A DNA stretch of 64,000 bases. Origin: Rhodocyclales bacterium. Lineage in GTDB: Bacteria > Pseudomonadota > Gammaproteobacteria > Burkholderiales > Rhodocyclaceae. Below the pieces are notes generated by a model that saw nothing but the letters and a program-made list of their open reading frames with translations, was not told the DNA's origin and searched no databases. The stretch spans positions 154,550 through 218,549 of the forward strand of contig JACRPA010000010.1 in NCBI GenBank assembly GCA_016214145.1, read 5' to 3'. Shown here piece by piece: positions 1 to 64,000 of this stretch (position 1 is its first letter; each line of letters starts with the position of its first letter). The translations under genes and the position numbers were made by a program.

Positions 1-195
1 CAGGACTCGACCGTTTATGTCGACTGGTCGAAGGCAAAGCGCGCGGTACTGCCGAACCTGAAGCCGACCACCAAGACGATTTCCCTGCGCCTGCCCCAGC
101 ATCTGCTGGACTCCATCAAGGCCGCCGCCAACGCGCGCGATGTTCCCTATCAGTCGCTGATCAAGGTCTGGCTGCAGGAAAAGCTGCACGGATAA
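1..195 (+). CDS. BrnA/CopG-like type II antitoxin, C-terminal part (5' end outside window)
   Basis: Frame 1 is open from base 1 to TAA 193-195. It is absent from the ORF track because there is no start codon in the window. The translation ...KPTTKTISLRLPQHLLDSIKAAANARDVPYQSLIKVWLQEKLHG resembles the conserved C-terminal tail of BrnA-family antitoxins (recognised from memory). Confidence 0.55.
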   Translation, partial: QDSTVYVDWSKAKRAVLPNLKPTTKTISLRLPQHLLDSIKAAANARDVPYQSLIKVWLQEKLHG

Positions 196-236
196 CCTCA
201 AGAAGCGCACCGACGCAGCCGACTGCTCGCCGCCTC

Positions 237-1040
237 TCACTCTTCCGGCTTCAGCAGCACCAGCTTCAAGTGCTCCTGCTCCACCGGGTGCAGCGTCACC
301 TGCTGGTAGCTCACCAGGCCCCACTTCGGATGGTTGAAGGCGCGCTCGCCGCCCTGGCGCTCCAGCACGTCGTGCTGCTTCCAGAAGCGCGAGAACTCCG
401 CGCTGCCTTTCTTCAGTTCCTCGATCAGGTGCACCAGCGCCGGCTCGTCCAGCCGCGTGCGGCAGTCGGCGCGGAACTCCGCCGTGATGCGCCGCGCCCG
501 CGTTTCCCAGTCGACGAGGAACTTTCGCGTCTGCGGGCGCAGGAAGACGAAGCGCAGCAGGTTGCGCGGCGGCTCGTGCGCTAATTTGTGTGACTTCGCC
601 GGCTTGTCCAGCCAGCCGGCGAACAGCGCCGCCGCCGCCTTGTTCCAGGCCAGCATGTCCCAGGTGCGGCCCATGATATAGGCGGGAATGCCGATGTCGC
701 CGAGCATGCCGGTCAGCAGTTCCGGGGCGGCGTCCTCCTCCGGCGCCGCGCCGAGCGGATCGCGCCGCCCGGCCAGCTCGAAGATGTAGGCGCGCTCGCC
801 GCGCGTCAGGCGCAGCGTCTGCGCCAGCCGGCCCAGCACGTCGGCCGAGACGTTCACCTTGCGCCCCTGTTCGATCCAGGTGTACCAGGTCGGGCTGATG
901 CCGGCCAGTTGCGCCACCTCCTCGCGGCGCAGACCCTGCGTGCGGCGGCGACTTCCCGAGGGAAAGCCGAACGCCTCCGGCGCAGTGCGTCCGCGCAACA
1001 CCTGCAGAAACTCGCCGAGCTCCTTGCGACGACTGTCCAT
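237..1040 (-). CDS. XRE-family HTH transcriptional regulator with MmyB-like C-terminal domain
   Basis: 267-aa ORF. The N-terminal HTH is GLRREEVAQLAGISPTWYTWIEQGR, followed by ~170 aa typical of MmyB-like regulators. Confidence 0.75.
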   Translation of the reverse strand: MDSRRKELGEFLQVLRGRTAPEAFGFPSGSRRRTQGLRREEVAQLAGISPTWYTWIEQGRKVNVSADVLGRLAQTLRLTRGERAYIFELAGRRDPLGAAPEEDAAPELLTGMLGDIGIPAYIMGRTWDMLAWNKAAAALFAGWLDKPAKSHKLAHEPPRNLLRFVFLRPQTRKFLVDWETRARRITAEFRADCRTRLDEPALVHLIEELKKGSAEFSRFWKQHDVLERQGGERAFNHPKWGLVSYQQVTLHPVEQEHLKLVLLKPEE

Positions 1041-1213
1041 CCGCCCTCCTGGCTGTTATTCGCAGTACTAGTATAACTACCAGCCTTGTCAGGGTACCAA
1101 ACCTTGGCTAGCATTTCTTCCGCAACAGTGAATACTTTGTCGTCCCCGCGAAAACGAAGTTTCAGTGCAGGCTAACCTTCAGGTTATGCCGTAACTAAAG
1201 CGGGGACCCATGG

Positions 1214-1233
1214 ATTCCCGCCTGCGCGGGAAT
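1214..1233. repeat. 20-nt palindromic REP-like unit ATTCCCGCCTGCGCGGGAAT
   Basis: Perfect ATTCCC-N8-GGGAAT palindrome upstream of leuC. It has the same shape as the ATTCCC(N8)GGGAAT repeats known in Neisseria and other betaproteobacteria. An 8-bp inverted pair, GTCCCCGC (1143-1150) and GCGGGGAC (1200-1207), lies just upstream. Confidence 0.6.
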
Positions 1234-1256
1234 GACGCTCAAGCGAAGGAACTATC

Positions 1257-2672
1257 ATGGCCGGCAAGACGCTTTTCGACAAACTCTGGGAATCGCACGT
1301 CGTCCGCGAGGAAGCGGACGGCACCTGCCTCCTCTACATCGACCGCCACCTCATGCACGAGGTGACCAGCCCGCAGGCTTTCGAGGGCCTGCGCCTCGCC
1401 AAGCGCAAGGCATGGCGCGCCACCAGCGTGGTCGCCAACCCCGACCACAACACGCCGACCGACCACTGGGACGAGGGCATCAAGGACCCCGTCTCGCGCC
1501 TGCAGGTGGAAACCCTCGACGCCAACATCAGGGATTTCGGCGCGCTGGTGTACTTCCCCTTCAAGCACGCCAACCAGGGCATCATCCACGTCATCGGCCC
1601 GGAGAACGGCACCACCCTGCCCGGCATGACCGTGGTGTGCGGCGACAGCCACACGTCCACGCACGGCGCCTTCGGCGCGCTGGCCTTCGGCATCGGCACC
1701 TCCGAGGTCGAGCATGTGCTGGCGACGCAGACCCTGGTCGCCAAGCGCTCGAAGCGCATGCTCATCAGGGTCGACGGAAAAGTCAGTCCCGGCGTGACGG
1801 CGAAGGACATCGCGCTGGCCATCATCGGCAAGATCGGCACCGCCGGCGGCACCGGCTACGCCGTCGAATTCGGCGGCTCGGCCATCCGCGAGCTCTCCGT
1901 CGAAGGCCGCATGACTCTCTGCAACATGGCCATCGAGGGCGGCGCCCGTGCCGGCATCGTCGCCCCCGACGAGAAGACCGCCGCCTACCTGAAGGGCCGC
2001 CAGTTCGCGCCGAAGGGTGCCGACTGGGACAAGGCTGTAGCCTACTGGAAGACGCTGAAATCCGACGCCGACGCGAAGTTCGACGCGGTGGTCGAACTCG
2101 ACGCCGCGAAAATCGAGCCGCAGGTCACCTGGGGCACCTCGCCCGAGCAGGTGCTGCCGGTCGGCGGCCGCGTGCCCAATCCGGCGAAGGAAAGCGATGC
2201 GCAGAAGCGCGTCGGCATCGAGCGCGCCCTGCAGTACATGGGCCTCAAGGCCGACACGCCGATCCAGGACATCCAGGTCGACAAGGTCTTCATCGGCTCG
2301 TGCACCAACTCGCGCATCGAAGACCTGCGCGCCGCCGCCCAGTACACCAAAGGCAGGAAGAAGGCCGCTAATGTGAAGTTGGTGCTGGTCGTGCCGGGCT
2401 CCGGCCAGGTCAAGCGCCAGGCCGAGGCCGAGGGCCTCGACAAGATCTTCCTCGCCGCCGGCTTCGAATGGCGCGAGCCGGGCTGCTCGATGTGCCTTGC
2501 CATGAACGCCGACCGCCTCGCGCCGGGCGAGCGCTGCGCCTCCACCTCCAACCGCAACTTCGAAGGGCGCCAGGGCGCCGGCGGGCGCACCCACCTCGTC
2601 AGCCCCGAGATGGCCGCCGCGGCCGCCATCGCCGGCCACTTCGTCGACATCCGCACCCTGGAGAACCGATAA
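1257..2672 (+). CDS. leuC: 3-isopropylmalate dehydratase large subunit
   Basis: 471 aa. Aconitase-family motifs are present ([26 protein letters not shown]) and leuD lies immediately downstream. Confidence 0.97.
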
Positions 2673-2674
2673 AC

Positions 2675-2731
2675 GTAGGTCGGGCTTTAGCCCGACAACA
2701 GCGGCCGAAGTCGGGCTGAAGCCCGACCTAC
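2675..2731. repeat. Inverted pair of REP-like units (GTAGGTCGGGCTTTAGCCCGAC ... GTCGGGCTGAAGCCCGACCTAC)
   Basis: Two 22-nt self-complementary units in opposite orientation fill the leuC-leuD spacer. An identical unit recurs at 56566-56587. Confidence 0.85.
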
Positions 2732-2755
2732 CGATAACGTAAACAAGGAACCATC

Positions 2756-3394
2756 ATGAAAGCCTTCAAATCCCTCAACGGCCTGGTCTGCCCGCTCGAC
2801 CGCGCCAACGTCGACACCGACGCCATCATCCCCAAGCAGTTCCTCAAGTCGATCAAGCGCTCGGGCTTCGGCCCCTATCTCTTCGACGAATGGCGCTACG
2901 CGGATTTCGGCGAGCCGGGCATGGACTGCAGCAAGCGCCCGCTGAAAAAGGATTTCGTGCTGAACCAGCCGCGCTACCAGGGCTCGCAGGTGCTGCTCGC
3001 CCGCGACAACTTCGGCTGCGGCTCCAGCCGCGAACACGCCCCCTGGGCCATCGAGGACTACGGCTTCCAGGTCGTCATCGCGCCGTCCTTCGCCGACATC
3101 TTCTTCGGCAACTGCTACAAGAACGGCGTCCTGCCCATCGTCGCATCGAGCGAAATCGTCGACCAGCTGTTCCGCGAATGCGCCGCGCAGAAGGGCTACA
3201 AGCTGCGCGTCGACCTGGAAACGCAGACCGTGCGCAACCCCGCCGGCGAGTGGTTCCAGTTCGACATCACGCCGCACCGCAAGCACTGCCTGATGAACGG
3301 CCTCGACGAGATCGGCCTGACGCTGCAGCACGCCGACGAGATCAAGGCCTTCGAAGCGAAGCACAAGGCCGCGCAGCCCTGGCTGTTCGCCTGA
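2756..3394 (+). CDS. leuD: 3-isopropylmalate dehydratase small subunit
   Basis: 212 aa with the conserved [12 protein letters not shown] motif; follows leuC. Confidence 0.97.
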
Positions 3395-3406
3395 TCGCCT
3401 CTTGAA

Positions 3407-3434
3407 CCGTCCGCGGCCGCCCGGTCGCGGACGG
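3407..3434 (+). terminator. GC-rich hairpin downstream of leuD
   Basis: CCGTCCGCG-N10-CGCGGACGG, a 9-bp stem 13 nt after the leuD stop. There is no clear U-tract, so terminator function is uncertain. Confidence 0.4.
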
Positions 3435-3441
3435 CCTCCCT

Positions 3442-3466
3442 AAAAGTCAGTCTCCGCGATACGGCG
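3442..3466 (+). repeat. Dispersed 25-nt motif, copy A (AAAAGTCAGTCTCCGCGATACGGCG)
   Basis: One of five mutually similar copies (21-22 of 25 identities to most other copies). It is intergenic, between leuD and the convergent exported-protein gene. Confidence 0.8.
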
Positions 3467-3476
3467 ATTCAGCCAC

Positions 3477-4115
3477 CTACTTCGCCGTCGGCGTGTAAGT
3501 CCACACCCAGTTGTTGTTGAGCGCCTTCGTCACGATGGACTTGCCGTCCGGCGTCACCGTGATGGGGCTGCCCTTTTGAATCATGCTGGCCATGCCCAGC
3601 ACCTGCGGATCGGGCGGGGCGATGTATTCCCTCGCCGCCACGGACGCGCCCTTGAACAGACGGAGTTTGCTGCTGCAGGAATCCGCCACCATCGTGTCCG
3701 GATGGATGCGCTTGCCGACCAGCTCCAGCGCCTCCTTGGGTCTGGATTGCCGGATCTCCACCACATCGAAGTGCTCGTAAGGTCCGTTCAGCTTTCCGGT
3801 CGGGCACTTCTTCTCCATCCCCATGAGGTTGGACACCTTGCCCGCATCGTTCCGGATTGTCGGCGTGCCCACGATCACGCCCTTCTTCCTGTTCCAGTCG
3901 AAGGACAGCGTCACGCGCTCGGCCACATCCGCGTAGAGATCCGCATCCGTGGGAGGAATCTGCACATGCTTCTGGAAGAATTCCCCCACCACTTCGTAAT
4001 GCACGATCTCCACCTTGGCCCACTTCTCCATGGCGGCCATGTCCTGTGCCGCGGCAGGCGCCGGCTGGAACAGGGCGGTGACGATCAGGGATGCGCCGAT
4101 CAGTGCTGGTCTCAT
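3477..4115 (-). CDS. Exported hypothetical protein (signal peptide), no family recognised
   Basis: The ORF runs 3477..4202. I chose the internal ATG at 4115, preceded by AAGGAG, which gives MRPALIGASLIVTALFQPAPAAAQD (signal-peptide-like). No recognisable motifs. Confidence 0.6.
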   Translation of the reverse strand: MRPALIGASLIVTALFQPAPAAAQDMAAMEKWAKVEIVHYEVVGEFFQKHVQIPPTDADLYADVAERVTLSFDWNRKKGVIVGTPTIRNDAGKVSNLMGMEKKCPTGKLNGPYEHFDVVEIRQSRPKEALELVGKRIHPDTMVADSCSSKLRLFKGASVAAREYIAPPDPQVLGMASMIQKGSPITVTPDGKSIVTKALNNNWVWTYTPTAK

Positions 4116-4137
4116 CCGGGACTCCTTAAGTGAAGAT

Positions 4138-4575
4138 CTAAACAGCGGGCGCGACTGGTCCCAAGGCCTCAACTGCAATTTGCAGTTCCTTTGCGACCGC
4201 AATGAGTTCTCCGATCAGTTGCTCGTCTTCGGCGAAGTCGCCGTCATAGAGGGCTATATTCCGCTTCTTGTGGCAGTCGTCAAGAAATCGCCATTTGGCC
4301 GGCGGGAAGGACAAGGTATGCCCCAGAACCTGGAAGACGGTGTAGCGATTTTCCGAGCGGTAGCCATGCCAGCGCAGTGCCGCGAGGGCAAGTGAATGGG
4401 CCGCATCGTAAGCAAGGGTGAAGCGGCTTTCGAGTGACAGCGCCGGGTTATCGGCGTCAGGCAGTTTCCGCCTGGCCGATCTGACCAGCCCATCGAACTC
4501 GACCTGATCCGGCGGTTCAGCCTTGATCTGACCGATCTTCTGCAGGTTCTGCAGACTTTCCTGTGGGGATGGCAC
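4138..4575 (-). CDS. HEPN-like toxin partner of the upstream nucleotidyltransferase (putative)
   Basis: The ORF overlaps the 3' end of the MNT gene. Conserved-looking core: ESRFTLAYDAAHSLALAALRWHGYRSENRYTVFQVL...CHKKRNIALYDG. The start is ambiguous (GTG 4575 or GTG 4617; no in-frame ATG). Confidence 0.55.
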   Translation of the reverse strand: MPSPQESLQNLQKIGQIKAEPPDQVEFDGLVRSARRKLPDADNPALSLESRFTLAYDAAHSLALAALRWHGYRSENRYTVFQVLGHTLSFPPAKWRFLDDCHKKRNIALYDGDFAEDEQLIGELIAVAKELQIAVEALGPVAPAV

Positions 4576-5161
4576 TCTCGTCTCCCATGAGAATGATCTT
4601 CGGCTGCTTGAGAACACGAGTCACGAAATGGTTGTCGCCCTGCACTTTCTTGTTGAATTCCTCAACCGAGTAAAGCGTGGGGCTCACCTTGCGGCCCAGG
4701 GTTCCCTCAACCTTCGTTAGCGCCTCGAACAGCATGCTGTAGCTCAAGTCATCGGCAACCACCAGGACGTCGATGTCGCTGGCGGCCGTATCCGCGCCCT
4801 TGGCGACCGAGCCGAATATGAAGGCAAGGCGTATGGTATCGCCATATTCGGACAGGGCAAGGCGCAGGATGTCGGACATGCCGAAAGTCTTGAGCACGAT
4901 CCCCCGAAGCTCTTCAAAGATGGGTGAGCACTTATTGGCCTGGTAGTGTTTCTGCTTGCCGATGGCGGTCATCGTGATCAAGCCGGAGGCGGTCATCCGC
5001 TCCAACTCCCGCTGCAAGGCGCCACGCCCCGTCCTGCCCAGCTTCGCGATTTCATTGGCGTAGAAAGACCGATCCGGTTGCCCGAACAGCAGGCCAAGTA
5101 CCCGCTGCTGGACGCCGGAGAACAGAACAGTCGAAATTGATGCCAAGCTTGTTTTCCCCAT
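4517..5161 (-). CDS. wHTH + minimal nucleotidyltransferase (MNT-type antitoxin)
   Basis: Start taken at MGKTSLAS (ATG 5161). The N-terminal winged-helix-like region is YANEIAKLGRTGRGALQRELERMTASGLI. The NTase motif is FGSVAKG...SDIDVLVV. Confidence 0.7.
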   Translation of the reverse strand: MGKTSLASISTVLFSGVQQRVLGLLFGQPDRSFYANEIAKLGRTGRGALQRELERMTASGLITMTAIGKQKHYQANKCSPIFEELRGIVLKTFGMSDILRLALSEYGDTIRLAFIFGSVAKGADTAASDIDVLVVADDLSYSMLFEALTKVEGTLGRKVSPTLYSVEEFNKKVQGDNHFVTRVLKQPKIILMGDESAIPTGKSAEPAEDRSDQG

Positions 5162-5336
5162 AATAGGGATTATCGACCCTGATTTGGGGAAAAGGCAAGG
5201 GTCGAAAGTGAATTGAATCTGGTCACAATTCCCCAATATAGGGACGGTAAGACCCAATTTAGGGTAGATTTCTATCTACCGCCCGAACACCCGCGCCAGC
5301 GCAGCACCGCGTTGGCGCCCGCTGTGGCGTTGTCCA

Positions 5337-5361
5337 AAAAGTCAGTCGCTGCGGTACGGCG
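5337..5361 (+). repeat. Dispersed 25-nt motif, copy B (AAAAGTCAGTCGCTGCGGTACGGCG)
   Basis: 22 of 25 identical to copies A and D. It sits exactly where the aminotransferase remnant loses similarity. Confidence 0.8.
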
Positions 5362-5513
5362 CCGACAAACCCGGCCAGGCGCCCGCGCGCCGCCAGCGGC
5401 GCCGCGCCGAAGGAACCGTGATTGAGGAAACGGATGCCCAGATCGAGCGACCACAAGCTGCGCAGGGGGTGGCCGAAGAGGGTGTTGGGTGGGGGCAGAA
5501 GGGAAGCGCTCAT
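5362..5513 (-). pseudogene. N-terminal remnant of a class V aminotransferase-like gene
   Basis: The translation ...SLWSLDLGIRFLNHGSFGAAP... matches the characteristic N-terminus (FLNHGSFG) of class V aminotransferase / isopenicillin-N-epimerase-like proteins. Only ~40-50 codons remain before motif copy B. Confidence 0.4.
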
Positions 5514-5689
5514 TCGTACATAAAGGATGTCTGTCTGGAAAATTTGCCAGAAGCGTCATCCTTTTTTCACGGACATTTTCAGGTCCGATTTTTCAACACA
5601 GGGCAACATAACATACTGTAAATGGGAGAAATGTTCTGGATCTTCCAAGGACATTTCTCAGGACATTCAAGGGCGCCCGATCTTTGGCG

Positions 5690-5714
5690 GAAAGTCAGTC
5701 TCCGCAACACGGCG
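5690..5714 (+). repeat. Dispersed 25-nt motif, copy C (GAAAGTCAGTCTCCGCAACACGGCG)
   Basis: 22 of 25 identical to copy A and shares the TCTCCGC variant with it. It lies 60 nt upstream of the Phd/YefM remnant. Confidence 0.8.
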
Positions 5715-5773
5715 GCAATCGATTGCTGCAGGACCGAATGCGGACATATTCAGTCCGACCGCAAGGAGGCGCC

Positions 5774-5925
5774 ATGAAATACACCACCCGCATCAAGCCC
5801 ATCAGCTACGTGAAGTCAACCGCGGCGGAAATCATCCGCGAGCTCGCCGAGCGGCGCGAGCCTTTGGTCATCGCCCAGAACGGCGAAGCCAGGGCGGTCA
5901 CCTGGACCCGCAGTCATTCCCATGC
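5774..5925 (+). pseudogene. Truncated Phd/YefM-family antitoxin
   Basis: AAGGAGG followed by ATG 5774. The translation MKYTTRIKPISYVKSTAAEIIRELAERREPLVIAQNGEARAV is a typical antitoxin N-terminus. The expected continuation (LDPQSF...) is in another frame, and the gene runs into the 3' end of the SIR2-like gene. No cognate toxin is present. Confidence 0.5.
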
Positions 5926-7770
5926 CTACTTAAGAATTTGCGCAATCGTCAATTTCACCCGCTCGAAAAACCTGAGATCGATTGGCTTATCTAAATTATT
6001 CCAGGCGTCTTCACACAAGCTACGTATATCACCCGTGTAGATTTGATCAAGGCGATCAGGAACGGTAACGCCCAGATTTGCGGAGAGTGCCAGTGATATG
6101 TAGTCGCCAAACTCATGGTTTACGGCACCCGGCATTTCACAAAAGGACTTCTGCGATGCACGTTGATTCTTCCCATGCTGCAACAGAGCGGAAATCAAAC
6201 GTATCGCGTGATAATCGAAGCTCCCATCAACCTTATGCGCCACAAGCATTTCGAGCTGAGAAGCGGGGATAGTCAACAGTTCGTGAATGTTCCACTCGAA
6301 ATCATCGTCCAGATGATTCTCTTCGCCAATGGATTTCAGGTATTGCTGCAGGTACTTGAAGGCCACTGAAAGTTTTCCATGGGCATACCCATCAAACTCT
6401 GGCGAATTCGACAAAACGCGAAGCAGATTATCCAGCGCCATCGCTAGATTTTTGTCCGTTTGCTGAGTCGCAAAAGAATGTCCATGAAACACACGCTGCA
6501 TGGCAGAAAGATATTGGCGTGTTGCGGCTTGCGGAACAGCCTGGTGCAACCAGTGCAGCAATGGCATCAGGTCGATGAAATCGCCGAGGAAATGGCTCAA
6601 ATCCATGTCCAGCTTGATTGGTGCCTCTTCAACCGGTAGCGGTTGAGGCGCGACGCCCCGGTGCCGTAGCTCGTTCTTGGCAAGGCTGAGTATGTTTTCG
6701 ACTAGCTCATAGCGCCCTTTCTCAAACCAGATAGGGGTAATGCCCAGCTTGGCCAGTTCTGAATTGCGCTGCGCGATCTTTTCCGGGCTTTCGGGGGCCT
6801 GCTCGATGGAGAAGTGCTGTTTGGTCTCCTCCTCTTCGCCCATCCCTTCTTTGACTTTCCTGAATACCTGAACCGTCCTGTCATTGCTCAGGCTACAGCC
6901 CAAAAAGAGCAGGCTGCTGTTTTTGTAAAGGTAGGCGAGCAGCTTGGGAATAGGCTTGTGCATATTCAGGCTGCCGTTGCCGTAGGCTTCGTCGTATTGG
7001 TCCTTGCTGAGGATGCAGCGCTTCGGCTCGCGAATATCGCCGTGCAGCTTGATGACCGTGATCTTCTTCGGATCGGGCTGCTCCAGCGCATTCAGGCCAT
7101 TGATTACCTGAACCCTGCCTACCTCGCCGGTTTCAAAAGATTGCTCCAGCAAGCGATCATAGTTGGTTGTAATGACTGTATCCGTGAACAGCTCGGAGAT
7201 ACGCCAGACCACATCGGGGATGGTGAGGTTACGGGAAAACTCATCGCGAATTTCATTGATGAACACCTCGCGGCCACGGACGGCCTCGATCTCTTCAAGC
7301 ACGGTTTCGTAGGCGCCGCTGGCCAATAGCGCTTCTATACGTTCCGAAGCGATATGTGCCGTTTTGCCTTGGCGCCGCAGATGATCTTTCCAGCTTGAAA
7401 AACCGGCCGATGCCGAAATGCCCGCACCGACAAACGGCACCACCGCCCCGGCATACATGAGATCGACAAGTTGAATGAAGTGATCCACATTGCGCTGGAA
7501 CCAGTGATCATCGCCAAGCTGCTCTTGAAACCAGGCTTCGCCCAGCGCCTCGTGACGACGCTGTTTGCGAAACGCCTGAAACGCTTCGTCATAACTGCTT
7601 CTGTCACCCGAGAAAAGCGCCTTGCTGGGCTGGGGCAAGGCATCGACTCCATATTCAACCCGGGCAGCTTGCCCCTCCTCGTTATCCAGCCACTCATTGA
7701 AATCGGCAAAGTGCTCGTAACGGCAATGCTCGTCTTCGTCACACCAGATTTTTTGCGGCGCCGGCGTCAT
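5926..7770 (-). CDS. SIR2-like (SIR2_2 family) domain protein with unassigned N- and C-terminal regions; putative NAD+-consuming defence effector
   Basis: 614 aa. Motifs VPFVGAGISASAG, VITTNYDRLLE, IKLHGDI and LLFLGCSLSND occur in the order characteristic of prokaryotic SIR2_2 domains. ATG 7770 lies 10 nt after the hsdS stop on the same strand. Confidence 0.75.
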   Translation of the reverse strand: MTPAPQKIWCDEDEHCRYEHFADFNEWLDNEEGQAARVEYGVDALPQPSKALFSGDRSSYDEAFQAFRKQRRHEALGEAWFQEQLGDDHWFQRNVDHFIQLVDLMYAGAVVPFVGAGISASAGFSSWKDHLRRQGKTAHIASERIEALLASGAYETVLEEIEAVRGREVFINEIRDEFSRNLTIPDVVWRISELFTDTVITTNYDRLLEQSFETGEVGRVQVINGLNALEQPDPKKITVIKLHGDIREPKRCILSKDQYDEAYGNGSLNMHKPIPKLLAYLYKNSSLLFLGCSLSNDRTVQVFRKVKEGMGEEEETKQHFSIEQAPESPEKIAQRNSELAKLGITPIWFEKGRYELVENILSLAKNELRHRGVAPQPLPVEEAPIKLDMDLSHFLGDFIDLMPLLHWLHQAVPQAATRQYLSAMQRVFHGHSFATQQTDKNLAMALDNLLRVLSNSPEFDGYAHGKLSVAFKYLQQYLKSIGEENHLDDDFEWNIHELLTIPASQLEMLVAHKVDGSFDYHAIRLISALLQHGKNQRASQKSFCEMPGAVNHEFGDYISLALSANLGVTVPDRLDQIYTGDIRSLCEDAWNNLDKPIDLRFFERVKLTIAQILK

Positions 7771-7780
7771 GTCCCGCTAC

Positions 7781-9526
7781 TCAGCAGACGGCCTGTTCGA
7801 CGATGGCGTCGGCGAGGTGGATTTGGGTGGTTTGGGCGTCTTGGATGCGCGCCTTGAGGGCGTCACACAGGGCTATGAGTTCATCGACTTTGGCGACGAT
7901 GCGGTGTTGTTCGTCTAATGGCGGCAACGGGATTTCTAACGTTTGTAGCGCCGTTTTCTGAAGGTTGTTTATCCCGATGCCTTTCCCATGACCGGCAGCC
8001 CGATTTCTGTATAACGGAGTCTGGAAAAAGAAGCCAAAATAGCTATGAAGCTCATCAGAAACTGGTCTTATAACGCCACAGAACGCGCCAAATCCTCCTT
8101 CGAAATCCTCTGTTGCTTGAGCTGCCTTACCGACGAGATCGGCACTTCCACTGGACATTGCGATAACTATGTCACCTGCCTTTACATACTGCGCATCATT
8201 TAGAAGTTGCTTCGGCACGAAGACTTGGTTATCAAAATTGAGGGTTTGATTTATGTTATTTCCGCGCAGGAGAGGGACGTAATTTGCCTGGGGGACGTCG
8301 CTGGCTTCCGATTTGCCATATGTCACGCCACGAATGGTTTCGGCTATTTCACCGAGTCTTACCCACTCCCACCCCGGTGGCTGAGTAATCGGCTTATCCT
8401 CATCAGCGACTGGCGATAACGGTTTGTCTTTCTTGATCTTGCCCTCAGCGATCAACTTCGCTTTTTCAACCTGAATGCGTTTGAGCAGCACACTCGCCGG
8501 TACATCGTTGGGGTCTTGGGGAACGAGTTTGCCCATGACGGCGAGTTGCAGGGTGGTTTGTTTAAGTTGGTCGATGCTTGCTTCGGTGGTAAACAGGGTA
8601 TCGAAGTGGTTGGCGATACGCGCCCAGGCTACGTTGAATTCCTGTTGCGACGCGACGCGGGTGAGCGTGCCGAGCAGGGTCTCCACCAAGGTTTGGTGGG
8701 CTGCGAGTCTGTCGGTTTGCTGTCGTTCCAGTTGGTCGCACAAGGCCATGAGCTCATCGACTTTGGCGACGATGCGGTGTTGTTCGGCACTAGGAGGAAT
8801 GGGAACGAGGCCGCCATAAAACTGCTTGTCGTTTATTGCCGGATACGCAATACCGGTTTGAACCTTCTCGACATACTTCACAAATTCGGGGCTTCTGAAA
8901 TACAGCGCAAAGAACTTGCCGGGCATGTCTTGGAACGGATGCAGCACAGCAAAAGCTGTGCTTGCGATAGCTTCCGGTGAGTAGTCCTCTTCAATTACAC
9001 AAATGTTCTTGAGATAGGGCCGCACCGTTGAATAAATAACAGTGCCTTTTGTTACTATTTTTCTTGCCCGCGAAGGTGCGTCGGCTGCGCTCAATAAGCC
9101 CGGCGAGCTGATAACGCCTGCGGTGTTATCAATCGCAGAGACATCGATGTAGATGAATTTTGCATCAGGCGTCTTTTGCCCCCAATCATGACCTACATCA
9201 TTAATCCGGGCCCACTCCCACCCGCCCGGCACATTGAATGGAATTTCTTCGTCAGTGATAGCCGGGAAATCCTTTTCTTTTCTGATTTTCCCTTCTTTTA
9301 CCATCTTGGCCTTATCTGCCGCGACTCGTTTTAATAGCTCTCTCGCCGGTTCGTCGCTCTGGTCCTGCGGCACGAGCTTCCCGCGCACCGCGAGTTCCAG
9401 AATCAACTCGCGCAGCTTCTTGATGCCATAGGCTTCCAGCTTGCCGTTGCTGCCGCGTCCGGCGGTGGACTTGGTGAGCAGCGCCGAGGTCCACAGGTCG
9501 AGATTGTCGGTGATGACTTCCGCCAT
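7781..9526 (-). CDS. hsdS: Type I restriction-modification specificity subunit
   Basis: Two target-recognition halves are separated by duplicated conserved regions (DEQHRIVAKVDELMALCDQLE and DEQHRIVAKVDELIALCDALK). The start is ATG 9526, or GTG 9532 overlapping the hsdM stop. Confidence 0.9.
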   Translation of the reverse strand: MAEVITDNLDLWTSALLTKSTAGRGSNGKLEAYGIKKLRELILELAVRGKLVPQDQSDEPARELLKRVAADKAKMVKEGKIRKEKDFPAITDEEIPFNVPGGWEWARINDVGHDWGQKTPDAKFIYIDVSAIDNTAGVISSPGLLSAADAPSRARKIVTKGTVIYSTVRPYLKNICVIEEDYSPEAIASTAFAVLHPFQDMPGKFFALYFRSPEFVKYVEKVQTGIAYPAINDKQFYGGLVPIPPSAEQHRIVAKVDELMALCDQLERQQTDRLAAHQTLVETLLGTLTRVASQQEFNVAWARIANHFDTLFTTEASIDQLKQTTLQLAVMGKLVPQDPNDVPASVLLKRIQVEKAKLIAEGKIKKDKPLSPVADEDKPITQPPGWEWVRLGEIAETIRGVTYGKSEASDVPQANYVPLLRGNNINQTLNFDNQVFVPKQLLNDAQYVKAGDIVIAMSSGSADLVGKAAQATEDFEGGFGAFCGVIRPVSDELHSYFGFFFQTPLYRNRAAGHGKGIGINNLQKTALQTLEIPLPPLDEQHRIVAKVDELIALCDALKARIQDAQTTQIHLADAIVEQAVC

Positions 9527-9528
9527 GG

Positions 9529-11007
9529 TCACGCCTCGCCCCGGTGCAAGGCCTGCTGCAGGATGTCCTTGAGCTGATTGCGCAGTCCGGCGATGCCTTC
9601 CTGCTGCTGCCGGTATCGCTGCAACAGTTCGTCCGGGTCGTGGCTGATCTGTTCGCCGACGTGGGGGTTCTTGATGTCGAGGTTGTAGTTGCGCGCGACG
9701 ATGTCGGCGACCGGCACTTTCCAGGCCTGCTCGGTCTGTACCCGCACCTTGAACCCATCCGCCTCGTCACCCCACCAGGCGATCTCAGTTTCGAATTCCT
9801 CGAAGCGCATGGGCTTGGTCTTGTTGTAGCTCTTCACGCCCTCCGGGTAGGGGTGCTCGTAAAACCAGACGTGCTCGGTGGGCTGGCCCTTGGTGAAAAA
9901 CAGCAGGTTGGTTTTGATGCCGGTGTAGGGATTGAACACGCCGTTGGGCAGGCGCACGATGGTGTGCAAGTTGCACTCTTCCAGCAGAGATTGCTTGAGG
10001 CGGGTCTTCATGCCTTCGCCAAACAGGAAGCCATCGGGCAACACCACAGCGGCACGGCCTTGGTCCTTAAGCAACTTGATGACCAGGGCCATGAACAAGT
10101 CCGCCGTTTCACGGGTGCGCAGGTGGGCGGGGAAGTTGTTTTCGATACCGTCCTCTTCCATGCCGCCGAAGGGCGGGTTGGTGATGATGACGTTGACGCG
10201 GTCGGCGTTGCCGTAGTCCTTGTAGGGGCGGCTCAGGGTGTTGTCGTGCTTGATGTATGTGGGGGTGTCGATGCCGTGCAGGATCATGTTGGTGACGGCG
10301 AGCATGTGCGGCAGCGCCTTTTTTTCAAAGCCCCGGATGGAGTTGACCAGCGTTTCTTCGTCTTCGCGAGTTTTGACGTAATGCTCGCGCTTGTGGTCGA
10401 TGGTGCAGGTGAGAAAGCCGCCGGTGCCACAGGCAGGGTCGAGCACGGTTTCTTCCAGCTTGGGGTCAACGCGGTTGACAATGAAGCGGGTGACGGCGCG
10501 CGGGGTGTAAAACTCGCCCGCGTTGCCCGCGCTTTGCAGGTCGCGCAGGATTTGTTCGTAGATACTGCCGAAAGTGTGGCGGTCGCCGCTGTTGTTGAAG
10601 TCGATTTCGCAAATCTTGTTGATGACCTGGCGCATCAGCGTGCCGGACTTCATGTAGTTGTAGGCGTCTTCAAACACGCTGCGCACCACTTGGGCGCGCT
10701 GCCCTGTTGGACCATGTGTAGGCAACTTTTCCTTCAATGTAGGGAATAGTTGCATGTTCACGAAATCAGCCAGCGGTTCGCCGGTCATACCTTCTGGATT
10801 CTTCGCCCAATTTCTCCAACGAAGATGCTCTGGCAGCGGAGATTTGTAACCTTCTTCCAGATATTCCAGTTCCGTTTCGCGGTCGTCGAAGATTTTCAGG
10901 AAAAACATCCAGACCAGTTGGCTGATGCGCTGGGCGTCGCCATCGACGCCGACATCCTTGCGCATGATGTCCTGTATGGATTTGATGATGCCGGAAACAT
11001 TACTCAT
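9529..11007 (-). CDS. hsdM: Type I R-M N6-adenine DNA methyltransferase subunit
   Basis: 492 aa with the AdoMet motif LDPACGTGGFL and the catalytic NPPFGG. It shares an ATGA overlap with the hsdR stop. Confidence 0.95.
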   Translation of the reverse strand: MSNVSGIIKSIQDIMRKDVGVDGDAQRISQLVWMFFLKIFDDRETELEYLEEGYKSPLPEHLRWRNWAKNPEGMTGEPLADFVNMQLFPTLKEKLPTHGPTGQRAQVVRSVFEDAYNYMKSGTLMRQVINKICEIDFNNSGDRHTFGSIYEQILRDLQSAGNAGEFYTPRAVTRFIVNRVDPKLEETVLDPACGTGGFLTCTIDHKREHYVKTREDEETLVNSIRGFEKKALPHMLAVTNMILHGIDTPTYIKHDNTLSRPYKDYGNADRVNVIITNPPFGGMEEDGIENNFPAHLRTRETADLFMALVIKLLKDQGRAAVVLPDGFLFGEGMKTRLKQSLLEECNLHTIVRLPNGVFNPYTGIKTNLLFFTKGQPTEHVWFYEHPYPEGVKSYNKTKPMRFEEFETEIAWWGDEADGFKVRVQTEQAWKVPVADIVARNYNLDIKNPHVGEQISHDPDELLQRYRQQQEGIAGLRNQLKDILQQALHRGEA

Positions 11008-13358
11008 GCAGATTCTTCCCTTCTATACAGCTCTTGTTCCAGTTCCTGGATGGCGGTATCGAACTGTTCCTTGCCGCCGAAGATGGTGTTGATGATTTCC
11101 ACGGGCGTTCCCATGGTCTTGAACGGATCGAGGCGCAGCACCTTGGCGCTTTCCAGTGTGGCGATGCCTTCGTCGGCATATTTGTCGAGCAGCGCGGTGA
11201 GCACTGCGCGGGCCTGCTCGCCATATTTGGTGAAGTAGTTGCGCTTCTTGACCTTGTTGGCGCGTTCTTTTCTCGTCAGTGGCGGCTGGCCCCAGGCGAT
11301 GTGGCAGATCAGGTCGAAATCGCCGTAGTCCTTGCCGATTTCCGTGGCGAGGTTGTCCAGCACGATGCCGTGCTCTTCCAGTTCGTCGATGATGGCCTGC
11401 TTTTTCGCGGCGCCGTTCCAACGACTGAGGAAGTCATCCAGCGAAGCAAATTCGTTCTGAATCTGCTTGCGGCTAAAGTCCTTGTAGGACTCGGTGATGA
11501 GGTTACCGTCCGGCCCGATGTACTCGACGCGCTCGGAAATGATATTGACGTCTACCCCGCTGACGCGGACTTTGTAAACGCCCGGCGGCTCTTCGACGCC
11601 CTCAGGTTCTTTGTCCTCTTCGTCCGGGTAGCCCGGATCGGGCGGCACGGGGTCGTCGTCATTGCCGGGTTCGTAGATCACCACCGCTTCGCCATCGAAA
11701 TCCGGGTCACGGAACAGTTCGGTGGCCTTCTTGAAGTCCATGATGGTGAAGAACCACTTGTTGTTTTCCTCGTCGATGCGGGTGCCACGCCCGATGATCT
11801 GTTTGAAGCTGGTCATCGAGGTGATAGTCTTGTCCAGCACGATGAGCTTGCAGGTCTTGGCATCGACGCCGGTAGTCAGCAATTCCGAAGTGGTGGCGAT
11901 GACCGGGAACTTGCTCTCCGGATCAATGAAGTTGTCCAGCTCGGCCTTGCCTTCAACGCTGTCCCCGGTGATGCGCATGATGTATTTCGGGTTGTCCAGC
12001 GCAAGCCGGCCCGCCGCATTCACCAGCGCCACGCGCATGCGTTCGGCGTGGTCGATGTCTTCGCAGAAAACGATGGTCTTGGAAAACGGGTCGGTCGCAT
12101 TGAGGTATTGCATGATGCGCTTGGCAACCAGCTTGGTGCGCTGGTTGAGCACGAGGATGCGATCCATGTCTTTCTGGTTGTATTCGCGCTGCTCGATTTC
12201 CTGTCCCAGGTCGTCCTTCATGCCTGGCGGCGGCGTCCAGCCTTCGATGTCCTTGTCGATGTCGATTCGCACGACCTTGTAAGGCGCGAGAAAGCCATCT
12301 TCGATCCCCTGCTTGAGGCTGTAGGTGTAAACCGGCTCGCCGAAGTAGGTGCTGCTTGAGACGTATTTGGTTTCCTTGGGTGTAGCGGTGAGGCCAAGCT
12401 GAACTGCATTGTCGAAGTATTCGAGAATTTCACGCCAAGCGGAGTCGTCGGCCGCGCTGCCGCGATGGCATTCGTCGATGACGATCATGTCGAAAAAATC
12501 GTGCGAGACACTTTTAAAAATCTTGTCTTCTTCGTCCGGGCCGGTGATGGCCTGATACAGGCCCAGGTAGATTTCGTAGGACGGGTCGATCTTGCGGTTC
12601 TTGATCTTCGTCATGACCGAGCCGAAGGGCTTGAAGTCGTTGACGAGGGTCTGGTCGACGAGGATGTTACGGTCAACCAGGAACAGAATGCGTTTGACCA
12701 CCCCGGCCTTCCACAAGCGCCAGATGATCTGGAATGTCGTGTAGGTCTTGCCGGTGCCCGTCGCCATAACCAACAGCACGCGTTTATTGCCACTGGCTAC
12801 TGCTTCGACGGTGCGGTTGATAGCCTCCACCTGGTAGTAGCGAGGCTCCTTGCCAGAAACGTCCAGGTGGTATGGCTGCACGACCAGTTTTTCTGCATCG
12901 TCTCCGATGCCACGATAAGACTTGTAGCGCTTCCATAGGTCTTGGGGAGAGGGAAACGCTTCAAGGGGGAATTCGGTCTCGATTTCTTCGCCCGAGAGGG
13001 GCGCTTTATTGTGGGAGGCGAAGGCATCGCCGTTTGAACTAAAGGCGCTTGGCACATCGAGGATTTCCGCATAGCCCAGCGCCTGCTGCATGCCATGGCT
13101 GACGGTGTAATTGTTGTCCTTGGCCTCAACCACAGCGACGGGCACACCCGGCTCCCAGGACAATACATAGTCAGCAAACTTCTTCTTTTTCTTGTTGCGC
13201 GAAGACATGTTGCCGCGCACGACAATCGGACCAGGGGTAAGGGTAACTTCGCGGCGAATCTGGTTCATCGAGTCCCAGCCAGCGTTTCTGATCGCCGGGG
13301 TAATAAACAGATCGCAAATATCGGTTTCGCTGAGTTCTTTTTTATCTTTGTTATTCAT
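11004..13358 (-). CDS. hsdR: Type I R-M restriction endonuclease/helicase subunit
   Basis: N-terminal nuclease motif VVEAKD, helicase motifs MATGTGKT and VIDECHRGS. The start is placed at ATG 13358, preceded by GGAGGGG; the ORF track starts at 13382. Confidence 0.93.
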   Translation of the reverse strand: MNNKDKKELSETDICDLFITPAIRNAGWDSMNQIRREVTLTPGPIVVRGNMSSRNKKKKKFADYVLSWEPGVPVAVVEAKDNNYTVSHGMQQALGYAEILDVPSAFSSNGDAFASHNKAPLSGEEIETEFPLEAFPSPQDLWKRYKSYRGIGDDAEKLVVQPYHLDVSGKEPRYYQVEAINRTVEAVASGNKRVLLVMATGTGKTYTTFQIIWRLWKAGVVKRILFLVDRNILVDQTLVNDFKPFGSVMTKIKNRKIDPSYEIYLGLYQAITGPDEEDKIFKSVSHDFFDMIVIDECHRGSAADDSAWREILEYFDNAVQLGLTATPKETKYVSSSTYFGEPVYTYSLKQGIEDGFLAPYKVVRIDIDKDIEGWTPPPGMKDDLGQEIEQREYNQKDMDRILVLNQRTKLVAKRIMQYLNATDPFSKTIVFCEDIDHAERMRVALVNAAGRLALDNPKYIMRITGDSVEGKAELDNFIDPESKFPVIATTSELLTTGVDAKTCKLIVLDKTITSMTSFKQIIGRGTRIDEENNKWFFTIMDFKKATELFRDPDFDGEAVVIYEPGNDDDPVPPDPGYPDEEDKEPEGVEEPPGVYKVRVSGVDVNIISERVEYIGPDGNLITESYKDFSRKQIQNEFASLDDFLSRWNGAAKKQAIIDELEEHGIVLDNLATEIGKDYGDFDLICHIAWGQPPLTRKERANKVKKRNYFTKYGEQARAVLTALLDKYADEGIATLESAKVLRLDPFKTMGTPVEIINTIFGGKEQFDTAIQELEQELYRREESA

Positions 13359-13522
13359 TGAATAGAACCCCTCCATGGCCAACGGTAGCGCCTAGCGTGA
13401 ACATCCGTTAGGTTTGAATCAAAACTGCTTTATTATAATTTGCTAGCACATGATGCCAATGTATTCGCTTGATACGCAAGATTAATATGGCTTCCATTTT
13501 GAACTCTATTCTATGAGCAAAC

Positions 13523-13547
13523 CGCCGTATCACAGCGACTGACTTTC
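13523..13547 (-). repeat. Dispersed 25-nt motif, copy D (reverse complement GAAAGTCAGTCGCTGTGATACGGCG)
   Basis: Inverted relative to copies A-C. It shares the GTCGCTG variant with copy B and sits between the hsdR promoter region and the atp terminator. Confidence 0.8.
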
Positions 13548-13568
13548 TGGATGCTGGCACTCAGGCAA

Positions 13569-13597
13569 TAAAAAAGGCAGCCGAGGCTGCCTTTTCT
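13569..13597 (-). terminator. Rho-independent terminator of the atp operon
   Basis: Stem GGCAGCC / GGCTGCC with a 2-nt loop (AG), 20 nt after the atpC stop. On the minus strand the hairpin is followed by a T-run; an A-run/T-run on both sides allows bidirectional use. Confidence 0.8.
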
Positions 13598-13616
13598 TAT
13601 TGCTGATGCTTTTCGC

Positions 13617-14039
13617 TCAGTGCCGCTTGCGCAGTTTCTGGATCGCGGCGAGTTGGGCGATGGCTTCGGCCAGTTCGGCCTGGGCCTTGGCGTACTCGAG
13701 TTCCGAGGTCCTGTTCTGCATCGCTTCTTCGGCCTTTTTCTTGGCGTCGAGGGCCTTGGCTTCGTCGAGGTCCTTGCCACGGATGGCGGTGTCGGCCAGC
13801 ACGGTGACGAGGTTGGGCTGCACTTCTAGCATGCCGCCGGCGACGAAGACGAGTTCCTCTTCTTCCTGGCCGAGCACTTTGACGCGCACGGCGCCCGGCT
13901 TGATGCGGGTGAGCAGCGGGGTGTGGCCGGGCATGATGCCCAGCTCGCCGGCTTCGCCCGGCAGAACGACGAACTCCGCCAGTCCCGAGAAGATGGATTC
14001 TTCCGCGCTGACGATGTCGACGTGAACAGTCATGGCCAT
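13617..14039 (-). CDS. atpC: F1 ATP synthase epsilon subunit
   Basis: 140 aa; the N-terminus [19 protein letters not shown] is typical; last gene of the atp operon. Confidence 0.95.
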
Positions 14040-14049
14040 ATCTTTCCTC

Positions 14050-14128
14050 GTTAGGAGTGAGGGGTGAGGAGTGAGGAGGAAGAACAGCGGGACAAGCTTT
14101 TAACTCCTGACCCCTAACTCCTCACACC
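14050..14128. repeat. Tandem-octamer hairpin element in the atpD-atpC spacer
   Basis: Left arm TTAGGAGTGAGGGGTGAGGAGTGAGG and right arm AACTCCTGACCCCTAACTCCTCACACC. Both arms are built from (T/G)NAGGAG-like ~8-nt units and are mutually complementary. Confidence 0.7.
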
Positions 14129-14136
14129 TTACATCC

Positions 14137-15546
<1,410 letters not shown>

Positions 15547-16413
15547 TTAGACCGCCGCCGCACCGGCGACAATCTCGGATATTTCCTTGGTGATCGCGGC
15601 CTGGCGGGTCTTGTTGTAGACCAGCTGCAGTTCGTTGATCACGGTGCCGGCGTTGTCGGAGGCCGCCTTCATGGCGACCATGCGCGCGCTCTGCTCGGAG
15701 GCCATGTTCTCCGTCACCGACTGGTACACCAGTGCCTCGACGTAGCGCACCAGCAGTTCGTCGATGACGGCGCGGGCGTCCGGCTCGTAGATGTAGTCCC
15801 AGCCGTGCTCGGTCTGGCGCAGCTGCTCGCCGGAGAGCGGCAGCAGCTGTTCCATCACCGGCTCCTGCTTCATGGTGTTGAGGAAGCGGGTGTAGGCGAC
15901 ATACACGGCATCCAGCTCGCCGGCGTGGAAGGCGTCGAGCATGACCTTCACCGGGCCGATCATCTTCTCCAGGTGCGGCGTGTCGCCGAGGTGCGTGACG
16001 TTGGAGACGACCCGGGCGCCGAGGCGCTGCATGAAGCCGAGGCCCTTCGAGCCGATGGCGGTGACGCGGATGTCGCCGACGCCCTTGCCTTCCCACTCCT
16101 TCATCTGGTTGAGGCAAATGCGCAGCACGTTGGTGTTGAGGCCGCCGCACAGGCCCTTGTCGGTCGTGACGACGACGAGGCCGACGCGCCTGATCTCGTC
16201 CGCCTTCTTGAGGAAGGGGTGCTTGTACTCGGAGTTGGCGTGCGACAGGTTGGCGGCCAGCCGACGGATCTTCTCGCCATAGGGACGGGCGGCCTTCATG
16301 CGCTCCTGCGCCTTGCGCATCTTCGAGGCCGCGACCATCTCCATGGCCTTGGTGATCTTGCGCGTGTTTTGCACGCTCTTGATCTTGGTGCGTATTTCCT
16401 TGCCGCTTGGCAT
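15547..16413 (-). CDS. atpG: F1 ATP synthase gamma subunit
   Basis: This is the last 288 aa of the 724-aa track ORF, starting at [36 protein letters not shown] (ATG 16413). Confidence 0.95.
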
Positions 16414-16448
16414 GTTGGCTCCTAGCGATTCGGCCGTGACTGGATTAC

Positions 16449-17987
<1,539 letters not shown>

Positions 17988-17998
17988 GTTTGATGCTC

Positions 17999-18532
17999 CT
18001 AATTCTTAAGCGCCGTAGCCATGGCTGCGAGCTTGCCGCGTACAGAAGCGTCGATGACCTGATCGCCGACAGCGATCCGCACCCCGCCGATGAGCTCGGG
18101 GTCGAGGCTGACCGTCGCCTGGATCCTGCACTTGAAGCGCGTTTCCAGTTCGGCGACGAGATTCCTCAGCGTGGCATCGTCGAGCGGGAAGGCGGAGGCG
18201 ATGTCGGCCTCCTGCACGCCCTCCTGCCCGTTCTTCAGTTCGACGTAGAGTTCGCGGATCTCGGGAAGAACCTGCAGGCGTTCGTTGTCGACGAGGAGGC
18301 GGACGAAGTTCTGCTGTTCGGCAGACAACGATCCGGCCACATCGAGGAACAACTGCGCGACCTGCGACGACAGAAGGCGGGGATTGGCAATGCACTCCAG
18401 CATCTGCGCGTCGGCGGCAACGGCCGCCATGCGGTCAAGCGCCTGCTGCCATGGCCCCAGCGCGCTGTTCGCCCGCGCCAGCTGGAATGCGGCTTCGGCG
18501 TAGGGACGTGCGAGGGTGACGTTCTCGGCCAT
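17999..18532 (-). CDS. atpH: F1 ATP synthase delta subunit
   Basis: 177 aa; the OSCP-like N-terminus [14 protein letters not shown] and the operon position support the call. Confidence 0.9.
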
Positions 18533-18535
18533 GGC

Positions 18536-19009
18536 TTACTTGAGTTCCTGTTTCAGGTTGGCGAGCAGGTCGGCGTGGACTTGGGCGTTGATTTCCTTGC
18601 GCAGGATGCGCTCGGCGCCGGCGACGGCCAGGGCGGCGACCTGCTCGCGCAGGGCCTCCTTGGCGCGCTGGGCGGCGACGCCGGCTTCGGCCTCGGCGGC
18701 CTGGCGGGCTTGCGCAATGATGCGGGCTGCTTCCTGGCGGGCTTCGTCGACCAGCGCCACACCCTGCTTCTCGGCACCGGCACGCAGCTCGGTGGCCGAC
18801 TCGCGGGCCTTGCGCATTTCATCGACGACGCGCTTTTCGGTCAGCGCCAATTCGGATTTCGCCTTGTCCGCAGCCGATAGCCCGTCGGCGATCTTCTTCG
18901 CGCGCTCGTCGAGTGCCTTCATGATGGGGGGCCACACGAATTTCATCGTGAAGACCGCCAGGATGAGGAACACAACCAGCTGGGCAAACAGCGTTGCGTT
19001 CAGATTCAC
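18536..19009 (-). CDS. atpF: F0 ATP synthase subunit b
   Basis: 157 aa; a single N-terminal TM helix followed by a charged coiled coil; operon position. Confidence 0.9.
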
Positions 19010-19040
19010 GGTAATCGCTCCTTGATCGGACGAGGGCCGA

Positions 19041-20563
<1,523 letters not shown>

Positions 20564-20764
20564 GCATATTCAAATTGGCGCGCTGCAAAACTTGGGCTGC
20601 GCTAGGCGTGCCGCCGCTAACAAAGACTACAAATTTTATAGTCTTATAAAAGATCTGTCAAACCCGAAAACCGCAGCAATGCTGGCATGCAGGCCAACTA
20701 ATGCTCCAGTTATCAATGACATCGGCTGAAATGGAGAAATGGTGCAATGCGTCAAATTCAGCCC

Positions 20765-20793
20765 TTGACAAGACGTAACCAAGTAACTAAATT
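20765..20793 (+). promoter_or_regulatory. Candidate sigma70 promoter TTGACA-N17-TAAATT upstream of the arsR-family gene
   Basis: The hexamers are read directly from the sequence. The -10 element ends 7 nt before ATG 20801, which would imply a leaderless transcript if that ATG is the start. Confidence 0.3.
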
Positions 20794-20800
20794 CTTCGAT

Positions 20801-21112
20801 ATGAATCCTGATTACTCCCGCGCCATCCCGCCCGCCTGGAAACACATGTCCAGGGTGTTCACCGCGCTGGGCGACGAACACCGCCAGCGCATTTTGTTGA
20901 CGTTCGAACCCGGCGAGCGGCTCAATGTCGGCCAGATCGCCGAAGTTTCCACGCTGTCCCGCTCCGCCGTTTCGCATCACCTGAAGATCCTGCGCGAGGC
21001 CGGCGTGCTGGAGAGCCGCAAGGAAGGCAAGGAGATTTACTTCTGGATCAACAAAGCCTTCCTGCAGGACACCCTGAGCAACGTGCTCGCCTACATCAAC
21101 TCGAACGCATGA
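20801..21112 (+). CDS. ArsR/SmtB-family transcriptional regulator
   Basis: The HTH is LNVGQIAEVSTLSRSAVSHHLKILREAGVLESRKEGKEIYF. The start is ATG 20801 or ATG 20747. Confidence 0.8.
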   Translation: MNPDYSRAIPPAWKHMSRVFTALGDEHRQRILLTFEPGERLNVGQIAEVSTLSRSAVSHHLKILREAGVLESRKEGKEIYFWINKAFLQDTLSNVLAYINSNA

Positions 21113-22353
21113 ACCGGCGCCGCTTCCTGATCTCCGTCGGCAGCGCCGGCCTTGGACTGGCCGGCCTCGCCGCCTGGCGTTACTGGCCCGAGCATGGTCT
21201 GGTGAACCCCTGCCTGGCGGCCCTTCCGCGCGAAGTGGCCGATCACGAACTGGTGCAGGCCGCCTGGGCGGGCCTCGACCCGGCCCAGGTGTGGGACTGC
21301 CATGCCCACCTCGTCGGCACCGGCGATTCGGGCAGCGGCATCTGGCTCAACCCGGCGCTGGAGTCGATGGTCCATCCTGTGCAATACGCCCAGCGCCTGT
21401 TCTTCCTCAACGCCGGTTGCGCCCACGACGCCCCCGGCCGGGTCGACCAGAGCTACATCGAGCGCATGCACAACCTGCTGGAGGGCATGCGGCCGGGCGC
21501 CAAGCTGATGCTCTTCGCCTTTGACTGGCACCACCGCGAGGACGGCACGGCCGACCGCGACAACAGCTCGTTCCACGTGCCGAACGACTACGCGCGGGAT
21601 TTGGCGCGCAAACATCCGCAGGTCTTCGAGTGGGTGGCCTCGATCCACCCCTACCGCAAGGATTGCGTCGAGGCGCTGGCGCGCGCCGCGGCGGACGGCG
21701 CCCGCGCCATCAAGTGGCTGCCGGCCGCGCAGGGCATGAACCCGGCCTCGCCCCTGTGCGACCGTTTTTTCGAGGCGCTGGCGAAGCTCGATCTGCCACT
21801 GATCAGCCACGCCGGCGAGGAACGCGCGGTGCACGGCGGCAATACGCAGCATTTCGGCAACCCGCTGCTGCTGCGCCGGGCGCTGGACCATGGCGTGCGC
21901 GCGGTGGTCGCCCATTGCGGCTCGATGGGCCAGGATCGCGACATCGACAAGGGCGCGAACGGCCCCCATGTCGACAGCTTCGAGCTCTTCGCCCGCCTGA
22001 TGGACGATCCGGTCTACGGCCCGAAGCTGAACGGCGACATCTCCGCCATGACGCAGCTGAACCGCGCCGGCCCGGCGCTGGAAACCGTGCTCGCGCGCGA
22101 CGACTGGCATCCGCGTCTGCACAACGGCTCGGATTACCCGCTGCCCGGGGTGATGCCGCTGTTTTCCGTTACTTATATGGTGCAGCTCGGCCTGATCCCC
22201 GCCGCCGCCGCGCCGGTGCTCACGGAAATCCGCCGTCACAACCCGCTGCTGTTCGATTTCGTCCTGAAGCGCCACCTGTCGTTCAAGGGCAGGCGCTTCG
22301 CCCCGTCAGTCTTTGCCACCCGACCCTTTTTTGAGAAGAAGGAGAAGAAATGA
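21109..22353 (+). CDS. Amidohydrolase-2-like metal-dependent hydrolase with Tat-type signal
   Basis: The N-terminus MNRRRFLISVGSAGLGLAGLAAW looks like a Tat signal, and a DCHAHL metal-binding motif is present. It shares an ATGA overlap with the arsR stop. Confidence 0.7.
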   Translation: MNRRRFLISVGSAGLGLAGLAAWRYWPEHGLVNPCLAALPREVADHELVQAAWAGLDPAQVWDCHAHLVGTGDSGSGIWLNPALESMVHPVQYAQRLFFLNAGCAHDAPGRVDQSYIERMHNLLEGMRPGAKLMLFAFDWHHREDGTADRDNSSFHVPNDYARDLARKHPQVFEWVASIHPYRKDCVEALARAAADGARAIKWLPAAQGMNPASPLCDRFFEALAKLDLPLISHAGEERAVHGGNTQHFGNPLLLRRALDHGVRAVVAHCGSMGQDRDIDKGANGPHVDSFELFARLMDDPVYGPKLNGDISAMTQLNRAGPALETVLARDDWHPRLHNGSDYPLPGVMPLFSVTYMVQLGLIPAAAAPVLTEIRRHNPLLFDFVLKRHLSFKGRRFAPSVFATRPFFEKKEKK

Positions 22354-22781
22354 AGCTCAAGACACTTGTCATCCTGACTGCCGCCCTGCTGGCCTACGGC
22401 CCGACCTTCGCACAGGATCCTTCGCGCGCCTCGGTGAATGCTTCGGCCGCCGCATCCCGTGCGGTCGGCGTGGTCGTCGCCGGCACCGCGTCCGTCCTGG
22501 TCGTCGGCTCGGTGCTGACCGTCGAAGCGATGGAAAAGCTGGGCGACTCCGTCGTCGTCGTACTGAAAAGCGCTTCCGAGGCGGCCACCGTCTCGGTCAG
22601 GGTGGCGGCCGACCTCTCCGGCAACGCCTCGGTCGCCGTCGGCACGGCGGTCTCCGTGGTGGCCGAGTCCACCGGCCAGGCACTCGTCGTTTCGGGCAAG
22701 ATCATCGCCTTCATCCCCAACGAGATCGGCAAGTCGCTCATCCACCATTCCCGCGTGAAAAACCAGGGGCAGGTCAAATGA
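22350..22781 (+). CDS. Small exported Ala/Val/Ser-rich hypothetical protein
   Basis: Signal peptide MKLKTLVILTAALLAYGPTFAQD. ATGA overlaps with both neighbouring genes. Confidence 0.6.
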   Translation: MKLKTLVILTAALLAYGPTFAQDPSRASVNASAAASRAVGVVVAGTASVLVVGSVLTVEAMEKLGDSVVVVLKSASEAATVSVRVAADLSGNASVAVGTAVSVVAESTGQALVVSGKIIAFIPNEIGKSLIHHSRVKNQGQVK

Positions 22782-23563
22782 GAAAAACGCTCCTCCTCGC
22801 GCTGGCCTGTCTGGCACTACTCGGCGGCCGCGCCCAGGCCGGCCAGACTTGTTCCGAATTCATTCCCACCGCGGAAACCCTGCAGAACGCCTTCCGCCTC
22901 GCCCTGAAGACGCGCGATGCGCTGGAGGCTTCCGGCGCCGAGGTGGCCTTCATCGGCCGCGTCGGACAGGATCTGTCGAAATACCGGTTGCGCTATTCGC
23001 ACCTCGGCTTCGCCTGGCGCGACCATCCGCAGGGGCGCTGGCTGGTGGTGCATGAACTGAACCAGTGCAGCACCGCCAGTTCCGATCTGTTCAACGAGGG
23101 CCTCGCCAATTTCTTCCTCGACGACGTCTTTGCGTGGGAGGCCATGATCGTGGTGCCCGGCGAAGAAATGCAGAAGAAGATCGCCGCCAGCCTGCGCGCG
23201 GGGCATTTCATCCGACTGCACGAACCGAGCTACAACATGCTCGCCTACCCGTTCTCGACGCGCTACCAGAACTCGAACCAGTGGGCGCTGGAAGTGGTGG
23301 CCGACGCCGTCGGTCCCGGCCCGCTCTCCGGCCGCGCCGAAGCGCAGCAGTGGCTGAAGGCCAGCGGCTACGCGCCGACGACGCTGGAAATCCCGGCCAT
23401 GACGCGCCTGGGCGGACGCATGTTCCGCGCCAACATCGCCTTCGACGACCACCCGTCCGAGCGGCGCTGGGCCGGCCAGATCGACACGGTGACGGTGGAA
23501 TCGGTGTTCGCCTTCATCACGGCGCGCGACCCGGCCAGCAAGCGAATTCTGATCCGGCTTTGA
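22778..23563 (+). CDS. DUF2145-like exported protein
   Basis: Start at MRKTLLLALACLALLGGRAQA (ATG 22778). The core FIGRVGQDLSKYRLRYSHLGFAWRDH resembles DUF2145 family members (from memory). Confidence 0.6.
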   Translation: MRKTLLLALACLALLGGRAQAGQTCSEFIPTAETLQNAFRLALKTRDALEASGAEVAFIGRVGQDLSKYRLRYSHLGFAWRDHPQGRWLVVHELNQCSTASSDLFNEGLANFFLDDVFAWEAMIVVPGEEMQKKIAASLRAGHFIRLHEPSYNMLAYPFSTRYQNSNQWALEVVADAVGPGPLSGRAEAQQWLKASGYAPTTLEIPAMTRLGGRMFRANIAFDDHPSERRWAGQIDTVTVESVFAFITARDPASKRILIRL

Positions 23564-23616
23564 ATCGCCAGGCAAGCGTTGCAATAAACAAAACAACAAG
23601 CGGAGGACAAGGGGTC

Positions 23617-26600
23617 ATGGCAATTCTGTTCGGCATCATCGGCATGGCATTGGGGGGGATGATCGGCAGTTGGTTCGGAGCCATCCTCTGTGGCGCAATC
23701 GGTTTTGGCGTCGGCGCCCTGATCAAGAGCAAGACAGATGGCGCGCACGATGAATTGGTTCCGATGCACGGGCAGCCCAGGGAATCCGACTCGCGTTTCG
23801 CCAGTCGCGAATCCGAGCTGGCGGATCCCGCCGCCTTGCGTGCCCATGTGTGGGCCCTGACGCGCGAAGTCGCCGATCTGGAAACAGAGGTGAAACGCCT
23901 GCGCGGCCTGGTCGGAGTCGCCCCCGTTGCTTCCGCGCCTCCACCCACCGCAGCTGCGCCGTCACCGGCCGAGACCCCGGCACCCCCGATCGAAACCGCG
24001 ACTTCGCCGTCCGAACCGACAACCAACGAACCGGTTTCGGCAACGATGGCGGAACCGGAGCCGGCCACGCCAGAAATCGTGCCGGCCGTACTACCGCGGG
24101 ATTCCGCGAACGAACCCGCGGAAACCTGGGGCCGGCCGGTGCAGGTCATGCCGGAGCCGGTCCGGGCAGCCTCGAAATTCGAAGCGGCCGAGCCGGATGC
24201 GCCCGCTGCCGCCGGGCCATCCTTCCTGTCGCGGCTGCTGGCCGGAAACATCGTCGCCAAGCTGGGAGTGATCATCCTTTTCTTCGGCGTCGGCTTCCTG
24301 CTCAAGTTTGCCTACGACCACGGCAAGATGCCGCCGGAACTGCGCGTCCTCGGAATCGCCGCGGTGGCAGCCGTCATGTTCTTCCTCGGCTGGCGCCTGC
24401 AGACGAAGCGTCGGCTGTATGGATTGATCCTGCAGGGCGGCGCCAGCGGCCTGGCCTACCTCGACTGCTTCTTCGCTCTGAAGACCTACGGCTTCGTCAG
24501 TCCGACGATTGGATTTGCCTTGTTCACCGCGCTCGGCGTCGCCACGACATTCGCCGCGGTGCGCCAGGATGCCGTCGTGCTCGCCGTGCTGGGCTTGGCC
24601 GGCGCCTTCATGGCGCCGATCCTGGCATCCACCGGCCAGGGCAGTCATGTGCTGCTGTTCTCCTACTATCTCCTGCTCAACCTGTTCATCCTGGGCGTGA
24701 GCTGGTTCAAGTCGTGGCGTGTGCTCAATCTGACGGGCTTCATATTCACCTTCGTGGTCGGCCTCCTCTGGGGCATGCAGTTCTACCGCCCCGAATTGTT
24801 CCGCTCCGTGGAGCCTTTCGTGCTGGCGTTCTTCGCCATCTATGTGGTCATCCCGGTGCTGTTCGCCACACGTCAGCCGCCTGAATTGAAGGGCCTGGTG
24901 GATGGCACCCTGGTATTCGGGGTGCCGGCCGCGGTAGCGGTCATGCAGGCCGGCCTGGTGCGGGACATGGAATACGGCCTGGCCTGGAGCGCCGCCGCAG
25001 CCGCCGTGCTGTATGCGCTGCTGGCCTTCGCCATGCGCGGACGCGGGATGATGCGTCTTTTGTCGGAAACCTACGCCGCGCTTGCCGTGGGCCTGGCCAC
25101 CCTGGCCGTTTTCTTCGGCTTCGATGCCTATCCGACCTTCGCCATCTGGACCCTCGAAGGCGCCGCCATCCTCTGGGTCGGTCTGCGCCAGAATCGCCCG
25201 CTAGCGCGGGCTTTCGGCATCCTGGTGCAACTCGCTGGGGCGATTCTCTTTCTGAGCGAGTACGCGCAGATCAGCCGCGCCCACGCGGTGCTGAACGATG
25301 CCATCTACGGCTGCGTGTTCGTCACGGTGGCGGGATTGTTCTCGGCACGCCTGCTTCGCCGCCATGCGGATCGTCTCAATCCCTGGGAAGAAGGGCTGGA
25401 TACCGCCGCCCTGCTGTGGGCCGCCGCCTGGTGGTCGCTCGGCGGCCTCGACGCGCTCCATCACGGGGTTTCCGCAAAGCAGTGGCCGGCCTCGATGGCG
25501 CTGTTCTTCACGGCTACGGCACTCGTTGCCGAAATGGCCGGCGCGCGCCTGCAATGGGCGGCGCTGCGACGCCTGGGCCTGGCCCTGCCGCTGGCTCTGC
25601 TCGCCGCCACGGCGGCAAAGGCCAACGTCAGCCACAATCCCCTCGGCGATCTCGGATTCATTGCCTGGCCGATCGGATTCTCTGCGGCATTCTGGATCAT
25701 CCATCGTCAGGAGCGCGACGGCATCGCCCTGGGCGCCCGCCCTGCCTATACGGCAACCTGGCTGCTGCTCGCCGCGCTGGCGACCTGGGAAGAGGCCTGG
25801 CTGCTTTCCAACCGGGATCACCTCGATTGCATGATGCTGGCCCTGGTCGGCTACGCCGCCGGCTATCTGCGCTTCGACCTGCGTGAGCGCAATGCCGAGA
25901 ATCCCTTCCGCGCCAGCTACGCTGTCCTGTTGTGGTCGACGTTCTTCTGGTTCGCCGCCGCACTCGGACTGGCGGAGAAACACCTCGCGGGCGGCGAATT
26001 GATTGCGGCAATGCTCGGCTTCGTGGCGCTGTCCGTGCTCGCCTACGAACTGGCGGGCAGCATCCTGCGCTGGGACGCGTTGCGCCACGGCGTCATCGTC
26101 GCCTGGATCGCCATGCCTGCCGCGGCGGCAGAGCAGTTCCTGCACGGCGTACACCCCTTGGCGTCCTGGGGATGGCTGGCCTGGCCGGCGATCCTTGCCG
26201 TTTCCCTGTCGATCTTCCGCCGTCAGGAAAACCAGGCGCCGGTGCCTGGGGCCGCCGTGTTGCGGGGACTGACTTTATGGCTTCCGGTCACGCTGGCCAC
26301 CATCGAGCTGGTGTGGTGGACGGGCGAATGGAACCTGGGTCAGGCCTGGCATACGGCTGCGTACTGCCTGCCTGCCGCGCTGGCGCTGCTGGCCGTACCG
26401 GCCTGGCGCAATAACTGGCCGGTCCTCGGCAATGAGCAGGTTTACCGCAACAGCCTGCTATGGCCGCTCTATCTCGTCGTCGGCGCGTGGCTGGTGTATG
26501 CCAACGTCCGCTCGCCGGGCGCCATGTCGCCGCTGCCGTACCTGCCTCTGGCAAATCCGCTCGACGCGACAGTCCTGCTGGCGCTGTTAGCCGCATTGCG

Positions 26601-27027
26601 GTTGCGCAACTGGACCGGCGCAGCCGGCACGCCGATGCAAAGTGCGGTCGACAGGATGCTGGCGATATTCGGCTTTTTCTGGGTCAACGCCATCGCGCTG
26701 CGCAGCATTCATTTCTGGGCCGACGTGCCCTACCGCATCGACGCTCTGATGGCCAGCGTCCTGGTGCAGGCGACCTTCTCGCTGCTATGGACCGGCACGG
26801 CCATGGCGCTGATGATCGCGGCACGCCGACAGGCCAGGCGCGCCCTCTGGGCGACTGGGGCCGCCTTGCTGGGCGTCGTGGTGTTGAAGCTGTTCCTTGT
26901 CGATCTGGCGAATTCGGGCACGATTGCGCGCATCGTTTCCTTCATCGGCGTCGGCGGCCTCCTCCTGGCCATCGGTTATCTGGCGCCGGTCCCCCCCGGC
27001 ACCAGGGAAAGCGAGGGGACGAGCTAG
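23617..27027 (+). CDS. Large polytopic membrane protein, DUF2339-like
   Basis: Start at MAILFGIIGMALGG (ATG 23617, GGAGGA upstream). The architecture is an N-terminal TM helix, a coiled coil, a Pro/Ala/Thr-rich linker, and then >20 predicted TM segments. Confidence 0.65.
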   Translation: MAILFGIIGMALGGMIGSWFGAILCGAIGFGVGALIKSKTDGAHDELVPMHGQPRESDSRFASRESELADPAALRAHVWALTREVADLETEVKRLRGLVGVAPVASAPPPTAAAPSPAETPAPPIETATSPSEPTTNEPVSATMAEPEPATPEIVPAVLPRDSANEPAETWGRPVQVMPEPVRAASKFEAAEPDAPAAAGPSFLSRLLAGNIVAKLGVIILFFGVGFLLKFAYDHGKMPPELRVLGIAAVAAVMFFLGWRLQTKRRLYGLILQGGASGLAYLDCFFALKTYGFVSPTIGFALFTALGVATTFAAVRQDAVVLAVLGLAGAFMAPILASTGQGSHVLLFSYYLLLNLFILGVSWFKSWRVLNLTGFIFTFVVGLLWGMQFYRPELFRSVEPFVLAFFAIYVVIPVLFATRQPPELKGLVDGTLVFGVPAAVAVMQAGLVRDMEYGLAWSAAAAAVLYALLAFAMRGRGMMRLLSETYAALAVGLATLAVFFGFDAYPTFAIWTLEGAAILWVGLRQNRPLARAFGILVQLAGAILFLSEYAQISRAHAVLNDAIYGCVFVTVAGLFSARLLRRHADRLNPWEEGLDTAALLWAAAWWSLGGLDALHHGVSAKQWPASMALFFTATALVAEMAGARLQWAALRRLGLALPLALLAATAAKANVSHNPLGDLGFIAWPIGFSAAFWIIHRQERDGIALGARPAYTATWLLLAALATWEEAWLLSNRDHLDCMMLALVGYAAGYLRFDLRERNAENPFRASYAVLLWSTFFWFAAALGLAEKHLAGGELIAAMLGFVALSVLAYELAGSILRWDALRHGVIVAWIAMPAAAAEQFLHGVHPLASWGWLAWPAILAVSLSIFRRQENQAPVPGAAVLRGLTLWLPVTLATIELVWWTGEWNLGQAWHTAAYCLPAALALLAVPAWRNNWPVLGNEQVYRNSLLWPLYLVVGAWLVYANVRSPGAMSPLPYLPLANPLDATVLLALLAALRLRNWTGAAGTPMQSAVDRMLAIFGFFWVNAIALRSIHFWADVPYRIDALMASVLVQATFSLLWTGTAMALMIAARRQARRALWATGAALLGVVVLKLFLVDLANSGTIARIVSFIGVGGLLLAIGYLAPVPPGTRESEGTS

Positions 27028-27028
27028 C

Positions 27029-28912
27029 ATGTCGAACAGCCAATTCTCCCTGCTGCGCGAGCGCCGCTTCGCGCCCTTCTTCGGCGTGCAGTTCCTCGGC
27101 GCGCTCAACGACAACGTCTTCAAGCAGGCGCTGGTGATCCTGCTCACCTACTCCACCGCCAGCTACACGACGATGTCGACGGACATCCTGCAGAACCTGG
27201 CGCAGGCGCTGTTCGTGCTGCCCTTCTTCCTCTTCTCGGCCACCGCCGGCCAGCTGGCGGACAAGTACGAGAAATCGCGCCTGATCAGCATCACGGTGGC
27301 GATCGAGCTGTGCTGCATGGCGCTGGGCGCGGCGGGCTTCTTCCTGCACAGCCTGCCGCTCTTGTTCACCGCCCTCTTCCTCGGCGGCATCCAGTCGGCG
27401 CTGTTCGGCCCGGTGAAGTACGCCATCCTGCCGCAGCACCTGAAGGAGTCCGAAATCGTCGGCGGCAACGGCATGGTCGAGATGGGCACCTCGGTGGCGA
27501 TCCTCGTCGGCATGATGCTGGGCGGCTGGCTGGTGGCGCAGGAGGGCTGGGGCGTCACTGCGGCGGCCTTCGTCACCATGGGCATCTCGGCAACGGGCTT
27601 CCTGCTCTCGCGCCTGATTCCACTGGCGCCGGCGGCCGCCCCTGAACTGAGGATCAACTGGAACCCGCTCACCGAGACCTGGCGCAACCTCCAGTTCATG
27701 CGCGGCAACCGCACGGTGTTCCTCTCGGTGCTGGGCATCTCCTGGTTCTGGTTCTACGGCTCGATCTTCCTCACGCAGTTCCCCAACCTGTCGAAGGACA
27801 TTCTCTCCGGCCAGGAGTCGGTGGTGACGCTGCTGCTGATCGTCTTCTCGATCGGCATCGGCGTCGGCTCGCTCCTGTGCGAGCGCCTGTCCGGCCACAA
27901 GGTGGAGATCGGCCTGGTGCCCTTCGGCTCGATCGGCATGACGCTGTTCGGCATCGACCTTTACTTCGCCCTCGCCGCGCATCTGCAGCATGAGCCGATG
28001 GCGCTGGCGGCCTTCGTGCAGGACGCGGGCCACTGGCGCCTGTTGGCCGACCTGTTCCTCATCGGCCTCTTCGGCGGCTTCTACATCGTGCCGCTGTACG
28101 CGTTGATCCAGATCCGCTCCGAGCCCTCGCATCGGTCGCGCATCATCGCCGGCAACAACATCCTCAACGCGCTGTTCATGGTCGCCGCAGCCGGCATCGC
28201 CATCGGCCTCTTCGCCGCGGGCCTGACCATCCCGCAGCTGCTGCTCGCCACGGCGCTGATGAATGCCGTCGTCGCGCTCTACATCTACCGGCTGGTGCCG
28301 GAGTTCCTCATGCGCTTCATCGTGTGGCTGCTGATCCACTCGGTGTACCGCCTGAAGAAGGAGGGGCTGCAGCACATCCCCGAGGAGGGCCCGGCGGTGA
28401 TCGTCTGCAATCACGTCAGTTTCGTGGACGCGCTGATCATCGCGGCGGCCTGCCCGCGGCCGATCCGCTTCGTCATGGACCACCAGATCTTCAAGCTGCC
28501 CATCATCAGTTTTGTTTTCCGCGAAGGGCGCGCCATTCCGATCGCCTCGGCGAAAGAAGACCCGGCTTTGCTGGAGCGGGCCTACGAGGAAGTGGCAAAG
28601 GCGCTCGAGGCCGGCGACCTGGTCGGCATCTTTCCAGAAGGGCGCATCACCGACACGGGCGAGCTGTATCCGTTCAGGAGGGGCATCACGCGCATCGTCG
28701 AGCGCACCCCGGTGCCGGTGGTGCCGATGGCGCTGAAGGGGCTGTGGGGCAGCTTCTTCTCGCGCAAGGACGGGCCGGCCATGACGCGGCCGTTCCGTCG
28801 CGGCCTGTTCTCGAAAGTCAGTCTGGCCGTGGCGGCGCCCGTATCGCCGGCGGCCGCCACGCCGGAAGCGCTGCAGGAAATCGTCGCCGGCCTGCGCGGC
28901 GATCTTCGATAG
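27029..28912 (+). CDS. MFS lysophospholipid transporter (LplT-like) fused to a PlsC-type acyltransferase
   Basis: Start at MSNSQFSLLRERRFAPFFGVQFLGALNDNVFK (an LplT-like N-terminus). The C-terminal domain carries the acyltransferase HX4D motif (NHVSFVDA) and FPEGRIT. Confidence 0.8.
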   Translation: MSNSQFSLLRERRFAPFFGVQFLGALNDNVFKQALVILLTYSTASYTTMSTDILQNLAQALFVLPFFLFSATAGQLADKYEKSRLISITVAIELCCMALGAAGFFLHSLPLLFTALFLGGIQSALFGPVKYAILPQHLKESEIVGGNGMVEMGTSVAILVGMMLGGWLVAQEGWGVTAAAFVTMGISATGFLLSRLIPLAPAAAPELRINWNPLTETWRNLQFMRGNRTVFLSVLGISWFWFYGSIFLTQFPNLSKDILSGQESVVTLLLIVFSIGIGVGSLLCERLSGHKVEIGLVPFGSIGMTLFGIDLYFALAAHLQHEPMALAAFVQDAGHWRLLADLFLIGLFGGFYIVPLYALIQIRSEPSHRSRIIAGNNILNALFMVAAAGIAIGLFAAGLTIPQLLLATALMNAVVALYIYRLVPEFLMRFIVWLLIHSVYRLKKEGLQHIPEEGPAVIVCNHVSFVDALIIAAACPRPIRFVMDHQIFKLPIISFVFREGRAIPIASAKEDPALLERAYEEVAKALEAGDLVGIFPEGRITDTGELYPFRRGITRIVERTPVPVVPMALKGLWGSFFSRKDGPAMTRPFRRGLFSKVSLAVAAPVSPAAATPEALQEIVAGLRGDLR

Positions 28913-28916
28913 AAGT

Positions 28917-28941
28917 CGCCGTATTGCAGGGACTGCCTTTT
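28917..28941 (-). repeat. Dispersed 25-nt motif, copy E (reverse complement AAAAGGCAGTCCCTGCAATACGGCG)
   Basis: 21 of 25 identical to copy A. It occupies essentially the whole 27-nt spacer between the convergent lplT-fusion gene and parB, and overlaps the parB stop codon. Confidence 0.7.
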
Positions 28942-29785
28942 ACTGGCGCAGCTTTTCGAGGATGCCGTCGAGCTGGTCGAGGCTCGAGAAGCCGATGGCG
29001 ATCTGTCCGGCGCCCTTGGGGCCGACCTTGATCTTCACCTGCGCACCGAGCGCATCCGCGAGTTCTTCCTCGAGACGTGCGACGTCGCGGTCTTCCTTCT
29101 TCGGAGTGACCTTCTGTTTGGGCGGGTTGAGTTCGTGCTGCACCATGCGCTCGGCCTCGCGCACCGAGTAGCCCTTGGCGGCGATGCGGTGGGCGAGCTG
29201 CAGTTGACTGGCCTTGGCCAGCGGCAGCAGGGCGCGGGCGTGGCCCATGTCGATCTGGCCGGACATGAGCAGGTCCTGCACCGGCTTGGCCAGGTGCAGC
29301 AGGCGCAGCAGGTTGCTGGCGGCGGGACGCGAGCGGCCGACGGAATCCGCCGCCTGCTGGTGCGTCATGCCGAATTCGTCGATGAGGCGCTGGATGCCCA
29401 TCGCTTCTTCCAGCGGGTTGAGGTCCTCGCGCTGGATGTTCTCGATGAGCGACATGGCGAGCGCGGAGTCGTCGGGTATGTCGCGCACCAGCACCGGCAC
29501 CTCGTGCAGGCCGGCCAGCTGGGAAGCGCGCCAGCGCCGCTCGCCGGCGATGATCTCGTAGCGGCCGCCGTCGACCGGGCGCACCAGGATCGGCTGCATG
29601 ACGCCCTGGGCCTTGATGGAGGCCGCCAGTTCGTTGAGCGACTCCTGGTCCATGTGCGTGCGCGGCTGGTACTTGCCGGGCTGGAGGTAGTCGACGCGCA
29701 GGCTGTCCTGCCGCTGCGGTTCGCTGCTGTTGCCGGCGAGCAGGGCATCGAGCCCGCGGCCGAGGCCTTTTGGTTTGGCAGCCAT
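28940..29785 (-). CDS. parB: Chromosome partitioning protein ParB
   Basis: Start at MAAKPKGLGRGLDALL (ATG 29785). ParB box GERRWRA and the HTH region are present. Confidence 0.95.
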   Translation of the reverse strand: MAAKPKGLGRGLDALLAGNSSEPQRQDSLRVDYLQPGKYQPRTHMDQESLNELAASIKAQGVMQPILVRPVDGGRYEIIAGERRWRASQLAGLHEVPVLVRDIPDDSALAMSLIENIQREDLNPLEEAMGIQRLIDEFGMTHQQAADSVGRSRPAASNLLRLLHLAKPVQDLLMSGQIDMGHARALLPLAKASQLQLAHRIAAKGYSVREAERMVQHELNPPKQKVTPKKEDRDVARLEEELADALGAQVKIKVGPKGAGQIAIGFSSLDQLDGILEKLRQ

Positions 29786-29799
29786 GTCCTTTTTCTCCC

Positions 29800-30570
29800 T
29801 TAAAATGTCTTGGCGCGTTCGATCATCTCGGCGGCGAAGGCCAGATAGGCCTGCGCGCCTTTCGCGGCGCGATCGAAGAGCACGCCGGGCACGCCGTAGC
29901 TTGGCGCTTCCGCCAGGCGCACGTTGCGCGGCACGATGGATTTGAACACCTTGTCGCCGAAGTGCTGCTCGAGCTGGGCGCTCACCTGGTTGGACAGCGT
30001 GCTGCGCGTGTCGAACATGACGCGCAGCAGGCCGATGATCTTCAGGTCCGGATTGAGGTTGGCGTGCACCTTCTTGATAGTGTTCACCAGGTCGGACAAC
30101 CCTTCCAGCGCGTAGTACTCGCACTGCATCGGGATGATGACGCCGTTGGCGGCGCACAGGCCGTTGAGCGTCAGCAGGCTGAGCGAGGGCGGACAGTCGA
30201 TAAGGACGAAGTCGTAGTCCTTGTCGTGCAGCGCCAGGGCGTGCTTCAAGCGCGTCTCGCGGTTGTCGAGGTCGACCATCTCCACTTCGGCGCCGGCGAG
30301 GTCGCGGTTGGCCGGCAGGGTGTCGTACTTGCCGGTTTCGGAAGCCTGGCGCGCCTCGGCGAGCGAGGAAAGGCCGAGCAATACATGATAGACCGAGCTC
30401 TTCAGCGAGCGCTTGTCCACCCCGCTGCCCATGGTGGCGTTGCCCTGCGGATCGAGGTCCACCAGCAGCACGCGCTGGCCCTGCGCGGCGAGCGCGGCGG
30501 CGAGGTTCACCGTGGTCGTGGTCTTGCCGACCCCGCCCTTCTGGTTGGCGACTGCAAAAATGTGCGACAT
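29800..30570 (-). CDS. parA: Chromosome partitioning ATPase ParA/Soj
   Basis: 256 aa with the deviant Walker A motif KGGVGKTT. Confidence 0.95.
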   Translation of the reverse strand: MSHIFAVANQKGGVGKTTTTVNLAAALAAQGQRVLLVDLDPQGNATMGSGVDKRSLKSSVYHVLLGLSSLAEARQASETGKYDTLPANRDLAGAEVEMVDLDNRETRLKHALALHDKDYDFVLIDCPPSLSLLTLNGLCAANGVIIPMQCEYYALEGLSDLVNTIKKVHANLNPDLKIIGLLRVMFDTRSTLSNQVSAQLEQHFGDKVFKSIVPRNVRLAEAPSYGVPGVLFDRAAKGAQAYLAFAAEMIERAKTF

Positions 30571-30582
30571 GTTTTTCTTTCT

Positions 30583-31209
30583 TTAGACTCGTTCCACGCG
30601 CACCAGGTGGCGCGCGCCCTCCACTCCCGGCACCTGCAGCGGGATGACTTCCGCCACGCGCCAGCCGGCCGGCAGTTGGGCGATTTCCTCGTAGGGGTGC
30701 ACCCCCTTCATGGCCAGCAGCGCGCCGCCCTCGGCGAGCAGATGGCCGGACAACTTGACGAACTCGGCGAGATCGGAGAAAGCGCGCGATATCACCACGT
30801 CGCATTTCTCTTCAGGCTTCCAGGCCTCGACGCGCTCGCAGTGCACCGACACGTTGCCCAAGCCAAGTTCGATCTTCGCCTGTTGTTCGAAGGCCGATTT
30901 CTTCTGGTTGCTCTCCACCAGCGCCACCTGCATCTCCGGCCGCGCGATGGCCAGCGGAATGCCCGGCAGGCCGCCGCCGCTGCCGATGTCAGCCAGCCGT
31001 TTTGCCTTGCCCAGGTGCGGCAGCACGGCAAGCGAATCCAGCAGGTGGTGGCTGATCACCTGTTCCTCATCGCGCAGCGCGGTGAGGTTGTACACCTTGT
31101 TCCACTTGCCCAGCAGCGCGGCGAAGGCGAGCAGCTTCTCCTGCGCGGCAGCCGGCAATTCCAGACACAGTGCGGCAAGGCCGTGCGAAAGTTGTTCCGC
31201 CGCCTTCAT
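30583..31209 (-). CDS. rsmG: 16S rRNA m7G527 methyltransferase
   Basis: Start at [11 protein letters not shown] (ATG 31209), a 4-nt overlap with the mnmG stop. AdoMet motif [10 protein letters not shown]. Confidence 0.92.
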
Positions 31210-33107
31210 GCGCGCTTGCGGCCTTCGCGAACCGGGGAACCACGCCGCTTGAGATGCACCAGCAGCAGCGAGATGGCCGCCGGGGTAATGCCCTGGATGC
31301 GCGAAGCCTGGCCGAGGGTTTCCGGCTTGTGCTGGTTGAGCTTCTGTTGCGCCTCGATCGAGAGACCGCGCACCGTGCCGTAATCGAGATCGGCCGGCAG
31401 CGGCGTGTCTTCCTGCTCGCGGCTCCTGACGATTTCCTCGGCCTGACGGTCGATGTAGCCCTGGTACTTGGCCTGGATCTCCAGCTGCTCGATGGATTGC
31501 GCATCCGTGATCGGCTCGCCCGCGCCCTGCAGAGTCATCAGGCTGGCGTAGCTCACGTCGGGCCGGCGCAGCAGCTCGGCCAGGCTGTATTCGTGCTCGA
31601 GCGGCTTGCCGAGGACGCGCTCGGCGTTTGCAGCGTCCACAGTTTTGGGGTTCACCCAGGATGTCTTCAGTCGCTCCTGCTCGCAGGCAATGACGTCCCG
31701 CTTGCGGCTGAAGGCGTCCCAGCGGACGTCGTCCACGATGCCCAGCCGGCGGCCGGCTTCGGTAAGGCGCAGGTCGGCGTTGTCCTCGCGCAGGCTCAAG
31801 CGGTATTCGGCGCGGCTGGTGAACATGCGGTAAGGCTCGGAGACGCCGCGCGTAATGAGGTCGTCGGCCAGCACCCCGAGGTAGGCCTCGTCTCGGCGCG
31901 GGCACCACGGCGCCTCGCCCCTGGCGAAGAGGGCGGCGTTCAGGCCGGCAAGGAGGCCCTGCGCGGCGGCTTCTTCGTAGCCGGTGGTGCCGTTGATCTG
32001 GCCGGCGAAGAACAAGCCGTTGATGGCCTTCGTCTGCAGCGAGGAGTGCAGGCCGCGCGGATCGAAATAGTCGTACTCGATGGCGTAGCCGGGCCGCAGG
32101 ATGTGGACTTTCTCCAGGCCCGGGATGGAATGCACCAGGGCCAACTGGACGTCGAAGGGCAGGCTGGTCGAGATCCCGTTGGGGTAGATCTCGTGCGTCG
32201 TCAGGCCTTCCGGTTCGAGGAAGATCTGGTGGCTGGCCTTGTCGGCGAAGCGGTGGATCTTGTCCTCGATGGAGGGGCAGTAGCGAGGGCCCACTCCTTC
32301 GATGACACCGGTAAACATGGGCGAACGGTCCAGCCCGCCGCGAATGATGTCGTGGGTGCGCTGGTTGGTATGGGTGATCCAGCAGGGCAGTTGCCGTGGA
32401 TGCTGCGCTGCATCGCCGAGGAAGGAAAACACCGGCGCCGGATCGTCGCCCGGTTGCACGGCCATCACCGAGAAATCGATGCTGCGGCCATCGAGGCGCG
32501 GCGGCGTGCCGGTCTTCAGGCGGCCGGCGGGCAGCTTGAGTTCGCGCAGTCGGGCAGCAAGGCTCGCCGCGGGAGGATCGCCCATGCGGCCGGCCTGGTA
32601 ATGATCGAGGCCGACGTGGATGAGGCCGGCGAGAAAGGTGCCGGCCGTCAGCACCACCGCCTCGGCCTCGAAGCGCAAGCCGAGCTGGGTGACGACGCCG
32701 GTGATGCGGTCGCCGATGACGGTGAGGTCGTCTACGGCCTGCTGGAACAGCGTGAGGTTGGACTGGTTCTCCAGCCGGCGGCGGATCGCCGCCTTGTACA
32801 GCACGCGGTCGGCCTGGGCGCGCGTCGCGCGCACCGCCGGGCCCTTGCTGGAATTGAGGATGCGGAACTGAATGCCGGCTTCGTCGGTGGCCGCCGCCAT
32901 GGCGCCGCCGAGCGCATCGACTTCCTTGACCAGGTGCCCCTTGCCGATGCCGCCGATGGAAGGGTTGCAGGACATCGCCCCCAGCGTCTCAAGGTTGTGC
33001 GTCAGCAGCAGCGTGCGGCAGCCCGCCCGTGCCGCAGCAAGCGCGGCCTCGGTGCCGGCATGGCCGCCGCCAATAATGATTACGTCATAATGCGTGGGGA
33101 ACAGCAT
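31206..33107 (-). CDS. mnmG: tRNA U34 carboxymethylaminomethyl modification enzyme MnmG (GidA)
   Basis: N-terminus [27 protein letters not shown]. The track ORF starts two codons earlier, at 33113. Confidence 0.97.
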
Positions 33108-33160
33108 AGTCATTGAACGCCGCGAAGAGGCGCCATCATACGCGAGGACGGCGCAAAAAA

Positions 33161-33194
33161 ACAGGGAAATGTTTCACGTGAAACATTTCCCTGT
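33161..33194. terminator. Perfect 34-bp palindrome (candidate bidirectional terminator) enclosing parS
   Basis: ACAGGGAAATGTTTCAC|GTGAAACATTTCCCTGT, flanked by an A-run on the left and a T-run on the right. It starts 23 nt downstream of the livF stop. Confidence 0.6.
33170..33185. other. parS centromere-like site (TGTTTCACGTGAAACA)
   Basis: Exact match to the conserved chromosomal ParB/Spo0J site consensus TGTTNCACGTGAAACA. It is origin-proximal, and parAB is in the window. Confidence 0.8.
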
Positions 33195-33216
33195 TTTCAA
33201 ATTATATTTCAATAAC

Positions 33217-33954
33217 TTACTGCTTCTTTCCACCCAATCCGAGGTAGGTTTCGACGATGCGCGGATCATCGGCCAGCGCCCGGCTTTCGCCTTCCAGGGC
33301 AATGCTGCCGGTCTCCAGCACGTAACCGTAATCGGCGATCTGCAGCGCAGCCCTGGCGTTCTGCTCGACGAGGAGGATGGCGACGCCGGTCTTCTTCAGG
33401 TCGGCGATGATGTGGAAGATTTCGCGCACGATGAGCGGGGCGAGGCCCAGGCTTGGCTCGTCGAGCATGAGCAGCTTCGGCTTGGCCATGAGCGCCCGGC
33501 CCACGGCCAGCATCTGGCGCTCGCCGCCGGAGAGCGTACCGGCCAGTTGGGCGCGGCGCTCCTTCAGTCGCGGGAAGGTGCCGAACACCTGATCCATGGT
33601 CTTGCCCTGGTCGCGATCGCCGGCGCGATAGCGCTGGAATGCGCCGAGCAGGAGGTTGTCCTCCACGCTCATCTCGCCGAACAGCGCGCGTTTCTCGGGC
33701 ACCAGCGTCATGCCCATGGCGACGAGATGCTCGACCTCGATGTCGCGCTGCACCTCGCTCTGGAACTCGATCTCCCCCTTGGAGGGCAGCAGGCCCATGA
33801 TGGCGGAAAGCAGGGTGGTCTTGCCGGCGCCGTTGGGGCCGATCACCGTGACGATCTGCCCGGCGGCCACCTTGAGGTTGATGTGGTGCAGCGCCTCGAC
33901 CTTGCCGTAGGAGACGCACAGCTCGCGGATCTCCAGAATGGGGGTCGTCATCAT
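33217..33954 (-). CDS. livF: Branched-chain amino acid ABC transporter ATP-binding protein
   Basis: 245 aa with Walker A GPNGAGKTT and signature LSGGERQ. Confidence 0.9.
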   Translation of the reverse strand: MMTTPILEIRELCVSYGKVEALHHINLKVAAGQIVTVIGPNGAGKTTLLSAIMGLLPSKGEIEFQSEVQRDIEVEHLVAMGMTLVPEKRALFGEMSVEDNLLLGAFQRYRAGDRDQGKTMDQVFGTFPRLKERRAQLAGTLSGGERQMLAVGRALMAKPKLLMLDEPSLGLAPLIVREIFHIIADLKKTGVAILLVEQNARAALQIADYGYVLETGSIALEGESRALADDPRIVETYLGLGGKKQ

Positions 33955-35714
33955 TCCACCCCTCCGAGATAGGCTTCCAGCACCACCGGATCCTTCTGCA
34001 CTTCCTCGGGCAGACCCTCGGAAATCTTCTCGCCGAACTCCATCACCACGACGCGATCGGCCAAGCCCATGACGAAATCCATGTCGTGTTCCACCAGCAG
34101 GATGCCCATGCCCTGGGCGCGTAGCTTGCGCAGCAGTTCCGCCAGCGCCTGCTTCTCCAGGTAACGCAGGCCGGCCGCCGGCTCATCGAGCAGCAGCAGG
34201 CAGGGATCGGAACAAAGCGCACGGGCGATCTCCAGCACACGCTGCTGGCCGAGCGGCAGGCTGCCGGCTTCATCGAACAGGTGCTCGGCCAGGCCGACGC
34301 GCTCCAGCTGGCGCCTGGCCTCGGCCAGCAGGCGCGCCTCCTCGGCGCGCTCGAGATGCATGGAGGCCGACAGCACGCCCTTGTCGCCGCGCAAATGGGC
34401 GCCGATGGCGACGTTCTCCAGCACGCTCATGGTCGGCAGCAGGCGCACGTGCTGGAAGGTGCGGCCCATGCCGCGCCGCGCGATCTCGCGCGATACCAGC
34501 TTTTCAGTGCGCTCACCGAGAAAACGGATCTCGCCGGAGGTCACCGGATCGACGCCCGAGATGCAGTTGAACATGGTGCTCTTACCGGCGCCGTTGGGCC
34601 CGATCAGCGCCATCACCTCGCCGGCCTTCACGGTCAAGCTCATGTTGTCGTTTGCCACCAGGCCGCCGAATTCCTTGCGGGCGTCCATGACTTCGAGCAG
34701 CACCGTGCCGGCCGCTGGCATCTGGCGGCATGGGAGCGGCTCGGCCTCCGCCACCGTTCGCTGCTGATTTGCATTGAACGGCACCAGACGCACCAACCAG
34801 GGCCAGATGCCCTCGCGCGCGCGCTGCAGCACCAGGATCAGCATGATGCCGAAGAAGATGACCTCGAAATTGCCGCTCTGTCCGAAGATCTTCGGCAGGA
34901 TGTCCTGCAGCCATTGCTTGAGAATGGTGATGAGGCCGGCGCCCACCAGCGCACCCCAGACGTGCGCCGCGCCGCCCACCACCGCCATGAAGAGGTATTC
35001 GATGCCGATGTGCAGGCCGAAGGGCGTCGGATTCACGAAACGCTGCAGGTGGGCGTAAAGCCAGCCGGAGACGCAGGCGAACAGCGCCGCGATGAGGAAG
35101 ATGACGGTCTTGGTGCGCGCGGTGTCGACGCCCATGCTCTCTGCCATCAGGCCGCCGCCCTTGAGGGCGCGGATGGCGCGCCCTTCGCGCGAATCGAGCA
35201 GGTTCTGCGTCGCCAGTACGGCACCGAGCAAAACCACCCAGATGAGGTAATAGAACTCGCGGCCGGTACTCAATTTCAAGCCGAAGAACTCAAGCACCGG
35301 AATGCCGGTAAGTCCGGTATGGCCGCCAAGAAACTCAAGGTTGCCGAAGAGGAAATACAGGCTGATGCCCCAGGCGATGGTGCCCAGCGGCAGATAGTGT
35401 CCGGACAGGCGCAGGGTAAGGAAACCCAATACCAATGCCACAGCGGCCGTTACGCCCAATCCCGCCAGCAGGGCGAGCCAGGGGGATAGCGCATGGGCGG
35501 TGGTGAGATAACCCGTGGCGTAGGCGCCGAGACCAACGAAAGCCGCCTGGCCGAAGGAGGTCAGGCCGCCCACGCCCGTCAACAGCACCAGACCCAGCGC
35601 AACGATGGAATACAGACCGATGTAGTTGAGCAGCGTGACGTAGAATTCCGGCAGCAGCAGCGGCCCGAATGCCAGCAGGACGAGAAAACCCAGGAGGGGC
35701 AGGCGCGCCTTCAT
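33951..35714 (-). CDS. Fused LivM-type permease / LivG-type ATPase
   Basis: Start at [13 protein letters not shown] (ATG 35714, ATGA overlap with livH). The N-terminal ~330 aa are polytopic. The C-terminal half carries [19 protein letters not shown] and LLLLDEP. Confidence 0.85.
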
Positions 35715-36748
35715 TCCTCCTCCTCCACGTGATGGGAGGTCAGCGAGCGCCAGACGAGTACCGGAATGATCAGGGTGAACACGATGACTTCCTTGAAGGC
35801 GCTGGCCCAGAAGGAAGAGAAGGATTCCAGCAGGCCCACCAGGATGGCCCCGGCAGCGGCCAGCGGATAGCTCACCAGGCCGGCGATGATGGCGGCGACG
35901 AAGCCCTTCAGGCCGATCAGGAAGCCGGTGTCGTAATAGACCGTGGTGATCGGTGCGATGAGGATGCCGGAGAGCGCGCCGATGCCTGCGGCCAGCGTGA
36001 AGGAGAGCTTGCCCGCCATGGTGGTGGAGATGCCCATCAGGCGCGCGCCGACCCGGTTGATGGCGGTGGCGCGCAGCGCCTTGCCGTACAGTGTGCGTCC
36101 GAAGAAAACATAAAGGGCAACGATCAGCACGATGCTGGCGCCTAGCACCCACAGTGTCTGGCCGTTCACCGTCAAGGTGCCGATATTGAACTGTGCCTCG
36201 CTGAAGGGCGTGGTGCGCGAGCCTTCGGCGCCGAAGAAGAGCAGTCCCAGGCCGACCAGGGCAAGGTGCACTGCCACCGACACGATCAGCAGCACCAGCA
36301 CCGATGCTTCCGCCAGCGGCTGGTAGGCCAGGCGATATATCATCGGTCCGAGCGGCACGACGATGGCGAGCGACAAGGCCACTTGCACCACCAGCGGCAG
36401 CTTGTCCGGCTCCAGCCAGAACACGAGACCGGCGACAACCGCCGGCAATGCCAAATCCCACAGCACAATGCGCTTCAATCTTCCCGGACTGCCGGCACGC
36501 ACTGCGACGACCGTATCAATGAACGCGACCAGCACACCCGCACCGAGCAGGAGCCAGAGCGTACCCGGCGTCTTGCCGGCCTGGAAAGCCGCCAGGGTCA
36601 GCGCGCCGTAGGCGACGAATTCGCCCTGGGGGATGAAGATGACCCGGGTGACGGCGAACACCAGCACCAGCGCCAAGGCCAGCAGCGCGTAGATCGCCCC
36701 ATTGACGATGCCGTCCTGGCCCAACAGCAATGCGATTTGCAAGTCCAT
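35711..36748 (-). CDS. livH: Branched-chain amino acid ABC transporter permease
   Basis: 345-aa polytopic protein with the LivH-like N-terminus [19 protein letters not shown]. Confidence 0.88.
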
Positions 36749-36906
36749 CGTTTTTGTCTTTTATAGGTGCAAAAAAAGGGCGCCGCGCGAACGGTGATTG
36801 TACGTCACCGCCCTCGCCTTGCGCCCTCTCCCGTACTTCATTTCATCCGGCGCACCCTCACGCGCCGGCAGCCGCCCGATTGAACGGCGTTTCCAGCTTT
36901 TCTAGA

Positions 36907-38052
36907 TTACTTCAGCGCCACCCACTTGCCGCCCTCGATCTTCACCATCACGCGCGAACGCTGGTCGAGACCGAGGTGGTCGGTCGTCGTCATGCTGTAC
37001 ACCCCATGCGCTGCATACAGATTCTTGGTGGCTTCCAGCGCATCGCGCAGACCGGCGCGGAACTCCTTGCTGCCCGGTTTTCCCTTCTTAAGCGCGGCCG
37101 GCACTGCATTCGCCAGCAGCAGGCCGGCATCCCAGGCATGCGCACCGAAGGTGGACACGCTGCCGGGCCCATGCGCCTTCTCGTACTTGGCGATGTACTC
37201 AAGCGCGGACTTCTTCACCGGGTTGGTATCCGGCAGCTGCGCGGCCACCAGCACCGGGCCGGCCGGCAGTAAAGTGCCTTCGCAATCCTTGCCGCAGACG
37301 CGCAGGAAGTCGTTGTTGGCAACGCCGTGCGTCTGGTAGATCTTGCCCTTGTAGCCCTTCTCTTTCAGGGTTTTCTGCGGCAGCGCGGCCGGCGTGCCGG
37401 AACCGGCGATGAGGATCGCATCCGGATTGGTCGACATGATTTTGAGGATCTGGCCGGTCACGGAAGTATCGGCGCGGTTGAAGCGCTCGTTCGCCACCAC
37501 TTTCATCTTGCGCACTTCGGCAATCTTGCTGAATTCCTGCCACCAGCCTTCGCCGTAGGCGTCGGAGAAGCCGATGAAGGCCACCGTCTTCACGCCGTTG
37601 TTGCTCATATGCTCGGTAATGGCGGTGGACATCTGCACGTCGTTCTGCGGCGTCTTGAAGACCCAGCGGCGCTTGGCATCCACCGGATCGACGATGCGCG
37701 CAGAGGCTGCCATCGAGATCATCGGCGTCTCTGCTTCCGCCGCGATATCGACCATCGCCAGGGAATTCGGCGTGATGGTCGAACCGATGATGACGTCCAC
37801 CTTGTCTTCGGTGAGCAGCTTGCGGGTATTTTTGACGGCCGTCGTGGTATCGGAAGCGTCGTCGAGAACAATGTATTTGACCTTCTCGCCAGCGATGGTC
37901 GTCGGCATCAGGGCAAAGGTGTTCTTTTCGGGAATGCCCAGCGACGCGGCCGGACCCGTCGCCGAAACCAGCACGCCCACAGTGATGTCGGCATAAGCAA
38001 ACGTAACCGCACCGGCAGACAACAGCGCGGCAACAAGGGATTTCATCCTCAT
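36907..38052 (-). CDS. ABC transporter periplasmic substrate-binding protein (Leu/Ile/Val-binding family)
   Basis: Start at MRMKSLVAALLSAGAVTFAYA (ATG 38052, AGGAGGAG upstream). Signal peptide followed by a type I periplasmic binding fold. Confidence 0.85.
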   Translation of the reverse strand: MRMKSLVAALLSAGAVTFAYADITVGVLVSATGPAASLGIPEKNTFALMPTTIAGEKVKYIVLDDASDTTTAVKNTRKLLTEDKVDVIIGSTITPNSLAMVDIAAEAETPMISMAASARIVDPVDAKRRWVFKTPQNDVQMSTAITEHMSNNGVKTVAFIGFSDAYGEGWWQEFSKIAEVRKMKVVANERFNRADTSVTGQILKIMSTNPDAILIAGSGTPAALPQKTLKEKGYKGKIYQTHGVANNDFLRVCGKDCEGTLLPAGPVLVAAQLPDTNPVKKSALEYIAKYEKAHGPGSVSTFGAHAWDAGLLLANAVPAALKKGKPGSKEFRAGLRDALEATKNLYAAHGVYSMTTTDHLGLDQRSRVMVKIEGGKWVALK

Positions 38053-38263
38053 TGACTCCTCCTCTAGAAAACGGTGTGCAGCGCCTTCTTGAATAGGCGC
38101 CTTGCAACAATAATACAAGCTATGTTTCGACACGCAAAATATCTTTGCGCCGTGCGCCAAAATTTATTTTGTTTTACCGTTCAAACAATTGGCGCAATCA
38201 ATCCATGATACAAGAAAGAATGTATACATGTCCATTGCTGAATCAGTATTCCAGGCATGGCTA

Positions 38264-39037
38264 TCAAAGAAAGGTGTCCCAGGCAAATTTCAGGATGAAT
38301 GCACCTGCGACGGCCAGAAAGACGCGCCGGACGAAGCCGGCGCCATGACGAATCGCCAGATACGAGCCAACCAGGGATCCACCAATGTTGAAAACAGCCA
38401 TGGCCAGACCAGTGGCCAAGAGGACATGTGCGTTCGCCCCGAAGAATAGCAGCGCAGCCAGATTGGTGGCAGCGTTGACGATCTTGGCAGACACCGAAGC
38501 GCGCAGGAAATCCAGGCCAAAGAAGCGGACGTACATGAAAATCAGGAAACTGCCTGTGCCAGGCCCAAAAAATCCGTCGTAGAAGCCGATCACACCCCCA
38601 AACAGCAGCGCCAACAGCATGTCGCGACGCCCATGCACCCGGCGCTGATCCACGGCGCCCAAATCCTTGCGCACATAGGTATAGACGGTTACGACGATCA
38701 GGAGGGCCAGAACCAGCGGCCGCAGCCATTCCTTGGGCAGCAGGGCGACCGTCATGGCGCCGAAGTAGGACAGGACAAAAGCCGCCAGCGCCGCCGGCAA
38801 GACCGCCCGCCAGGGTACATCGATGCGCCGGGCATAGCGGAGGGCGGCGCTGGTGGTACCGAAAATACTGGCCAGCTTGTTGGTACCGAATAGGGTGGCC
38901 GGTTGCGCTTGCGGCAGGACACTGAAAAGGGCCGGAATCTGGATCAGACCCCCACCCCCCACCACCGCATCGATGAGTCCGGCAGATAATGCGGCGGTGC
39001 ACAATATTATGAGGTCGATCGGTTCCACGTGAAACAA
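38264..39037 (-). CDS. TauE/SafE-family (DUF81) anion exporter
   Basis: 257-aa polytopic protein with the motif GLIDAVVGGGGLIQIP. The track start is TTG 39037 and there is no in-frame ATG nearby. Confidence 0.75.
   Translation of the reverse strand: MFHVEPIDLIILCTAALSAGLIDAVVGGGGLIQIPALFSVLPQAQPATLFGTNKLASIFGTTSAALRYARRIDVPWRAVLPAALAAFVLSYFGAMTVALLPKEWLRPLVLALLIVVTVYTYVRKDLGAVDQRRVHGRRDMLLALLFGGVIGFYDGFFGPGTGSFLIFMYVRFFGLDFLRASVSAKIVNAATNLAALLFFGANAHVLLATGLAMAVFNIGGSLVGSYLAIRHGAGFVRRVFLAVAGAFILKFAWDTFL
39021..39036. other. parS-like site with one mismatch (GGTTCCACGTGAAACA)
   Basis: 15 of 16 match to TGTTCCACGTGAAACA. It lies 18 nt downstream of the mnmE stop and overlaps the putative TauE start codons. 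Confidence 0.65.
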
Positions 39038-39053
39038 TCCGCTTCTCCGGGTG

Positions 39054-40403
39054 TTACTTGCCTATGCAGAAACGGGAGAAAATTTCCCCCAACAGGTCAT
39101 CCGGGGTGAATTCACCGGTAATGCCGCCAAGCGCTTCTTGCGCCAAACGCAGCTCTTCCGCAAACAGTTCGGTATGGTCCGATCGGGCTTGGGCCGCCTG
39201 CAAATTCGCCAAGGCCTTTTCCAGCGCAATGAGATGACGCTCCCGCGCCAGGAAAACATCTTCGGTACCGGCTTGCCAGCCGGCAACGCGCAGCAGCTCC
39301 CTTTCAAGTGCCCCCATCCCCTCCCCGGTCTTGGCCGATAACCAAAGGGCCACCCGGTTGGCCGACTCCTCGCGATGGGAAGTGTGTCCTGCCAGATCGC
39401 ACTTGTTGAACAGGGCAATCTGCTCGATGCCGGGCGGCAGCCGAGCCGCAATAGCCTGATCTGCCGGTGTCCTTCCAACTCGGGCATCCAGCAGGTGCAA
39501 CACGACGTCGGCGCGCTCGATCTCCTTCCAGCTGCGGGCAATGCCGAGTCGCTCGACTTCATCCTCGGTATCGCGCAGGCCGGCGGTATCGACGATATGC
39601 AGGGGAATGCCATTTACCTGGATGGTTTCGCGCAGCGCATCCCGCGTCGTGCCCGGCACGGCGGTAACGATGGCACGCTCCTCTCCAGCCAGGCGATTGA
39701 GCAGGCTGGACTTGCCGACATTTGGCTGGCCAATCAGGACAACATGCAAGCCATTGCGCAACAGGCTGCCTTGGCGCGCCACGCCCAGCAGTTTGCCTAC
39801 ATCGCCGGCCAGGCTGGCCAGCTGGCCAACGGCATCCGACTTCTTCAGGAAATCGATTCCCTCCTCGGGAAAATCGAGAGTCGCCTCAACCAGCATGCGC
39901 AAGGCGATCAGTCGCTCGACGAGCACATGAACCGTCCGCGAAAATTCACCGGAAAGAGATCTCACCGCAGAACGGGCCGCCGCCGCGGTGGAGGCTTCGA
40001 TCAGATCGGCCACCGCTTCGGCCTGCGCCAGGTCCAACTTGTCGTTGAGATAGGCGCGGCGCGTAAATTCGCCCGGCTCGGCCAAGCGCGCACCCAGTTC
40101 CAGGCAGCGTCGTAACAGCAGCTGCAACACCACCGGCCCGCCATGGCCCTGCAGTTCGAGCACATCTTCCCCGGTATAGGAATGGGGGGCGGGGAAATAG
40201 AGGGCGATGCCTTCGTCGATTTCGGCACCCGCCGCATCGAGAAAGCGGGCCAGGGTGGCAAGGCGAGGCTTGGGAAGACTTCCGGTCAGGCTGCGTGCGA
40301 TCGAAGCAAGGTCTGCTCCGGACAGGCGGACGACACCGATGCCACCGCGCCCAGGCGCGGTGGCAATGGCGGCAATCAGATCAGCTTGCTTTCCGCTTGC
40401 CAC
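39054..40403 (-). CDS. mnmE: tRNA modification GTPase MnmE (TrmE)
   Basis: 449 aa with [20 protein letters not shown], GTPase motifs GQPNVGKSS and DTAGLR, and the C-terminal CIGK. Confidence 0.97.
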
Positions 40404-42048
40404 CCTCGATCAGGCGCGTGATCTGCCACTGCTGGGCAATCGAAAGGACATTGTTGATCGTCCAGTACAGCACGAGGCCGGACGGGAACCAGAGGAACAT
40501 GAAAGTAAACACGATCGGCATGGCCATCATCACCTTGGCCTGGATCGGATCGGGCGGGGTCGGGTTCAGCCTTGTCTGAATCACCATCGAGACACCCATG
40601 ATGATCGGCAGCACGTAGAAAGGATCCTTGGTCGACAGATCCTCTATCCAGAGCATCCAGGGGGCATGGCGCATCTCAACGCTGCCGAGCAGCACCCAGT
40701 AAAGGGCAATAAAAACGGGAATCTGCACCATGATGGGCAGACAACCGCCCAGGGGGTTGATTTTCTCCTTGCGGTAGAGCTCCATCATCTCCTGGTTCAT
40801 GCGATTGCGGTCAGCGGCGAATTGCTCCTTTATTTTCATGAGCTTGGGCGTAACCAACTTCATTTTGGCCATGGAGCGATAGCTTGCCGCCGAAAGCGGG
40901 AAGAACATGGCCTTGATGAGCACTGTGAGGAAGATGATCGACCAGCCCCAGTTGCCGACGAAGCGATGAATCAGCTCGAGAAGCCAATAGATGGGCGCGG
41001 CAATTACCGTCAGCCAGCCGTAATCCACCACCAAGTCAAAGCCGGGGGCAACCTTTTCCAGCTTGGCCTGTTCCTGCGGGCCGGCGTAGAGGGGCACGCC
41101 TATATGCGCTGTCTGCCCCGGCGCGACGGCCGCAACCGGCAGGATGATCCCGGCCGAGAACAAATTGTCGGCCACCTTGCGCACGAAGAACTCGCGCTCA
41201 TCCTTGCCCTGAGGCGTCCAACCCGCGACAAAATAGTGCTGCACCATGGCCAACCAGCCGTCCTTGGCCTTCTGAATGTACTTGGCCTTGCCCTTGTCAA
41301 CATCGGTGAACGCGACCTTCTGGAATTTGCCTTCGTCGGTATAGATCGCCGGCCCGGTGAATGTGGCGATATTGGTCATGCCGGCTTCCGGCACAATGCC
41401 ATCACGCGTTAGCTGAAAGTAAGCATGCGTGTCGAGCGGCGCCTGGCGCTGGTTCGCGATCTCGTAGCCGACGTCAATCTGGTAGCTGCCGCGATGGAAT
41501 GTATAGATCTTGGCCACTTTCAGGCCATTCACTTCGGGGGCCTCCAACCTTAATATTAGCTTGTCGGAATCCGGTTTCAGATCGTGGGTGCCGGGTTCCA
41601 ACTTGAATTCGGTCTTGTGGTTGGGCAATCCTTCGCCGATCAGGCCGGTTTGGGCTACATAGGTACGATCCTTTGAAATCTCCATCAGGACAAAATGCTT
41701 TGTCTTGTCCTCGGTGGCCTTGTGCTGGCTAAGTTCCAGCCGAATCAAGTCTCCGCCAGCGGAAGAAATCTCTGCAAGGTAAAGATCCGTCTTGACCACG
41801 GCCTTGATGCCTGGCGCCAACACTGGGGCCTGAGCAGGCATGGGTACAGCGGATGGGGATGCCGACGGGGTCGAAGACAGTGTGGTGGTCGGCGTCGGCG
41901 AGGCGCCCGGGATTGGTGGCGCAGCCTTTTGCGCCGCTTGATCCATGGCGGCTACCGAAGCCGGCTGGTTATGCTTCTGCCAACCGTCCCATAGCATGAA
42001 CAAGGAAAAAAGAAATACCAGCAGGAGGATCAGGCGTTGATTGTCCAT
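40381..42048 (-). CDS. yidC: Membrane protein insertase YidC
   Basis: Start at [20 protein letters not shown] (ATG 42048), with a conserved C-terminal insertase core. Confidence 0.95.
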
Positions 42049-42073
42049 CAATCGGCTCTTGAATTCAGGGGGT

Positions 42074-42283
42074 TCAGGGAACGGGGTCGTACCCGCCCGG
42101 ATGCCAGGGGTGGCAACGTGAAACACGCTTGGCGGTCAACCAGGAACCCTTGCATCCGCCATGCTTTTCGAGCGCCTCGATGGCATATTCGGAGCAACTC
42201 GGATGAAACCGGCAATTCCTTCCCATCAGGGGGCTGATTGCCAACCGGTACATTCGCACAAATAGAACAAGCAGCTTATTCAT
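42074..42283 (-). CDS. yidD: Membrane protein insertion efficiency factor YidD
   Basis: 69 aa with the motifs [11 protein letters not shown] and [14 protein letters not shown]. Confidence 0.93.
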
Positions 42284-42636
42284 TGGGCCAGGCGAGCAAA
42301 CAACTCTTCAATTTCTCCCCGCAAGGCCTGCCGATCGGGTGTGTCCATGCGGGCCGAAACGCGCACCACAATGTCGTGTTGCGGAAGTTTCGTGCGGGAC
42401 AGGCGGAAGGATTCTCGCACAATGCGTCTGACCAGATTGCGATTCACCGCAGAACGGACAAACTTTTTTGCTATGACCAAGCCAAGCCTGGCCGTGGCAG
42501 CCGAATTCGGGCGGTGGAGCATATCGAAGTGCTTGCCGCGGAGGACCCTTCGTAAAGCAAAAACGGATGAGAACTCATCCGTTTTGCGTAACCGATGCTC
42601 GCCGCGGTAGCCGTTGTCGACGTCCGCCGCCGCCAC
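42280..42636 (-). CDS. rnpA: RNase P protein component
   Basis: Conserved core [29 protein letters not shown]. The start is set at GTG 42636, one nt after the rpmH stop; the track ORF extends to 42726, overlapping rpmH. Confidence 0.85.
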
Positions 42637-42637
42637 T

Positions 42638-42772
42638 TCAAACGCCGAGACGGGCGCGTCCCTTGGCGCGGCGTGCGCGGATAACGGCACGCCCACCGCG
42701 CGTACGCATGCGAACGAGGAAACCATGGGTGCGTTTGCGCCGGATTACGGAAGGTTGGTATGTGCGTTTCAT
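42638..42772 (-). CDS. rpmH: 50S ribosomal protein L34
   Basis: Not in the ORF track (44 aa). My translation of the minus strand gives [44 protein letters not shown]. Confidence 0.95.
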
Positions 42773-42853
42773 GGCTGCCGTCTGTGCAAGAAGAGAAACA
42801 TGTAATTACATCTTTTCATCATTTATTTGTCAAGTCCATTTTTTTTGCCGGCC

Positions 42854-42862
42854 TGTGGATAA
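42854..42862 (-). promoter_or_regulatory. Perfect DnaA box (TTATCCACA on the minus strand) in the rpmH-dnaA spacer
   Basis: TGTGGATAA is read directly. An A+T-rich run (about 42930-42968) follows. Confidence 0.7.
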
Positions 42863-43022
42863 CTCTCGCGGAATGGCGCTAGAATTCGCCTCTCGATGTT
42901 CGCAGCAAGATCCGGTTCGGACGGCGATTTATACAAAAATAATAATAATAATCAAATAATTATCTTAACTTCGCGGATAACAGACGTTCACCATGCACAT
43001 GCATGCTGACGGATCATTAAGA

Positions 43023-44408
43023 ATGAATGCATTTTGGTCCTCTTGTCTCCAGCAACTGGAGCAGGAACTTCCACCCCAACAATTCAATACCTGGATCAAG
43101 GCGCTACGCCTCGAGAATGGTGACGAATCCAACCAGGGGCTGAAACTCGTCGCCCCCAATCGCTTTGTCCTGCAATGGGTGCGTGAGCGTTATTTGCGCC
43201 GTCTTGAGGATATGGCCAAGCAGTTTTTTGCGGAGCCCGTGCAGATATCCATCAATCTGCCCGATCCGTCCGATGTCGAGCACATCGCAGCTTTACCAAC
43301 GGTGGCGACAAACAAGAATGTTGTTATCAACAGCGCAACAACTTCCGTTGCCGCCTTTTCGACCGCCAGTCCCGATGCGATTTATGAGAAAACCCGGCTG
43401 AACACAACATTCACTTTCGACACCCTGGTGACCGGTCGCGCCAACGACCTGGCCCGCGCAGCCGCCTATCAGGTGGCATTGAATCCAGGCACTTCCTACA
43501 ATCCCCTGTTCGTTTATGGCGGCGTCGGACTCGGGAAAACCCACCTGATCCATGCGCTCGGCAATGAAGTCTATCGACAAAACCCCGACAAGGTAATCCG
43601 CTACGTCCATGCCGAGGACTACTATGCCGATGTCGTGCGTGCTTATCAGCAAAAGTCTTTCGATGTATTCAAGCGCTATTACCGCTCGCTGGACCTGCTG
43701 CTGATCGACGACATCCAGTTTTTCAACAACAAGAATCGCACGCAGGAAGAGTTTTTCTACGCCTTTAACGCATTGATCGAAGCCAAGAAACAAATTGTCA
43801 TCACCTGCGACACTTATCCGAAGGACATTACCGGACTGGAAGATCGGCTGATTTCAAGATTTGACTGGGGCTTGACGGTGGCCATCGAGCCGCCCGAGCT
43901 GGAAATGCGTGTCGCCATTTTGAAGAAAAAAGCCGAAGCAGAACGAATCGAAGTCAGCGAAGACGTTGCTTTCCTGATTGCCAAGCATTTGCGTTCCAAC
44001 GTAAGGGAACTGGAAGGCGCTTTAAAGAAAGTACTGGCTTTCGCACGTTTCCATGGTCGAGAAATAAACCTGGAAGTAGCCAAGGAAGCACTCAAGGATC
44101 TTCTCGGTGCCCACAACCGCCAGATAACCTTCGAGTCAATTCAGAAAACCGTAGCTGAGTACTACAAAATCAAGGTTTCCGACATGCACTCGAAAAAGCG
44201 GACGCGGATCGTAGCCCGTCCCCGCCAAGTCGCCATGTGGTTGGCCAAGGAACTGACGCCGGCAAGCCTGCCTGCAATTGGTGAAGCCTTCGGCGGCCGC
44301 GACCACACCACTGTGCTGCACGCCTGTCGCACCATTTCCGATCTTCGCCTGAAGGACACAACAATAAATCATGATTTATTGGTTCTTACCCAGGTTTTGA
44401 AAGGCTGA
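43023..44408 (+). CDS. dnaA: Chromosomal replication initiator DnaA
   Basis: N-terminus [31 protein letters not shown]+ motif [10 protein letters not shown], and a C-terminal DNA-binding domain. The track ORF starts at 42993. Confidence 0.97.
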
Positions 44409-44599
44409 ATAACTAAATGATGATTTGTGGATAACTGCCAAAAAACGATTGTGGATAATATTTACCAACAATTACCACACAAGTATCCGATGGACTTATC
44501 CCAATCCTTATAAACATAACAACTATTTGATTAATATTATTTTTTATATGTTTTCCACAGAAATGGCCGGTGTACTAATTACTAGTTGGAGATTTATAT
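44409..44599. other. Candidate oriC / DnaA-box cluster in the dnaA-dnaN spacer
   Basis: Perfect boxes TGTGGATAA at 44426-44434 and 44450-44458. Near-boxes TTTTCCACA at 44551-44559 and CTTATCCCA at 44495-44503. A strongly A+T-rich stretch spans about 44505-44552. Confidence 0.55.
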
Positions 44600-48147
<3,548 letters not shown>

Positions 48148-48159
48148 GAAAGCAGGCAC

Positions 48160-48798
48160 TTGCAGTTCCGCGTCATTCCCGTCACGCCCTTCCAGCAGAA
48201 TTGCTCGCTGCTGTGGTGCGAGCAGACAATGAAGGCGGCCGTGGTTGATCCTGGCGGCGACCTAGATGCCATCCAGTCGGCCGTTGTCCGCTTCGGCGTC
48301 GAGGTGGAAAAGATTCTTCTCACCCACGGCCATATCGACCATGCCGGCGGCACGGCCGAACTGAAGCGAAGGCTCGGGGTGCCCGTCGAAGGCCCCCAGC
48401 GCGAGGAATCGTTCTGGATCGATCAACTGCCGCAACAGAGCCAGATGTTCGGTTTTCCGCGCGCCGAGGCTTTTATGCCGGACCGCTGGCTTGAAGATGG
48501 CGATGTAGTGACTTTCGGGCGGGTGACGCTGGAAGTGATCCATACGCCCGGCCACACGCCGGGGCATGTCGTATTCTTCGACCGGGCATCGAAGATCGCA
48601 GTGGTCGGCGATGTGCTGTTTCAGGGCTCGATCGGCCGCACGGATTTTCCGCGCGGCGATTACGACACGCTAATTCGTTCGATCCGGGAAAAATTGTGGC
48701 CGCTTGGCAACGACGTGACATTCATCCCTGGCCACGGACCGTTGTCGACTTTCGGCGACGAACGGGAGAGCAATCCCTTCGTCGGCGACTTCGTCTAA
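48160..48798 (+). CDS. MBL-fold metallo-hydrolase (YcbL/GloB-like)
   Basis: 212 aa with the THGHIDHAGG motif. Confidence 0.85.
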   Translation: MQFRVIPVTPFQQNCSLLWCEQTMKAAVVDPGGDLDAIQSAVVRFGVEVEKILLTHGHIDHAGGTAELKRRLGVPVEGPQREESFWIDQLPQQSQMFGFPRAEAFMPDRWLEDGDVVTFGRVTLEVIHTPGHTPGHVVFFDRASKIAVVGDVLFQGSIGRTDFPRGDYDTLIRSIREKLWPLGNDVTFIPGHGPLSTFGDERESNPFVGDFV

Positions 48799-48823
48799 TG
48801 CCCGCCCCTTTGTTTCCAAGGGC

Positions 48824-51358
48824 TTAGGATTTTTTGGTAGTTTTCTTCTTGGCGGGTGCTTTTGCCGCGGTTTTGGCTTTGGTTGTCTCTTCGGCGGCCT
48901 TCTTCGCACCGGCTTTCGGCGCTCGCGGCTCGAACTCGAAACCAACCTTGCCGTCGTCGCCCCTGACCAGATAGGCGGAGAACTTGCGCTTGGTGCGCGC
49001 GGAGATGAAGCCGCGCAGCAGGTCGGTACGGCCGCTGGCAAGCAGCTTGGTCATCTGGGCTCGCTCGACCGGCTGCTGCAGGATGATCTTGCCGGAGCGG
49101 AAATCGCAGGTTTTCGCCGTGCCGACCGCCTTTTCGCAAACATAGGCCATGCCGTGCTCGTAGACTGACGCGCCGCACTTCGGACATTTGCCTAGCGTTT
49201 CCTGACCGCTGAAGTCCACGGTTTCCGCTTCGCCTTCGCCCGACCCGCCCTGGCCGAAGTCGAATTCCGGCTGGTGTTCGGCGTTGAGGCGGATCATGGC
49301 GGCGAACGGCCGCCCCATCTTGCTGCGAAAGCCTTGCAGCGGACCGACCACGCGCCTGGTCAGCAGCTCCTCGATTTCCTCCGGCTCGTACTGACGGCCG
49401 GCGACAACCTTCCACAGCGCATAGTCGCACTTCTTGCACTGGAACTTCTTGTAATTTTCCTGGACCACTCCGCCGCACATCGGGCAGGGGCTTGAAAGGG
49501 TGCTGAAAACCTCCTCGGGGATCTCGCCGTGCTTGATGCGGTCCACCATCTCGCGCGTCTGCCCGACGATATGATCCATGAACTCGTCGCGATCGAGCTC
49601 ACCCTGCTCCATCTGCTTCAGCTTGAATTCCCAGTGGCCGGTCAGTTCGGGTGAATGCAGCTCATCGATGCCAAGGGTGGATAGGGCGACCAGCAGGGAG
49701 GATGCCTTGGCGGTCGGCTGCAGCTCACGGCCGTTGCGGTGCACGTATTCCTCATAAATGAGTCCCTCGATGGTGGCGGCGCGGGTGGCCGGCGTACCGA
49801 GGCCGCGAGCCGACATGGCTTCGCGCAACTCCTCTTCCTCGATCAGCTTGCCGGCGCCTTCCATTGCCGTGAGCAGCGTCGCTTCGGTAAAGCGCGCCGG
49901 CGGCTTGGTCTGGGTCGCCTTGACCTCGATATCGTTTGCCCAGACGCGCTCCTTGGGCTGCACCGGCGCCAATTGCGGCGACTCGTCTTCGCCCTGCGCT
50001 TCCTTGCCGTAGATGACGAGCCAGCCGGCCGATACCAGTACCTTTCCTTCCGATTTGAAGGCCTCGCCTTCAACGCGGGTGACGCGCGTCGTCACGTTGT
50101 ATTCCGCCGCCGGGAAGAAAATTGCGAGGAAGCGCTTGGTGACGAGGTCGTAGAGCTTCTGTTCCGCGTCGGAGAGATTCTTCGGCGCTGTCCCGGTCGG
50201 GATGATGGCGAAGTGGTCGGAAACCTTGGCGTTGTTGAAGATGCGCTTGTTGGGATGCGCCCAGCCGCTCTTGAGAATCTGGCCGGCGAAAACCGCATAG
50301 GGCGTGCCGGAAAAGCCTTTCAACGTCTCCTTCACCGTACCGATGTAGTCTTCCGGCAGGTAGTGCGAATCGGTACGCGGATAAGTCAGCGCCTTGTGCT
50401 TTTCGTAGAGTGCCTGCGCCAGTGACAGCGTGGTCTTGGCGGAAAAACCGAAGCGGCCATTGGCTTCGCGCTGCAGGGAGGTGAGATCGAACAGCAGCGG
50501 AGAGAGCTGCGTCGTCGGCTTGCTTTCTTCCTCCGCTATGCCGTGCTTGCCGAGGCACTGCTTGCGGATGGCCTCGGCGCGCTTGATGTCCCACAGGCGT
50601 TCGGGTTTGGCGTGCTCATCCTCGGACTTGACGAATTTTTCATCGAACCAGCGGCCGCGATAGCTGCCGGCGACGGCGGCGAATTCCGCTTCCACCTCCC
50701 AGTAGTCGCGCGGCCGGAAGGCGCGGATGCGTTCCTCACGCTCAACCAGGATGGCCAGGGTCGGCGTCTGCACGCGGCCGACCGGCGTTTTGTGGAAGCC
50801 GCCTTCCCGAGAATTGAAGGCGGTCATGGCGCGCGTACCGTTGATGCCGATCAGCCAGTCGGCTTCGGAGCGGCAGCGCGCGGCATCCGCCAGCGGCCGC
50901 ATCTCCTTGTCCGTGCGCAGGTGGGCAAAACCCTCGCGGATGGCGCCCTGGGTCATCGACTGCAGCCAGAGGCGGCGCACCGGCTTGTCCGTCTTGGCGT
51001 GCTGCACCAGGTAGCGGAAGATCAGTTCGCCCTCGCGCCCCGCGTCGCAGGCGTTGATGAGTCCGCTGACGTCCTTGCGTTTCATCAGCCGCGTCAGGAG
51101 CTTGAGGCGATCCTCGGTCTTCTCGATCGGGTTGAGTGCGAAATGCGGCGGAATCACCGGCAAGTGGGCGAAGGACCACTTGCCGCGCTTGACTTCGTAT
51201 TCCTCCGGCACGGTCAGTTCGAGCAGATGGCCGATGGCCGACGACAGCACGTAGTCGTCGCTCTCGAAATACTCGCCCTGCTTGCTGAAGCCGCCCAGCG
51301 CCTTGGCGATGTCCTGGGCGACCGAGGGTTTCTCGGCAATGATCAGTTGTTTGCTCAT
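48824..51358 (-). CDS. topB: DNA topoisomerase III with C-terminal zinc-ribbon repeats and a Lys/Ala-rich tail
   Basis: IIAEKPSVAQDIA, AIGHLLEL and DAGREGELIF are type IA / topo III-like motifs. Several CxxC...CxxC pairs occur in the C-terminal third. Confidence 0.88.
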   Translation of the reverse strand: MSKQLIIAEKPSVAQDIAKALGGFSKQGEYFESDDYVLSSAIGHLLELTVPEEYEVKRGKWSFAHLPVIPPHFALNPIEKTEDRLKLLTRLMKRKDVSGLINACDAGREGELIFRYLVQHAKTDKPVRRLWLQSMTQGAIREGFAHLRTDKEMRPLADAARCRSEADWLIGINGTRAMTAFNSREGGFHKTPVGRVQTPTLAILVEREERIRAFRPRDYWEVEAEFAAVAGSYRGRWFDEKFVKSEDEHAKPERLWDIKRAEAIRKQCLGKHGIAEEESKPTTQLSPLLFDLTSLQREANGRFGFSAKTTLSLAQALYEKHKALTYPRTDSHYLPEDYIGTVKETLKGFSGTPYAVFAGQILKSGWAHPNKRIFNNAKVSDHFAIIPTGTAPKNLSDAEQKLYDLVTKRFLAIFFPAAEYNVTTRVTRVEGEAFKSEGKVLVSAGWLVIYGKEAQGEDESPQLAPVQPKERVWANDIEVKATQTKPPARFTEATLLTAMEGAGKLIEEEELREAMSARGLGTPATRAATIEGLIYEEYVHRNGRELQPTAKASSLLVALSTLGIDELHSPELTGHWEFKLKQMEQGELDRDEFMDHIVGQTREMVDRIKHGEIPEEVFSTLSSPCPMCGGVVQENYKKFQCKKCDYALWKVVAGRQYEPEEIEELLTRRVVGPLQGFRSKMGRPFAAMIRLNAEHQPEFDFGQGGSGEGEAETVDFSGQETLGKCPKCGASVYEHGMAYVCEKAVGTAKTCDFRSGKIILQQPVERAQMTKLLASGRTDLLRGFISARTKRKFSAYLVRGDDGKVGFEFEPRAPKAGAKKAAEETTKAKTAAKAPAKKKTTKKS

Positions 51359-51455
51359 GCGGTCCGGCGGCGCGCGTTGGCGCAGCCGTCAATGCGTTGA
51401 AAGGGCGGGATGATAAGGACTGCGGCGCGGACTGGCAAGCCGGAACGATGCGCGC

Positions 51456-51914
51456 TCAATGCAGGTAGCGTGCATCGTTGCCCGATAGCAGCTCTTCCAG
51501 GATCAGGGTGTCCATCGCCTGGTGCTGGTTCCACAGCACCATCAGAACAATGATTTTCAGCCTGGACAGGGACACCGAATGGTCGGACAGGGCCATCGCC
51601 CGTTCGAGGATCAGTTCGCGCGTAAGCGGATTCAGCACCCCGGCGCTTTCCAGGAAGGCCAGAAAGCCGCGGCACTCCGTGTCGAGCTTGGCAATTTCCT
51701 CCGGGCCGAAGCAGCGCACCGAGTCGTTGTCGGCGGCGATCGCGGGCAGGCTGTCGGTACCCGCCTCCTGCAGGCCGTCAAGCCATTGCAGGGCTTCGCT
51801 GATTTCTTCGTCCTCAAAGCCGGCGGCGGAAAGCTTCAAGGCGAGTTGCTCGGGTTCGGGATAGGCGTCGGCGTGGAAAAAGTTTTCGAAGAGATATACG
51901 AGTATGTCGAACAT
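51456..51914 (-). CDS. smg: Smg protein (DUF494)
   Basis: Start at MFDILVYLFENFFHADAYPEPEQLALKLSAAGFEDEEI (ATG 51914); downstream of dprA. Confidence 0.9.
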   Translation of the reverse strand: MFDILVYLFENFFHADAYPEPEQLALKLSAAGFEDEEISEALQWLDGLQEAGTDSLPAIAADNDSVRCFGPEEIAKLDTECRGFLAFLESAGVLNPLTRELILERAMALSDHSVSLSRLKIIVLMVLWNQHQAMDTLILEELLSGNDARYLH

Positions 51915-51934
51915 GGCGGCGTCGTGTCGTCTGT

Positions 51935-53023
51935 TCATGGGCCGATGCGCTGGAACCTTCCTCCCGGCAGATTGGCGACCCGGCCGTCCAGTTCCATTTG
52001 CAACAGGATGGCGTATAGCCTCTCGGTCGTCAAGCCGGATCGCAACGCCAGCGTGTCCATATCGCAAGGATCAAAGCCGATGCAGTCGAGCAGCCTGGCT
52101 GTTTCGGCCGTGGCAACGGACACAGCGGCCACAGCCTTGTCGTCGGCCGTAGCCAGGCCCAGTTCGTCCAGAATGTCGCGCGCATCGTCCACCAGCTTGG
52201 CGCCTTGCTTGATCAGCTTGTGGCAGCCCTTCGACAAGGGGGAGTGGATCGAACCGGGAATGGCGAAAACGTCGCGCCCCTGTTCGCCGGCCAGCCTGGC
52301 CGTGATGAGCGACCCGCTGCGTTCCGCCGCCTCCACCACCAGGCAGCCGCGTGCCAGACCCGAAATGATGCGGTTGCGGCGCGGGAAGTTCTCTCTCAGC
52401 GCCGGCGTGCCGAGCGGGAATTCGCTGACAATGGCACCGTTTGCCGCGATGTCGCGCGCCAGCGCCTGATTGCGCGCCGGGTAGACGCGATCGATCCCGG
52501 TGCCGATCACGGCGATGGTCGAGCCCTTGCCGCGCAGGCCGCCGCGGTGCGCCGCCGCATCGATGCCGAGCGCCAGGCCGCTGATAATGGTCAGCCCGGC
52601 ATCGGCCAGGGCGGCGGCAAAGGCCTCCGCATTGGATTCGCCCTGGGGCGTGGCATTGCGCGAGCCGACGATGGCCAAGGCGGGGGCATTGAGCAATTCG
52701 GTGCGGCCTTTTACATACAGCACGGTGGGCGGATCGGGCGCATCGAGCAGGCGTTGCGGATAGGCCGCATCGGCCAGGGTCAGCATGGTGTTGTCCGGCT
52801 CGGCGGCCCAGGCGAGTGCCGCGTCAATCTCTTCTTGGGAGTCGTGCGACAGCAGTTGCTCCGCTTGCCTGAGCGGGATCGTGCGCGCCAGCGTTGCGGC
52901 GCTGGCGGCAAAAATCTGATCGGGAAGACCGAATGCGGAGAGTAGCTTGCGTTGCGTCTCGCCGCCGATGCCCGGCGCGAGGGTCAGGCGCAGCCAGTCG
53001 GCGAGTTCGCTGGCACCCGGCAC
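51935..53023 (-). CDS. dprA: DNA processing protein DprA (Smf)
   Basis: 362 aa with a Rossmann-like core LAIVGSRNATPQG...VISGLALGIDAAAHRGGL. Confidence 0.93.
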   Translation of the reverse strand: MPGASELADWLRLTLAPGIGGETQRKLLSAFGLPDQIFAASAATLARTIPLRQAEQLLSHDSQEEIDAALAWAAEPDNTMLTLADAAYPQRLLDAPDPPTVLYVKGRTELLNAPALAIVGSRNATPQGESNAEAFAAALADAGLTIISGLALGIDAAAHRGGLRGKGSTIAVIGTGIDRVYPARNQALARDIAANGAIVSEFPLGTPALRENFPRRNRIISGLARGCLVVEAAERSGSLITARLAGEQGRDVFAIPGSIHSPLSKGCHKLIKQGAKLVDDARDILDELGLATADDKAVAAVSVATAETARLLDCIGFDPCDMDTLALRSGLTTERLYAILLQMELDGRVANLPGGRFQRIGP

Positions 53024-54040
53024 TTATGGCGTGCGAACGATATCGGTAACCACCACCGGGCGCGTGACGTCCATCACCAGCGCGTAGGAAATGCGGTCGA
53101 AGACGCGGAAGACGAACACCAGGCCATAGCGTTCGGGCGGCAGCTTGATATTGGTTGTTTCGTTGCCGTCGCGGTACAGGCGCTCGCCGCCATTGCGATA
53201 GATGGCCAGAACATGGCCGACTTCGACCCCCTCCCGCTTGCCGCGATTCAGCGTCACGATGGAGTGGCGTCCGGTTTCCTGCACGCCGCCGTAGATTGCC
53301 GCGACCTGACCCTGGATTTGCCTGGTCGGCACGTGCGGGGCGTAACTGATGATTTCCGCGCGCGCTGCCGGCATCAGCCGGTCATTGATGCCGATTTCCT
53401 GGATGGCGGTGGCGATGTTTACCGTGGCCGGTTCGCCTTCGGCGACCAGGGTGGCGGTGCCAAGATAGAACGCCTCGTGTCCGATGGCTTCCTTGGTTTC
53501 AGGATCGATGACCGGCTTGGTCGGCCGGTATACCTGCCACAGCTTGGCATTCCCCTTCAGCCCGCTCACGTAGACGCGGCCGCCGGGGCCGATATAGACG
53601 CGGTCTTCCTGTGTGGCGACGATTTTCGGCGCGTCCTTCAGTCCGTCTTCCTCCAGCACTTGCGGCCTGGACAGGAAGGGTTCGATGACATTCTGCGGAA
53701 TGCTCGGAATCGCCTGAGAAAGCTGTTCCGAATGGACCTTGGGCTGGACTTTGACGGTTTCCAGCCGCAACTGCGGATCAGTGCCGCTCCGGTCGAGGAC
53801 CAGCACTTGGCCGGGGTAGATGCGGTGCGGGTTCTTTACCTGCTCCTTGTTCATGCGCCAGAGTTCCGGCCAGCGATAGGGTTCCTTGAGGAACTTGCCG
53901 GAAATGCCCCATAGCGTGTCGCCCGGTACGACGATGTGACGGTCGGGGGCGTTGTCGGCCAATTGGAGCGGCTTGACGTCCTGCGCCAGCGCGCAGACGG
54001 TTGAGAAACTCAGAAACAGCGCAGATATAATGCGAATCAT
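53024..54040 (-). CDS. LysM-domain periplasmic protein
   Basis: Start at MIRIISALFLSFSTVCALA (signal peptide). LysM motif HIVVPGDTLWGISGKFL...YPGQVLVL. Confidence 0.85.
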   Translation of the reverse strand: MIRIISALFLSFSTVCALAQDVKPLQLADNAPDRHIVVPGDTLWGISGKFLKEPYRWPELWRMNKEQVKNPHRIYPGQVLVLDRSGTDPQLRLETVKVQPKVHSEQLSQAIPSIPQNVIEPFLSRPQVLEEDGLKDAPKIVATQEDRVYIGPGGRVYVSGLKGNAKLWQVYRPTKPVIDPETKEAIGHEAFYLGTATLVAEGEPATVNIATAIQEIGINDRLMPAARAEIISYAPHVPTRQIQGQVAAIYGGVQETGRHSIVTLNRGKREGVEVGHVLAIYRNGGERLYRDGNETTNIKLPPERYGLVFVFRVFDRISYALVMDVTRPVVVTDIVRTP

Positions 54041-54168
54041 CGTGTTGGCCTCGCGCAAGGTTCCCGAGCCTGGGACCCGGATCCTTGTCGAAGTCTAGCA
54101 TGCTAGCTTCGACTTTTACAGGTTTGCATTAATTGTCGCACCTAATTGCCTAAATCGGCAAGCTTTTT

Positions 54169-54672
54169 ATGGCCCTCTTACCCATCCTTCGCTATCCGGA
54201 TCCCCGCCTGCACAAGAAAGCTGCCCCGGTGGAGCGGGTCGATGAATCCGTCCGCAAGCTGATCGCCGACATGGCGGAGACCATGTACGAGGCGCCTGGC
54301 ATTGGTTTGGCCGCCACCCAGGTGGATGTGCATAAGCGGATTATCGTCATCGATGTTTCCGAGGACAAGTCGACATTGCTCGCCTTCATCAACCCCGAGA
54401 TTCTCGAAAGCGCCGGTGAACAGGTCTGCGAGGAGGGCTGCCTGTCCGTGCCCGGCATCTACGAGAAAGTCACCCGCAGCGAACGCGTCAAGGTGCGCGC
54501 CCTCGATCCGCAGGGTGCGCCCTTCACGCTGGAAGCCGAAGGCTTGCTGGCGGTGTGCATCCAGCACGAGATCGACCACCTCGAAGGCAAGGTCTTCGTC
54601 GAGCATCTCTCGCAGCTCAAGCAAGGCCGCATCAAGGCGAGGCTGGCCAAGCAGGCGCGCATAACCGCCTGA
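54169..54672 (+). CDS. def: Peptide deformylase
   Basis: 167 aa with the motifs [14 protein letters not shown] and QHEIDHL. Confidence 0.97.
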
Positions 54673-55607
54673 TGCGCCTCATCTTCGCCGGCACGCCGGA
54701 TTTCGCTGCAGCGGCCCTGCAAGCCTTGTTGGCTGCCGGCCATCCTGTGCCGTTAGTGCTCACTCAGCCGGATCGTCCTGCAGGGCGCGGCATGGTCCTG
54801 CAGGCCAGTCCGGTGAAACAGCTTGCCCTGAAGCACGGTTTGCCGCTGCACCAGCCGCCTTCCCTCAAGTCCGAGGAAGCGCGCCAGCCGATCATCGAGG
54901 CCCGGCCGGACGTCATGGTGGTGGCGGCCTATGGCCTCATCCTGCCGCAGGCGGCCCTCGACATTCCGCGCCTGGGCTGCCTCAACATTCATGCCTCCCT
55001 GTTGCCGCGCTGGCGCGGCGCGGCACCGATCCAGCGCGCCATCCTGGCCGGCGATGCCGAAACCGGCGTTACCATCATGAGGATGGAAGCCGGTCTCGAC
55101 ACCGGCCCGATGCTGCTCAAGGAAAGCCTGCCCATCGCGGATACTGAAACGGCCGACAGCCTGCACGACAAGCTGGCGACACTCGGCGCACGCCTGATCG
55201 TAGCGGCCCTTCCCAAATTGGAGCGGGGGGAGCTGCACGGAGAACTTCAGCCTGCGGAAGGGGTTACATACGCCGCCAAGCTGGAAAAGGCCGAAGCTGC
55301 GCTCGACTGGCGCCAGTCGGCCCTGCTGCTGGACCGTGCGATACGCGCTTTCAACCCTTTTCCCGGTGCGACGGCTCAGATTGAAGGCCAAGCCATCAAA
55401 ATCTGGAGCGCAAAACCGATTTCGGCAACAGGCGAACCAGGCTGCATTCTGGCTACCGGCAGCGAGGGCATCGTCGTGGCCTGCGGCGAAGGCGCGTTGC
55501 GCCTGACCGAATTGCAGAAGGCCGGCGGCAAGCGCCTGCCGGCGGCCGATTTCCTGCGCGGATTCACCCTCAAGCCCGGGCAGCGTTTCGCCCTGGCGGC
55601 GGATTGA
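54672..55607 (+). CDS. fmt: Methionyl-tRNA formyltransferase
   Basis: Start at [13 protein letters not shown] (ATG 54672, overlapping the def stop), plus the motif [20 protein letters not shown]. Confidence 0.96.
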
Positions 55608-55664
55608 ATTTTTCCGCGCCTCCCCCATCTAACTTTTGCGTTTCATCACTGGAGACAAGAACCT

Positions 55665-56501
55665 ATGTTCGGCAACTGGCTGAAAACCATGATCCTCATG
55701 GCTGGCATCCTGGCGCTGTTCGCTGCCGTCGGCGGCGCCATCGGCGGCGCGCAGGGCATGCTGATCGCCTTCCTGCTCGGCGCGGGCATGAACTTCTTCG
55801 CCTACTGGTTTTCCGACAAGATGGTGCTGCGCATGTACAACGCGCAGGAAGTCGACGAGGCCTCCTCGCCCTATCTCTACAACTTGGTGAAGGAACTCGC
55901 CCAGCGGGCGCAGATTCCCATGCCGCGCGTCTATATCATCGACGAGGCGCAGCCCAACGCCTTCGCCACCGGCCGCAATCCGGATCATGCCGCGGTGGCG
56001 GCCACCACCGGCATCCTGCAGATGCTTTCGGCGCGCGAGCTGCGCGGCGTCATGGCGCATGAGCTGACGCACGTCAAGCATCGCGACATCCTCATCTCGA
56101 CGATTTCCGCCACTGTCGCCGGTGCGATTTCATTCATCGCCCAGTTCGGCATGCTGTTCGGCGGTTCGCGCGACGATCGGCCAAACCCCATCGTCTCCAT
56201 CATCGTCATGATCCTGGCGCCGATCGCCGCCATGCTGATCCAGATGGCCATCTCGCGCGCCCGCGAGTTCGAGGCCGATCGCGGCGGCGCCGAGATTTCC
56301 GGCGATCCCCACGCGCTGGCCGACGCGCTGGCGAAGATCGACGCCTACGCCCGCGGCATTCCCATGCAGACGGCCGAGGCGCATCCCGAGACGGCGCAGA
56401 TGATGATCATGAACCCGCTTTCGGGCGGCGGCATCCGCGGATTGTTTTCCACCCATCCGGCGACGGAAGAGCGCATCGGGCGCCTGCGCGCGATGGCCTG
56501 A
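55665..56501 (+). CDS. htpX: Zinc metalloprotease HtpX
   Basis: 278 aa with TM helices and the HELTH zinc motif ([12 protein letters not shown]). Confidence 0.93.
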
Positions 56502-56507
56502 TGCGGT

Positions 56508-56587
56508 GTACGTCGGCCTGAAGGCCGATGACCGAAGGAAATCCCTGTGGGACAGCGGCGGCAGAGTCGGGCTGAAGCCCGACCTAC
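56508..56587. repeat. REP-like pair (degenerate unit GTACGTCGGCCTGAAGGCCGATGAC plus exact unit GTCGGGCTGAAGCCCGACCTAC)
   Basis: Unit 56566-56587 is identical to 2710-2731 and overlaps the ACP stop codon by 4 nt. Confidence 0.8.
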
Positions 56588-56832
56588 GCCAGTTTCTTTT
56601 TCAGGTAGTCCAGCACGTCGCCCAGCGTCACCAGTTTGGCGTAGTCGGCCTCGGGGATGTCCACCTTCAGCTTCTCGTGCAGGCCGATGAGGAAGTTGAG
56701 CCAGTCCATAGAATCGAGGTCGACCTGGTTGCGCAGCGGCCGGTCGGGGCGCAGGTCGCCCTCCTCGACCTCGGGCGCGATGGTCTTCAGCGTGGCGATC
56801 ACCACGGCGCGCAGTTCTTCTTCTTGCATCAC
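56584..56832 (-). CDS. Acyl carrier protein-like (phosphopantetheine-binding)
   Basis: ~81 aa with DLDSMDWLNFLIGL, a DS(M/L)D serine attachment motif. The start is ATG 56829 or GTG 56832; both overlap the E2 stop TGA. Confidence 0.8.
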   Translation of the reverse strand: MMQEEELRAVVIATLKTIAPEVEEGDLRPDRPLRNQVDLDSMDWLNFLIGLHEKLKVDIPEADYAKLVTLGDVLDYLKKKLA

Positions 56833-58004
56833 AAGTTCTCCGGTTGTTGCAACAGATCGCGCAGTTCGGCGAGGAACAGCGCGCCGCGATGGCCGTCCGA
56901 GACGCGGTGATCGGCGGCCAGGCTCGCCGTCACCACGGGCATGATCGTCAGCGCGCCGTTTTCCACCCAGGGCTGCTCGACGATGCGGCCGAAGCCCACC
57001 AGCGCCACCTGCGGCGGATAGATCACGCCGTACACCGCCGCGACACCCTGCTCGCCGAGATTGGTCACCGTGATCGTCGGATCGGACATTTCCGAGCTGC
57101 GCAGCGATCCCGCCCGCGCCCGCTTCACCAGGTCGGTGAGATCCAGCATGAGCTGCTCCGGCGTTTTATCGCCGACGTCATGGATGGCCGGCGCGATGAG
57201 CCCGCCCTGCCGCAGCGATATCGCCACGCCGATGTGCGCGGCGGCGGCGGGCTGGAATGCGCCGTCGCGGAAGAAGCCGTTCATTTCGGGGAATTTCTTC
57301 AGCGCCAGCGCCACGGCCTTCAGTTGCACGACGGCCATGAGCAGGCGCGACGTGATCGGGCGGCCTTCATTCACTTTCGCCAGCCATTCCGTCGCGCGAC
57401 GTATCGGCACCGGCTCGGAAAGGTAGTAATGCGGGATTTCGCGCTTCGAGCGGCTCATCGCGGCGGCGATGGCGCGGCGCATTTCCGCCGACTTGTCCGG
57501 TGTTGCCGCCGTCTTGGGGAGACGGACTTTTGCGGCGATGGCCAGCTCGACGTCTGCCAGCGTTACCGCGCCCTCGGGGCCGGTGCCGACGACCGTCTCG
57601 ATGTCGACGCCGAGTTCCTCGGCATGCTTGCGCGCAGCGGGCGAGATGCGGCGGCGGCCAGCGATTACTCCTTCTCCCGCTGGCGGGAGAGGGCTGCGGA
57701 GAGGGTGGGCCGGCCCTGGCCCCTCTCCCCCGACCCCTCTCCCCGCACGCGGGGCAAGGGGAGACTCACCGGCCTCGAGCAGCGTCGCCATCACCGTGCC
57801 GACCGGAATCGTATCGCCCGGCGCGACGAGTAATTCGAAGACGGTGCCCTCGCACCAGATTTCGACATCCACCGCCGCCTTCGAGGTGTCGACGACGGCG
57901 ACCACCTGGCCCTTCTTCACCGTGTTGCCGGGACTGACTTTCCATTCGAGGAGCTTGCCCTCGTCCATGTCGGCGCCGAGGGAGGGGAGCTTGAATTCAA
58001 TCAT
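56829..58004 (-). CDS. 2-oxoacid dehydrogenase E2 (lipoyl domain + subunit-binding domain + acyltransferase core)
   Basis: Lipoyl-lysine region VVDTSKAAVDVE, subunit-binding domain ISPAARKHAEELGVD, and catalytic DHRVSDG. Confidence 0.9.
   Translation of the reverse strand: MIEFKLPSLGADMDEGKLLEWKVSPGNTVKKGQVVAVVDTSKAAVDVEIWCEGTVFELLVAPGDTIPVGTVMATLLEAGESPLAPRAGRGVGGEGPGPAHPLRSPLPPAGEGVIAGRRRISPAARKHAEELGVDIETVVGTGPEGAVTLADVELAIAAKVRLPKTAATPDKSAEMRRAIAAAMSRSKREIPHYYLSEPVPIRRATEWLAKVNEGRPITSRLLMAVVQLKAVALALKKFPEMNGFFRDGAFQPAAAAHIGVAISLRQGGLIAPAIHDVGDKTPEQLMLDLTDLVKRARAGSLRSSEMSDPTITVTNLGEQGVAAVYGVIYPPQVALVGFGRIVEQPWVENGALTIMPVVTASLAADHRVSDGHRGALFLAELRDLLQQPENL
57668..57765. repeat. REP-like triple-hairpin element lying in frame inside the E2 linker
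   Basis: Three consecutive hairpins: TCTCCCGC-TGG-CGGGAGA, GAGAGGG-N15-CCCTCTC and CCCCGC-AC-GCGGGG. Translated on the gene strand, the element gives SPLAPRAGRGVGGEGPGPAHPLRSPLPPAGEG. Confidence 0.55.
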
Positions 58005-58022
58005 GCCGGAAACCTCTTTTGA

Positions 58023-58087
58023 ACCACGGCGAGCACGGCGACACGGCGAGAATACAAAAAATGTTTTTCGCCGTGCTCGCCGTGGTG
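58023..58087. repeat. Tandem-nonamer hairpin element (CACGGCGAG units) between E2 and E1beta
   Basis: Left arm CACGGCGAGCACGGCGA (58025-58041) pairs perfectly with TCGCCGTGCTCGCCGTG (58068-58084). A third unit lies in the loop. Confidence 0.75.
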
Positions 58088-58101
58088 AAATGCTTTTCCG
58101 T

Positions 58102-59069
<968 letters not shown>

Positions 59070-59073
<4 letters not shown>

Positions 59074-60038
59074 GGCGTGTGCACGTCCTTGAGCAGGTCG
59101 GCCACCGGTTCCCAGGCCGCAGCCTCGGCGAAGTCGACGGCCGCCTGCACTTCGGCATTCGCCTTGGCGTCGAGGGCGAGGAATTCCTCTTCCGTCAGCT
59201 TGCCCTCCGCCTTCAGCCGCGCCGAAAAGGTGTGCAGCGGGCCGCGCTGCTTCCACTGCTCGACCTCCGCCTTGTCGCGATAGAGCTCGGGATCGAACAT
59301 CGAATGGGCGCGGAAGCGGTAAGTCTGGAGTTCCAGGAAGAAGGGGCCGAGGCCGTCGCGCACGTGCCGCGCGGCGAGCTTCATGGCTTCATGCACGGCC
59401 ACGATGTCCATGCCGTCGGCCTTCAGCGTCGGCACGGCGTAGCTGGCCGCCTTGGCGCACAAGTCCGTCTGCGCCTCCGAGCGCGCCAGCGCCGTGCCCA
59501 TGGCGTACAGGTTGTTCTCGCAGCAGAACAGCACCGGCAGCTGCCACAGCGCGGCGAGATTCATCGACTCGTGAAAGGCGCCCTCGGCCATGGCGCCCTC
59601 GCCGAAGAAACAGGCGGTGACGCGCTGTTTGCCTTGGAGCTTGTCCGCCAGGGCGAAGCCGACTGCCAGCGGCAACCCGCCGCCGACGATGGCGTTGCCG
59701 CCGTAGAAGCGCGTGGCGGCGTCGAACAGGTGCATCGAGCCGCCGCGCCCGCGCGAGCAGCCCGCGCGCTTGCCGAACATCTCGGCCATGATGGCGTTCA
59801 TGCTGACGCCGCGCACCAGGGCATGGCCGTGCTCGCGGTAGGTGGCGACGATGTTGTCGTCCGCAGTCAGCGCATGCAGCGCGCCGACGGCGCAGGCCTC
59901 CTCGCCGATGTAGAGATGCAGGAAACCGCGGATCTTCTGCGCGCCGTAGAGCTCGGCGCACTTCTCCTCCATGCGGCGGATGCGCAGCATATCGGCGAGC
60001 AGCTTCTGAGCGAAGGCTTTATCGTAGGGGACAGGCAT
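59070..60038 (-). CDS. 2-oxoacid dehydrogenase E1 alpha subunit (TPP-dependent)
   Basis: Start at [26 protein letters not shown] (ATG 60038). TPP-binding region [34 protein letters not shown]. Confidence 0.92.
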
Positions 60039-60050
60039 AGAACCTCTATT

Positions 60051-60139
60051 AACGCAAAGGACGCAAAGGCGCAAAGAGCGCAAAGGAAATCAAATTCTTG
60101 CCTTCTTTGCGTTCTTTGCGCCTTTGCGCCCTTTGCGTT
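60051..60139. repeat. Tandem-octamer hairpin element (GCAAAGG units) between E1alpha and acsA
   Basis: There are four GCAAAG-containing units on the left arm and four CTTTGC units on the right arm. The arms are near-perfectly complementary around a 12-nt centre. Confidence 0.8.
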
Positions 60140-60152
60140 GAAAGCGGTATCT

Positions 60153-61973
<1,821 letters not shown>

Positions 61974-62049
61974 CCTGCCTCCTCCACGCCTATGATGCAG
62001 GAATTCTGCGGCGCAGGGTACCGTCCGGACTTTGACCTAGCGCAACAAA

Positions 62050-63462
62050 TCAGACGACACGGAAATTCTTGAATTGCCAGGGATCGTCGCGGTCGAGGTC
62101 TTCCTCGAACAGCCAGCCGCGACCGTCCAGCGGCGTCCAGTCGCTGTATTCGCCGACCACCTGGCCGAGATACGGCCGGATGAAATCCATGATCTCGGCG
62201 TAATCCATTTCCTCCGGCTCGATCACGCCGCGGTCGGGATGCCGCATCGCCCAGATCACGCCGGCCACCACCGGCGCCGTTACCTGCAGGCTGGTGGCGC
62301 TGTTGTGCGGGCAGAGCGCGCGCGCCTGCTCGATGGACAGGCGCGAACCGTACCAGTAGGCGCCCTTGGCATGGCCCATCAGCAGCACGCCCAGCTCGTC
62401 CATGCCGGAGACGATCTCGTCCTTGACCAGGCGGTGCGCGTTCTGCAGCTGCCAGTTGCGGCCGGCCAGCTCGTGCACCGACTGCACCGTGTCGTCGGAG
62501 GGATGATAGGCGTAATGCACCGTCGGCCGGTACTGCGGCCGCTCGCCCGAGCCGATGGTGAAATAGTCGGCCAGGGAGATCGATTCGCCATGGGTGATGA
62601 GAAAGCCATGGATCGCTCCGCCCAACGGCGTCCACGTACGCACCTCGGTGCTGGCGCCGGGGCGGGCCAGATAGATCGCCGCCTTGCAGCCTGCCGCATG
62701 GCGGCGGCCGTCGGCCGGGAAATGCCGCTCGTGGCTGCCCCAGCCGAGCTCCGCCGGCTGGCAGCCTTCGCCGACGAAGCCTTCCACCGACCAGGTGTTC
62801 ACGAATTCGCCCGGCGCCTTGCGCGGCATCGCCACCTGAAAATCGCGCTCGGCGATGTGAATGGCCTTGATATCCAGGTCGCACGCCAGTTGCGCCCAGC
62901 CGGCGCGGTCCTTCGGCACGGCGACCGGGTGGCCGGTGTCGCGCGCGACGTTGAGCAGCGCCTCCTTCACCAGGTGGGAGACCATGCCCGGATTGGCGCC
63001 GTGGGTGAGGATGGCCGTCGGCGTGCCGGGGCGCTTGAGCGCCAGGGCCGACTCGCGCAGATGGTAATTCGAGCGCTGCTCCGGCGACACCGAAACATCG
63101 GTATAGCCGCCGGCCCAGGGTTCGATGCAGGTGTCGATGTAGAGCGCGCCGCGCTCCTGGCACAGCGCGATGAGGGCGACGCTGGAAACGTCGTTGGAGC
63201 AATTCACCAGGAAATCGCCGCGCGCGAGGCGCGGCTCCAGCAGGGCGCGGCAATTGGCGGGGGTGAGCGGGGAGTCATGGAAGGCGACGCCGTATTCGGC
63301 GGCCACCTGGCGACCATTTTCGTCGCCGGTCACGATGACGATCTGCTCCGGCTTCAGATCGATATGACGCAGCAGCAGGGGCAGCGTGCCCTGCCCGATC
63401 GAGCCGAAGCCCACCATCACGATGCGGCCGGAAAAGGCCAGCGCTTTGCGGTTTTCCCCCAA
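62050..63462 (-). CDS. hss: Homospermidine synthase (saccharopine-dehydrogenase-like fold)
   Basis: 470 aa with NAD motif IVMVGFGSIGQG. The overall length and the conserved C-terminal region resemble bacterial homospermidine synthases (from memory). Confidence 0.75.
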   Translation of the reverse strand: MGENRKALAFSGRIVMVGFGSIGQGTLPLLLRHIDLKPEQIVIVTGDENGRQVAAEYGVAFHDSPLTPANCRALLEPRLARGDFLVNCSNDVSSVALIALCQERGALYIDTCIEPWAGGYTDVSVSPEQRSNYHLRESALALKRPGTPTAILTHGANPGMVSHLVKEALLNVARDTGHPVAVPKDRAGWAQLACDLDIKAIHIAERDFQVAMPRKAPGEFVNTWSVEGFVGEGCQPAELGWGSHERHFPADGRRHAAGCKAAIYLARPGASTEVRTWTPLGGAIHGFLITHGESISLADYFTIGSGERPQYRPTVHYAYHPSDDTVQSVHELAGRNWQLQNAHRLVKDEIVSGMDELGVLLMGHAKGAYWYGSRLSIEQARALCPHNSATSLQVTAPVVAGVIWAMRHPDRGVIEPEEMDYAEIMDFIRPYLGQVVGEYSDWTPLDGRGWLFEEDLDRDDPWQFKNFRVV

Positions 63463-63648
63463 TTTCTCTCCCCTAAAAACCTTTCCGCGGCCCTTTGGGC
63501 GACATGGTTATATATGACGTAAGGCCGCGCAGGATAAAGGAAATTCCGAAAAAACACAATGCCGTTGAACAAGCTCGCGGCCGATTGACTCCGTTCGCCG
63601 GTCGTCTCCGCCGCGCGTACAATCGCCCCTTCTCCGGGGAACGGACGG

Positions 63649-64000
63649 ATGCGGAAACGCCTGGAAAAAATCGATTACAGCGCCGAGATGAACAAGCACG
63701 ACTCGCCGGCCGTGCGCCTGCTGTTCGTCGCGCTGGGCACCCTGTTCGTGTTGCTGGGCATTGCCGGCGCCCTCCTTCCCGTGCTGCCGACCACCCCGTT
63801 CATGCTGCTGGCCGCCGCCTGCTATGCCCGCGCCTCGACGCGCTTCTATAACTGGTTGCTCAACAACCCGACTTTCGGCCCGACCATCCTCGAGTGGCGG
63901 CGCCACCGCAGCATTCCCTGGCGCGTCAAGCTGACCGCCATCGGCCTGATGGCGGCGACGCTGGGCATTTCCATCATCTTCTTCGTGCCCTGGCCCGAGC
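63649..64000 (+). CDS. ybaN: YbaN/DUF454-family inner membrane protein (3' end outside window)
   Basis: Not in the ORF track because it runs off the window. My translation from ATG 63649 contains LLPVLPTTPFMLLAAACYARASTRFYNWLL, which is very similar to E. coli YbaN. The start may instead be ATG 63688. Confidence 0.75.
   Translation, partial: MRKRLEKIDYSAEMNKHDSPAVRLLFVALGTLFVLLGIAGALLPVLPTTPFMLLAAACYARASTRFYNWLLNNPTFGPTILEWRRHRSIPWRVKLTAIGLMAATLGISIIFFVPWPE

Follow-up and report, generated by a model that had tools for sequence, protein, structure and literature searches.

What does a SIR2-family gene do at the end of a type I restriction-modification (R-M) operon, and does its product depend on the restriction enzyme? 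The question is raised by positions 5926-13358 of the 64,000-nucleotide stretch of Rhodocyclales DNA analyzed here (the window), where hsdR, hsdM, hsdS and a SIR2-like gene follow one another in this order, all on the minus strand. The original prediction described these genes as one tightly coupled unit, and the four genes, their coordinates, the ATGA overlap and the 10-nt spacer all hold on re-reading of the sequence. The overlaps, the spacer and the co-transfer of the genes as a cassette bear out the coupling.

A type IB restriction-modification operon with a fourth gene

The hsdR gene (11004-13358, minus strand) encodes a 784-aa restriction subunit of type IB (EcoAI/EcoEI family). The protein matches the Pfam families ResIII (4e-46), EcoEI_R_C (3.6e-39) and HSDR_N as well as the PADLOC REase_I profile (E=0), and plasmid relatives of the gene are annotated 'EcoAI/FtnUII family type I restriction enzyme subunit R'. 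The ORF listing would lengthen hsdR to a TTG at 13382. However, the ATG at 13358, which had been proposed as the start, is preferred because GGAGGGG lies 9 nt upstream of it and homologue alignments begin there. The second gene, hsdM (9529-11007, minus strand), encodes an N6-adenine methyltransferase subunit of 492 aa (Pfam N6_Mtase 4.6e-76, HsdM_N 1.4e-12; PADLOC MTase_I 6.6e-245) with an NPPF motif in the translation. The 583-aa product of hsdS (7781-9532, minus strand) is a specificity subunit with two target-recognition domains, matching Pfam Methylase_S in two stretches and PADLOC Specificity_I (2.6e-211). The Hsd genes of the window thus encode an EcoAI-type (IB) R-M enzyme. Plasmid type IB operons with ~60% HsdR identity lack a SIR2 gene, which indicates that SIR2 is an accessory add-on and not a core subunit.

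The genes are closely packed. The 3' end of hsdR reads ...GCATGA, and the ATG inside this ATGA (11007-11004) is the start of hsdM. The hsdM stop TGA (9531-9529) is overlapped by a GTG at 9532-9530, giving a GTGA at the start of hsdS, and a further ATG is present at 9526. The hsdS stop TGA (7783-7781) is separated from the SIR2 ATG (7770-7768) by the 10-nt spacer GTAGCGGGAC (7771-7780, minus strand). This spacing is also kept in betaproteobacterial relatives, with the consensus TGAGTnnCAGGAC-ATG. The absence of a hairpin between hsdS and SIR2 was correctly noted, and a search of all cassette junctions on the minus strand identified no terminator-like sites. A sigma-70-like promoter candidate (TTGGCA-16 nt-TATAAT; 13432-13459, minus strand), assigned by consensus matches only (11/12), is located 5' of hsdR, on the hsdR side of the atpC terminator hairpin (13572-13595). 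The four genes are probably expressed from one promoter with translational coupling. Apart from the cassette, the island contains a truncated phd gene and an MNT/HEPN pair and nothing else.

A predicted SIR2 NAD+ hydrolase with a family-specific extension

The final gene of the cassette (5926-7770, minus strand) encodes a SIR2_2-family protein of 614 aa plus stop (Pfam SIR2_2 E=5.5e-31). The motifs GAGIS (aa 115-119), TTNYD (201-205), KLHGD (241-245) and FLGCS (289-293) are present in the SIR2_2 order, in agreement with the first reading. We found more than 900 homologues, of which the best 120 listed are 68-93% identical and nearly all full length.

The catalytic domain comprises aa 96-372 (6655-7485, minus strand), with the catalytic codons for Asn203 at 7162-7164 and for His243 at 7042-7044. 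In a phmmer search against the PDB, TTNYD and KLHGD align with TTNYD and KMHGD of BcThsA (6lhx), and the entry for the N112A ThsA mutant (8bto) has TTAYD where the SIR2 protein has TTNYD. Asn203 and His243 therefore match the catalytic Asn and His of ThsA, an NADase, a comparison on which the prediction depended, and N203, K241, H243 and G244 are invariant across 64 sequences. The best Foldseek matches are the ThsA, DSR2 and KomC NADases, with E values down to 5e-12. From the sequence we infer that the fourth cassette gene encodes a defence-type SIR2 NAD+ hydrolase with intact catalytic residues.

The catalytic domain is preceded by an N-terminal extension (aa 1-95; 7486-7770, minus strand), a family-specific acidic bundle of six helices that lies N-terminal to the point at which ThsA-type SIR2 domains start. 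The extension is kept down to 27% identity, with S49, D56 and Y60 invariant and F24 and N25 nearly so, and it is negatively charged (net -2 to -13) in 27 of 28 members. Modelled together with the SIR2 domain it reaches an AF2 pLDDT of ~85-90. It matches no Pfam family and has no structural neighbours in the PDB or BFVD. The C-terminal helical domain (aa 385-614; 5929-6618, minus strand) is clade-specific, is predicted by AF2 with low confidence (pLDDT 32-67) and gave zero matches in a Pfam search. It is missing from orthologues of 390-419 aa in Flavobacteriia and Acidobacteria and from a distant clade. Stand-alone 305-aa copies of this domain are apparently frameshift fragments (checked for one, P0383).

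Linkage of the SIR2 gene to type I operons

Homologues of the SIR2 gene had been predicted to recur beside hsdS, and the result is strongly positive, extending even to ~30% identical relatives that belong to another family of type I operons. In the close clade, hsdS lies directly upstream of SIR2 in 10/10 genome loci (one split by an IS66 transposase), in all 25 metagenome loci having upstream sequence, and in the Accumulibacter loci. As the hsdS-SIR2 junction recurs in each related locus having upstream sequence, it is not due to chance. The cassette is found in 18 distinct downstream contexts, and DNA homology between loci breaks at the hsdR ATG on one side and no more than 8 nt from the SIR2 stop on the other. 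These limits place SIR2 inside the unit that travels, and positions 5926-13358 form a discrete hsdR-hsdM-hsdS-sir2 cassette that moves horizontally.

The modules of the cassette do not diverge in step. HsdR identity within the close clade is either 76% or 93% and SIR2 identity is ~87% in either group, with no co-variation, which points to recombination between modules. The HsdS recognition domains are only 34-55% identical between loci with 82-91% identical SIR2 proteins. Orthologues from Flavobacteriia and Acidobacteria (50-52% identity) retain the position after hsdS, and the two Flavobacteriia loci show a 4-nt overlap between hsdS and SIR2; what follows differs, both in the C-terminal domain and in the genes downstream.

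A distant sub-family (27-45% identity, ~340-390 aa) has the N-terminal extension of ~95 aa in common with the cassette protein. All eight members examined are embedded in operons of another type I family, in which HsdR carries T1RH-like_C. The gene order is M-S-SIR2-(x)-R in six and M-S-R-SIR2 in two, and the hosts are Bradymonadia, Myxococcota, Betaproteobacteria, Gammaproteobacteria, Actinomycetota and Bacteroidota. Three SIR2_2 relatives without the extension (P0316, P0320 and L055) show no R-M linkage, and among more than 40 loci no extension-bearing member was identified away from a type I operon. The embedding of this SIR2 family in type I operons is conserved and specific, and extends over many bacterial phyla.

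In one lineage, represented by three assemblies (L001, L025 and L050), hsdM is gone, hsdS is largely deleted and hsdR is truncated at both ends. A full-length SIR2 ORF is present in L001 and L025; L050 has only part of the gene, with matches split over two frames that overlap. L001 and L025 thus tolerate SIR2 in the absence of its supposed inhibitor, which disfavours simple sequestration: a SIR2 protein that is always active and held back by Hsd as its antitoxin is hard to reconcile with these loci.

Comparison with known SIR2 systems

The SIR2 domain is closest to that of ThsA from Thoeris both by sequence (PADLOC ThsA 1.5e-28; PDB 6lhx 8e-14) and by fold (8btp, E=5e-12), and the catalytic Asn and His are in common. 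However, the cassette protein has additional N-terminal and C-terminal domains. It lacks the SLOG domain (positions 7-236 of the 478 in the profile are matched), and no TIR/ThsB gene is found in the island or window. The DSR1 and DSR2 proteins likewise join a SIR2 NADase domain to a helical region on its C-terminal side within a single polypeptide, and the predicted outcome, abortive infection through NAD+ depletion, is the same. DSR proteins are, however, stand-alone and ~1000-1200 aa long. The NCBIfam Dsr2 score is 18.8 versus a cut-off of 1400, the PADLOC Dsr1 match is only 6.6e-7, and superposition of the C-terminal regions is meaningless (rmsd 16-21 Å).

SIR2 also serves as the NAD+-depleting effector in SIR2-HerA, SPARSA (SIR2-APAZ with short pAgo) and SIR2-type Lamassu (LmuA). 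These are multi-gene, nucleic-acid-sensing defence systems, whereas in the cassette SIR2 is paired with a type I R-M enzyme. PADLOC matches to them are weak (LmuA 7.5e-14, SIR2 2e-4, Aga_SIR2 1e-3), and the island lacks HerA, pAgo/APAZ and LmuB/SMC. The cassette SIR2 protein fits none of Thoeris, DSR, SIR2-HerA, pAgo and Lamassu, so that its placement outside the named systems stands, as does the statement that the canonical partners are absent: TIR/ThsB, HerA, pAgo, SLOG and a DSR-size sensor were not found in the protein or window.

Possible functions of the SIR2 protein

We tentatively favour the explanation that the SIR2 protein is a NAD+-depleting abortive-infection effector functionally subordinate to Hsd, similar to PrrC and Ronin. 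In this scheme the N-terminal extension would anchor the NADase to a conserved region of the Hsd complex, with HsdM or the conserved HsdS helices as the likeliest sites, and the NADase would be kept off during normal restriction. A phage that perturbs the Hsd complex, for example through an Ocr-, ArdA- or Stp-like anti-restriction factor, would turn the NADase on, and the collapse of NAD+ would abort the infection, following the logic of PrrC/EcoprrI and Ronin with a new effector. The NADase activity, the physical coupling of Hsd and SIR2, and the trigger are the parts of this explanation that we infer; the guard logic of the original prediction, in which the protein would fire once Hsd function is blocked, is a reasonable reading of gene position only, and demands that the extension bind a surface common to two rather different type I families. 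Literature searches returned no description of this SIR2 protein, and its linkage to type I operons suggests a further layer of phage defence, coupled to restriction enzymes, that appears not to have been described before.

The prrC gene occupies the slot between hsdS and hsdR, where the SIR2 gene is found in 6/8 distant-clade loci. As with PrrC in EcoprrI (type IC), an accessory, putative suicide-effector gene lies inside, and is co-expressed with, a type I R-M operon, and a latent effector under control of the R-M complex is proposed. However, PrrC is an ABC-ATPase/HEPN tRNA(Lys) nuclease whereas a SIR2 NADase is predicted here, the R-M system of the window is type IB with the order R-M-S-SIR2, and one lineage tolerates SIR2 after the loss of hsdM/hsdS. 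For both PrrC and Ronin it is experimentally established that type I components hold a suicide effector that anti-restriction proteins set free. Ronin consists of HsdM-HsdS and the 61-aa RonA, a cell-death effector set off by Ocr, ArdA and Aop1 (Silas et al., bioRxiv 10.1101/2023.04.06.535777). It provides the conceptual template for decoy or guard immunity on Hsd proteins, with type I M/S linked to an effector. Ronin differs in having no hsdR and a small membrane peptide as effector, compared with a complete, apparently active R-M system and a 614-aa soluble enzyme here.

A somewhat doubtful but possible alternative is that SIR2 is an autonomous, single-gene defence that senses a phage cue via the extension and/or the C-terminal domain, the operon giving it co-expression and co-transfer only, as for other accessory genes. 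Type I loci host many unrelated accessory genes, independent ones being common in R-M loci, and DUF1016/YhcG, SLFN_AlbA_2 and Abi_2 genes occupy the SIR2 slot elsewhere; position alone is thus no proof of dependence on Hsd. The survival of an intact SIR2 gene after hsdM/hsdS deletion, the decoupled HsdR and SIR2 identities, a variable C-terminal domain resembling a swappable sensor, and the single-protein precedents DSR1 and DSR2 are all in line with autonomy. However, in more than 40 loci the extension was found only inside type I operons and relatives without it sit elsewhere, and the linkage persists at 27% identity, in a different type I family and with another gene order. Additionally, the SIR2 stop is the limit of cassette homology, and the 340-390-aa forms consist of extension and SIR2 domain with no further candidate sensor.

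The same linkage would be expected if SIR2 fired when the type I enzyme engages unmodified DNA, adding NAD+ depletion to cleavage, which we regard as unlikely. Possible cues are DNA ends, or SIR2 copies that come close together or oligomerise while carried on complexes that translocate or collide. Higher-order assembly is the usual way in which defence NADases of the SIR2 type are activated, and ThsA and KomC helical assemblies and a DSR2 tetramer are among the solved relatives (from entry titles). The R-M-less variant with intact SIR2 would suit such a default-off effector needing a positive signal, and EcoR22I, a single R-M system performing both restriction and programmed death, is a precedent for the combination. 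However, an effector that fired each time restriction took place would sacrifice cells that restriction by itself could have rescued, and a domain search recognised no nucleic-acid-binding domain in the SIR2 protein. The sequence offers nothing that separates this trigger from the guard model.

It is very improbable that the protein instead regulates the R-M enzyme, for example by using NAD+ to ADP-ribosylate or deacylate an Hsd subunit and so tune restriction once the cassette has been transferred or DNA has been damaged (restriction alleviation). ADP-ribosylation or deacylation of proteins is the activity of some enzymes with the SIR2 fold, intact catalytic residues are compatible with any NAD+-consuming chemistry, and a dedicated regulator would suit the operon position. 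However, the nearest relatives in sequence and structure are all defence NADases (ThsA, DSR2 and KomC), the protein belongs to SIR2_2 and left the classical sirtuin family unmatched in the Pfam search, and the gene is accessory, as related type IB operons function without it.

SIR2 gene in a type I restriction-modification cassette

The gene encoding the 614-aa SIR2 protein (5926-7770) is the last in a run of four minus-strand genes, hsdR-hsdM-hsdS-SIR2, whose ORFs occupy 5926-13382 in the ORF listing. The genes and their junctions are as described in the original prediction. The mechanically called hsdR ORF begins at a TTG (13382). However, the earlier choice of the ATG at 13358 stands: a Shine-Dalgarno sequence, GGAGGGG, precedes it by 9 nt, and homologues align from that residue. 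The 3' end of hsdR reads GCATGA and contains the hsdM ATG (11007-11004). The hsdM stop codon (9531-9529) overlaps a GTG (9532-9530), the next ATG is at 9526, and hsdS can start at either. The hsdS TGA (7783-7781) is followed by a 10-base spacer, GTAGCGGGAC, and the SIR2 ATG at 7770. A scan of the coding strand for terminator-like sites identified none at the junctions. A near-consensus candidate promoter closely follows the atpC terminator, at 13459-13432. The cassette, 7.4 kb in length, is probably co-transcribed and probably translationally coupled.

All three Hsd proteins match the type I models of PADLOC (including MTase_I and Specificity_I) with E-values of 0 to 1e-211. In Pfam searches HsdR has an SF2 helicase core (ResIII, 4e-46) and EcoEI_R_C (3.6e-39), HsdM is an N6-adenine methyltransferase (HsdM_N and N6_Mtase, 4.6e-76), and HsdS matches Methylase_S in two stretches, giving two TRDs. 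NCBI assigns plasmid-borne relatives with ~60% HsdR identity to the EcoAI/FtnUII family, which places the Hsd system in type IB (EcoAI/EcoEI). With an HsdR helicase bearing EcoEI_R_C, an HsdM and a two-TRD HsdS encoded together, this is a type IB system, and the enzyme is apparently intact.

Domain organization of the SIR2 protein

The protein matches SIR2_2 (PF13289, Pfam) at residues 198-347 with 108 bits, compared with a gathering cut-off of 24.5, and the GAGIS, TTNYD, KLHGD and FLGCS motifs are all found in the order first reported. Among PADLOC defence models the best match is ThsA (E=1.5e-28), at profile positions 7-236 of 478, corresponding to the SIR2 half only. Matches to LmuA, pAgo-SIR2, Dsr1 (6.6e-7) and Dsr2 (4.9e-4) are far weaker, and the latter two cover the SIR2 part alone. 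PADLOC-DB v2 has no model for the family beyond the partial ThsA match.

The catalytic residues align with those of active enzymes. N203 and H243 coincide with the TTNYD and KMHGD motifs in solved structures of Bacillus cereus ThsA, at residues that we take to be N112 and H152, and the entry for the Asn-to-Ala ThsA mutant (8bto) has its alanine exactly at the position aligned with N203. Across 64 family members neither residue varies. AlphaFold2 modelled residues 11-370 with confidence (pLDDT ~85-94) and 376-614 poorly, and the Foldseek neighbours of the model, ThsA, DSR2 and KomC, are all defence NADases. By sequence, the SIR2 domain belongs with the defence NADases and retains its catalytic residues, and we infer that the protein hydrolyses NAD+.

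Based on the alignment to ThsA and the AlphaFold2 model, the protein consists of three parts: an N-terminal extension of ~95 aa (window 7486-7770), the SIR2 domain (residues 96-372), and a helical C-terminal region. The extension contains six helices ahead of the point where ThsA-type SIR2 domains start. In a 28-sequence alignment S49, D56 and Y60 never vary and F24 and N25 hardly do; the extension is acidic in 27 of the 28 members (family alignment A2), where its net charge is -2 to -13, and contains ~20% Asp/Glu. Modelled alone it forms a helical bundle (pLDDT 76.6). It matches no Pfam family, and its model has no significant neighbours in the PDB or BFVD, which speaks against its being a known domain. 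That the extension is a DNA mimic binding the HsdM2S1 cleft is pure speculation.

The C-terminal region has no match in Pfam, and homology searches find it only in the close clade, the near relatives of the window SIR2. These results and the low AlphaFold2 confidence led us to reject this region as a shared sensor. Apparent stand-alone C-terminal proteins of 305 aa look like frameshift artefacts; the one checked is on a contig of 1.75x coverage. Short forms of the family consist solely of the extension and the SIR2 domain, so the extension is the sole candidate for the R-M specificity of the family. It is a defined candidate docking module.

Close relatives and mobility of the cassette

We identified over 900 homologues of the window SIR2. 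The best 120 listed are 68-93% identical to it and nearly all full length, and the few of these with an organism name are from Betaproteobacteria (Polynucleobacter, Accumulibacter). The check proposed earlier, whether homologues recur directly after hsdS, came out clearly positive: at ten of ten species-representative genome loci, one of them interrupted by IS66, a same-family hsdR-hsdM-hsdS lies directly upstream on the same strand. The Accumulibacter loci have the same three genes upstream of SIR2. We sampled 31 metagenome loci, and in all 25 with usable upstream sequence the HsdS C-terminus ends ~13 nt before the SIR2 start. The hsdS-SIR2 junction, TGAGTnnCAGGAC-ATG, is conserved across relatives.

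Downstream of SIR2, 25 loci have 18 unrelated contexts. DNA similarity between the window and other loci ends at most 8 nt from the SIR2 stop codon, and at the hsdR ATG. Given these limits and the diversity of the flanks, the mobile unit consists of exactly these four genes. Within the unit the modules evidently recombine, as SIR2 identity is ~87% in close-clade loci whose HsdR is either 93% or 76% identical to that of the window. Recombination somewhere around hsdS is suggested by these sequences. At L029, a close-clade locus compared with L027, L034 and others, the identities to the window are 93% for HsdR, 91% for HsdM and 87% for SIR2, and loci with HsdR at 76% have SIR2 at 86-87%.

Many close relatives have a DUF1016_N/YhcG PD-(D/E)xK gene (PADLOC PDC-S02) between hsdM and hsdS that overlaps both. 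It is found at L003 (7170-8231) and L011 (7187-8239), as well as at L002, L006, L007 and L027-L029, and is missing from the window cassette. At L049 (146-2248) the match to SIR2 residues 1-295 is spread over 2.1 kb, which would imply that ~1.2 kb has been inserted within the 5' portion of the gene.

A deletion derivative of the cassette occurs in three assemblies (L001, 8238-11640; L025, 7608-10845; L050, 45-2510). In this derivative, which lacks hsdM, HsdR residues 171-581 continue in-frame into HsdS residues 529-583. The SIR2 ORF is full length and 91% identical to the window SIR2 at L001 and L025; at L050 SIR2 residues 1-358 alone are present, matching in two overlapping frames. Upstream of the derivative, L001 also contains a Fic/DOC gene and a RES-domain gene.

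Diverged members of the family

Orthologues with 50-52% identity over residues 1-380 occur in two Flavobacteriia genomes and one Acidobacteria genome. These proteins are 390-419 aa in length and lack the C-terminal region. At the two Flavobacteriia loci SIR2 and hsdS share 4 nt, and unrelated defence genes come after SIR2: a 1496-aa TmtA (Tiamat; PADLOC 3e-290) overlapping the SIR2 stop at L009 (11106-15596), and a PtuA-like AAA ATPase directly after SIR2 at L008 (11212-12189). The Acidobacteria locus (Vicinamibacterales, L010) has an IS66-family transposase on the opposite strand (8447-9883) between hsdS and SIR2, and is the sole locus where an insertion separates these two genes.

We searched exhaustively with residues 1-380, using no profile, and obtained 128 cluster representatives at E<1e-30. 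A large subset of these, which we refer to as the distant clade, are proteins of 340-390 aa that are 27-45% identical and align from the N-terminus. We analyzed eight of their contexts, from Lujinxingia, Nannocystis, Pseudogulbenkiania, Aquihabitans, Hymenobacter, Aeromonas jandaei and two metagenomic contigs. The predicted linkage to R-M genes extends to this clade, since all eight are inside type I operons, of another family whose HsdR is ~1030-1200 aa with T1RH-like_C. The gene order is hsdM-hsdS-SIR2-(x)-hsdR in six and hsdM-hsdS-hsdR-SIR2 in two. SIR2 is separated from the preceding hsd gene by 0-12 nt or overlaps it by 1-4 nt in seven cases, and the remaining one, Aquihabitans, has a 22-nt spacer. 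One further accessory gene lies between SIR2 and hsdR in Pseudogulbenkiania (SLFN_AlbA_2 + HATPase_c_4; L017, 9158-11197) and in Aeromonas jandaei (Abi_2; L056, 9167-10123), where an integrase and a gene of Mrr type also occur in the island, upstream of hsdM.

Three SIR2_2 relatives without the extension (two TSCPD or AEP-like fusions and one metagenomic protein) have no hsd neighbours. The conserved embedding of extension-bearing members therefore identifies the extension-defined sub-family as one embedded in type I R-M loci across phyla, families and gene orders. The position typical of a guardian, an effector embedded among type I hsd genes, is seen in over 40 loci of two type I families and several phyla. 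The taxa represented are Betaproteobacteria, Gammaproteobacteria, Flavobacteriia, Acidobacteria, Actinomycetota, Myxococcota and Bradymonadia. We found no copies of the family in 5,426 E. coli genomes or in phages, and the SIR2 proteins found on plasmids all lack the extension. The linkage is real and conserved far beyond the window, and this distribution would make the R-M-effector arrangement ancient and widespread, across two type I families.

Comparison with known defence systems

Several described systems contain SIR2 effectors. Thoeris ThsA has a C-terminal SLOG/STALD ligand-binding domain that the window SIR2 lacks, the ThsA match ending midway through the profile and the C-terminus being blank in Pfam. 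Thoeris also has an adjacent TIR-domain ThsB, while SIR2-HerA, SPARSA and Lamassu have HerA, short pAgo (APAZ) or LmuB/SMC partners. As the original prediction noted, the canonical partners are missing: we found no TIR/ThsB, HerA, pAgo or SMC-like gene among the island and window ORFs scanned. DSR1 and DSR2 are proteins of ~1000-1200 aa that reach their family cut-off, compared with 614 aa and an NCBIfam Dsr2 score of 18.8 bits versus a cut-off of 1400 for the window SIR2. The possibility raised earlier that this is a known single-gene system such as DSR can be set aside on both size and model score. Thoeris, DSR1/2, SIR2-HerA, pAgo-SIR2, Lamassu and Avs5 are all ruled out by partner genes or domain architecture. 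SIR2-HerA adjoins R-M genes in S. thermophilus; however, that arrangement is different from the cassette.

SIR2-mediated NAD+ depletion is the most common defence chemistry. To our knowledge there are few cases of a restriction enzyme wired to a suicide effector, namely PrrC, Ronin and EcoR22I, all from E. coli. The prrC gene sits between hsdS and hsdR, the slot taken by SIR2 in six of the eight distant-clade loci. PrrC, an anticodon nuclease encoded within the EcoprrI type IC locus, is kept latent there by the enzyme and is released by the T4 Stp peptide. In Ronin, HsdM-HsdS hold the 61-aa RonA back until Ocr, ArdA or Aop1 appear (Silas et al., bioRxiv 10.1101/2023.04.06.535777). EcoR22I combines restriction and cell death in one system. 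The cassette shares its architecture and presumed logic with PrrC and Ronin, but not its sequence. It shares no homology with PrrC (ABC-ATPase and HEPN) or RonA (a TM peptide), and SIR2_2 is its effector's sole recognisable domain.

We found no description of SIR2 genes within type I operons in a search of full-text literature, whose coverage leaves out most subscription journals such that an earlier mention is possible. A 2025 review of R-M biology gives PrrC and PARIS as its only R-M guardian examples and does not mention SIR2. The family appears to be undescribed. We regard the SIR2_2 superfamily and an ordinary type IB R-M system as already known, and the effector class and the family-specific module in type I loci as new. 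The family would add SIR2-mediated NAD+ depletion to the short list of suicide effectors wired to R-M. It would also provide an annotation rule for hundreds of genes named 'SIR2 family protein' that PADLOC v2 labels just as partial ThsA.

Possible coupling of restriction and NAD+ depletion

We tentatively favour a role for the SIR2 protein as a guardian NADase coupled to R-M, as the precedents of PrrC and Ronin, both studied by experiment, supply the logic. The extension would be the docking element on the Hsd complex, the complex would govern SIR2 activity, and NAD+ hydrolysis by SIR2 would abort the infection. Such a guard mechanism is plausible. It is possible, if short of probable, that the extension is a general adaptor linking the SIR2 NADase to type I complexes of different families, with Hsd as the infection sensor that sets off NAD+ depletion, triggered by anti-restriction proteins or by engagement of non-self DNA. 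If so, this would be a widespread, unnamed two-layer system of restriction plus NAD+ suicide and the first NADase-type R-M guardian. The small size of the cassette makes it clonable and provides a handle on the coupling of first-line restriction and last-line abortive immunity.

Two observations count against a guard of the simplest kind: the recombination between HsdR and SIR2 modules, and the deletion derivative. The full-length SIR2 at L001 and L025 indicates that the protein is tolerated in the absence of hsdM and most of hsdS, its supposed inhibitor. The deletion derivative is easier to reconcile with an enzyme that is off by default than with a sequestered toxin, provided that the remnant is expressed. 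The general view is that assembly switches on defence SIR2 NADases, and solved relatives include the helical assemblies of ThsA and KomC and the DSR2 tetramer. Such activation, and the joining of restriction and cell death in EcoR22I, would agree with SIR2 being triggered by productive engagement of the Hsd enzyme with non-self DNA, which we nevertheless consider quite unlikely. R-M loci are known hosts of unrelated accessory genes, and relatives have DUF1016/YhcG, SLFN_AlbA_2 and Abi_2 genes in the same slot. SIR2 could by analogy be an autonomous sensor-effector that merely shares the operon, a reading that seems to us rather doubtful. A function for SIR2 as a regulator of the R-M enzyme is very improbable indeed.

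Genomic setting of the cassette

The window is an oriC-proximal part of the chromosome (dnaA, dnaN, gyrB, yidC, mnmE, parB and the atp operon) with a GC content of ~65%. Between atpC and leuCD the GC content falls to 50-58%, and the cassette lies within this stretch. This island contains the four cassette genes, a truncated phd gene, and an overlapping pair encoding an MntA-like nucleotidyltransferase (246 aa) and a HEPN-like protein (159 aa) on the minus strand at 4138-5257. The pair matches the PADLOC phage-defence candidate PDC-M05A/B (E=1e-79 and 7e-60), making it a second small defence/TA module in the same island.

A Phd/YefM antitoxin gene, present as its 5' half (5774-5938, plus strand; Pfam profile positions 2-38 of 74), meets the SIR2 stop codon head-on. 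Its similarity fades where the cassette homology starts (5918-5925), which would suit truncation of the gene by the incoming cassette. No toxin gene was found with it. Insertion of the cassette into the phd gene was considered and rejected, as the 5' half alone is present and no matching 3' half was found across the cassette.

Elsewhere in the window, a 604-aa ORF (57469-59283, plus strand) and a 190-aa ORF (59389-59961, minus strand) have no match in Pfam at E<=1e-5 or in PADLOC. The GC3 of the shorter ORF is 0.47, compared with ~0.9 for the genome, and the pair may be another foreign insertion. At 48824-53023 (minus strand) lie an 844-aa ORF that resembles PADLOC DpdF over the N-terminal two-fifths of that model (1.5e-121) and, two genes away, a 362-aa ORF matching ShosA/PsyrA (2e-67). 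These are probably a housekeeping helicase and DprA rather than defence genes.
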